A DNA stretch of 64,000 nt from the NCBI GenBank assembly GCA_009602735.1, contig WELA01003517.1, forward strand, positions 356,028 through 420,027, written 5' to 3'. Under the pieces are notes generated by a model. It was given only the letters and a program-made list of their open reading frames with translations. It had not been told where the DNA came from and made no database searches. Both the position numbers and the translations under genes were made by a program. Shown here piece after piece: positions 1-64,000 of the stretch (within the stretch, counting starts at the first letter, position 1; each line of letters opens with the position of its first letter). The DNA comes from Mesotaenium endlicherianum (lineage: Eukaryota).

Positions 1-14311: not shown

Positions 14312-14323
14312 GCTCCGATACCA
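14312..14323 (-). promoter_or_regulatory. tRNA-iMet-type primer-binding site of element A (TGGTATCGGAGC)
   Basis: One nt inside the 5' LTR end; one base from the usual plant TGGTATCAGAGC. Confidence 0.85.
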
Positions 14324-14324
14324 C

Positions 14325-14825
14325 TGTAGTGAAATAGATAGATAAAGTACTTGGTAAAATATAATACTTTATCTATTCAAAACAAGGATCTTTGAACACA
14401 AGTGGTAGCTTCTTGAAATAGAGATGGCTTCTTGAAAGTTGATATAGTTCTGGAATTTGGCAAGTACAAGAGTGATTCTAGAATGCCTTTCTATTTTCTA
14501 TCTCTTGTTTATGTACTTGCTACATTAGTAATTTCTAGGAAGGTGCATGTTGACGTGTTGGCACCCAACACATCCCAAAACTTGCCACCTCTTTCTAGAA
14601 TAATGTACATGTCCTTTTGACCTAAAATTGGCACATTTGACTTTTGCCACATGGAGTTCTTCTAGGTCCTTCCTCTAACTTCGAAAATGCCTTAGAAGGT
14701 TCAAAGAACATGAACCAAGTCACTAGAGTATCTATTTACACTTGAATCCACACAATACTACTCCAAATATACTCAAAAGCATTAAAATGAAAGCAAACTA
14801 ATATAGTATAACTCAAATCACTACA
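14325..14825 (-). repeat. 5' LTR of element A
   Basis: Direct repeat of 8200-8690 with a short indel. Confidence 0.95.
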
Positions 14826-16014
14826 ACGCCGGTAGGACCTCGGCTCACCAAACCCATAGCCATCTCCCATCATCCCGAATCGTCATCCACCCCAAGGGTG
14901 TCAACTGGCCACTCATCTAGCATATCGCTCTTAGATGCATAACTAGGCAGTTCACTGATACCGAATACGGCAGTCAGCTGGCTGGCAAAGAATATGTCAG
15001 CAAGCTGACCAATACTGGACTTCAGCGTACTGCTCTTGGCTAAGTCATTATACTGACTTTTACTAAAAAGTCGAGCAGACTTACTACTAACTAAAGTTCA
15101 GCACACTGAACTTAATTAATGATTATATTTGAAAGAATATTACACCATCAATAATATTGATTGATTACAAGTATGTACGCTTGACCTCCATCAACAAATT
15201 CACCAAACTACACTAAAGTGCATTAGACAACCTACTGACTTTTTTCGACGGAGTAAGTTTACTTGCATTAAATCCATATACATTCATTTACATGAACTCG
15301 CACATGTGAGCATATTGACATATTACTTATTTAGTGACATATTTATGTGTACAATTCATTGAATAAATTTTAAAGTGATTCATTACATCTCAATAGTAGA
15401 TACGGCGTTTGACTTATCGGTTGCTGCCCTCACGCCTTTGCATACGGTCCCTTTGTTACATCGACGTCGTAGTATGCTCCTGACGCGCTCATCTTGGCCC
15501 TTTGAGTCTCTAGCTCTGCAAGTTTTGCACTCAATGCATCATACTCTCGGTTACCCTTGCAGTAACCAGAGTTGTTCCTTTCCCCTTTTTGTCATACTCT
15601 GCCTCTTGCGTGGCAGAATTGGCCCATGGAGGCTTACATAGGAGGCTTCAATTGCGGGTTCCTTGACCAATAGTCATCCTCTGAATGGCCCTTCTTGCTG
15701 CAATGCACACAAACTTGTGCTTTGCTACCAGCCAATATCTTGGCTGTCAAAGAATGTGTCAGCAAGCTGACATGAGTTGACTTCAGCCTGCTGCCCCCGG
15801 CTGAGTCATTAAATTGATTATTTAATAAAGTCTAGCAGACTCAATATTAACTACAGTCCAGCAGGTTGAACTCATTTAACTATAATATTTAGATGAATAT
15901 TACATCAACCAATGTACTGATTTATTACAATCCTTCCAACTTAACATGTTGTCGCCTCGACAACACTAACACTAGTAACAGCGTGCTGTCCCTTTTGTCC
16001 CCAGCCTACTGCCA

Positions 16015-17687
16015 TTAGGAGGGAGATGTCCCTGAGGCCCTATACTCAGGGGAGCCAGACCTCCTCCTGTCTTGGGGTCTCCTGAAGCTTGGGGGATCCG
16101 CGTAGGGGCCTCGCGGAGAACGCAGTAACTGGACTGTTTCCTCCTGCACAATTTGAAACTGAAAGGAGGCAGCCTTCTCCTGGGCAGCCCGCAAACTGAC
16201 AGGTGCATATACCGGCATTCCAGAAGGATGTTGCATGACATGAGCCAAGGGCACATGCCCTCTCTACGAGGAAGATGCTGGCAGGCCTTTGGCTATCTCC
16301 CTAGCAGCCCTCCTGTCTGCCGTGTTTGACTAGGTCTCCGTGCCTGCAGATGGGCTCTGTCCTCTGGCAGCTCCCAGCGAAGTGATGTCCTCCTCTTCAG
16401 CGAGCTGTTGCAAGGCCATCCAAGTCTTCTCCCTTACAGGGGATGTGGTAGGTGTCAGGACCACAGCAGGGCTAGTGTCCTCCTCCTCGCCTTCCTCTTC
16501 TTCCTCTGCTTCCTCTGACCCCTCCTCCTCTTCTTCCCCTGGTTCCTCTGAGATCGCTGGGGTTTCCTCTGTCAGCTGCTCTAGCTCTTCCCGAGAAAAA
16601 GAATATTCCACTGACCTTCCCCATTTGGGTGCGGGTGGAGGCTGTTGAGTGCGGATCGCATGCAGGTCCTTTTCTCCTTGCTTGCTTGCCCATTTGGCAT
16701 AAGCATGCTTCCCTTTAGATAATGACTCACGGGCCCTGCTCTTGTCCTCCTGCGTTTCTTGGCTCATGCAGTCTCTTACTCCATCCAGTCTTGGGTCCCA
16801 AGCGGCAATATGAGGAGGCAACACTATGTTTTCCTGTAGGTCCGTTAGGAAGTCTTCCTCCCTTGCCTCGTCATTTTGCTGGTCCCTCATGTTGATGGTC
16901 ATCCACCGCCATTCGGTGGGCTTTTGGAAAAAGGCAGGGTCTGTCCTTTCAGAGTGCAAGGGTACCAGTGCCCTGCGAAGTCTAGCTGACTGGTTTCTCT
17001 GGCCAAGAACTCCCAGCTTCTCCTCTCCACCTCATTATACATGGCCTTGAACCGGTTATGGGGTGTAGAGTCCTTAAAGCTGTCCGCGTCCCAGGGGATC
17101 AGCATGATGACCCTATCCTTTCCCCGGATACCTGGGATCAATACAACTCCTGTCTTATTTGCTTAGGCCATTGCCTTGGCCTCTCTGACTGTATACCCTA
17201 CCATCCTGGCATAATCGTGGTAGAGGAGTAGCCCAGTGCTGACCTCAATTTACTTGTCAAACTATTCGGATGTCTCCCCTTCCCTCTGCAGGATGTCCTG
17301 CTGTGCCTCACTGCGACTTCTCTGGGCATACTTGAAGGCCTCCTTCAGTAGATCAAAGCCCTTGCCCAGTACTGTGTGGCGGTAGCTGCCGATTCTCCTT
17401 TGTTCTTCTTCTTCAACCTGCTGCTTCCGCCTCTCCTCGGCTTGCCTCTCCTCTTCCGCCCTCTTGGCCTCCTCTGCAGCCTTTTTGTCCAATTCTTCCT
17501 GCCTCAGCCTGGCCTGTTCCTCCTCTTCCTTCTTCTTCTGTGCCTCCAGCTGTTGTTGGAGTCGTTGCGATTCTCGAGCGAAGATGGAGGATGATTCGAT
17601 GTCGCCACGGAATTCTAAGTATTCTGCATGCGCCTCTTCCGCTCTTCTCTTCCTCTTAAGTTCCGACTTCCGGGTCATCCTGCTCAA
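16015..17687 (-). pseudogene. Family-B extra ORF of unknown function, copy B1
   Basis: ORF pieces 17262-17687, 16899-17141, 16330-16959 and 16015-16254 are colinear with 37861-39527. Confidence 0.8.
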
Positions 17688-18031
17688 TCATAAACACAAT
17701 GCAGTTAATGAAGTCATGATACTTTGCCGCTACTGAGTGCCCGTGGTGAAGAAGAACGTGATAGGGAGAGTCCCTAGTGTGTAGTACCTTGTGTGAGTGA
17801 GTATAAGAGAGAATTGAGTTAGAGAGAAAAAGTGAGTATGAGCGCAAGTTGAGTGTGTAGAATGGTTATGAATTTTGCCTGGTTGATCTCGAAACGGAAC
17901 ACATTCCCTCCAACTTAATCGTAATTTTGAAGGTGGGCTGCCTGTCAAAACTGTCACTATCTGTCACATTCCCCTCCGACTTATATGAAGACAGGACCTC
18001 CTGTCATTTGTCCATGTCCACTGAATGACAG

Positions 18032-21000
18032 TTAGGGAGGGGTGCCAGCCGCCCGAAGGTGGAACCGTTTCAACGCCCCTTTGGCATTGGTCAGCTGGTC
18101 TTTAAATTCCCAAGTGTCTCCAGAGGCATCGTAACCCTTCCATCTGACCAGGTACTTCATGACATATTTAGATGATCGACGGACAGAGCGGGCGTCTAAA
18201 TGTCCTCCACCTCATATTCCTCAGGTTCACCATCCCGGACAGCGGGGACCGGTCCCGGTTGGACAGGTAACCGACCTGTGAACAGTGTGTCACCTTTGAT
18301 GTATGGTTCCAGGAAGGAGACATTAAAGACCGGGTGATCCTTATATTCTGCTGACGTGTTCAGTTTGTAAGCATTTTGACCGACACGGCGCACCACCGAA
18401 TATGGACCCACCCAGATAGGACCAAGCTTTTTCTTGACCACACCAGGTAGGTACAGGTGCTGAGAATGCAATTTGACCAAATTGCCCTTAGAAAATGTCA
18501 GTTCTTGACGGTGCTGACTAGTATATTTTTGTTGGTCTGCCTGGGCTTTGTGCAGGTTCTGTTGGACTTCTGACAGGGTGTCAGCAAACTCCTGGGTTAA
18601 CTGGAGGGAGATCGAATTGTCAATCCCTTCAGGGTGAGTTAAAGATTCCCCTAGTACATTTGAAGGAGACTTAGGGACTCTACCCAGGCTCAGTTCAAAA
18701 GGAGTCTTGCCCGTTGACGCGTGCACCGCACTGTTGACCGCAATTTAGATTTGAGGTAACAGGTCATCCCAATTATCTTGATTTTGGTTAATGTAGGCTC
18801 TCGGTACCTCTTGCAGAACTCGTTTATTTCTTTCAGTTTGCCCATCAGTCTGAGGGTGGTTTGTTGTGCTGAGCAGCAGTTTGACTCCCATTAACCCCAT
18901 TGAAGCTCTCGAGAACTTAGAGGTAAATTTTGAGTCTTTGTCTGAGATGATATTAGAGGGTAGCCCATGTTGGCATACGACATGGTTGTAGAACTGTCTC
19001 GCTGTTTCGAGTGCAGTTTTGGGGATCAAAATGACCATTTTTGTCAATTTATCCACTACTACCAGTATCGAATCATGCCCATTGGCTAATCTTGGTAGTG
19101 TTACCACCCAATCCATGGATATTGTTTCCCAACGGCCACCAGGGATGGGCAGCGGTTGTAAGATGCCCCCCGATGGCGTGTGCCTAGACTTATTCCTTTG
19201 AATCTGGTCACAGGACATAATGTATTTTAAGACCTTCCGAGGTAATCCCTCCCAATGATAATGTTTTGCCAGCTTGCCAACAGTTTTGGCCTGCCTCAAA
19301 TGCCCACCCAGTAAACTGTCATGTGCTTGACTCAGTAAAAGGGACCTTATTTCCAAGTTATTAGGAATGACCAGCTTCAGCCTGCCTGAAGTGGTTTTAG
19401 TCACCCACACCCCTCCCTTAAGCCTATACCCGAGTGCAGTAGCAGGACACACACCATCAGTGGGGCTGGGCTCAAATGTTGGGTCAGAAAGGTAGGCTTT
19501 CTTAAATTGTTCAAGGAAGGACTTTTTCACCTTTAGTGAAGTGAGTGCACAAAGAACTTTATCTACAGCATGCTGACTAAAGTTCCTTTCTTGTTAGTCA
19601 GGTCTTCTAGAGAGTGTATCTGCAGGATTCAACTTTCCTGGTTTGTAGTCGATCTGGACTTGAAACTGCTCCACCATCTGGCTCCAACGGTTCTCCCTCC
19701 TGGACAGCTTGGACTTCTTTTGAAAGTGAGTCAGAGCTAGATGACCCGTAATCATCTTAAAAGCTTTACCATGTAAGTATGCTCTCCACTGTTTGAGCAC
19801 ATGAATGATAGCTAGCAGCTCTTTATAGTGCACTGAGTACTTAATCTCCGCTGGATTAAATTTCATAGACTCGTACATCACAGGATGCCAGTCCTGCCGT
19901 TCCTTACCATCCTTTGTGGTTTTGTCAGCAGGCTGCAACAAAATAGCACCAATGGCAAAGTCAGAGACATCAGTGACTACCTGCACCGATTTGCTGGGGT
20001 CATACACAGCTAGCACCGGGGCAGAACAAAGAGCATCTTTAAGGGTCTGGAAGGCAGCCTGCTGCTCTTCCCCCCACACATACCCTATGTCTTTCATAGT
20101 AAGGTCAGTTAGTTTACTGGCCTTTGTAGAATAATTCTCAATAAATCTCCTATAGTAGTTAGCCAACCCGAGGAAGGATCTAACTTCAGAGACAAACTGT
20201 GGTACTGGCCAGTGCCTTATGGTCTGGACTTTCTTAGGATCCATGCTGATCCCTTCTTTATTGACAACGTGGCCTAAGAAGTCAATACTTTCCTTAAAGA
20301 AATCACACTTGCTCATTTAAGCATATAAGTGATTTCTTCTCAGAGTGTCCATGACTGTCTTTAAGTGTTCAGCGTGCTGAGCTTCATCTTTAGAGAAAAT
20401 TAAAATATCATCCAGGAAAATTTGCACAAAGTTATCCAAATAAGGCCTGAAAATGTCATTCATAGCACCCATGAAGGTCGCAGGAGCATTAGTCAGTCCA
20501 AATGGCATCACGTTGAATTCATAGTGTCCATAACGTGTGCGGAAGGCAGTCTTGTGTTCATCCCCCTCAGCAATTCTGATTTGATGATAACCACTCTTGA
20601 GATCTATCTTACTGAACACCTTAGCACCAGACAAGGTATCAAGCAAGTCCTCGATTCTGGGTAAAGCATACTGTTCTTTACTGTAATTCTGTTCAGAGCT
20701 CTGTAATCCACACACATCCGCTTGCTGCCATCCTTTTTCTTAACAAATAGGATGGGTGATTTACTGGGGGAAATCTAACCATTTTCCTCAAACTCTGCAA
20801 TCTGTGTTTTTAACTCTTCGCTCTCCACATAGGACAAGCCATAAGTGCGTTGCCAGGGTGGCTGACTCCCATGTAATAAGTCAATCCTGTGATACACTTC
20901 CCTCTTAGGAGGTAGTCTCGGAGGCATATTAAAAATATCAGTGTATTGAGCAACAACTTTTGCAGCAGTAGGGTGCGCCGGAGGACTTACCTTTTTCTCA

Positions 21001-23250
21001 ACCACTTCTTTAGGTTGAAGGGGTACTTCTCTTAGCAGCAAACAGCACATTCTGTCTTCCCTCTGGTTCCAGCTTTCGATGAACTCTATTGCATTCAGCA
21101 ATTTGCAGCCTCTACTTTTCCTTCATTTGCCATCTATACAGGACAACAGGAAGAGCACTGGTGGGTGCCAAGTTAATCTGCCCATCAGTGGCTCCTCTCA
21201 GTTTAACCGTACCTCTGCTCCAACACACTTCAGCTTGATGTTTATTAAGCCAGGACCTGCCTAGCACGAAGTCATAAAAACCAGTATTGAGTACCTCAAA
21301 TGTAAGCGTTTCAATTAGAACTGCAGTGCCAGAACCTAACTGGACCTCCATAGGCTTGATTATGATTCCTCCGGGTATACTTGAGGCATCTCCAAATATT
21401 TTTCTATTCCCTTGGGTGACAGTAGGCTGCCTTAGCCGCTTAACTAAGTCCTTATGGATGAAAGTATATGACGCCCCTCCGTCAACAAATGCCCTCACCT
21501 TCCTACCTGCAATCATGCAATGCAGTAGGATAGGGGGGACTGTCTTTTCCTGACTTTCGCATTTTTCTCCTGACTTAACAAAGAAATGTTGGACATCAGG
21601 TGGAACAAGATCATCCAGAATGTGCACTCTCTGGAGATCTATATTGCTGATGGTCTCCTTTATCTGGTTGTCAGGCATGCATAGTGAATCCAGTTGAGCA
21701 AGACCCATAATCCCTGCTACGAGGGCAGCTAGTGACGACTCACTATCTCTAGCTTCCTCACAGTCAGTAGACTGGATTACTGACTGTTGCTGTCTTTTAA
21801 AGGCTCGTCTTTTCTCTCGACCTTGGGAAGGTGCTTGTCTGGACACTGCTCTCTGAAGTGACCTGCCTGCTGGCAATAGAAGCAAATCGGTTTTGCTGAG
21901 GCTGGTCTCGGCTTAGTCCTACCACCACCTCTTCTATAGCCGCCTCGAGAGAAACCACCTCTCTCTCTAGACTGCATAGCATTATACTCATACCCATATT
22001 CATCACCCTGATCATCCTCAGCCTGGTCTCCTTCAATTGCATTGTAGGAATCGTGGGGCTTTTTGACGACCTTGGACACCAAAGCATTACTTTGGCGCTT
22101 GTGATTGAATTGATGCTGATCTTTGGCATCAGCATCCTGGATCAAGTCAGTCAGTTTCTCATACTTCTTTTCAGCAAAATGACCAGAGACTTTGGATTTC
22201 AACCCAAACCTGAAGTATGCTATCCTATACCGCTCTGGCAAGTCTGGCTGCTTTGTCAGGTTTTCTTGGAACTTTTGAGCAAACTCAGCAACTGAAGTGG
22301 TCTTCTTCAGTGTCAGGGAGATCATCGCATAGATAGCTTTCTGCTGCTCATTGATCACATCAAACTTCTCATGCAGTTTCTTGACAATCTCTACCCAAGT
22401 AGGGTCACCGAGTTGTTGAGCCTTACACTCTCCTTTCCAGTACAACCACCAGTCTGCTGCACTGCCTTTCAGTAGAGCACCAGTGTGCCTGACCTTCTCG
22501 TGATCTTGCAGTTTTGGGTAGTTCTCCAGCCACTGCTCAACATCAGCAAGAAACTTGATCAGGTATTACTTTTTGTTCCCCTCCGGATCATAATCCTGGA
22601 GAGGTTTCGGCTTGGGCTTACTAGGCCCTCTGCCACTACCACCCGTGGTTTGAGATCCCAGTTGGTCTCGGTCTCGCAGTAGAGACATTATGATTCTTTT
22701 GTCCTCCTATTGGGACTGGTACATGCTCGCCATTTGCGATTGCATTTGCACGAACAATGCTCCCAGATCCACATTCTGAGGTGGGAGTCTAGCAAATGCA
22801 GCAGTAGCAACGGCATCAACTCGCTGAGTAGTGTCCTCAACAGTCCCTCTCGCTCCTGCAGCAGTAATTCCTGCCGCATTCAGCCGGTCACAAATTTGAC
22901 CTAGGGGCACATTGAGTTGTACAGCAGGAGGTGGGTTCAGAACATTGGCCCTTGATGCCATAAGTTCTTCGACAGTGCGCTCGTCCGCGGGCTGTCCTTC
23001 CCTCCTTTCTGTATCTTTAGCAGCTTTGCTAATCGTTCAACTTCTAATCTGGCTCTTTCCTCCTCAACCTGCTGTGCTGCGACTGCAGCAATAGCGGCTG
23101 TCTCATCTGCAGCCTCTTTAGCTGCAGTATCTGCCACTGCTTCAGAATAGGTACGGGTTCCCGCTACATCGCTTTCAGCCTGATTTTTGACATTCTCGTT
23201 ATCCTGTCTCTATGTCTCGGGAGTTGCTAATTTGAGACCTTGTCCTTACC
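18032..23250 (-). pseudogene. gag-pol of B1 (CCHC Gag, protease, RT, RNase H, integrase, chromodomain)
   Basis: [85 protein letters not shown]. Confidence 0.93.
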
Positions 23251-23286
23251 GTGCAAAGAAGACTGTGATAACAGCTCCGATACCAT

Positions 23287-24006
23287 TGAAATGAAATCGA
23301 CTTGCCAAATAGACAACTAACAATTAATAAAGATCTTTATATCAGCAAGTAATCTTTATGGTTATTTTCGTTAATTGAATTAAGAGCAAAGGACCACTCA
23401 CTAGCAGTGAATAATACTTGTAAGTCAAATGCAAGCAAACTAGCATCAATAATGCAATCAGTAAACTCACACATAAGCAAGGCTAGGAGACAGTGCATAT
23501 CAATGGCTTCTCGCCTTGGATTCAGATGTCTCTCAGTAAGCTGTACAAGAGAGTTGGCCTCGTTTCCGAATGTCGAACTCGAGAGCAATGCCTAGCATAT
23601 GTACATGGAATGAGTTTACTGTTCAACGGCCAGTGCGATGGCACCGCCTACCCGGGAGTTAACTACGTTGGTAGGACCTCGGTTAACCAAATCCACCGCC
23701 ATCTCCCATCATCCCGAATCGCCATCCATCCTAAGGATGTCATCTGGCCATTCATCTAGCACACCACACTTAGGTGCATATCTAGGCGGTTCGCTGCTAC
23801 CGAGTACGGAAGTTAGCTAGCTGTCGAAGAATGTGTCAGCAAGCTGACCTGAGTTGACTTCAGCCTGCTGCCCCCGGCTGAATCATTAAACTGACTATTT
23901 AATAAAGTCCAGCAGACTCAATGTTAAGTAAAGTTCAGCAGGGTGAACTTATTTAATTATAATGTTTAGATGAATATTATATCAACCAATATATTGATTC
24001 ATTACA
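23287..24006 (-). repeat. 5' LTR of B1 (720 bp)
   Basis: TGAAATG...CATTACA on +; homologous to 39699-40415, 56214-56935 and 63503 onward. Confidence 0.93.
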
Positions 24007-24129
24007 CAATTCAAGGTTCATGGATTCCTGCTTCCAGAGAAAGATCTTCCAGTCTGGATGTATCTATATCATTGTTTTGATCGTACGACGTGCAAAATGC
24101 GCATTCCGATGCACTTCGATGCTCTAATC

Positions 24130-25130
24130 TTCTGGAATTTAAGCTTTATACAATTTGAAAATTGACGCAAGCAATGAGTAGGGTTGAGCTGGTCGCCCCC
24201 AAGCATCCATGGTCTTCAAAGAACCAGCCAATGTTCGCATGACTATTTCGATCGTTGCGCCTCCACTAGCAGAAATTCCAACATGCGATATCTCGGCCAC
24301 ATCTTTGACTCTCCGTAATTTAACAGACGGATCGATGAATAGACCTTACAGCCTTCTGCTAACAGACTCAGCACTTCTGTAAGAGACGGTGCTCTGTTCA
24401 TAGACTTCTAGTTGTCTTAATGCGGCATACAAACTGTTAATCAATTCATTTGTATCCATTTTGGTAGCACGAGCAATTCTCTTAAAATTGCGTGTCGACA
24501 GAGCCGCTAGCTTGGTTTTTTGCAACCTATTTTGAACTTTCACGTCCCTAACACTTTTTTTCTCCTCAAATACCAATTTCAAAGTGATATTTTTAACCTT
24601 CCTAAATTGGCCATAACGCAGTAAGCGTCACTAGAAAAATACTAAATCATATTTGTGAATGCAATAGACTGCGTGCATGAAGCATCGTATTGGTTTTTTT
24701 TGTAAAAATCCGCCCAACAGATTTTATCAAATCTTTTGTAAGTGAGAGAATTGTAGCTGGTCCCACAGCTGAAGCATTTCAACGACAAATTTACTTCAAA
24801 ATTTCATGCTTGTCCTCGCTAGTCATCTCAACTTGTGACCAGCAATCACTGACTCTCACCCAAACGTTTTGCATTCTGCCCAATTCTGGTGGAAAAAACA
24901 GCTTGCCATCTATGGCGTCTTGCAATCGGTCGTCTGCCGACATTTTCTCATCCCACGGGTTTTTTAAAGAAACTTCCACAAGTACCACAAGATTTTAAAA
25001 AAATGTAATCACTCCTTCATCGTATAAAAGTTGAATTTTGCTTGCTCCCTTCTCAAGTTCAGCTTGTGCGTACTTTTCAGGTCCCTATTTCCAATTTTCC
25101 TGGGATTTTTTGGTCACTTGAGAACCAATT
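24130..25130 (-). pseudogene. Possible decayed coding sequence of unknown origin
   Basis: Protein-like minus-strand fragments (24791-24988, 24346-24582) in AT-rich DNA; no motif recognised; boundaries approximate. Confidence 0.25.
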
Positions 25131-25899
25131 TAACCAAGTTCTTGGAAGTAAGACAGAAGCTTCCACTTTTTAGCAGGCTCTTTGTCTGAGTTGATAGGTT
25201 CACAATTGACAATAACTCTAGGTCGCAAAAATCACGTACGAACAATTGATAAAGAAAACGAAGTTGATAAAAAAAAAGTCTACACGGGCTTTCCCTTGAC
25301 TTTCAAAAGTACAAGCTTACAAAATTCCGAATGCTACAACAAACCTAGTCTAGCGCGACTGAGCTTCTTGCTCTTAGCCGTGCTTGCCAGATCTTCACTG
25401 CAAGCTGGAATATCTCACTCCTTCACTGAGAGTTTTTCTTACTCAATCTACTTTTAATCTGACTCCTGAAAACTTGGAAAATAATACAGAACCTGCTCTT
25501 TGCACGCTTGTGGTGTCCGTCCCAATTTTGCACTAATTCTAGTCTGCAAGTTTTATCATTTTAGGGAGGATGGCCTTCCTAGAATGTAACTTCTAACGTC
25601 CAAAGCGTAGCAGAATGGAAGAAGAAATCTTCAAGCGTCAGGGGATGTGTGCCTTCTTAGGCTCCTTGTGGCCTTGGGAAGTCCTTCTCCTTTGCACCTT
25701 CTTCTTCCTTCCCCTCCTTTTTTCTCCATCTCCTTCCTTCGCTTGTCTAGAAAATGAAAGCAAAAAATGAGGGTGAAGTGCGCATAACTTATTCTTTACT
25801 CAAGCACCTGCATGCATTAACCTCAAAGTTAGCGTTTAAGTTTGACTTATTTCAAATTAAGGTCAAGTGCGCTTTGTGAAACTGGGACTATGCAAGTAA

Positions 25900-26900
25900 T
25901 GGTTGGCACATAATAGCAGCCACTGGGACAATGCATTGCCATGATTGGCTATGGAGTACAAGATCAATAAGCAGGGCTTGTCGGCCTCGCACTCTCCATA
26001 CTTCCTACTCTATGGACAACAATCAATCTTGCCACTCGCTGCCAGGTTCGTTGCGGACAACGTCTTCACCTCAACATCCCAAATACATGGAGTGGCTCAA
26101 TTATGTGACGTGCTCAGCTCGTTGAGCGCCTGGTGCCCATGGCTTTGGACAATCTCTGCGCATCGTGAGGTACGCCATAATCCAAGGAGGGCCTATCGTC
26201 CTCAGGTGCTACAAGTTTTTGTAGGTGATTTTGCCTTCCTACTACGCCAGATAAGCACCCTCAATACCAGCAGCTTACCTGTTCTCCTACGGGTCAAGCG
26301 CGTTTTGGCATGAGAAGTATGCTAGAGCTGGAAGGTGTGGACGATTGCCTGCACAACTTGGATCTGCAGTTGCGTTCCCTAGGTGCTCGGCCGGCCAAGG
26401 ACTGGACATGCACACAGTCCCGGACGCAAGGGTAAGATGCTGCCTTGCGACAATTGCAACTTTGGCTTCCACATCAACTGTCTGGATTCATCGCTGATAG
26501 AGGTGTCCCTAGGTTAATAATTTTGCACCAATTGTTCCACACTAGGACTCGGCAGCATCAGCAACCCACTAGCCATGGTTGAAAGTTGGAGGGTAAAATA
26601 GAAATATATGAATATTTGCCTCTACATTTGGCCATGAAGTTACATGAGTTGTAGACGTCATTGCGGCAAAGCCTACTGATCCGACCCACATTGCTCAATA
26701 CTGCTGATGCACACTTGACCTCTTGATAAATGACAGCTGTCATGAATTATTAGCTTGTGCTTGCTATAACTACGCACCTCTACAAGTATGTGAAAGTTAC
26801 CTTAAAATCACCAATTGCATTTTCATTTTCAAGATAATTGGATACGCATATATTTTTGAAGCTTAGAAAAACGTTGAACATCAAGCCAGCTTCTCAACAC
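25900..26900 (+). mobile_element. Diverged relic of the element-C family: integrase C-terminus, PHD finger, purine tract, B repeat, palindromic junction and start of A
   Basis: LAMEYKINKQ..SHSPYFLLYGQQSILPLAARFVADNV resembles LAMGYKFSKQ..SHSPYVLLYGRQPVLPAAARIVAENV; CDNCNFGFHINCLD; B-like TAGACGTCATTGCGGCAAAGCCT; junction ATGACAGCTGTCAT at 26730-26743. Boundaries approximate. Confidence 0.85.
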
Positions 26901-29114
26901 GATTGGAATAAGAATGTTTGAGACTTTGACCCTATTTTTTGTCATTTGGCCACATGTATTGCGGATGTCATTGCAACAAAATTTGATGACAAAAATTGCT
27001 TTGCTGAAGACTAGGTATAGTGTGGGCCCAATATTGGTTCCAGAACCAAATTGAACACCACCACTAGCCAATTTTCTACGCCCCTATTTCTGAAGTTATA
27101 TAAATCAGAATTAAATGATTCAAGTATGCCTACATCCGTATGGACCCAAAGAGTACGGCAAAAATGAGTTTGTTGCAATCGGACACGTTCGCAGGAAGAT
27201 ACGCCATTTTGCCTGCCAAGAAATAGGTGAATTTCAATCAAATTTAGTCACTTTTGTTGCGGACTCGACCTTTTAACGCACGACAAGTTACATGCAAGAG
27301 TATGCTAAATCTTATGGTCAAAAATCTTACATAGACCAACACATGCTAGGCATATCTTCAAATGAAGATTTGTAAGGAAGGAAGCCTCCAATAACTATTT
27401 TTGACGTGCTCATAAAATTTGAGCTTATTTTGTAGAATATACCTATGGTAACCTATACTAGAAGTATTTTTCCGATTGTGGATTATTAAATACGAGGTAT
27501 GGGGGAATTGCTAAGGTAGGACCTTTAGGAGGGCCGTGGTTCATCGTGGAGCCATGGGCGACCGCAAGAGATTGCACTGAGGGTTTAAAGTACCTTATAT
27601 TAAATTACAAATATCTCAAGAAGTAACCAACCAAATGATTGCATTGTAAGACTTGCTCAAATGTTTACACATGTGTAACTTGCAGGGATATAAAAGAATA
27701 ATTAAATTATATGAGAATGGCAATGCAATTGGGTGCTTTAGGTTGACTTAGTCCTAATTTTCACATACTAAAAACTTGACCTCCACACACTTAAATGTCG
27801 ACATGGTTGTGGTGTTCACAAGCTAATAAACTATCCCAATGGTCCTCAAATGTCCATACGCACCTTTTGAAATGAATTGATTCCAATTGTAAGAGCCTGG
27901 TGACTACTTTCTACCAATGAAGAGGACTGTTGGTTGTCCAAAAGGTTTTCTTTGATCTCATATATTTCGATAGGTTGAAAATGTGAAAATCGATAATAAA
28001 GAATATCAAGAACGTCTCACGTGAAATATTAAGATAGGAAACGTACAATGGATTCACTTCTTTGTACAATCCAATCCAAATGGGGTCAATTCCTATAGCT
28101 TCTCGTGTGGATCCAAGTTGAATCGCTTTGTGACTTGAACATTTTCAAGGTGGACGTTAAGCCAATGAAGGGTGGGGGCAAATTTGCCAGTGATTTACTC
28201 TTAAATTTTTCAGGCCTTCAACAACCCTTTCAACATGACCAAACTGCCTCTCAAGTCCACCTTCTGATTGACCCAATTCTAACATACTGGCAAGACAAGC
28301 AACTTTGGCCCAATGCATCACGCACACAACTTCCACATCAGTCTACTACAATCACCAAATATGTGGAATGAATTGACTTACTTATAAGCGATCAACCATT
28401 CACAAAATTTCTTCATATGAGCAAGTAATCTTTATGGTACTTTCTAGTTAACTTATGAAATTGTAAAAGACCACACAACTATCATAAGCGATACAAGTTT
28501 AATGCAAACAACGAGCACCAATCATGCAAGCAGTTAATTTATACATAAAAAGGTTAGTAAGCAGTTCGTGTATCGGCTTGCAGTCTTGAATTCAAATATT
28601 CTCTTAGTAATGTGTACATATAATTGGCCTCGTTTTCGAATGCCAAAATCGAAGGCAACACCTAGCATATGCACATTGAATGAGTCGACTGTTCAACGGC
28701 AAGTGCGATGGCACCGCCTACCCGAGGGTTTAATCACGTTGGTGGGACCTCGGCTAACCAAATCCACAGCCATCTCCCATTGTCCCAAATCGCCATCTGC
28801 CTAGGGCGTCATCTGGCCATTCATCTAGCATATCATACTGAGATGCATTACTAGGCGGTTTAGTAATTCCATTTAGGGGGTCAGCTGGCTATCAAAGGAT
28901 GTGCCAGCGTATTGACTTGAGTTGACTTCAGCCTGCTACTATCGGCTGAGTCATTATACTGATTAAAACTAGATTCTATTATATAGAATATAAATCAAAA
29001 TTCTGCCGAGTGAATTTGATAAACTATTACAATCGACTGCACAATTATGTCTAGCAATTTACTGATTTATTATCATTCCTCTAACTTAAATTTTTGTCAC
29101 CTCGACAATACCTT

Positions 29115-31192
29115 AATACATATTTCTATGTTCTCGAAGCTCTATCTCCAGAAAAAGTAAAGCTACACCTTGACCTACATCGTCTATCAGGTGGCCTTCT
29201 GAACAACTCAAATTCAAGCAGAGTAGGACCTCTAGGTGATTGCAGCAAAATGACATCCCTCTCTTGTACAATTTACAGACTAACAGGTACAAAAATGGGG
29301 GCCTTGGAAGGGTGTTGCATGACATTGGCCAGTGGCACATTGCCTTGGGTAAATGGACTTGCTGGTGCCCTTCTGACTACCAATTACTGGCAGCTCTCCT
29401 GTTGGCCCTGTCAGATTGAGACTCATCCCCCACTGCTAAGGTTTCCCTGCTGCTGCTTCCCAGGTAAGTTATGTCCTTCTCCTGAGCTGTTGCTTTCTCG
29501 TCTGCCTCCTGTAATTGCCTCTGGAACTGTAGAGCCTTTTCGGCAACAGAATGTCCAGCTTGCTGCAGTGTAGTAGGTCTTGCAGGAGGTTAGAACCTAG
29601 CAAGGCTAGACTTTGTCCCTTAAGTTTAGATTTCCAGGGTGCAATGTGAGGTGGCAGGATGACGTTGCCATTTCACTTGGAGTGAAAGTCATCTGCCCTG
29701 GTCTTGTCATTCTTGTGTTCCTTAATGATAATGGTCATCTAGCGCCAGTTCGTAGGCTGCTGGAAGAAAGCAAGGTCCCTTCTCTTCAGCTGGCAGGGAT
29801 ACCAATGGGGCTGCAAATAGCAGGTGGCTAGTCAACCTGGCCAAGAACTCCTAAGTTCTCTTCTCTATCTCATTATACGGGGACCGGAACCTATTTCTTG
29901 GTCGCACGTGCTTAAATCTATCAGATTACATGCAAATTATCCTGATGAGTCTGTGGGATCCCACTATTCCTATGTAACGATTTGAGCTTTTTTGGTGTAT
30001 TTGGGACGTTTTCCTGATAACCTAAAAAACGTTATACTATTTATCAATATTTTATTTGATAAATTATTGTATCTTGTTGAATTAATCGACACACGCATGT
30101 GCCAACTAATTCTTGGTCGATTGGCGAAACGACCTGATTGCTATTGCAAAAAGCATCGTAAAGTATTTTGATTATTTTGCAAAAGTACGACATAATTAAT
30201 CATGAAGCTACTTTGATTAATTGTGAAGGAAGAACTTAGTTACTTATTGATTAATTAATTTATTATGACTTTCATTATTTAACCCAAAAGAGAACACCTT
30301 TGAAGTGGCCACCTATCGGATTTGACCACGCGACCTTTCAGCCGAACAAGTTATCCCCCTTCGACTGTTTCCGTTGAACATGAGCCAGTACCCTAGATGG
30401 TGACTTGAAGCACTCCAGTGCCTCACGTTGTGCAAGTATATATACTTGCAAGAGTCATTGTGAGTGCAACTCTCACAAGCACAGATTTTATGCTACTTCC
30501 TTTTTGCTTTCTCCAGGATTGTTACTTATTCAAAATTATCGTTATTTTCTTTCCACTAAGTTTTAAATTATCCTTGAATACCGAGGAAAAGATTCTCAAG
30601 GAAGCAGAAACGTTCAGAAACGTTACCTCCTGGCACTGGAACTGTTGGGTCTTCAATATGGTTGGCCAGTACTTTGGCCTCTCTGGCACTATATCCCACC
30701 ATTCCGACATAGTCCTCATACAGGACGAGACCAGTATGGGTCTCAATATACATGTCCAGGGCTTCTTGCCCCTGTCTATGTAGAATCTTCTGTTGGTCTG
30801 TCTTCTTAATCTTTTGAGCAACCATAAATGTCTCCCTCAAGCTCTCGTCCACCACTGTGTACCAACAGCTCTTGTGCAGCCTTTGCCATTCCTTTTTTGC
30901 CTTCTGCTACCTCTTCATTTTAACAACCCTGTCCTCCGCAGCCTTTCAAAGTTTTTCCTCCTCACCTTTTCTGTCCTCCTCATCTTTTTTGAGTCTTTTC
31001 TCTCCAGCACTTCTAAGCCTCTTCTCCTCTACCTGTTTTTTTTGAGCCTCTCGTTGTTGTTGCAAACAATCTGCCTTGCGCCCAGAAATTGTAGTCGCCT
31101 CTATGTCTCAATTATATTTTGCTGTAGACTCCCTTTGCCTGCTCTGCTTTCAACTTCTTGATTTCGTCATTTTGCTTGGTCATCCTGCTCAT
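29115..31192 (-). pseudogene. Divergent homolog of the family-B extra ORF (split by a solo LTR)
   Basis: MSRMT start; GLVLYEDYVGMVGYSAREAK vs GLLLYHDYAMMVGYTVREAK; NRFRSPYNEIEKRT*EFLAR vs NRFKAMYNEVERRSWEFLAR. Confidence 0.75.
29973..30627 (+). mobile_element. Family-D solo LTR
   Basis: TGTAACG...CGTTACC termini; flanks TCCTA/TCCTG; removal restores the interrupted reading frame (VPG|IVG); homologous to 33223+ and 42756+. Confidence 0.8.
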
Positions 31193-33222
31193 ACACGCCA
31201 CAACTTAACTTAGTGTGGTCATAGAGTACCTTAGAATTGGATCAAGGAGTCAGAGCATGCAAGAAGGTCACCGATTGTTTAGCAAATAGGTAATCGTGCA
31301 ACCATAGAAATCTGGATATACCTTGTATGAGTAGAAAGATGGGCAAGCAAGAACGTTTCAGTGAGTGAGTGAATGTGTGAGTAGTTGAGTGTGGGTAGTG
31401 CTCTATGTAAGATGCAAATTCGGACCCCAAGAAGCTGTCATCCTCCCTCCAACTTAACTTAAGTTGGACTACACGTCACAAATTGTCACGTAACTGTCAC
31501 TTTCTGTCACTTTCCCCTCCAACGTAAATGGAGAAAGGACCTCCTGTCACCTTCCCATGTCAACTGAAATTACAATTAAGGTGGTGTATTCGCTTCTCGG
31601 AGCTAAAAGCGTTTCAACGCGCCCTTTGTGTTGGCCAAATGGTCCTTAAATTCCAAAGTGTCCCCAGATGCATCATTACCCTTCCATTTGACAAGGTACA
31701 TCGTGACATGTTTAGATGATCGACGGATGAAGTGTGCTTCTAAAATCTGATCAACTTCATACTCCTCAAAATCACCATCCAAGACCACAGGGACTGGTCC
31801 CGGTTGGACAAGTATCCGACTGGTGAACCTTGTATCACCCTTAATGTAAGGTTCCAAGAAAGAAACATTAATTATTGGGTGGCCCTTGTATTCCGCTGAC
31901 ATGTTTACTTTGTATGCATTCTGACCGACTCGACGTACCACCAAATGTGGACCAACCCAGACAGGTTAAAGCTTTTTCTTGACCACCACCAGGACCTTAT
32001 TTTGTCAGTTTGTTCACTAGTACCAGAATAGAATCATGCCCATTGGCAATTCCCAGTAGTGTTACCACCCAGTCCATTGAGCTGGTTTCCAACCTTTCAG
32101 CTAGAATAGGTAATGGCTGCAATAACCCTCCAGGTGGTGTGTGTCTAGGCTTATTCTTCTGACACTGATCACAGGCCTACCGAGGCAAACCTTCCCAATG
32201 GTAGTGTTTTGCCAAATCTGCCAACTGTTTTGGCCTGCCTCAAATGCCCACCCAATAGATCGTCATGAGCCTGACTCAGCAGCAAAGACCTTATTTCCAA
32301 CTTATGTGAGTTATTTGGAATGACCAACTTCAACCTGCTTAAAGAGATTCCATTCATCCGGATCCCTCCCGTTTGCCTGTACTTGAGTGCTGTAGCAGGA
32401 CACACAACATCAGTTGGACTGGACTTAAATATTGGGTCAGAAAAGTAGGCTTTTCTAAGTTGTTCAAGGAAGGAATTTTTCACCTTAAGTGAAGTGAGTG
32501 TACAAATGGTTTAATCCACAAAATGGTGATCAAAGTTCCTTTCTTGCAAGTCAGGTCTTCTAGAGAGAGCATCAGCAAGATTCAACTTCTCTGGTTTGTA
32601 GTCCATCTGGACCTGGAACTGCTCCAGCATCTGGTTCCAGCGGTTCTCCCTCCTAGATAGCTTGGGCTTTTTCTAAAAGTGCGTCAAAGCTAGATAATCT
32701 GTAAATACCGTAAACGCTTTCCCATGTAAGTAGGCTCTCCCTGTTTGAGAACATGGATAATAGCTAGCAACTCTTTATCATGCACAAAATAGTTAATCGC
32801 AGCTGGATTGAACTTCATATACTCATACCGCACGGGATGCCACTCCTGCTTCATCAAGCCATTCTTTGTGGTCTTGTCTGCAGGCTGCAACAAAATAGCA
32901 CCCATGGCAAAGTCAGAAGCGTCAGTAACCATCCGCACAGGCTTGCTGGGGTCATACACAACGAGATTTGGGGAAGAGCACAGAGCATCTTTAAGGGTTT
33001 AGAAGGTAACTTCCTGCTCTTCCCTCCACACATACTCTATGTCCTTCTTAGTAAGGTCAGTCAATTTTTTGGTCTTAGGTATAATGATTCTCAATAAATT
33101 TTCTATAATATTCAGCCAATCCAAGAACGAATTTAACTTATGAGACAGATTAAGGTACTGGCCAGTCCCTTATGGTCTGGACTGCCTGTGGGTCAACACT
33201 AATACCTTCCTTACTGACCACA

Positions 33223-34589
33223 TGTAACAAACAGAGCTCTTATCTAATTACCTAAATTACGTTCTACTCTTTATTTGTAAAAGATGGCATATTTGTTGAA
33301 TTTATTGACACACACGTGTGCCGAATCAATTTTGGGTCGATTGGCAAAATGACCAATTTGCTATTGCAAAAAGAATCGTAAAGTTATCTTGATTACTTTG
33401 CAAAAATATAATTTTATTAATCATTTAATTTAACCAAACATGCAAAGTTAGTTTGTATCCATGAGGATTCGAACCCTCAACCCTTTGTTCGATTCGTTCA
33501 CATCTGACCGATTGGCGAAGTAGATATTCATACCTGGTTATGGAATACGTATCTGCCGTATACGTATTACGTGAACGTACACACGTATTACGTCGAAGGT
33601 TGCCATATCACGAGCTAAATACGTGTGTCGGCGGAAAAACCGACATGTAAATCGACGGCGCGTGTGAAAAGCCAAAAATTGTGGACTCTGACAATTTGAC
33701 CGAACAAATAACGAACACGCGTCAAGTTATCGCCAATTAAACAAGAAGTGGCTGACGGGCACTGACGACTAGGGGTGGTCGGGAGTCGGGTGTGGTCGGG
33801 AGTGGTTGGGAGTGGTCGGAAGCCATCTGCATAGAATTTAGTGAACGGGGGCACAAGTAGTTGTTGGTCTTGTTAAGTGGCAAACGCGACTTTTCGGCCG
33901 AGTCTGTCCGTCGTCACTGGTCCAGTCGACAGACCCGTACATATACGGAATGAATATTGAAGTGAAACTTCTTTGAAATGGTTTGAATTGAATAAACTGG
34001 AGCAAAGCGACCCGGCTCTATCTACCTTATTTATTAATCCGCCTATTATACGTATTTTGTCACTACGGCAAAATACGCCGCATTATACGCCGCCAAATGA
34101 CCAATACGTGTGTATCCCATAACTAGGTATTTATAACTATTGACTCATGTCATATGAATGTGTACACAACCGCGCAAGCAGACGCAACTTCCAACAAGTC
34201 GCGTGATCGCAAATACGCTTGTTTGGCGTTAAAAGATTTTTCGGAAATTGTCGCGTAACCTCCAAACGGCCGAACAACTCGTATTGCGTATTCGGCCAAA
34301 AGGGTTACGGTCGTTCGCTCGTCGTTGAACATAAACCAGTGCCCTAGCAGGTGCAACTTGAAGCACTCCAGTGCCTCATATTGTGCGAGCATATATACTT
34401 GCAAGAATCATTGTGAGTGCAACTCTCACAAGCACGCTTTCCACGACTTTTCATTTTCATTCTCACATGCTCAAGGAGTAGCAACAACGCAAAGATATTG
34501 TTATGTTCTTTCCACTACGTACTAATTTCTCTTACATACCAAGCAAAGACCCCAAAAAAAAACAAAAATGTTACTTCGGTATCAGGGCC
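33223..34589 (+). mobile_element. Family-D 5' LTR (33223-34575, containing a MITE) followed by a degenerate iMet PBS
   Basis: TGTAAC start; shared blocks with 29973-30627 (GCTATTGCAAAAAG, CTTGAAGCACTCCAGTGCCTCA); ends TGTTAC(T), then CGGTATCAGGGCC. Confidence 0.7.
33533..34127. mobile_element. Non-autonomous DNA transposon (MITE), ~595 bp
   Basis: TIR CCTGGTTATGGAATAC / GTATCCCATAACTAGG (2 mismatches); 8-bp flanks TATTCATA/TATTTATA; absent from the solo D LTR. Confidence 0.7.
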
Positions 34590-35639
34590 GATCTCGGTTT
34601 CTCCAAGGAAATTTCTGTTAGTGTGGTTATAAATATATTTTGGAGAAAACATACTTTTAAGTAAAACATTGATATAGTGGTTATTTGCGTCGAGATTTCC
34701 CCCCCATGCTCGCGGTCGCCGCATCAAAATTATATTTTGGATGATGATTCCCCTCGTCCTACTTCTTCCCCTTCACGTGGCCCTCACACGCCACGTTATT
34801 CGCCATTTGAGCCTTGCGGCCCACGTCGCCGTGATGACGTCGACCTTCATTCGTACTGCCGGAATCGCCTCCTTCTCCTACACCACCCCCGCCTTGTTCA
34901 CCTACGCCTCCTCCACCTTGTTCACCCACGCCCCCACCGCGCGAACCAACCCCTTCGCCTCGTGCTCCACACGTGCGGCCCGCCATTATTGATTCGTTGC
35001 CTTTTGATCCTAATGGGCACTATTTTCATAAGTGGAACGAGGAGGGGCATTGGCTAGAATTAGTCTTCTAGCCCACTCCAGCCAACTATCAACGTGTCTA
35101 TAGTCCGCGTTTTCGCAGTCGCTCTTGGTTTGTGAGGCCCGGAAGCCGTTTGTCGTGGCCGTGCGTCTAGACGAGGGCATATTGATAATCTTTATGTTGA
35201 CCAGCGTATGACTGTGGCCAAGGATTCGTACAATATGGATTAGACTCGTGTTAGGTCTACTGATCAATAACGAGGTCATTGAGTCAATGCTCTTGCTGAT
35301 TATGCACGCTGCCCTTGCTTGTAGTATGTGGGTAGTCCCTTTAAAAGAGTAGCTCAGGAGCCAATTGCAGAGCCTCCTTCTGAGCTATTCACAACACTCC
35401 TTAGTGTGTTACCTTATCCAGTGTTATGCACACTTGTCTTGTTTAAGAAAAACGCAAACATGTATTGCACCAATATATATTGCTGCATTCACTCATAAGC
35501 GCGAGAATTCTAAACACATACTTCAAATTCTCGCGCATTCAGCAATGCAAAATGGGACACATTTTCCAATTTTCTCTCAAGGCGAGGACTTTGCTCGTAA
35601 TGCATAACGTTTCCTTGGCTTTGAATATGACGTTTGAGG

Positions 35640-38600
35640 ATGGTAAGGTAAAGCAAGAGTGGCATCCTGTGTTGTATGAGTCTATGATTAATTATTCCGT
35701 GCATGATAAAGAGCTGCTAGCTATCATTCATGTGCTCAAACAGTAGAGAGCATACTTACATGGTAAAACTTTTAAGATGATTACAGATCATCTAGCTCTG
35801 ACTCACTTTCAGAAGTCCGAGCTCTCAAGGAGGGAGAACCGCTGGAGCTAGATGCTGGAGCAATTTCAAGTCCACATTGACTACAAACTAGGGAAGTTGA
35901 ATCCTGCTGATGCACTCTCTAGAAGACCTGACTTGCAAAAAAGGAACTTTAGTCAGTATGCTGTAGATAAAGTCCTGTGTGCACTCACTTCACTAAAGGT
36001 GAAAAAGTCCTCCATTGAACAACTTAGGAAAGCCTACTTTTCTGACCCAACATTTGAGCCCAGCCCCACTACTGGTGTGTGTCGTGCTATTGCACTCGGG
36101 TATAAGCTTAAGGGAGGGGTCTGGGTGACTAAAACCACTTCAGGCAGGCTGAAGCTGGTCATTCCTAATAGCTTGGAAATAAGGTCCCTTTCATTGAGTC
36201 AAGCACATGAGAGTTTATTGGGTGGGCATTTGGGGCAAGCCAAAACTGTTGGCAAACTGGCAAAACATTATCATTGGGAGGGATTACCTCGGAAGGTCTT
36301 GAAATACGTTAAGTCCTGTGACCAGTGTCAAAAGAATAAGTCTAGGCACACACCAACTGGGGGGCTATTACAACCACTACCCATCCCAACTAGACGTTGG
36401 GAATCAACATCCATGGACTGGGTGGTAACACTGCCACGAACTGCCAATGGGCATCATTCGATATTGGTAGTTGTGGATAAACTGGCAAAAATGGTCATTT
36501 TCATCCCCACAACTGTCAAAGTAACTGCACTCTAAACAGCGAGATAGTTCTACAACCATGTAGTATGCCAACATGGGCTACCCTCTAATATCATCTCAGA
36601 CAGAGACTCAAAAATTACCTCTAAGTCCTGGAGAGCTTTAATGGGGTTAATGGGAGTCAAACAGTTGCTCAGCAGAGCAAAGCACCCTCAGACCGATGGG
36701 CAGACTGAAAGAACTAACCGAGTTTTGCAAGAGGTGCTGAGAGCATACATTAACCAAAAACAAGACAATTGGGATGACCTGTTACCTCAAGTCCAATTTG
36801 CGGTCAACAATGCGGTGCACGCGTCAACGGGCAAGACTCCTTTTGAACTGAGCCTGGGGTAGAGTCCCTATGTCTCCTTTAGATGTACTAGGGGAGTCTT
36901 TAAGTCACCCTGAGGGGATTGACAATTCGGTCTCCCTCCAGTTAAATCAGGATTTTGCTGACACCCTGTCACAAGTCCAACAGAACCTGCACAAAGCCCA
37001 AGCAAACCAACGAAAATACGCTAATCAGCACCGTCGAGAATTGACATTTTCTAAGGGCGATTTGGTCAAACTGCATTCTCAGCACCAGTAACTGCCTGGG
37101 GTGGTCAAGAAAAAGCTTGGTCCTGTCTGGGTCGGTCCATATTTGGTGGTGCGCTGTGTCGGTCACAATGCTTACAAACTGAACATGCCAGCAGAATACA
37201 AGGGTCACCCGGTCATTAATGTCTCCTTCCTCGAACCATACATTAAAGGTGACACACTGTTCACAGGTCGGTTACCTGTCCAACCGGGACCAGTCCCCGC
37301 TGTCCGGGATGGTGATCTTGAGGAATATGAGGTCGAGGAGATTTTAGACGCTCGCTCTGTCCGTCGATTATCTAAATATGTCATGAAGTACCTGGTCAGA
37401 TGGAAGGGTTACGATGCCTCTAGGGACACTTGAGAATTTAAATTCCAGCTGACCAATGCCAAAGGGGCGTTGAAACGGTTTTACCTTTAGGCGGCTGGTA
37501 CCCTTCCCTAACAATCATTTCAGTAAATATGGATAGGTGACAGGAGGTCCTGTCTCTATATCAGTCGGAGGGGAATGTGATAGTTAGTGACAGATAGTGA
37601 CAGTGGTGACAGGCAGCCCACCTTTAAGCTTAAGTTGGAGGGAGTGTGTTCCGTTTCGGGATTAACCAGGCAAATTTTATAATCATTCTACACACTCAAC
37701 CTGTGCTCATACTCACTTTTTCTCTCTAACTCAATTCTCTCTTATATTCACTCATACAAGGTACTACACGCTGGGGATTCTCCCTATCACGTTCTTCTTA
37801 ACAACGGGCACTCAGTAGCGGCTAAGTATCATGACTATACTAACTTCATTGTGTTTATGATTGAGCAGGATGACTCAGAAGTTGGAACTTAAGAGGAAGA
37901 GAAGAGCGGAAGAGGCACACGCAGAATACTTGCAATTTCGTGGCGACATCAAATCATCCTCCATCTCCGCTCGGGAATCACAACGACTCCAACAACAGCG
38001 GGAGGCACAAAAGAAGAAGGAGGAGGAGGAGCAGGCCAGGCTGAGGCAGGAAGAATTGGACAGAAAAGTTGCAGAGAAGGCCAAGAGGGCGAAAGAGGAG
38101 AGGCAAGCTGAGGAGAGGCGGAAGCAGCAGGATGACAAAGAAGAACAGAGGAGAATCAGAAGCTACCGCTACACGCTGCTGGGCAAGGCCTTTGATCTAC
38201 TAGAGGAGGCCTTCAAGTATGCCCAGAGAAGTCGCAGTGAGGCACAGCAGGACATCTTGCAGAGGGAAGGGGAGACATCTAAAAACTTCGACAAGGATAT
38301 AGTGGTCAGCATAGGGCTACTCCTCTACCACGATTATGCCATGATGGTAGGTTATACAGTCAGAGAGGCCAAGGCAATGGCCCAAGCAAATGAGACAGGA
38401 GCTGTATTGATCCCAGGTATCTGGGGAAAGGATAGGGTCATCAGGATGACCCCCATGGACGCGGACAACTTTAAGGACTCTACACCCCATAACCGGTTCA
38501 AGGCCATGTATAATGAGGTGGAGAGGAGAAGCTGGGAGTTCTTGGCCAGAGAAACCAGTCAACTGGACTTCGCAGGGCACTGGTACCCGTGCACTCTGAA

Positions 38601-40415
38601 AAGAACAACCCCTGCCTTTTTCCAGAAACCCACCGATTGGCGGTGGATGACCATCAACATGAGGGACCAGCAAAATGACAAGGCAAGGGAGGAAGACTTC
38701 CTAACGGACCTATAGGGGAACATAGTGTTGCCTCCTCATATTGCCGCTTGGGACCCAAGACTGGATGGAGTAAGAGACTGCATGAGCCAAGAAATACAGG
38801 AGGACAGCAGCAGGGCCCGTGAGTCATTCTCTAAAGGGAAGCACGCTTATGCCAAATGGGCAAGCAAGCAGGAAGGAAAGGACCTGTATGCAATCCGGAC
38901 TCAACAGCCCCTACCAGCACCCAAAAGGGGATGGTCAGTGGGATTTTTTTTTTCTTGGGAAGAGCTGGAGCAGCTGACAGAAGAGACCCCAGCGGTCTCA
39001 GAGTAACCAGGGGAAGGAGAGGTGGAGGGATCGGAGGAAGAAGAAAGGAAGGCGAGGAAGAGGACACTAGCCCCGCTGTGATCCTGACACCTGCCACATC
39101 CCCTGTAAGGGAGAAGACTGGGTTGGCCTTGCAACAGCTCGCTGAAGAGGAAGATATCACTTGGCTGGGAACTGCCAGAGGATAGAGGCCATCTGCAGGC
39201 ACAGAGACCCAGTCAGACGGGGCAAACAGGAGGGCTGCTAGAGAGATAGCTGGAGGCCTGCCAGCATCTCCCTCGCAGAGAGGGCATGTGCCCTTGGCTC
39301 ATGTCATGCAACATCCTTCTGGGATGCCGGTATATGTACCTGTCAGTTTGAGGTGTGTCCAGAAGAAGATTGCCTCCAATCAATTCCAGACTGTGCAAGA
39401 GGAAATAGTTCAGGAACTGCGTTCTCCGCGGGGCCCCTACGCGGATCCCCCATGCTTCAGGAGACCCCAAGACAGGAGGAGGTCTGGCTCCCCTGATCAT
39501 GGGGCCCAAGGAACATCTCCTTCCTAATGGCAGTAGGCTGAAGGTCAACGAGAGAGCACGCTGTTACTAGTGACCCCACCCGTTAGGTATCAGGGTTGAA
39601 GCAAAAGGTGTTGGGAGGCAGATCAGCACTTTCAGCTAGAGGGACCAGGTACCTAGTGTTAGTGTTGTCGAGGCGACAATTTGTTAAGTTGGAGGGATTG
39701 TAATGAATCAGTATATTGGTAGATATAATATTCGTCTAAATATAGTAGTTAATTAAGTTCAGCCTGCTGAACTTTAGTTAATATTCAGTCTGCTGGACTT
39801 CATAAATTAATCAATTTAATGACTCAGCCGGGAGGAGCAGGCTGAAGTCAACTTAGGTCAGCTTGCTGACACACTCTTTGACAGCCATTTGACTTCCGTA
39901 CTCGGTAGCAGCGAACTGCCTAGATATGCATCTAAGTGTGGTGTGCTAGATGAATGGCCAGATGACATCCCTATGATGGATGGCGATTTGGGATGATGGG
40001 AGATGGCGGATTTGGTTAACCGAGGTCCTACCAACGTGGTTAACTCCCGGGTAGGCAGTGCCATCGCACCGGCCGTTGAAAAGTAAACTCATTCCTTGTA
40101 CATATGCTAGGCATTGCTCTCGAGTTTGGCATTCGGGAACGAGGCCAACTCTCTTGTACAGCTTACTGAGAGAGATCTGAATCCAAGGCGAGAAGCCATT
40201 GATATGCACTATCTCCTAGCCTTGCTTAAGTGTGAGTTTACTGATTGCATTATTGATGCTAGTTTACTACCATTTGACTTACGAGTATTGTCCACTGCTA
40301 GTGTGTTGTCCTTTTGCTGTTTAATCAATCAACAGAACATACCACAAAGATTACTTGCTGATATAAAGATCGTCATTATTTGTTAATCGCCTTTTTAGTA
40401 AGTCGATTCATTTCA
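35640..40415 (+). mobile_element. Family B copy B3 (5'-truncated): RNase H, integrase, chromodomain, extra ORF and 3' LTR 39699-40415
   Basis: Very similar to B1 in reverse orientation; PPT AAGTTGGAGGGAT before TGTAATG; LTR ends CATTTCA. Confidence 0.92.
37861..39527 (+). pseudogene. Family-B extra ORF, best-preserved copy (~555 codons)
   Basis: KRKRR basic motif, E/K/R/Q coiled-coil-like tract, Trp-rich core, acidic linker; terminal TAA shared with B1. Confidence 0.82.
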
Positions 40416-40439
40416 ATAAATGTGCTGTTTGTTGAGAAT

Positions 40440-42755
40440 GAGACGATGCATTTTACTTTCAAGCGCATTTCGTATGCCCTCACTCATGCGCCAGTTCTCA
40501 CATTGCCCAATTCAAACCTGCCTTACAAGGTAGTCGCAAACGCGTCCGGTGTTGGAATAGCAAATGGGCTGCAGGCAGGCCGGCCTATCAATTTCAAGAG
40601 TCGAAAGCTAACACCTCCCAGACAAAACTACTCAAAAACAGCGCAGGAGCTCTAGGTAGTTATGTGTGCTTTGAAAATTTGACGATGTTATTTGGAAGAC
40701 TGCAAGGGTTTGACAGTGGTCACGGAGCACTGCCAAATACCTTCTTCCAAATTCAGCCAACGCTATCAAGACGGCAGACGAGATGGTTTGAGTTCTTACA
40801 ACGATTACACTTTATTTGGGCGTAGTGCCCTAGTTGCAACAATGTTGCCGACCCGCTAAGTCGAATTCCTCCGACTGGATTATTGCTCTTGGGGACTGTT
40901 GCGGGGGTTGTAGAACAAAATGGTAAGGTTTCCAGGGTGGCCACTCTTGCTTCTGCTGTACTCCCCCAGACGACTGCTGTACCAACGCCTGGTGACGCGG
41001 GCACACCCTTCTTGGATAGCATAGGTAACTCTGAGTAACTTGACCTGCATCACTTATTTTGCGAGGGCTATCTCGAGGGTCCGTTTTTTCTAAATTGCTT
41101 GGGTACTTACTGGCTCTAGCGGTGTAGCCGTAACGATGGACAATATGGACAAAAGGAAAGAATGCTCAAACTATACATTTGAGTCGCGATCTTGGTGGCA
41201 AAATGGGCGCATTGTGGTCCCAGAAGGCCAAGTAAGACATGTGCTACAATTGGAAGTGCATGACTCTCCTTACACGGGTCATCAAGGATTTACTAAAACC
41301 ATTCACACGTTGCACCAAGGGTCCACGTGGCCGTCCTTCCAAGTTGATGTTGCCGAGTACATCACGAATTGTGCAACTTGTCAGAAGACTAAGCTGGGCA
41401 ATGCGTTGCCAGCTGGAAAGTTGCGAGCATTGGAACTTGTAGGTGGCCCGTGGGAAAGCATTAGTTTCAACTTTGTCGTGGAATTGCCTACCACCAAAAT
41501 GGGTCACAGTGGGGTGTTAATGATTGTGCATTGTTCCACTGTAAGATGGCGCACTTCGTGCCCACTAAACCATCACTTGATGCAAAAGAGACCGCTCAGC
41601 TCTTCATTGATCATGTGTTCAAGTTACATGGCATGCCAAAGCAGATCATAAGATATCATAGTTACGAGCCACTTTGGGCAGGAAGTGTGCACGTATTTTG
41701 GCACAAAACTTAAGATGTCAACAAGCTTCCATCCTCGGATACATGACCAGACAGAACGTATATTGCGTTCTTCAACAGTTCCTTAGGCATTATGTAAATC
41801 CTCGCCAAGACAATTGGGATACCCTTCACTTAGTTGCAGAGTTCGCCGAAAATAATGCTTATCAGAAAGTATTGAAGAAATTCTTATTTTCCTTAAATAT
41901 GGGAGACATCCGCACACTCCGTTGACATAAGTGGTTTCGGGTCAGATGAAGGAGTCAACCATGAGAGTACCAAATGCGCGCCAATTTGTCCATTTCCTTC
42001 AAGAGGTGCACAAACAGGCAAAGATGGCCTTAGACGCTGCACGAGATCGGCAGAAGAAGTTTGCTGACATGCCCAGGAAAGAGTTAAGTTTTGAGGAAGG
42101 CAATAAAGTCGTTTTGCAAACCAAGAATTTGCAACTCAAGCACCCAGGAAAGTGTAAGCTTTTGCCTTGTTGGATAGGCCCTTCTATCGTTAGTGCAAAG
42201 GTTGCTCATGGTGCATACCGAATGAATTTCTCTAAGTCCATGGGGCGTACGCATTCTGTGCTCCCTCTTAGTTTACTAGATTTTTTTTGATTTAATGGCC
42301 GCTATCAGCCACAAGCACCAAAATTGGAACTCAAAACAAGATGACATAGCCTGGGATGTAGAGGAAGTTAAAGGACATCGCTACACCAGTCATAAGCCTC
42401 CCAGAGTTTAATTTTTGATAAGATAGCTCATCTACGATTTCAGTTGAAATTCTTATGAATTGCCGGATGAAATTCTGCATGATTGTAGTGACATGGTTCA
42501 ACAATACTGGTTACGATGGGCTAAAGCTCAAAAACTCTGTGCTGAGGCAAACAACGTGCTGCCTGGCGCACTTCGTAAGCCAACAAACAAACGCAAAAGA
42601 GTCGCGGCCAAATAATCGATCTTTTCCGTACCTGTTCCGCTGCAATCGTCCGTTCGCCCGAAAGTGTGTTTTACGTTTGGTAAGGCAAGTAAGGACACCG
42701 ACTATTTAAAAGACGTATGCTTAACGAGGACGTTAAGTTCTTTTAAGGGGGAGAG
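40440..42755 (+). pseudogene. Decayed Ty3/Gypsy RNase H-integrase-chromodomain region (family D) ending in a PPT
   Basis: LTHAPVLTLP; HDSPYTGHQG..CATC; DNWDTL; WIGPSIV; WDVEEVKGHR; AAGGGGGAGAG immediately before TGTAACC. Confidence 0.85.
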
Positions 42756-42782
42756 TGTAACCATCTGAGCACTTTAGACGTA

Positions 42783-43792
42783 TGTCATGATTCATTAAGT
42801 CGAGGTTGACGTACGAACCAAAATCTACGTGTGTGAACCATCAACCTAGGAAGACCAACTTTGCATTGACTTTACGCATCCATATGTTGACCTTCTCTAG
42901 ATTTCCGAGTCACCAAAGTGTAGCGCGTCGAAGCATCTACCGAAGGGCACCGATTTTGCGTCATTTGGTTAATTATCGAGCGAGATAGACGCGATTTAGT
43001 CCGCACTCCTTTCGGCACCTAGCGGAATCACACCTAATGGCCAACTTGTGACTCAATGCACCCCAAGGCGAGAATGTTGACCATTCGTGACCCCAAGAAC
43101 CCCTAGCTTTGTGCGCACAAATCCGCGAGCCCTTTAGACTACATAAGTCTTGCATTTCCACAGTGTAAGTGCATCATTGAGGCTATAACTTGGTGACTGC
43201 ATCACCTACTCCTAGAGGAAGCTTCCTCAAGTTTCAGAGTCACTTTTGAGGCGCTATCTAGGTAGAACTACCCAAGGTAAGCTCCACGAATGAGAGACAC
43301 TTAGCATATTTTACGTGCTTTGCTTTGATTGGTTTGAGTTATGCTTAGCCTATAAGAGTGCTAGTACATGCCTTGTACACATTAGTGGAAATAGAAGAGC
43401 CTCCTAGAGTGACTACATGCATTGGATCCGCCGCATACGACGCCGGGTTTTCAGGAGTATAAGTGCTAGAGATGTCCCTAGAGGAACATCTTTTCAGAAG
43501 TCCCATTATGCCAGTTGTAAGTCACAGAGATTATCAGTAAAGCTTACACTTTTATCTCTTGTGTTTTCAGGACCACTTTGTCCCTCTCTTGTGTAGAGCA
43601 AGCCTTTTTGGCTTCCAATCACTAGAAGAACTTCACAAGCGGTGAGCAATGTCACAGCTCATACCCCCTGCCATAGGACTACTCTTGAAGATCATGATGT
43701 GCTTCCAGTGATCTTTTGGGCCAGACTTCATTAGTTGTTTTCCTACCAGATTACAGTCTTGAGGTGCTCACTCTGGAGAGTACACACTCCTT
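42783..43792 (+). repeat. Repeat A1 (1010 bp)
   Basis: Direct repeat of 54848-55856; identity stops abruptly after CTCCTT, with no terminal CA. Confidence 0.95.
43458..43501 (+). promoter_or_regulatory. Predicted core promoter of element C: TATAAG at 43458, initiator CA with +1 at 43488
   Basis: 30-nt TATA-to-Inr spacing, conserved in A2; the predicted +1 coincides with the segment complementary to 43793-43805. Inference. Confidence 0.55.
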
Positions 43793-43805
43793 ACTTCTAA
43801 AAGAT
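43793..43805 (+). promoter_or_regulatory. Putative self-priming primer-binding site ACTTCTAAAAGAT
   Basis: Immediately after A1; complementary to ATCTTT(T)CAGAAGT at 43488-43501 and 55553-55565; no TGG-type tRNA PBS present. Confidence 0.65.
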
Positions 43806-43841
43806 CTCTCTTTGCCTGCACGCAATTAGAATCTTCAGCGT

Positions 43842-46800
43842 ATGCCTACCCGTAGTGGGCGTGCTTACCAACCTTACTACGAAGGGGTTAGTGGAGAAGA
43901 CTCAGACTCCGATCTCAGTACTGTCACTGAACCCTCTGAAGGGGAGCAGATGGCACTCGTGCTTTCTGTGATTGTCCCTGAGCCGTCTTCTCGTCGGGCT
44001 CACCACGATTCCTGGTATCCCATGGCAGGTGACCACGAGGTCAAGACTGTTAGGTCCTCCCTCTTCTGCTTCTGCGGTAGGCCAGGAACTTGTGATCTGG
44101 ACGACACAATCTCAGAGTTCAAGGCTAAGTTCGTGACCGCGAGGCTTAAGACGCCCGCGCTCACTAAGCGTGACGTGTTCTATACGCTCATGCGCTATCT
44201 CCTCTACGAGGCCCGTGACACATTCCGTGAGAAGTGTGACAAGATCTACGCACGCACAAAGCCTGTGGGGGAACCCCCAGTAGAGACCCCCCACGCTGAC
44301 CCGGTCAAGGCCTTCTGGGACGTCCTCAGGAAGGAGTTCGAGGCCGCGACCGAAGAGAAGGTGTACAAGCTGCACCACTTATTCCGCCGCAAGAATGAGA
44401 CGATCTGCATGATGTACCGCCGCTTGACGCACCTTTGCCGAGACGTTGGCACCGTTACTGACCGGGAGGCAGCGGAGATCTTCTTGCGCGCCGTAGAGCC
44501 ACGTTTGAGGGAGCGAGCCATGGCTCCTCTCATCTACCACATCGGCTCCGAGTACTTGCTGGAGGATGCTCACCTCTCAATCATGAAGCAAAGCTTGGCC
44601 GCCGCACGGAGCAACATTAGCGACCGTGTAGGCCTCGCATCCACGGGCGTACGCCAAGAGTCTTTGGTGCTGCCATCCCCGACAATGCGCCCAGTTCCGG
44701 CTCGCCTGCCCCAACAGCAGCAGCAGCCTCAGCGCTCTCAGTTGTCCTAGCAGACCCAGCAGCGCGGGGCTCCGCGTGGCCGCATTTCCATGGCCGCCAC
44801 GACGAGCGACCCCTGTTGGTCTAGCGGGAAGACGGGCAACTCTCGCTAGAACTGCACTATTGCGCAGAATGGCAAGCCCGGTGACTGCACCTACTGTGGC
44901 AAGGGCGGCCACCTGCAGATAGTATGCCTGCAGAAGAAGCGCGACGCCGAGAACAGACGCGCACGTGACGGCCCTGCGCCAGCAGCAGGACTTCGGGGCA
45001 TGCGTAGCCCTCGCACGGGCGGACGTCCCTCGATGGCTGCAACCTCGGCTACGATGGACGCCGCGCTGACCCCCGGAGCCGATTACTACAGTCTTGACGA
45101 CGTCAGCAACGCCCTCGTAGAGGCCAACGCAGAGATTGCCAGACTCCGCGGCCTCGTCGCTACCGACAGTTACGACGCGTGCGGAGCCCTCTTTGCACGC
45201 GTCCTGCAGTCCGACGCTTTAGCTCCGACAGCTGGCGTCTGCGCAGCTCCTGCGCACTTTCATGACGCCTACACGTGGCAACCCCAGAGGCTGGCACCTG
45301 GCGCTATAGCAGCGCTGCAGCCTCGCACGCGCCCGCCCCACGAGAGAGCTACGGCGACCAGCGCCGCAGGCGTCTGTGCAGACGCTTCTGCCAGACCTGC
45401 GCACTCTGCACTAGTGTCCGTCAGCAGCTGCTGCACTCGTTCGGTCGGGCTGCCAGATTGCAGGCTGCAGGCACACGCGGTCCCGCTACCCTGTGTCACA
45501 GACGCTGCAGCTCCCAACGCGCCCCTTGACGGTTCGGCACACACGTCAGCACAGCCGCAGGCTTCAGCAGCCCCGCTGGCCTGTGCCGCCCTGCTGGCGC
45601 CAGCAGTGCCTTCGGCAGCCTACGCAGCGACAGCTGTCGCGACGGGGCGCGCTTGCCAACTGAGTACCACGACTACAGCACACAAGGCTGCAGCGCCCCC
45701 CGCTCTACGTGTCGCCATCCCAGGTGCAGACCTACACATCAGCCGGCAACGTTAGGAGGGTCTCACCCTGTTGGCTGCTGCAAGCAGCAGGGTCCAGCAG
45801 GCGCCGACCCTTGCCACGTGTCCGGCAGGCCAGGTCGCTCTTGCCGGCAGCCACGCGCACACTCGCGCTCTCACGCGTCTGCTCACACCCCGCGCGGCAA
45901 CGCGAGGCTTGCCGGGCAGCCAGCTACAAGATCACAGCTCGGCCGCCATAGCAGCAGCTGCGCACGCCAGCGGCGCACACGTCCTTCCACGTGGCGCGCG
46001 CACGCAATCTGGCACGGCCAACGCAGATTCGGCGGCCGCGATCGCCATTCCCAGTCAGGAGGGGGCATCCCTAATTACGCTGTGCGGCTGGATTGCCGTG
46101 CGAAGCGCCGACGGCACGCTCACGGTTGCGCAAAGCCAGGGCTTAAACCCTGGCTGCGCCCAAAACCCCCGCGCCGACGCAATTCGCGCTACGGGGGCCT
46201 CGGCGTACGCCCGCGCCAGAGGGAGGGTGTCCCGAGCAGCGTCCGAGGCAGCCAACGTAGACCTTGAAGCCAGACCAACCACGCGCCCCTGCAATCCCAG
46301 GAGCAATTGGGAGGCGCCACATGGCAGCCTCCCAACGACCGCCCCTTCGCCAATCCCAGCAGCCGCGCCAACAACCGTCGCACCTGACGCGTGCGCGACT
46401 GGCGAGACTTTGCCTGACGGCAGCTGCACATCTGCACATCTCTGCACATGCTCGCACACGCCGCGCACAGCACTGCAACGCTCGCTCAGCAGCCCGCCAC
46501 GCGACCACCTCACGGCAGCCACGTCAGCCGCTGCGTACAGCACCTGCGCACACGTGCCGCCATTTGGCACGCGCACGCATTCCGGCCCAGCCAGCGCAGA
46601 TTTGGCGGCCGCGACTGCCATCCCGAGCCAGGGGGCGACCTCCTTGATCGCGCTGCGCGGCCGTGTCTCCGTTTGGAACTGCGACGGCGCGCACACGGTT
46701 GCGCAAAGCCAGGGCTTAAACCCTGGCTACGCACAAAACCCTTGGGCCTTCGCGATAAGCGTGGCGAGGCTCCCGGCGAGCACGCGCGCTACCTGGAGGG

Positions 46801-46976
46801 CGCCACGTACCTTGCTTGGGGCAGCCGATACCGACACCGAAACCGGTCGGGCGACGCAACTTTGCAGGCCCAGGGGCGTCCTTGAAGCGCCACTTGTGAG
46901 GCTGCCAACAACCAAGCCTGCGCCAGCCCTGGCGTTTGCGCTAGCGACCAAAGCATTGCGCCCAAAGCAGCACTGA
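43842..46976 (+). pseudogene. Gag-like region of element C with CCHC knuckle(s) and a long Ala/Pro-rich linker (one frame, three TAG stops)
   Basis: ORFs 43842, 45000 and 45771 share a frame; CTYCGKGGHLQIVC at ~44886-44930, preceded by a degenerate knuckle. Confidence 0.8.
45840..46950 (+). repeat. Diverged ~573-bp tandem duplication inside element C
   Basis: CACGGTTGCGCAAAGCCAGGGCTTAAACCCTGGCT at 46121 and 46694; flanking translations align (IPSQ.GA.SLI.L.G...TVAQSQGLNPG.AQNP). Confidence 0.8.
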
Positions 46977-47759
46977 CATTCGCAGCCGCTCCACCGGAGG
47001 CACCAGCGTTTGCCGAGGCGCCAGCTGCAGGAGGACCCGAGCCAGCGCATTTCACGACGCCAGTACCAGGTGGGCCAGTGCCACCTGGCGGCCTTCCGGT
47101 CGCCGAGGCAGCGCCAGCATCGACAGCTGAGCCAGCAAGCCTGGCACCTGCGCCAGCAACTGCGCAAGCATGCCCAGGAGCGCCAGCGCCGAGCGCGCCA
47201 GCGCCAGGTGCACCAGCGCCAGGTGCGTCCAAGCTGGGAGCACCAGCGCCAGGTACCCGAGCGCCACGTGTGCCAGCCGCTCGTCTGCCTGCTGAACCAG
47301 CGGCTGCGCCTGCTGTTGCCGCCGCGTGCAGCCCCATTCTGGCCTGCTGCGCACGCACAGTGCCACTCGGAGGCCGCACAACAGACGGCAGCGCACGACG
47401 CAAGCCCGCTTTGGTGGCAGNGATCAGGGGCGTCGCACGGAGGAGGCGCCGCGTCTGCCCCGCTTGTTCCGCGTGCTGGACACGCCAGCAGCGCCAGCGG
47501 CCTTTGCGCCTCACGCGATGGCCTCGCCGATGACCACGGTGCAGCTCAGCGCCGAGGTCATCTCGCTGGCGCTTGACCGCATGCCAGCAGTCTCCTTCGC
47601 AGAGCTTGGCGTGTCGATGGAAGCCATACGGCAGGCAACCCAGCTACTGCTCCAGTCGCGCAGGGCCAGCCAGCGCGCCTCTGACGGCAGGCCAACGTCA
47701 GACGCGGCAGCCGCGGTGCTCTCCGCGCCCGCGCGACCTGCGCATGAGCGCAGGATGAT

Positions 47760-48180
47760 CAGCACGCCTAACGCTGCGTTTTTGGATAATTCGCAGGGCA
47801 TCGTGCTAGTAAACACGCAGGTCCCGCGGCGCATCATGTTCGACACTGGCGCCCAGCCAGTCCTCATCAACCTGCACTAACTCCGCCAACCGGGCCTCTC
47901 GTCAGCCGACCTAGAGGATTCGCCTACGCGGATCAACACCGCTGCTGGCACGTCCAAGACCGTCACCGGGCGCACGTGGCTGGCCCTTCGCTTCACCTTT
48001 CGGCCCGGCACTCCGGATGAGACGACCATCCACCGGCATGCGTTGGTCACTCGCTCCGAGACCTTCGACGTGCTCCTTGGCCAGGACGTGCTCTTTCCTA
48101 TCGGCGCCGCAGTGGATTACTGGGTGGAGCGGGTCTTTTATCGTCCCGACTGGCAGTCAGGGGGGACCCGCACTGCATCT
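47760..48180 (+). pseudogene. Aspartic protease domain of element C
   Basis: RRIMFDTGAQPVLI (DTG) ... FDVLLGQDVLF; one in-frame stop. Confidence 0.85.
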
Positions 48181-50216
48181 GTGCCACTTGACATCTTGGA
48201 TTGTCGCGCGGCAGAGTCCCCCCTCTACGGCTTCATGGCGCTGGACGATGGTTGGTCTGTGGTTTAGACCAATAAGGGGGGAGCCGAGGATGACGAGGTC
48301 TCCGTCGGCGCCGACTTACTGGAGACGCAGGAGGAGGATCCCGAGCTGTCTGGTGCCGAGCTCCACCTCACGCCCCAGGAGCAGGCTGACGCTCTAGCCG
48401 CACAAGCCAGGGAGACAGTGCGGATCTACGCCGCGCATAACGCCATGGTGCATCAGATGGCGGCAGACGCCGTAGAGGCACACGCCGTTGCCACGGCTGC
48501 TCTTACTGCTGCAGCTCACGCTCATGACGCAGCCACAGCCGCAGCAGCCATACCTCAACCACAGCCTCCTGCGACGAGCAAACCCTCCTCAAGATCACAC
48601 GTCCGCGTACGGCATGACGTGCCTGTGGGGGTCGCCATCCAGTATCGCATGGCCTCCCAGTCGCCCTCACCCTCACTGTCGCACAGGACAGGCGACTCAT
48701 GGCCACGCACTACTACGTCTGAGGACGAGGCCATGAGGCAGGCAGCGTTCCCAGGCAGGTCCGACGACGCGTCATTGAGCAGCGAGGAGGAGGAGTGGCA
48801 GGAGTGGTCCCAGGAGGCCGCAGAGGAGCCCGCAACCCAGCCATCGGCAGAGCCACCGCCGCCCACGCCTACAGCTCGCGTCCGACGCCAGCCTACAGGG
48901 CCTCCCGACTTCAGTTCTCTCTCACAAGAGACCACGGCCAATCCCCGTCGAGCCCATCCATGCGTCGGCGGGTCTAGTCGTCCGATACAGCACGACTGTT
49001 GGACCAGCAACGAGTGCCGTGACGTCACGCACTTGTTCGCTGGCAACAGCCTGAGCACAGGCTGGCCAGGTCGCGCCTCCGCCAGCACTGCCTCCACGGT
49101 TCCTTTCTCCGCTATCGACCCGCGTGCCGAATGTGCGCACCAGACAGTGGCCAGGATCAGCATCCTCGGTCCTTGGCGTACAGGTCCTTCCCCCTACGCC
49201 GGGCCAGCTCTACGCTTCGCACGCCGCACTCTGCCCCTAGATCGGCGTGCACGCGAGGTCACTTCGATCCGCGAGCATACCAGGGCTGCCCGTGAGGAAC
49301 GCCTCTGCGCGACACTCCCAGGGATGCACGAGAGGTCACTCCTCTTCGCGAGGGGAGAGAGGTCACTCCTTTGCGCGAGACGCGCCCGCGCTCAGTCACA
49401 CCGCAGTATGACGGTCCGCGCGATCTCCGCACCCGCGAGCATGACGCACAGTCTTCCTCCACCACTGCAGCTCACGCATTATACCAGACGCCGCCTGGCT
49501 GGCCTGCCGACGTCCCGCGCAGTCACATAGCCGGCTACGGGCCGTCTGGGTCACCTCCTCATAAGGTGGCCCGCACCGCTGCGCGCCTCCGCGACCGTCA
49601 TCCTCATCCGCACGCAACACGCGCAGGGCCCATGTAGCGCAGCCAGCGGGAGCGCGTCCGACTCCCATCTCTTTCGCCGCTACGCCCGCGAGTCCAACTC
49701 GCCCCACGTCAGCTCGTCCGTCCTCGACAGGCAGCACATTGGGACGAGCGCTCCGTTTGCACAGTGCCCCTTCAGGCGGATCTTCGCGAGCGTCAGCGTT
49801 CGTACTTTGATCAGCATTCCTAGCTGCCCCAGCGCACCGCCACAGAGCAGCTAACCCACGCCACTTCACACCACGCAGACTACAGGACGAGGGACCGGTG
49901 GCAGCAGCAGCGCGTGCGCGACGCGCAGGCTCTGGCCCGCCCAGTGCCCGAGGAGGCCTTGCAGGACGCGCGTGCGCGCTGGCGCACTTATCAAGCACAT
50001 TCTTGCACGGCTCGCCCGCAGCCGCTGCTCGAGCGCATTCCTCGACTTACTCGCCACTACGCAGAGCTCGCAGTGGCGGCCCTCCGCATGGCGCCCCATC
50101 AGCACAGTCTGCTGCGCTCCTATCCACCGCCAGCGCAAGCCGGCGATCCCGCCCTGGGTTGTCGCCCCCTTCCTACGCCTATCTACATCGCACAGCTCAA
50201 CGAGCGTCCCGGCGGC

Positions 50217-51160
50217 ATTGTCCTTGTCGAGCTCTTCGCCGACATTGCGACAGGGTTGTTGGCCACCCTACAGGCTGGCATCCCCGTACGTCGGTACGTC
50301 TACGTGGACCCCGATGGCGAGGCGCAGCAGGTCGCCCGCAGGCAGATGGCCTTATGCCACGAGCGTTTCCCAATCCTCTTCCCTGAGCATGCCTTCTACC
50401 GCGCCCAGATTGACTGGCCCATGGACATCCGCGACATTACCGCCAAGCACATCACGCGCCTCGGGCCCATCGACCTCATCATTGCTGGTTGGAAGTTCCA
50501 GGGCTTCTCCATTGCGGGACGGGGCAACGGGCTCGGTGACCCGCGTACGACCTTGTTCTGGCACCTGCTCCGCGTCCTCAACATGGTTGAGGACCGCCAA
50601 TCGCCGCACACGCTCGCCTGGGTGTCGGAGAACGTGGCTGTCCGCCACGATTCTCGGCCCAACGTCAGCGCCGACTTTTCCCTCTACAGCACCTACGTCG
50701 GTCGTGAGGCCGTCATTGACGCAGCTCAGATTAGTTCCTTCGCGCATTGTGTGCGCGCCTACTTCACCCACGTGGCCATGCTAGGCACGCTTGAGGCATT
50801 AGCGGCCGCACATCCACGCAACACGCGCAACGTTGACTCCATCCTCGACGTGGCGCGCCTGGCCCAGCGCGTGGTTGCCCTTCCGCATCCTTCTCAGGCC
50901 CAGTGTGAGGTCCTCCGCGACGTCATGCGGGCGCTTCCTACGTTCGTGAGTCGCTACGACAGCGCGGCCTACGTCGGCGACCAGCGCGGCATGATCATTG
51001 ACCTCGAGACTGGCATGTTCTAACGACCCCGTGCCGTGGAGATGGAGTGTGCGATGGGATTCCCTCCGCACCTCACACAGGTGGACGGCATCACCGAGGT
51101 CAACCGCGTGCGTCTCCTTGGCCAGGCTATCGATGCCAACGTCTTGACGTGGATTCTCCT
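50217..51160 (+). pseudogene. C5 cytosine DNA methyltransferase domain within the Pol of element C (this copy disabled)
   Basis: Ordered motifs I VELFADIATG, II YVD, III DIRDI, IV DLIIAGWKFQGFSIAG (catalytic Cys position reads Phe), V GLGDPR..LF, VI ENV, VIII AHCVRAYF, IX EMECAMGFP, X LLGQAID; same frame as the downstream RT. Confidence 0.9.
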
Positions 51161-51699
51161 GCAGACACAGGCCCTGACTCCCCTTTACGCCCAGGCTCGT
51201 CATCCTGAGATGGACCAGTTCTATGACGCCATGGATCGAGATTCCGACGGCAACGGCCGCGCCCCGCCTGGTACGACCTGGCATTCCTAGCGCGAGGGTC
51301 CAGCTTCCCAGCAGCCGCTTGCACCTTGTCCTGGTCCTTGTTCTGGTTTGCTGGGGGGGGACAGGAGGAGACAGGAGTCCCCACAGCGACCCAGGGAGTT
51401 TTGTTCCCCTTTTCTTTTTCCACGCTCTCCGCCGCCTACAGGTGGTGCAGGGCAGATGGCAGCAGCTGCCGAGGAGAGGGCACCCGAGGCAGGCCGAGTG
51501 CAGCCAGTTGCAGGACAGGTGACGCCTGCAGACCCACAGATCACGCCAGCAGCAAGGCAAGAGGCGCCAGCCGCAGCGCAGGAGCCACCACCAGCTGTCC
51601 CTACTTGGAAGCTGGGGGGGACTCTCACTAGGGCACGGGCTGCTCAGCTAACGGCATTGCTGGATGCACGGCGCAACGCCAGCTTTGCCAGCGGCATGC

Positions 51700-54600
51700 A
51701 CGATCTTGGGCGCTACACAGGCGACCCTATGAGGATCCCCCTCCAGACAGACGTGCCCATCTTCCAGAAGCGCTATCGTTACAACCGCTTTGAGGACGAC
51801 CTGATCAGCACGTAGACAGGCAAGCTAGAGGAGTGTCAGCTCATTCGTGAGTCTGCCTCCACCTACGCTGCGCTCACAGTCATGCCAGCTAAGAAGGACG
51901 CCTCAGGCAACTGGTCTTAGAAGAGGATGTGCGGTGACTATCGTAAGCTTAACAAGGTCACTAAGCAGGACAGACACCCTATGCCGACCCCTGACGAGAT
52001 CTTCGACGACATCGGCGCTTGTACTTGGTTCTCGGTGCTGAATTTGAGGCAGGGCTTCAACCAGATACCCATTGCGGAGGAGGACCAGCATAAGACGGCT
52101 TTTTGGAGATCGCAGCGTCTGTACGAGTGGAGGGTTATGCCCTTCGGCTTGAAGAACGCTCCTGCCACCTTCCAGCAAGTCATGGATAAGGAGCTGGCAG
52201 GGCTCTCCTTTGCCCGGTGCTACATCGATGACGTGCTCGTCTCCAGTGAGACGTTTGAGGAGCACGTGGCGCATATCACTACAGTTCTGGACCGCTTGGA
52301 GGTCGTTGGGCTCAAGTGTCATCCAGGCAAGTGCACCTTTGGGACCCGGGAGGTGGAGTACCTCGGGCATCTTTTGTCTTCGAGTGGTTTGGCTCCTCAG
52401 CTGGCCAAGATCTTGACCATCACAGGCATCCCGCCGCCGACCGACCTCTCGCAGCTGAGGGCCTTCCTTGGCATCGCCAACTACTATCGCCGCTTTGTGC
52501 CTGGGTTCAGCGAGCTGGCCAAGCGGCTCAACGACTTGCTACGCAAGGGCGTTGCCTACGAATGGGGACCAGAGCAGCAGGCAGCGTTTGACAAGCTCAT
52601 GGAGCTGTTGGTGTGCGCCCCAGTACTACGGCGGCTTGACTATCAGAAGCCCTTCATCCTCCACACCGACTGGTCGCAGGCAGGGCTTGGAGCAGTGCTG
52701 GTGCAGGAGCATGACAGCTTCGAGCATGTGGTGGCGTACGCCAGCCGTAGCAACAACCGTGCCGAGGGCAACTACGGCTCCTATGAGTCGGAGTCCTGGT
52801 AGTAGTATGGGCAATTGTGCATTTCAGGCACTATCTCTACGGCACCCACTTCCGCTTGGTCACCGACCATCAGCCACTCAAGTGGCTCATGACGTCGGAG
52901 CGCCTGACGGGCAAGTACGCACGGTGGGCGCTCATCTTGCAGGAGTACACCTTTGACGTGCATCATCGTCCAGGGTCCACGAACTTGGACGCTGACTGCC
53001 TCAACCGCAACTCGCTGCCCTCTTCGCGAGACCTCATGGTAGCCCGCCACGATGAGGATGAGCCAGTGGCCTGGCACGCAGCGGCATTCTTGGCCTTCAC
53101 TGTTGACGACGACGTGCGGCCCACAGGGCTCACTAGCCTAGACATGGTGACTGTCACCACTCGACGACTCGCCTTGGCAGCAGCTAAGGAGCGGGACAGC
53201 TGGCAGCGCGGGCCCGAGGACGTGTGGGACAACACCCCGGTGCTGCAGTACGTCACGGCCAAGGAGTTGGTCCCAGGCATTAGTGCGCGCGAGCGTGACC
53301 GCGTCATGAATCGTAGCCGGGACTTTGTCTTCATGGAGGGGCGCATGCGGCGAGTGATGGTGGACGGCTCTGTCCTGGTGGTCCCTGAGCCCGCTATACG
53401 CAGCCAGCTGGTGCGACGTGTGCACGAGACGCTTGGACACTTCGGTTTTAAGCGCACTCTCAGCCTCCTCCAAGCTCAGTACTGGTGGCACGGCATGACT
53501 AAGGTTGTCGCCGACGTCGTCAGCAGCTGCACACATTGCGACCGGGTGCGCTCAAGCTTCACAGCCCGCACCGTCGCTCTCAGCCCTCTCCCTATTCAAG
53601 GGCTGTTCTACAGATGGTCGCTCGACTTGGCTGGGGAGCTGCCCAAGTCTCGCCGAGGCAACCTCTATGTCTTGGTGATGATCGAGCACATGTCCAAATG
53701 GGTCGAGCTTGTGCCGCTGCCCAGCAAGGCCAGTGAGGGGATTGCTCAGGCTTTCCTCGAAAAAGCCCTTAGCCGCTTTGGCGGCTGCGCTGAGGTCCTC
53801 ACTGACCAAGGCAAAGAGTTCCAGGGCAGCTTTCAAGAGCTGCTAGAGCGCTCGATGATCGACCACCGCACCACCTCCCGCGACCATCCCCAGGCTGACG
53901 GCCTCGCAGAGCGCATGGTGCAGACCGTCAAGCTTGGGCTGCGGAAGTACTGCCTGGCCCACGACAGCACCCATTGGGACGACGCCCTCCCATGGTTGGC
54001 TATGGGGTACAAGTTCAGTAAGCAGGCCTCCTTGGCCTCACATTCTCCCTACGTCCTTCTCTACGGCCGACAGCCAGTCCTGCCCGCAGCAGCCAGGATC
54101 GTGGCCGAAAACGTTTTGGACCTGGACAGTCCCGAGACGTGGAGCGCTCTTATCGGGCAGCGTGCACAGCTCTTTCAGCGCCTGATGCCCATGGCCATGG
54201 ACAACCTCAGCATTGCTCAGCACCGCGACACACTGAGGTATGCCATGACTCGTGGAGGAGCCTATCGGCCGCGAGTGTTGCAGTTCTCCGCAGGTGACTT
54301 CGTGTACCTGCGACGCCAGACAAAGAACACCCTCGACACCAGCAGCTCGCCCGTCGTCCTACGCGTCAGGCGTGTCTTGGCGTCAGGAGTTCTGGAGCTG
54401 GAAGGCGCAGATGGCCGTCTTCACAAGGACCACACAAAGAATTGTGGACCATGCCACCTTCCTAACCTTGACATGCAGATTCGTCCCTGCGACGCAAGGC
54501 CGCCCAAGGACTGGGCGTGCCAGATTTGCCACAGCCCCGGCCAGGAGGCCAGCATGCTGCTATGCAACAGCTGCAACCTCGGCTTCCACATCGGTTGCCT

Positions 54601-54700
54601 TGACCCGCCGCTGGCCCGCATGCCAGCTGGCGACTGGTTTTGTAGCGACTGCACTGCTTTAGCTCTAGACAGCGATCACAGCCCATCAGCTTGTGGCTGA
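51700..54700 (+). pseudogene. RT-RNase H-integrase-PHD region of element C
   Basis: MCGDYRKLN, MPFGLKNAPATFQ, YIDDVLV; TDWS, TDHQPL; HETLGH..CTHC, SLDLAG, LTDQG, AERMV; a few stops and one frameshift near 52800. Confidence 0.95.
54518..54652 (+). other. PHD finger (C4HC3) fused to the integrase C-terminus
   Basis: CQIC...MLLCNSCNLGFHIGCLDPPLARMPAGDWFCSDC. Confidence 0.93.
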
Positions 54701-54712
54701 GAGCTGGGGGGG

Positions 54713-54845
54713 GAATTAAAACATTTGACGCGTGACGTTTGGCTATAAAGCCACACCTATTATAGACTTCATTGCAGCAAAGCTTGCTTGCATGTTATGC
54801 ATTGCTTGTGTCATTAATACGCACCCGACCTCCTACCGCACGACA
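54713..54845 (+). repeat. Repeat B1 (133 bp), directly after a G-tract (54706-54713, PPT-like)
   Basis: Direct repeat of 55857-55993; ends CACGACA. Confidence 0.95.
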
Positions 54846-54847
54846 GC

Positions 54848-55856
54848 TGTCATGATTTATTAAGTCGAGGTTGACGTACAAACCAAGCTCTACGTGTGTG
54901 AACCATCAACCTAGGAAGACCAACTTTGCATTGACTTTACGCATCCATATGCTGACCTTCTCTAGATTTCCGAGTCACCAAAGTGTAGCGCGTCAAGGCA
55001 TCTTCCGAATGGTACCGGTTTCGCGTCATTTGGTTAATTATCGAGCGAGATAGACGCGATCTAGTTCGTACTCCTTTCGGCACCTAGCGGAATCACACCA
55101 AATGGCCAACTTGTGACTCAATGCACCCAAAGGTGACAATGTTGACTATTCGTGACCCCAAGGACCCCTAGCTTTGTGCGCACAAATCCGCGAGCCCTTT
55201 AGACTACATAAGTCTTGCATTTCCATAGCATAAGTGCATCATTGAGGCTATAACTTGGTGACTGCATCACCTACTCCTAGAGGAAGCTTCCTCAAGTTTC
55301 AGATTCACTTTTGAGGCGCTATCTAGGTAGAACTACCCAAGGTAAGCTCCACCAATGAGAGACACTTAGCATATTCTACGTGCTTTGCTTTGATTGGTTT
55401 GAGTTATGCTTAGCCTATAGGAGTGCTAGTACATGCCTTGTACACATTAGTGGACATAGGAGAGCCTCCTAGAGTGACTACATGCATTGGATCCGCCGCA
55501 TACAACGCCGGGTTTTCAGGAGTATAAGTGCTAGAGATGTCCCTAGAGGAACATCTTTCAGAAGTCCCATTATGCCAGTTGTAAGTCACAGAGATTATCA
55601 GTAAAGCTTACACTTTTATCTCTTGTGTTTTCAGGACCACTTTGTCCCTCTCTTGTGTAGAGCAAGCCTTTCTGGCTTCCAATCACTAGAAGAACTTCAC
55701 AAGCGGTGAGCAAAGTCACAGCTCATACCCCCTGCCATAGGACTACTCTTGAAAATCATGATGTGCTTCTAGTGATCTTTTGGGCCAGACTTCATTAGTT
55801 GTTTTCCTACCAGATTACAGTCTTGAGGTGCTCACTCTGGAGAGTACTCACTCCTT
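54848..55856 (+). repeat. Repeat A2 (1009 bp)
   Basis: Direct repeat of A1; separated from B1 only by GC. Confidence 0.95.
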
Positions 55857-55993
55857 GAATTAAAACATTTGACGCGTGACTATCGTTTGGCTATAAAGCC
55901 ACATCTATTATAGACTTCATTGCAGCAAAGCCTGCTTGCATGTTATGCATTGCTTGTGTCATTGATACGCACCCGACCTCCTATTGCACGACA
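55857..55993 (+). repeat. Repeat B2 (137 bp), right end of element C
   Basis: Direct repeat of B1 with a 4-nt indel; abuts A2 with no spacer; followed by TSD CGTA. Confidence 0.95.
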
Positions 55994-56213
55994 CGTATTT
56001 AGGACGTTTTGCTAATTACCTCAAATACATTATACTTTTTGTTTAAAAAAGATTGCATATTTGTTGTTTAATTAACACATACGTGTGCCAACTACTTTTG
56101 GGTTGATTAGCACAATGACCACACTGCTATTGCAAAATCAAATCGTATAATTATTTCAATTACTTCGCAAAAGTGTAACTTAATCATGTCGCAATTGCTA
56201 TCCGGTTGACGGT

Positions 56214-59200
56214 TCTAATGAATCATTATGTTGCATAGATATAATATTCATTTAAATATTATTGCTGAATAACTTCAGCCTGCTAAACTTCAGTCTGCTG
56301 GATATTTGATACTTAATTATATGACTCAGCAAAGAGCAGCAGGCTGAAGTCAATTAGGTCAGCCTGTTGACTTGGGTCAGCTTGCTGACACATTCTTTCA
56401 CAGTGAGCTGGCTGTCGTACTCGGCAGCAAGGAACTGCCTAGCTATGCATCTAAGTGTGGTGTGCTAGATGAGTGGCCAGATGACACCCTTAAGGTGGAT
56501 GGCGATTCGGAATGATGGGAGATGGATATGCATTTTGTTAGCTAAGGTCCTACCAACATGATTAACTCCCGGGTAGGCAATGCCATTGCACTTGCCGTTG
56601 AACACTAAACTCATTCCATGTGTATATGCTAGGTATTGCTCTCGAGTTTGGCATTCGGAAACGAGGCCAACTCTCTTGTAGTGCTTAGTGAGAGATACCT
56701 AAATCCAAGGCGAGAAGCCATTGATACGCACTGTCTTCTAGCCTTGCTTATACACGAGTTTACTGATTGCATTATTGAAGCTAGTTTACTTGCATTTGAC
56801 TAGCGAGTATTGTTCAATGGTAGTGAGTTGTCTTTTGCTGTTTAATCAATTAACAGAAAATACCACAAAGATTACTCGTTGATATAAAGATCTTTATAGA
56901 TTGTTAATTGCCTATTGGTAATTCGATTCATTTCAGTGGTATCGGAGCAGTTTTCGCAATAGTTGTGTATGGTAAGGACTAGGTCTCAAGCTAGCAACTC
57001 TCGGGAAATGGAGGGTGAGGACAATGATAACATTATAGGAGGGCAGGACCACAGTCGCGTCTTTGGGCCCCGTACCTACTTAGAAACGTTGCAGGATGCA
57101 GGAGCAAGAGAAGCAACTGAGCAGGCAACAGCTCAGCCCAACTGGCGGAGGATGAGCGTTTAGCCAAAGAGGTAGAGGAGGCAAGAAACAAGAGGGCCTT
57201 GGTTGAAAGGACGGTGGAAGAGCAGATGGCAGAGAGGGCCAATCTCGGAAACCAACCTCCTGCTGCGTCTACTATCATACCTCTCCCTCAAATTTGCAGC
57301 AAATTGAGCGCAACGGGTATAGTCGGAGCGGCAGCAATTGGGAATGCCGAAGCTGCTACTAATCGAGCTAAAGTTGCTGCTGCTGCGTTTGCTGGGCTGC
57401 CACCTCAAAATGTAGATCTGGGAGCTTCATTTGTGCAGCTGCAATTGCAAGTGGCGAGCTTGTATCAGTCTGAACAGGACGACAAAAGGATCATGATGGC
57501 ACTGCTGGCGGTGGTGGCAGAGGGCCTAGTAAGCCTAAGCCAAAATCTCCCCAGGACTATGACCCTGAGGGAAACAAAAAGTATTACCTCATCAAGTTTC
57601 TCGCTAACGTTGAGCAGTGGCTAGAGAACTACCCACAACTGCAGAATTACAATAAGGTCAAGCACACTGGTACTCTACTAAAAGGCAGTGCAGCAGACTG
57701 GTGGCTGTATTGGAAAGGAGAGCGTAAGGCTCAACAACTTCGTGACCCTACTTGGGTAGAGTTTGTCGAGAAGCTGCATGAGAAGTTTGATGTCATCAAT
57801 CAGCAGGAGAAAGCTATCTATGCAATGATCTCCTTGACACTGAAGTAGACCACTTCAGTTGCTGAGTTTGCTCAAAAGTTCCAGGAGAACATGATGAAGC
57901 AGCCAACTTGCCAGAGCGAAATAGGATAGCATACTTCTTGAAATCCGAAGACTCAAGTCATTTTGCTGAAAAGAAGTATGAGAAACTGGCTGACTTCATC
58001 CAAGATGCTGATGCCTGGGATCAGCAACAATTCAATCACAAGCGTCAGAGCATTGCTTTGGTGTCTAAGATTGTCAAAAAGTCACACAATTCCTACAATG
58101 CAATTGAAGGAGATCAGGGTGAGGGCGATCAGGGTGATGAGTATGAGTACGAGTATAATGCTATGCAATCTAGAGGGGGAGGTGGATACTCTTGGGGTGG
58201 CTATGGAAGAGGTGGTGGTAGGACTAAGCCAAGACCAGCCTCAGCAAAATTTATTTGCTACCATTGCCAACAGTTGGGTCACTACAGAGAGCAGTGTCCG
58301 TCAACCACCTTCCAAAGGTTGAGAGAAAGGTCCAGCCTTTAAAAGACAGCAACAGTTAGTAATCCAGTCTACTGATTGTGAGGATGCTAGAGATAGTGAG
58401 TCGTCATTAGCTGCCCTTGTAGCAGGTATTATGGGCCCGGCTGAACTGGATTCACTATGCATGCCTGACAACCAGATAAAGGAGACCATCAGCAATATAG
58501 ATCTCCAGAGAGTGCACACTCTGGATGATCTTGTTCCACCTGATGTCCAACATTTCTTTGCTAAGTCAAGAGAATAATGCAAAAGTCAGGAAAAGTCAGT
58601 TCCCCCTATTCTATTGCATTGTATGTATGCAGGTAGGAAGTTGAGGGCATTTGTTGACGGAGGGGCGTCACACACTTTATATCCATAAGGACTTAGTTAA
58701 GCGGCTAAGGCTGCCTTTTGTCACCCAAGGGAATAGAAAAATATTCCTTGGAGATGCCATAAGTATCCCGGGAGGAGTTATAACCAAGCCTATTGAGGTC
58801 CAGTTAGGTTCTGGCATTGCAGTTCTAACTGAAACGCTTACGTTTGAGGTACTCAACATTGGCTTTTATGATCTCGTGCTAGGCAGGTCTTGGCTTAACA
58901 AACATCAAGCTGAAGTGTGTTGGAGCAGAGGTACAGTTAAAGTGAGAGGAGCCAATGATGGGCAGACTAACTCGGTACCCACCAGTTATCTTCCTCTCGT
59001 CTTGTATGGATGGCAAATGAAGGAAAAGGAGAGGCTTCCAGGAGGATGCAAATTGCTGAACGCAATGGAGTTCATTGAAAGCTAGAACCAGAAGGAAGAT
59101 AGAATGTTCAGTCTGCTGCTAAAAGAGGTACCTTCTCAACCTGAAGAGTTGGTTGAGAAAAAGGTGAGCCCTCCGGAGCTACCTCTTGCTGCAAAAATTG

Positions 59201-62200
59201 TTGCTCAGTATATTAATGTATTTAATATGCCTCCAAGACTGCCCCCCAAAAGGGAAAAAGATCATAGGATTGATTCATTACCTAGGAGTCAGCCACCTTG
59301 GCAACGCACCTATGGCTTGTCTTATGTGGAGAACAAAGAGTTAAAAACACAAATTATAGTGGTGGAGGAAAATGGTTATATTTCCTGCAGTAAATCACCT
59401 TATGGCGCACCCATCCTATTTGTCAAGAAGAAGGATGGCAGTATGCAAATGTGTGTAAAATATAGAGCTCTTAACACAATTACAGTAAAGAACAAGTATG
59501 CTTTATCCAAAATCAGGGACTTGCTTGATACCCTGTCTGGTGCTACAGTATTCACCAAGATAGATTCCAAGAGTGATTATTATCAAGTTAGAATTGCTGA
59601 GGGGCACAAACAGAAGACTGCTTTTCGCACACGTTATGGACACTATGAGTTTAATGAAATACCATTTGGACTGACTAAAGCTCCTGCAACCTTCATGGGT
59701 GCTATGAATGACATTTCTAGGCCTTACTTGGATAAGTTTGTGCAAGTCTTCTTGGATGATATTTTAATTTTCTCTAATAATGAAGCTGAGCATGTTGAGC
59801 ACTTAAAGACAGTCATGGACACTCTCAGAAGAAATTAGTTATATGTTAAAATGAGCAAGTGTGATTTCTCTAAGAAAAGTATTGAATTCTTGGACCACGT
59901 TGTCAGTCAGGAAGACATCAGTGTGGATCCTAAGAAAGTCCAGACTATAAGGGACTAGCCAGTACCACAGTCTGTCTCGAAAGTTAGATCCTTCCTTGAG
60001 TTGGCTAACCACTATAAGAGATTCATTGAGAATTATTCTACAAGGCCAGTAAATTGACTAACCTTACTAAGAAGGACATTGGGTATGTGTGGGGGGAAGA
60101 GCAGCAAGCTGCCTTTGAGACCCTTGAAGATGCTCTTTGTTCTGCCCCAGTCTTAGCTGTGTATGACCCCAGCAAACCTGTATAGGTGGTTACTAATGCT
60201 TCTAACTTTGCCATGGGCGCTATTTTGTTGCAGCCTGCTGACAAAACCACAAAGGATGGTAAGGTTAAGCAGGAGTGGCGCCCTGTGCTGTATGAGTCTA
60301 TGAAATTCAACCCAACTGACATTAACTATTCTGTACATAAGAAAGAGCTGCTTGCTATCATTCATATGCTCAAACAGTGGAGAGCATACTTACATGGTAA
60401 AGCGTTTAAGGTGTTTACAAATCATCTAGCTCTGACTCACTTTCAAAAGAAGTCCAAGCTGTCAAGGAGAGAGAATCGCTACAGCCAGATGTTGGAGCAA
60501 TTCCAAATTCAGATTGACTACAAACTAGAGAAGTTGAATCTTGCTGATGCACTCTCTAGAAGACTTGACTTGCAAGAAGCAAACTTTAGTCAGCATGTTG
60601 TAAATTTAGTCCTTTGTGCCCTCACTTCACTGCAGGTGAAAAAGTCCTTTCTTCAAACAACTTAGGAAAGCCTACCTTTCTGACCCAACATTTAAGCCCA
60701 GCCCCACTGATGGTGTGTGTCTTGCTACCGCACTCGGGTATAGGCTGAAGGGAGGGGTCTGGGTAAGTGAAACAACTTCAGGCAGGCTAAAGCTGGTCAT
60801 TCCTGATAACTTGGAAATAAGGTCACTCTTACTGAGTCAAGCACATGACGGTTTACTGGGTGGGCATTTGGGGCAGGCCAAAACTGTTGGCAAACTGGCA
60901 AAACATTATCATTGGGAGAGATGACCTCGGGAGGTTTTGAAATATGTGAAGTCTTGTGATCAGTGTTAGAAAAAAATGTCTAGGCACACACCACCCAGGG
61001 GGCTATTACAACCACTACCCATCCCAGTTGGATGTTGGAAAACAATATCAATATATTGGGTGGTAACACTATCAAGAATTGCCAATGGGCAAAATTCTAT
61101 ATTGGTAGTAGTGGATAAACTAACAAAAATGGTCATTTTCATCCCCACCACTGTCAAAGTAACTGCACTTGAAACTGCGAGACATTTTTACAACCATGTA
61201 GTATGCCAACATGGGCTACCCTCTAACATTATCTCAGACAGAGACTCAAAATTTACCTCTAAGTCCTAGAGAGCTTTAATGGGGTTAATGGGAGTCAACC
61301 AGCTGCTCAGCACAACAAATCATGGGCAAATTGAAAGAAATAACCGAGTTATGCAAGAGGTGCTGAGAGCATATATTAACCAAAAACAAGATATTTGGGA
61401 TGACCTGTTGCCTCAAATTCAATTTGCGGTCAACAGTGCGGTGCACGTGTCAACCGAAAAGACTCCTTCTGAGCTCAGTCTGGGTAGAGTCCCTAAGTCT
61501 CCTTTAGATGTGCTAGGAGAGTCTTTAACTGACCCTGAGGGCATTGACAACCCGGTGTCTCTCGAGTTAACTTAAGAGTTTGCTGACACCTTGTCAGAAG
61601 TTCAACACAATCTGCACAAAGCCCAGGAAATTCAACAAAAAGACGCTAATTAACACCGTCGAGTACTAACATTTTCAAAGGGCGATTTGGTCAAACTGCA
61701 TTCTCAACGCTTGTACCTGCCTGGTGTGGTCATGAAAATTCTTGGTCCGATCTGGGTCGGTCCATATTCGGTGGTGCGTCGTGTCGATCAGTATGCTTAC
61801 AAATTGAGCATGTCAGCGGAATACAAGGTTCACCTAGTCTTTAATGTCTCCTTCTTGGAACCATACATTAAAGGTGACACACTGTTCACAGGTCAATTAC
61901 CTGTCCAACCGGGACCGGTCCCCGCTGTCTGGGAAGGTGAACCTGAGAAATATGAGGTTGATGAGATTTTAGAAGCTCGCTCTGTCCATCGATCATCTAA
62001 AGATGTCATGAAATATCTGGTCAGCTGGAAGGGCTACGATGCCTCTGGGGACACCTGGGAATCTAAGGACCATTTGCCCTATGCCAAAGGGGTGTTGAAA
62101 CGGTTTTACCTTCGGGAGGCTGGGACACCTCCTTAACTGTCACTTCAATTGACATGGGAAGGTGACAGGAGGTCCTGTCTCCATTTAAGTTGGAGGGAAA

Positions 62201-64000
62201 CTGTGGCCAAACGTGGCCTAAAGTGACAAATGGTGACAGAAAGTGACACTAGTTGACAGGGAGTGACAGTTGTGACACGCAGTCCAATGACAGTTGAAAC
62301 AGGCAACCCACCTAAACATTAAGTTGGAGGGAGTGGAATAAACATCTCGGAAAATAGCCGATTGCCGATTACCTTCGCATATCCATTCTCCACACTCAAT
62401 CGCGCTCACACTCACTTCTCTCTCAAGCACACTCGCACTTTCAATTTACTTACACCAGGTATTGAAGGCTCTAACTCCCTCTACTATGTTCTTCCCTGTC
62501 AAGGTACTCAATCCTGTGCATGATATCATGACTACACTAACTCCATTGTGGTATGAATGAGCAGGATGACTCAATTGTCTGAACTCAAGAGGAAAAGAAG
62601 GGCGGACGAGTCGCAGGCGGAGTACAAAGAGTTCCATAGCGACATCTCTTCCATCTCTTCTCGAGAACCAGAGCGACTCCGATTACAGTGGGAGGCTCAG
62701 AAGAGGAAGGAGGAGAAAGAATTGGCCAGGCTGAGATAGGAGAAGCTGGACAAGAAAGTTGCAGAGGAATCCAAGAAGGCCGAGAAACAAAGGTTGGCTG
62801 AGGAGAAGCGGAAGCAGCAGGCTGAGGAGGAACAGAGGAAAAATCAAAAGCTACCGCTACACTGTGATGGGCAAGAGCTTTGATCTCTTGGAGGAAGCCT
62901 TCAAGTACGCCCAAAGAAGCCGAATTAAGTCATAGAGGGACATAGTGCAACAGGAAGGGGAGATGGCCCAAGGTTTTGACAAGTACATAGAGGTCAGCAC
63001 AGGGCTTCTACTGTACCATGACTATGCCAGGATGGTGGGATAAACGATCCGGGAGGCCAAAGCTGCGAGTTCTTGGCAAGGGAGACCAGCCAGTTGGACT
63101 TCTCAGGCCACTGGTACCCCTGTACTTTGAAGAGGGCGGATCCTACTTTCTTTCTACAGCCCACTGACAAGCGCTGGATGACCATCACTATGAAGGACCA
63201 GCAGAATGACAGAGCTGAGGAAGACGACTTCTTGGCAGATTTGCAGGGGAAGATAGTGCTGCCACCTCACATTGCAGCGTGGGACCCAAGGCTGGATGGA
63301 GTCAGGGACTGCATGAGCCAGGAGACACAGGAGGATAGGACCAGGGCTAGAGATTCCTTTTCTAAGGGGAAACATGCTTACGCCAAGTGGGCAAGTAAGC
63401 AAGGGGAGAAAGACCTGTATGCGGTCAAGACCCAGCAACCCCCACCTGCACCCAAAAGGGGGAGGTTAGTGGCACATTCCTTTTCTCTAGAACGGTTGGA
63501 GGTGTAATGAATCAATATATTAGTAAATATAATATTCATTTGAATATAATCATTAATCATGTTCAGCCTGCTGAACTATAGTTAAATAATAAGTTTGCTG
63601 GACTTTATATTTAATAGCAGTTTAATGACTCAGCCGGAAGCAGCAGGCTGAAGTCAACTTAAGTCAGCTTGCTGACACATTATTTGACAGCCAGCTGACT
63701 TCCGTACTTGGTATCAGCGAACTGCCTCGATATACTTCTAAGTGTGATATGCTAGATGAATGGCCAGATGACATCCCTATGATGGATGGCGATTCGGGAC
63801 GATGGGAGATGGCGGTGGATTTGGTTAACCGAGGTCCTACCAACGTGGTTAAGTCCCGGGTAGGCGGTGCCATCGCACTGGCCGTTGAACAGTAAACTCA
63901 TTCCATGTACATATGCTAGGCATTGCTCTCGAGTTCGGCATTCGGAAACGAGGCCAACTCTCTTGTACAGCTTACTGAGAGAGATCTGAATCCAAGGCGA
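56214..64000 (+). mobile_element. Family B copy B4: 5' LTR 56214-56935, PBS 56937-56948, decayed gag-pol (~56969-62136), truncated extra ORF (62557-63502), LTR from 63503 past the window edge
   Basis: [49 protein letters not shown]; colinear with B1 and B3. Confidence 0.92.

Follow-up and report, generated by a model that had tools for sequence, protein, structure and literature searches.

A dead Gypsy-Dnmt3-type retrotransposon in Mesotaenium endlicherianum and a candidate integrase site inside the repeat of its family

The DNA analysed here, which we call the window, is a stretch of 64,000 nucleotides from Mesotaenium endlicherianum (contig WELA01003517.1), and all coordinates refer to it. 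It holds the relic of a retrotransposon at 25867-27285 and a longer relative, element C, at 42783-55993. Nested, decayed Gypsy copies of other families occupy 7828-8204, 14324-23900, 28338-33400, 35637-42780 and 56012-64000, and one other Gypsy copy (9453-10457) carries an SH3 and a chromodomain. GC-rich host gene fragments lie on the minus strand at 1-3100 together with CAG and GA simple repeats; a Pfam search of the frames tested there gave no match. The parts of the relic are listed below, with A and B denoting the repeated segments.

25867..26574, plus strand: decayed C-terminal half of an integrase, SH3-like region and PHD finger (tblastn to the pol of element C, E 5e-31)
26581..26593, plus strand: decayed purine/G tract GAAAGTTGGAGGG, predicted plus-strand primer (PPT), aligning with GAGAGCTGGGGGGG of element C
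26594..26735, plus strand: B1, with GACA at its end (homology to B1 and B2 of element C)
26732..26741, no strand: internal junction GACA-GC-TGTC, that is, right end, 2 nt and left end; predicted integrase cut site (sequence)
26738..26905, plus strand: A2, TGTCATG at its start, only 168 bp (homology to A of element C)
26906..27012, plus strand: 5' part of the likely B2, from the first base of B (61% to relic B1, 67% to B2 of element C)
27013..27249, no strand: unrelated 237-bp insertion within B2, with ACT on both sides (alignment)
27250..27285, plus strand: 3' part of the likely B2, ending GCACGACA (in register with the head of B2; 75% to the B2 tail of element C)

A preliminary description of this DNA had named an integrase-PHD, a purine tract, B, a palindrome and A-like sequence in this order, and all of these pieces were found where it had placed them. 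The integrase-PHD region was 70% identical to element C 53927-54405 over 484 columns (blastn) and contained six in-frame stops and several indels. The 5' part and the left end are missing, and the upstream DNA had no RT or DNMT match; with its left end missing, the relic stood outside the tests of target duplication and priming site described below. Relic B1 was 62.6% identical to B1 and 63.5% identical to B2 of element C, with local scores of 75 and 85.5 against shuffle maxima of 44 and 46.5 (0/300 shuffles as high). The block at 26738-26897 was 64% identical to the first 160 bp of A in element C, a score that 0/100 shuffles reached. The homology of 26594-26735 to B and of 26738 onward to A, on which the earlier reading depended, was significant against shuffles in both cases. 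Six later 200-bp blocks of element C's A were searched for in the relic and none had a significant match, so that a long A was rejected here. The shortness of A2 reflects either truncation at the joint or a short-A subfamily.

The preliminary description had found no B2 for this relic. A B2 does exist, at 26906-27012 plus 27250-27285. For its 5' part, 0/200 shuffles were as good with each of three B queries; the tail alone was not significant (14-16/200 shuffles against element C's B, 89/200 against relic B1). The 8-mer GCACGACA occurs elsewhere on the plus strand of the window only at the ends of B1 and B2 of element C, and position 27285 is likely the right end of the relic. A second copy of the 237-bp insertion was sought in the 64-kb window and none was found. 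Relic B1 and B2 are only 61-67% alike, which is at the limit allowed by about 20% decay per copy; B2 is therefore likely, not certainly, part of the same insertion and may belong to another copy.

The palindrome at the junction, described before as a retained 14-bp unit, is real in the relic, but its conserved core is only 10 bp: element C has just GACAGCTGTC, a 10-mer identical in the relic (26732-26741) and element C (54842-54851). As 13 perfect palindromes of at least 14 bp occur in the window, the 14-bp palindrome was rejected as the conserved unit. The extra symmetry in the relic probably arose by CpG decay of ACGACA to ATGACA. Across the junction a 14-nt run, GACAGCTGTCATGA, is identical in the relic and element C and has exactly two occurrences in the window; the chance of such identity was estimated, roughly and post hoc, at p 0.002 from flank identity and 0.05 from codon-position-2 identity. 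Taken by itself, the relic gives weak evidence of a heritable layout: no selection acts on a dead copy, and with decay of about 20% the survival of 14 unchanged bases is not improbable.

Element C is inserted in the 3' LTR of another Gypsy element and consists of A1, a gag-like frame, a Dnmt3-like domain, RT, RNase H, DDE integrase, PHD, G-tract, B1, GC, A2 and B2, in this order.

42779..42782, no strand: left target-site duplication CGTA (sequence)
42783..43792, plus strand: A1, starting TGTCATG and holding a TATA box and the predicted transcription start (96.4% to A2)
43793..43805, plus strand: predicted site of self-priming, adjoining the end of A1 (12/13 nt complementary to 55553-55565 in A2)
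50214..51020, plus strand: Dnmt3-like cytosine methyltransferase domain in pol (PF00145, E 1e-7; best PDB match DNMT3A, E 9e-9)
51921..54700, plus strand: RT, RNase H, zinc-binding and DDE integrase, and PHD, in interrupted frames (Pfam)
54699..54712, plus strand: G-tract (PPT) (sequence)
54713..54845, plus strand: B1 (96.2% to B2)
54842..54851, no strand: internal junction GACA-GC-TGTC (sequence)
54848..55856, plus strand: A2 (self-comparison)
55857..55993, plus strand: B2, ending GCACGACA (self-comparison)
55994-55997, no strand: right target-site duplication CGTA, adjoining the end of B2

The uninterrupted copy of the host LTR (29973ff) has CGTA once, which confirms the duplication. In run X1, 32 contigs diverge into unlike flanks exactly before 54848; because the breaks fall before the start of A, TGTC is the left end of the family in this organism. 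Pfam matches in element C were RVT_1, RT_RNaseH, Integrase_H2C2, rve and PHD. Its integrase (53216-54697) has the D, D and E residues with 34 residues between the last two, where the usual spacing is 35, and its best PDB match was foamy virus integrase. A tyrosine recombinase was sought by Pfam in the 72 frames of at least 70 aa of element C (one N-holding frame in part) and none was found. An inner B-like block within A was considered and rejected. Between gag and the methyltransferase, 44850-50200 is about 5 kb of very GC-rich, low-complexity, coding-like DNA that is longer than its counterpart in the metagenome relatives; it includes an internal 345-bp repeat (45884-46227 / 46455-46800, 73%) and gave no family match above the cut-off.

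The pol order RT-RNase H-integrase and the DDE integrase of element C are those of Ty3/Gypsy elements, as are TG...CA ends with a target duplication (4-6 bp in that group), of which the 4-bp form was found in element C and, within one mismatch, in 14 of 17 other insertions. The repeats depart from that group, since the PPT is followed by B and not by TG, and A1 stands without B and does not end at a GACA terminus. At the integrase C-terminus, where chromoviruses have a chromodomain, element C has a PHD finger. A Dnmt3-like domain upstream of RT and A-coding-B-A-B repeats are traits that it shares with the Gypsy-Dnmt3 type. What the relic preserves of this repeat is B-GC-A'-B, with the left A and the methyltransferase region missing. 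The relic derives from a Ty3/Gypsy family of this type with the layout A...B-GC-A-B, and is a dead copy that has lost its 5' part. It is an ordinary fossil of an unusual family, and a minor witness, of value for having pointed to the pattern across the family.

Comparison of the relic and element C supported the claim that the relic is independent of C and diverged from it. Their integrases differ at 22.6, 19.5 and 47.4% of codon positions 1, 2 and 3, and C>T and G>A changes dominate. The excess at third positions (47% vs about 20%) indicates that the two lineages replicated separately under purifying selection, the remaining differences being decay. An integrase tree that retained all of its 88 rows placed the relic as sister to element C with support 1.0; its long branch is inflated by frameshifted segments and was left out as a distance. 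When layout was mapped onto this tree, A...B and A...B-A-B copies were intermixed; the two forms did not differ in age (p=0.67).

Relatives were sampled from metagenomes as the best 80 of 576 loci, 69 of them distinct at a 98.5% cut. Among these 69, B-GC-A followed the purine tract in 31, the element ended at B in 28, and 10 were uninformative. The junction pattern with its fixed 2-nt spacer was present in 33/80 loci (29/69 distinct) against a background of 0.07 per 520 bp, counts that include C>T/G>A decay products, and two further loci had the junction behind an interrupted B1. Another 33/80 loci (28 distinct) stop at B, mostly at a GACA-type end, and continue into unrelated flank; 12/80 (10 further distinct) are interrupted or incomplete. 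Of the 41 metagenome loci whose upstream DNA exceeded 3.5 kb, 35 gave a tblastn match to the methyltransferase. A DNMT search of longer proteins gave one uninformative match. A scan of viral contigs found no relatives. The closest named proteins were from Klebsormidium, Calypogeia, Riccia, Marchantia, Closterium, Haematococcus and Chromochloris. K. nitens P0001 and P0012 were among the top integrase matches, and the integrase-PHD proteins of this alga, which are not tied by accession to the published element, fell in the same broad tree group.

Six contigs of eukaryotic appearance (L081-L086) come from prokaryotic bins (Synechococcales, Halorubrum, Mollicutes, Halanaerobiaceae), probably through binning contamination. 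In L082, B1 and B2 are 100% identical. L083 and L084, at 45-46% integrase identity, have the G-tract, a B of about 60 bp and the same palindrome, and gave no methyltransferase match in their short upstream DNA. These two have no visible B2, and L005 and L081, in which junction and A run straight into leader sequence, look like collapsed assemblies; all four were used for the junction and the priming site only. The same order of parts, found in 31 of the 59 informative distinct metagenome loci, which fall in three other subfamilies, supports the earlier proposal that the permuted layout is a heritable family trait. The order was also seen in the contigs with 45-46% integrase identity and in Gypsy-14a of Chlamydomonas.

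Gypsy-14a/14b, Gypsy-21 and their neighbours are entries of the Chlamydomonas reinhardtii repeat library v3.4, deposited as sequences, with no comment in the parts covered here, in the supplement of PMC9940879. As given there, Gypsy-14a has a TGTC start, an integrase, a stretch that by eye is PHD-like, a G-tract, a B of about 50 bp, GACA-GC-TGTC, A, and a B ending GACA; it differs in its shorter B. Among the first 10 matches to GACAGCTGTC listed in this library, nine were in such Gypsy entries and eight of these lay beside a G-tract. Gypsy-21 is parsed in the library as an LTR plus an internal part that begins GC-TGTC. We considered whether Gypsy-7a_cRei (active, with a PHD and a 'left LTR lacks final 8 bp') could be a member with a tiny B and rejected it, as the entry starts TGTGG and its internal part TGG. 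Its LTR entry has a G-tract near the end and then about 25 bp ending GACA, a different end anomaly (PMC9940879).

Insertions across the family have the ends TGTC...[GA]ACA with 4-bp target duplications, perfect in 10/18 and within one mismatch in 15/18 (shuffle maxima 6 and 7), the three failures being L007, L078 and L079. Among A...B copies 6/7 had the duplication within one mismatch. The 2-nt GC spacer is absent from both element ends. In family 1, B ends in a short tandem sub-repeat of CACGACA units, which confounds a census of spacers, and this census was left out of the counts. The right ends of L029 and L043 lie one sub-repeat unit before the junction position, yet both have perfect 4-bp duplications, so that integrase or repair is able to use an upstream GACA. 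In L062 (about -8315..-7779 and 234..590 relative to the integrase end) the left end is an inverted duplication of A, and on the right B2 breaks off after some 15 bp. Such aberrant ends on both sides are expected of a failed two-ended insertion.

Inside the elements, B follows the G-tract with no base in between in all subfamilies, and the length of the B|A junction is constant wherever B and A adjoin. The A2|B2 joints vary by -2 to +1 nt, and one retains a G of the tract. Larger losses or filler occur at this joint in L018, L031, L032, L057 and L082: on the A side only 75 bp are left in L018 and 168 bp in the relic, and L032 has filler. Read by eye, about 10 of 22 family-1 A2|B2 joints show the same full-length form, a likeness that could also stem from inheritance. 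Shared flanks make at least two pairs of loci (L016/L020 and L042/L059) non-independent. A mirror form, A-B-GC-A...B, was sought as B before A1 and found in 0 of the 18 loci (17 distinct) with A1 visible, a count that excludes L005, L081, L083 and L084.

A tRNA-type TGG start is absent at the predicted priming site of element C. The site's complement in A2 lies 30 nt past TATAAG, so that the predicted 5' end of the RNA is complementary to the site after the 5' repeat, as in Tf1-type elements. A self-priming complement of 12-22 nt, by which the sequence following A1 could pair with a site within A, was found at 11/17 loci compared with 2/85 controls, and in 9 of the 11 positive loci it lay 30-36 nt past the TATA box. 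The six negative loci include three with mis-set borders, and the A1 of element C itself gave no match. The pairing is preserved in four subfamilies (element C, two metagenome families and L081), although the sequences involved differ. In poly(A) RNA runs the promoter region of A (55553-55993) of some copies was transcribed, mostly on the plus strand, and there were few integrase reads. In run X22, whose reads are from other copies of the family, plus-strand depth climbs from 16 to 67-96, and 11/35 molecules have their 5' edge at 55583, 30 nt past the predicted start, which maps the RNA start roughly.

From these genomic footprints we propose, with moderate confidence, that the layout arises because integrase cuts the palindrome inside the LTR and not at the tips of the cDNA. 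The RNA would start about 30 nt past the TATA box in A, as the RNA and priming data support, and its 5' end would pair with the sequence just after A1 and prime the minus strand in the manner of Tf1. The G-tract before B would then prime the plus strand, giving by standard LTR reverse transcription a cDNA with B-GC-A at both ends. Since an LTR by the usual rule extends from PPT to primer site, B-GC-A would be the repeat that is copied, with the integrase sites in its middle. Integrase would cut GACA^GC / TGTC after each CA, and the two processed ends with 2-nt overhangs would be inserted, which is the step that the observed termini and 4-bp duplications reflect. The true cDNA ends, the end of A and the start of B, would be fused by error-prone end-joining, consistent with the ragged joints, and the data fit joining either before integration (as a 2-LTR circle) or after it.

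A cut at the left copy would yield A...B-GC-A-B, which would be able to replicate again. The A...B copies would be dead-end by-products formed via 1-LTR circles, double cutting or annealing repair. The main gap is the mirror form, which a symmetric circle model predicts as often as A...B-GC-A-B and which was never seen. Its absence would imply either one-sided (left) cutting or the collapse of right-cut products to A...B, and the roughly 1:1 ratio of A...B-A-B to A...B (31 to 28) would fit such a collapse.

A possible though less probable variant keeps the same ends and the same cut site and derives the A...B copies solely from recombination between B1 and B2 after insertion. B1 and B2, 85-100% alike, are separated by about 300 bp, and L026 (about 3961-4440 after the integrase end), a solo A-B with a perfect CAAT duplication, indicates that recombination between repeats does occur. 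However, A...B copies were not in excess among older copies (13/26 young vs 15/26 old, p=0.78, at low power), and their share, 28 of 59 informative loci, is high given that the repeats measure 115-180 bp.

We consider it unlikely that the ends are rebuilt from a template, as for PAT and Ngaro. The RNA would reach B2, RT would copy the A2|B2 joint, and B1-GC-A2 would serve only as the template for the ends, with integrase using ordinary ends or a new circle junction. Such rebuilding directly explains the absent mirror form, and it is suggested by the A1...B1-A2-B2 layout known from those elements (PMC6681497, PMC8969392), by RNA fragments that end within B (55926, 5/18 in X22) and by the likeness of about half of the A2|B2 joints. 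The priming site after A1 and the G-tract before B1 nevertheless delimit B-GC-A as the repeat that is copied, with B2 lying beyond it, and the joints differ between close copies whose neighbouring sequence does not. Templated rebuilding alone also does not yield many A...B copies with intact duplications. This model explains the mirror gap but fits the priming sites and ragged joints less well.

That a tyrosine recombinase, the element's own or borrowed from DIRS elements, acts at the junction with integrase as a passenger is very improbable. The layout is typical of tyrosine-recombinase elements, but it is accompanied here by 4-bp duplications of unrelated sequence, which largely refute this reading and which DIRS elements lack as described in PMC8969392. 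The 2-nt GC is lost at the ends, the termini are TG...CA, the DDE integrase is conserved and element C has no recombinase frame. Finally, the layout might have been an accident of a single copy that caught a circle junction or tandem fragment, the relic being its decayed duplicate and element C that copy. This would agree with their being sisters on the tree and is refuted by the third-position excess between them and by the same order in at least five other lineages, which leaves it next to no credibility.

The split-direct-repeat layout of TOC1 is like that of PAT and Ngaro. PAT, Ngaro and VIPER resemble the present family in having A1...B1-A2-B2 with an internal copy of the end-to-end junction (PMC6681497, PMC8969392). 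In these accounts PAT, Ngaro, VIPER and TOC1 are characterized by a tyrosine recombinase and by no target duplication, whereas in the present family a DDE integrase goes together with 4-bp duplications, a G-tract and a priming site. Of the features that define the DIRS order, element C thus has the split direct repeats and has neither a tyrosine recombinase nor insertion free of duplication. The layout shared with PAT and Ngaro is convergent.

Returning to the internal cut that we favour, the closest biochemical parallel we cite is foamy virus, whose integrase cuts the palindromic LTR-LTR junction after CA on both strands and leaves 2-nt 5' overhangs (Delelis et al. 2005, PMC1180852). The junction here is likewise a palindromic CA-NN-TG, and the predicted cut geometry is the same. 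The foamy virus junction is made by joining cDNA ends and belongs to a side route of debated weight, whereas the junction of the present family is encoded inside the repeat and would be the sole source of integrable ends. Cleavage of the 2-LTR junction has been the subject of HIV-1 reports (PMC1905944, PMC4372172). The palindromic junction of MLV was reported to be a poor substrate, according to titles cited in PMC1180852, and this counts against the mechanism. For priming, the parallels are Tf1/Sushi and the plant Tcn1 chromoviruses, described as having no tRNA site and predicted self-priming (PMC6317226, PMC11042837); they differ in their ordinary LTRs, integrase sites at the tips and a chromodomain rather than a PHD finger. 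In Tf1 the ends of the cDNA bear remnants of the primer and bases that are not templated (PMC11042837), which fit the one- or two-base variation of the ragged joints here.

The layout itself is already on record, and the mechanism is what we propose here. KnitGypsy-Dnmt3 of Klebsormidium nitens was described with DIRS-type repeats, A-coding-B-A-B, and Gypsy domains in the legend of Fig. 4c of de Mendoza et al. (2018, PMC5890265). Compared by description and not by sequence, it resembles element C in its Gypsy pol with a Dnmt3-like domain and its A-coding-B-A-B repeats. The main text of that paper gives no mechanism and does not contain 'palindrom', 'junction', 'target site' or 'PHD'; an internal cut site, self-priming, ragged joints, the A...B form and methyltransferase-less relatives are absent from the description it gives. 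Terms of the Gypsy-DNMT3 type occurred in the searched literature only in de Mendoza et al. (2018) and in a 2026 preprint, which mentions streptophyte Gypsy-DNMT3 only in passing. This literature, to which subscription papers, Repbase reports and Craig's 2021 thesis do not belong, gave no account of an internal cut site, self-priming or two product forms. The clade is probably under-annotated, because its copies fail the two-whole-LTR criterion of plant surveys such as that in PMC6317226, which selected on it.

In a broader form, to which we lean only slightly, an old clade spanning chlorophyte and streptophyte algae and bryophytes would have relocated its integrase sites, once at the cDNA tips, to a fixed palindrome within the LTR, and each productive insertion would need internal double-strand cleavage by integrase together with host end-joining of the true cDNA ends. 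LTR elements and retroviruses are held to integrate from linear cDNA ends, with 2-LTR circles as dead ends. Junction cleavage by foamy virus integrase in vitro has so far been a side note, and the present family appears to make such a reaction its only route. If true, this clade would be convergent on the Ngaro/PAT layout and would escape any LTR finder for which both LTRs must be whole, and it would be a natural system in which the disputed route with the circle junction as integration precursor is obligatory. An old question about integration is thereby made testable, with a 10-bp substrate and with relatives in a laboratory alga.

What the first reader, a model, noticed from the sequence alone, without database searches (positions are those of the whole stretch)
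50217..51160. Complete C5-DNA-methyltransferase domain embedded between protease and RT
Seen: MTase motifs in canonical order and in frame with RT. Here the catalytic Cys codon reads TTC (50496-50498), motif I has G>D, motif VIII has R>C and there is a stop, so this copy is dead. Established: DNMT-carrying retrotransposons were reported in dinoflagellates and charophytes (de Mendoza et al. 2018, as I recall), so the domain alone is not new. Inference: it could pre-methylate the cDNA or circle. Whether DNMT-Gypsy elements generally have split repeats seems unexamined.
Basis: partly seen in the sequence, partly recalled or inferred. Interest (0 to 1): 0.7.

Follow-up and report, generated by a model that had tools for sequence, protein, structure and literature searches.

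The report
Methyltransferase retrotransposon with permuted end repeats
This is a dead copy of a known kind of green-plant-lineage jumping gene that carries its own DNA-methylase domain, whose key residues are intact in relatives; its split end repeats suggest that it likely primes its own copying and likely inserts by cutting a DNA circle open at an internal site.

Summary
Observation confirmed. 50217-51160 is a DNMT3-like C5-methyltransferase domain (PF00145; best solved match DNMT3A) in the RT frame of a 13.2-kb Ty3/Gypsy element (42783-55993). This copy is dead, but other copies in DNA runs of a species holding this family encode the catalytic Cys, and Cys is kept in 143 of 143 aligned distant relatives. 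The kind is known: KnitGypsy-Dnmt3 (de Mendoza 2018), whose Fig. 4c legend already notes DIRS-like split repeats, so that point was not unexamined. New here: named relatives in liverworts and peat moss; a second Pol order (DNMT after RNase H); and an anatomy that points to a mechanism. The polypurine tract precedes repeat B, a Tf1-like self-priming site follows A1, the internal B|A junction is a conserved CA-GC-TG palindrome, and the ends carry 4-bp target duplications. So reverse transcription likely yields BA-internal-BA, which is end-joined and then opened by the DDE integrase at an internal att junction, giving A-internal-B-A-B. This is inferred, not shown. What the DNMT does is open: activity is untested here, the Klebsormidium domain gave no methylation in yeast, and this element is not CpG-depleted.

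The parts
42779..42782 (+). left 4-bp target-site duplication (CGTA); the element sits about 26 nt into the LTR of an older, ordinary Gypsy element
42783..43792 (+). repeat A1 (1010 nt, starts TGTC); 96.3% identical to A2
43458..43463 (+). TATA-like box, 30 nt upstream of the predicted RNA 5' end
   Evidence: sequence; function inferred
43488..43501 (+). predicted first 14 nt of the RNA = self-primer, complementary to the stretch right after A1
   Evidence: start not mapped
43793..43805 (+). predicted primer-binding site (not tRNA-type), directly after A1
43842..44930 (+). gag-like region with CCHC knuckle; broken by stops
   Evidence: Retrotrans_gag E 0.013, below cut-off
47800..48250 (+). 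aspartic-protease-like region (DTG at 47842-47850), with stops
   Evidence: sequence; Asp_protease in relatives
50217..51160 (+). DNMT3-like C5-cytosine methyltransferase domain, inactivated in this copy (motifs I, IV, VIII changed; stop at 51021)
51717..52980 (+). reverse transcriptase and RNase H (stops and one frameshift)
53390..54490 (+). DDE integrase (H2C2 + rve), D-X34-E spacing typical of this clade
54518..54652 (+). PHD finger at the integrase C-terminus
   Evidence: E 3e-10
54699..54713 (+). polypurine tract ending in G8, directly before B1
54714..54845 (+). repeat B1 (ends GCACGACA)
54838..54855 (+). internal B|A junction: CA, two bases (GC), TG inside the palindrome GACAGCTGTC; predicted integrase att site
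54848..55856 (+). repeat A2
55857..55857 (+). one extra G at the A2|B2 join, absent from most other copies; predicted leftover of the polypurine tract
55858..55993 (+). repeat B2 (ends GACA); 93.4% identical to B1
55994..55997 (+). right 4-bp target-site duplication (CGTA)

Best explanation
This is a dead copy of a Ty3/Gypsy retrotransposon whose polyprotein carries a DNMT3-like methyltransferase with its catalytic residues kept in the family, and which likely primes reverse transcription with its own RNA and likely integrates from an end-joined (circular) cDNA that the integrase would open at an internal CA-GC-TG junction. Steps: (1) shown: domain, dead copy, A-internal-B-A-B ends, 4-bp duplication, conserved junction. 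(2) Inferred: RNA starts about 705 nt into A1; its first ~14 nt pair with the stretch after A1 and prime the minus strand, which fixes the right cDNA end at the end of A. (3) Inferred: the polypurine tract primes the plus strand, which fixes the left end at the start of B, so the cDNA is BA-internal-BA with no att site at its tips. (4) Inferred: the tips are joined (A2|B2 join, sometimes keeping a tract base), and the integrase cuts the junction inside the upstream BA unit, drops two bases and inserts with a 4-bp duplication. (5) Inferred, weakest: the DNMT, made as part of Pol and packaged with RT, methylates the new cDNA or the fresh insertion.
For: DNMT: other copies read Cys at the catalytic codon in over 99% of summed contig depth in X1 and X2 (one sample) and in the contigs laid from X5 and X7, and Arg in motif VIII in 85-88%. 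Of the 40 sites shown of 51 in that table, 30 reach 30% in X1 or X2; 11 of 12 changes private or nearly private to this copy alter the protein against 2 of 18 sites shared among copies (hand count; Fisher p 1.5e-5). Among the best 150 of 275 clusters at E<=1e-30: Cys 143 of 143 aligned rows, motif I Gly 127 of 127, motif VI Glu 145 of 147, motif VIII Arg 142 of 147 and 144 of 146. Ends: of 11 distinct related elements whose 3' end is in view among loci L001-L048, 4 show complete A...BAB, 2 show BAB without A1 in the locus, 2 show A...B only, 3 are damaged or cut; none shows an ordinary LTR pair or ABA...B. 4-bp duplications: exact in 5 of 7 elements with both ends (window included), one mismatch in 2. 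The 18-nt junction is identical between the window and L004 although their DNMTs are 36% identical, and the distant L048 contig ends in its first 12 bases, 114 nt after a G-tract. Self-priming complement with unrelated sequence in three families: reached by 0 of 30 and 0 of 30 control 24-mers in the window, 0 of 60 twice in L020, 1 and 0 of 60 in L035. The extra base at the A2|B2 join is missing in about 84% of contig depth and in 5 of 7 and 16 of 17 RNA reads. Precedent: foamy-virus integrase cleaves the palindromic LTR-LTR junction of 2-LTR circles (PMC1180852, abstract); Tf1-type self-priming.
Against: No circle, cDNA end or transcription start was observed. Self-priming test weak in L038 (3 and 17 of 60 controls) and negative at A1 of L003 (45 of 60), where the site is deleted; repeat borders were set by eye, and in L020 the site lies in a hairpin that raises the score. 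The model does not explain why only one of two identical junctions is opened. A...B copies (L014, L017) fit opening of a one-unit circle but equally B1-B2 recombination. For the DNMT: no activity data; Klebsormidium domain gave no methylation in yeast; residue before Cys is Glu in this family and in 75 of 142 relatives instead of the usual Pro; no CpG depletion; only 5 of 25 A1/A2 transitions fall at CpG. The 150 relatives were picked by a profile that mostly has Cys, which favours its conservation. The bog loci come from few related metagenomes and are not independent lineages.
Confidence: 0.6

Rival explanations
1. PAT/Ngaro-like replication: the RNA runs to the end of B2, the internal B1-A2 copy templates the circle junction as proposed for tyrosine-recombinase elements, and the integrase has simply replaced the recombinase.
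For: Same A-B-A-B order as tyrosine-recombinase elements (PMC5890265 Fig. 1e and 4c legends; PMC7192593 passages). RNA reads do cross the A2|B2 join. Also needs a circle opened at B|A, so it shares step 4.
Against: A polypurine tract sits exactly before B1 and a self-complementary priming site exactly after A1, which is what ordinary LTR-type priming needs and this model does not. A variable extra base at A2|B2 looks like an end-join, not a templated copy.
Confidence: 0.17
2. No covalent circle: RT jumps from one tip of the linear cDNA to the other and copies B a third time, and the integrase trims to the internal att sites on a linear molecule.
For: A2|B2 joins are nearly exact in L003, L004, L020, more than host end-joining might give. 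End-to-end template jumping by some RTs is recalled, not from a call.
Against: A jump extends one strand only; the other strand's 5' end cannot be extended by a polymerase, so a join is still needed (reasoning).
Confidence: 0.13
3. For the DNMT alone: it is kept for something other than methylating the element's own CpGs (DNA or SAM-dependent binding, guarding one junction, methylating the target site or non-CG sites).
For: No CpG depletion; no activity of the Klebsormidium domain in yeast; Pro before Cys often replaced.
Against: Cys, ENV Glu, RxR and the SAM-binding Gly are near invariant, which a binding-only role would not need; SymbioDIRS-Dnmt3 methylates CG yet its elements are also not CpG-depleted.
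Confidence: 0.3
4. The split ends are an artefact of nested insertion, recombination or assembly of an ordinary LTR element.
For: The window is a nest of repeats; only one complete copy lies in it and no whole genome was held.
Against: Same order, junction and 4-bp duplication in 4 complete elements from other assemblies, a second, older element in this window with the same junction, and the published Klebsormidium structure.
Confidence: 0.02

Closest known systems
KnitGypsy-Dnmt3 of Klebsormidium nitens (de Mendoza et al. 2018, PMC5890265; read: parts 1-4 of 7 of the text, passages, supplement search; figure itself not seen); called streptophyte Gypsy-DNMT3 in bioRxiv 10.64898/2026.05.21.726589 (part 1 of 5 and passages)
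   Same: Dnmt3-like, non-permuted DNMT inside Pol of a Gypsy element; DIRS-like repeat order; conserved catalytic residues; purifying selection. K. nitens integrases are among the nearest named ones (52-54% identity).
   Different: Named relatives here are from Marchantia polymorpha, Calypogeia fissa and Sphagnum fallax. The text read gives no priming site, tract position, junction, target duplication or mechanism, no PHD (0 occurrences), and no second domain order.
Tyrosine-recombinase retrotransposons with split direct repeats (PAT-like, Ngaro, SymbioDIRS-Dnmt3)
   Same: A-ORFs-B-A-B; an internal copy of the joined ends; circle proposed; some carry a methyltransferase.
   Different: Here a DDE integrase with PHD, no recombinase hit in the 15 frames scanned, TG...CA ends, 4-bp target duplication, polypurine tract.
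Tf1/sushi and Tcn1 self-priming chromoviruses (PMC6317226 and bioRxiv 10.1101/2022.12.06.519325, passages)
   Same: Primer-binding site right after the 5' repeat is complementary to the predicted RNA 5' end.
   Different: PHD instead of chromodomain; DNMT; ends permuted so the att sites lie inside the RT-defined repeat.
Integrase cleavage of 2-LTR circle junctions in foamy virus (PMC1180852, abstract); abutted-end circle junctions of IS3, IS21 and IS30 DDE transposases (recalled, no call)
   Same: A DDE enzyme acts on two att ends joined head to head with a short spacer.
   Different: In retroviruses the junction is made from the cDNA tips and is a side path; here it is carried inside the repeat, separate from the tips, and would be the obligatory path.

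Membership tests
C5-cytosine DNA methyltransferases (PF00145) | profile match with motifs I-X in order | tested here: met
C5-cytosine DNA methyltransferases (PF00145) | catalytic Cys, ENV Glu, RxR, SAM-binding Gly in this copy | tested here: not met
   Cys, Gly and first Arg changed, stop at 51021; Glu kept
C5-cytosine DNA methyltransferases (PF00145) | the same residues in the family | tested here: met
   Cys and Arg in sister copies (motif I lay outside that stretch); all four in relatives
C5-cytosine DNA methyltransferases (PF00145) | methyl transfer to DNA | not testable with these tools
   needs an assay; Klebsormidium domain inconclusive in yeast
Streptophyte Gypsy-DNMT3 (KnitGypsy-Dnmt3 kind) | Dnmt3-like, non-permuted DNMT in the Pol frame | tested here: met
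   DNMT3A/B/C rank first, far above DRM and bacterial enzymes
Streptophyte Gypsy-DNMT3 (KnitGypsy-Dnmt3 kind) | Gypsy domain set RT-RNase H-DDE integrase | tested here: met
Streptophyte Gypsy-DNMT3 (KnitGypsy-Dnmt3 kind) | DIRS-like A-B-A-B repeats | tested here: met
Streptophyte Gypsy-DNMT3 (KnitGypsy-Dnmt3 kind) | purifying selection on the DNMT | tested here: met
   16 of 18 shared variable sites silent over 361 bases; rough, 40 of 51 rows seen
Streptophyte Gypsy-DNMT3 (KnitGypsy-Dnmt3 kind) | DNMT groups with the K. nitens element DNMTs in a tree | tested here: inconclusive
   no named K. nitens DNMT was retrieved; the integrase falls in a 26-row group with K. nitens, Closterium and bryophyte rows, SH-aLRT 95, quick tree only
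Tyrosine-recombinase (DIRS order) retrotransposons | tyrosine recombinase instead of DDE integrase | tested here: not met
   rve and H2C2 present, no recombinase family in 15 plus-strand frames; minus-strand frames not scanned
Tyrosine-recombinase (DIRS order) retrotransposons | split direct repeats | tested here: met
Canonical Ty3/Gypsy LTR elements | two full TG...CA LTRs at the ends | tested here: not met
   5' end has A only; B lies before A2
Canonical Ty3/Gypsy LTR elements | 4-5 bp target duplication and polypurine tract before the 3' repeat | tested here: met
Tf1/sushi self-priming group | primer-binding site complementary to the RNA 5' end | tested here: inconclusive
   complement present in 3 of 5 elements tested; RNA start not mapped (one search found no place where many reads begin)
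Tf1/sushi self-priming group | chromodomain at the integrase end | tested here: not met
   PHD finger instead

The most novel reading that the evidence does not exclude
A large green-lineage clade of Ty3/Gypsy elements (hundreds of clusters, two Pol orders, D-X34-E integrase, PHD, Dnmt3) has uncoupled its integration ends from its reverse-transcription ends: it must circularise its cDNA and integrates by cutting an inherited head-to-head att junction, the first retroelement with a DDE integrase for which the circle is the obligatory precursor. In the boldest form the built-in DNMT marks the CpG kept at the B end and so decides which of the two identical junctions is opened.
Probability: 0.5. 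Interest if true: 0.82.

Novelty: new member of a known kind. Interest (0 to 1): 0.62.

Why it matters
The domain itself is known, so the finding as written is a range extension: DNMT3-carrying Gypsy elements occur in land plants (liverworts, peat moss) and form a much larger family than the one alga described. The larger point is the ends. Whether circular cDNA can be a true integration precursor is an old retrovirology question; here a whole clade has the signature of depending on it, with a short conserved junction that can be tested directly by PCR on extrachromosomal DNA and by an integrase assay, in a clade that includes the model plant Marchantia. It also explains why tools that look for two equal LTRs would miss these elements. 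The 0.5 in the section on the most novel reading is for the obligatory-circle reading; the DNMT-chooses-the-junction add-on alone is about 0.1.

Tried and rejected
No whole genome was held, so copy numbers and a genome-wide count of end types were not possible. AlphaFold on a 3-row alignment gave mean pLDDT 32: unusable, no fold search run. ESM Atlas gave only phage-rich PF00145 clusters: confirms the family, says nothing on origin. Viral contigs: no relative of the DNMT, no junction match, only weak matches to the methylase part in 80 loci; none used. The careful integrase tree did not finish; the quick tree is cited as such. Folding 43488-43830 pairs the first 14 nt with the priming site in both minimum-energy and centroid structures, but overall z is -0.85 and I chose the start: not counted as evidence. 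Two further exact GACAGCTGTC matches in the window (3660, 45629) have no tract-B-A context and were rejected as junctions. No RNA holder was listed for the DNMT; two RNA runs laid (6% and 13% read) gave 219 and 318 reads, mostly on the 3' part and many only partly fitting, next to none on the DNMT: no conclusion on expression. The host was not identified. Paper searches for the mechanism or for this clade in land plants found nothing beyond the 2018 paper and the 2026 preprint; the library lacks most subscription journals and Repbase reports, the 2018 figure was not visible, and the preprint's supplements were not seen, so prior description is not excluded.

Full report
1. Observation. The frame 49824-52805 carries a C5-methyltransferase domain at 50217-51160 and continues, through stops, into reverse transcriptase. 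Pfam PF00145 matches at E 1e-7, 32.1 bits, cut-off 22. The best solved relatives are DNMT3A, 3C and 3B (E 5e-9 for the single sequence; 8e-22 for a 15-row profile, against 1e-6 or weaker for DRM and bacterial enzymes). The protease-like DTG lies 2.3 kb upstream in another frame in this copy and has no Pfam hit of its own.

2. Is the family's enzyme intact? By sequence, yes. Laying contigs of four DNA runs on 50440-50800, the catalytic codon reads Cys in over 99% of summed depth in X1 and X2 (one sample) and in the few contigs from X5 and X7; motif VIII reads Arg in 88% and 85%. Of the 40 sites shown (51 in all), 30 reach 30% in X1 or X2: 12 are private or nearly private to this copy and 11 of them change the protein; 18 vary among copies and 16 are silent (hand count; p 1.5e-5). 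So the family is under selection and this copy decays. A profile search found 275 clusters at E<=1e-30; in the best 150, Cys is present in 143 of 143 aligned rows, the motif I Gly in 127 of 127, the ENV Glu in 145 of 147, the two Arg in 142 of 147 and 144 of 146; the residue before Cys is Glu in 75 and Pro in 55 of 142. Those rows were chosen by likeness to a Cys-bearing profile, which favours the result. Activity was not tested.

3. The element. It spans 42783-55993: A1 (1010 nt), gag, protease, DNMT, RT, RNase H, DDE integrase, PHD finger, polypurine tract, B1 (132 nt), GC, A2, B2. A1/A2 are 96.3% and B1/B2 93.4% alike. It starts TGTC, ends GACA, and is flanked by CGTA on both sides, inside the LTR of an older Gypsy. 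The B1|A2 junction is the element's right end and left end put head to head with two bases between, forming the palindrome GACAGCTGTC.

4. Relatives. Named DNMT-bearing relatives: Marchantia polymorpha (5 proteins), Calypogeia fissa, Sphagnum fallax. Named integrase relatives: Klebsormidium nitens, Calypogeia, Marchantia, Closterium, Chromochloris, Haematococcus. A quick tree puts the window's integrase in a group with K. nitens, Closterium and bryophyte rows (SH-aLRT 95) and three ordinary Gypsy integrases of the window far outside (35 rows, careful search unfinished). The host of the window was not identified; it is green-lineage by affinity only. 47 metagenome loci and one genome-collection locus gave DNA. 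After removing duplicates, 11 elements have the 3' end in view: complete A...BAB in L003, L020, L035, L038; BAB without A1 in the locus in L004, L016; A...B only in L014, L017; damaged or cut in L027, L032, L048. None has an ordinary LTR pair, and none has ABA...B. The other loci are duplicates or end too early. Four-base duplications are exact in the window, L020, L035, L038, L014 and have one mismatch in L003, L017 (in L014 and L038 one terminal base has decayed, and L045, apparently the same insertion as L035, differs by one base on the left). The 18-nt junction is identical in L004, has 2 mismatches in L003 and L020, 4 in L038 and 6 in L035, although the repeats around it share no detectable likeness with the window's (probes gave no hit in the window). 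L048, which has the other Pol order, ends in G-tract, 114 nt, then the first 12 bases of the junction.

5. Priming signals. A G-rich tract abuts B1 in the window and in L003, L004, L014, L017, L020, L035, L038. No tRNA-type site follows A1; instead the next 13 bases pair with 43488-43501 inside A, 30 nt downstream of a TATA-like box. The same holds with unrelated sequence in L020 and L035. Control 24-mers from the element interior reached the score in 0 of 30 and 0 of 30 trials (window A1, A2), 0 and 0 of 60 (L020), 1 and 0 of 60 (L035), 3 and 17 of 60 (L038), 45 and 0 of 60 (L003, where the site is deleted and the A2 hit lies elsewhere). This is the arrangement of Tf1-type self-priming (passages).

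6. Mechanism (inferred). By standard LTR reverse transcription (established knowledge), the primer-binding site fixes the right end of the cDNA and the tract fixes the left end. Here that gives BA-internal-BA, whose tips are not att sites; the att pair lies inside each BA unit. The genomic form A-internal-B-A-B is exactly a circular permutation of that molecule joined tip to tip and opened at the upstream junction, with loss of the two spacer bases and a 4-bp duplication, as a DDE integrase would leave. The A2|B2 join would be the scar of the tip joining; it carries one extra G in this copy, absent from about 84% of contig depth and 5 of 7 and 16 of 17 RNA reads, as a leftover tract base would. 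Foamy-virus integrase cuts the palindromic junction of 2-LTR circles (PMC1180852, abstract); bacterial IS3, IS21 and IS30 use abutted-end circles (recalled). Unexplained: why the downstream junction is never seen opened alone. Confidence: identity of the element about 0.95; self-priming 0.8; end-joined precursor opened at the junction 0.6; DNMT methylates the element's own DNA 0.5.

7. Role of the DNMT. Being in Pol, it would travel with RT and integrase and meet the cDNA first; de Mendoza et al. propose cDNA methylation and show CG activity for SymbioDIRS-Dnmt3 but none for the Klebsormidium domain, which they call inconclusive. Against heavy heritable CG marking: CpG o/e is 1.08 in the DNMT, 0.76-0.89 in gag, RT and integrase, against 0.32, 0.40, 0.58 and 0.76 in four other Gypsy regions, and 5 of 25 A1/A2 transitions are at CpG. 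SymbioDIRS-Dnmt3 is also not depleted, so this does not settle it.

8. What is known. PMC5890265 describes KnitGypsy-Dnmt3 and states in the Fig. 4c legend that the repeats are arranged as in DIRS with Gypsy domains. The 2026 preprint refers to streptophyte Gypsy-DNMT3 without detail in the passages seen. The element meets four of five features of that kind; the tree test with K. nitens DNMTs could not be made. It is not a tyrosine-recombinase element. I found no paper on the priming, the junction, the duplication, the land-plant members or the second Pol order, within a library that lacks most subscription journals and repeat databases. Two earlier notes of this scan on a moss genome reach a similar reading; they are AI notes, not independent evidence, and were seen after my note.

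9. Verdict. Real, correctly read, dead copy; new member of a known but little-studied kind. Interest 0.62, carried by the testable circle-integration reading, the size of the clade and its presence in model bryophytes, not by the domain alone.

Noticed in passing
window 25867-27285: A second, older member of the same clade: integrase end and PHD (51% and 48% identity), a B-like stretch, the junction ATGACAGCTGTCATGA at about 26730-26745 and a GCACGACA end at about 27285; no DNMT left.
   Followed up: partly
L048 (P0017) and 150 representatives: A second Pol order, RT-RNase H-DNMT-integrase-PHD, is the commoner one among distant relatives. In a FastTree of 146 DNMT domains the 15 rows placed before RT or after the protease fall in one 40-row clade (support 0.99) with none of the 80 after-RNase H rows, so the domain likely moved once. 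Hosts of most rows are unnamed.
   Followed up: partly
L048, 1-10362: This contig is filed in a bacterial metagenome-assembled genome but is a eukaryotic-type Gypsy element with PHD and Tudor domains: likely contamination of that bin.
   Followed up: partly
integrase, window 53390-54490 and relatives: The second Asp and the Glu are 34 residues apart in 90 of 91 parsed rows of 120 integrase relatives and 49 of 50 parsed rows of 149 DNMT-bearing representatives, against 35 in an ordinary Gypsy of this window: a clade marker that may bear on end recognition.
   Followed up: partly
L014 3596-13482 and L017 2265-12055: Two elements have only A...B with a 4-bp duplication; both also carry a related 700-nt insert (75% alike) before the tract, in opposite orientations.
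   Followed up: partly
L020 1835-1857, L004, L027: In this moss family the predicted self-primer is one arm of a hairpin whose other arm repeats the primer-binding site; the hairpin is deleted in both A copies of L003.
   Followed up: no
window 45884-46227 and 46455-46800: A 345-nt internal duplication (73%) in the long GC-rich stretch between gag and protease.
   Followed up: no
window 1-3300: GC-rich, apparently spliced host gene on the minus strand; no useful Pfam hit in the frames tried.
   Followed up: no
window 9400-23900, 31500-42750, 56300-64000: Several decayed ordinary Gypsy elements of other lineages, strongly CpG-depleted (o/e 0.32-0.58 in three of four regions), nested with one another.
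   Followed up: no
window 53474-53514: Dozens of RNA reads in X12 and X15 match only a 40-nt piece of the integrase region and run on into other sequence on both sides: a short piece of this element may sit in a host transcript.
   Followed up: no
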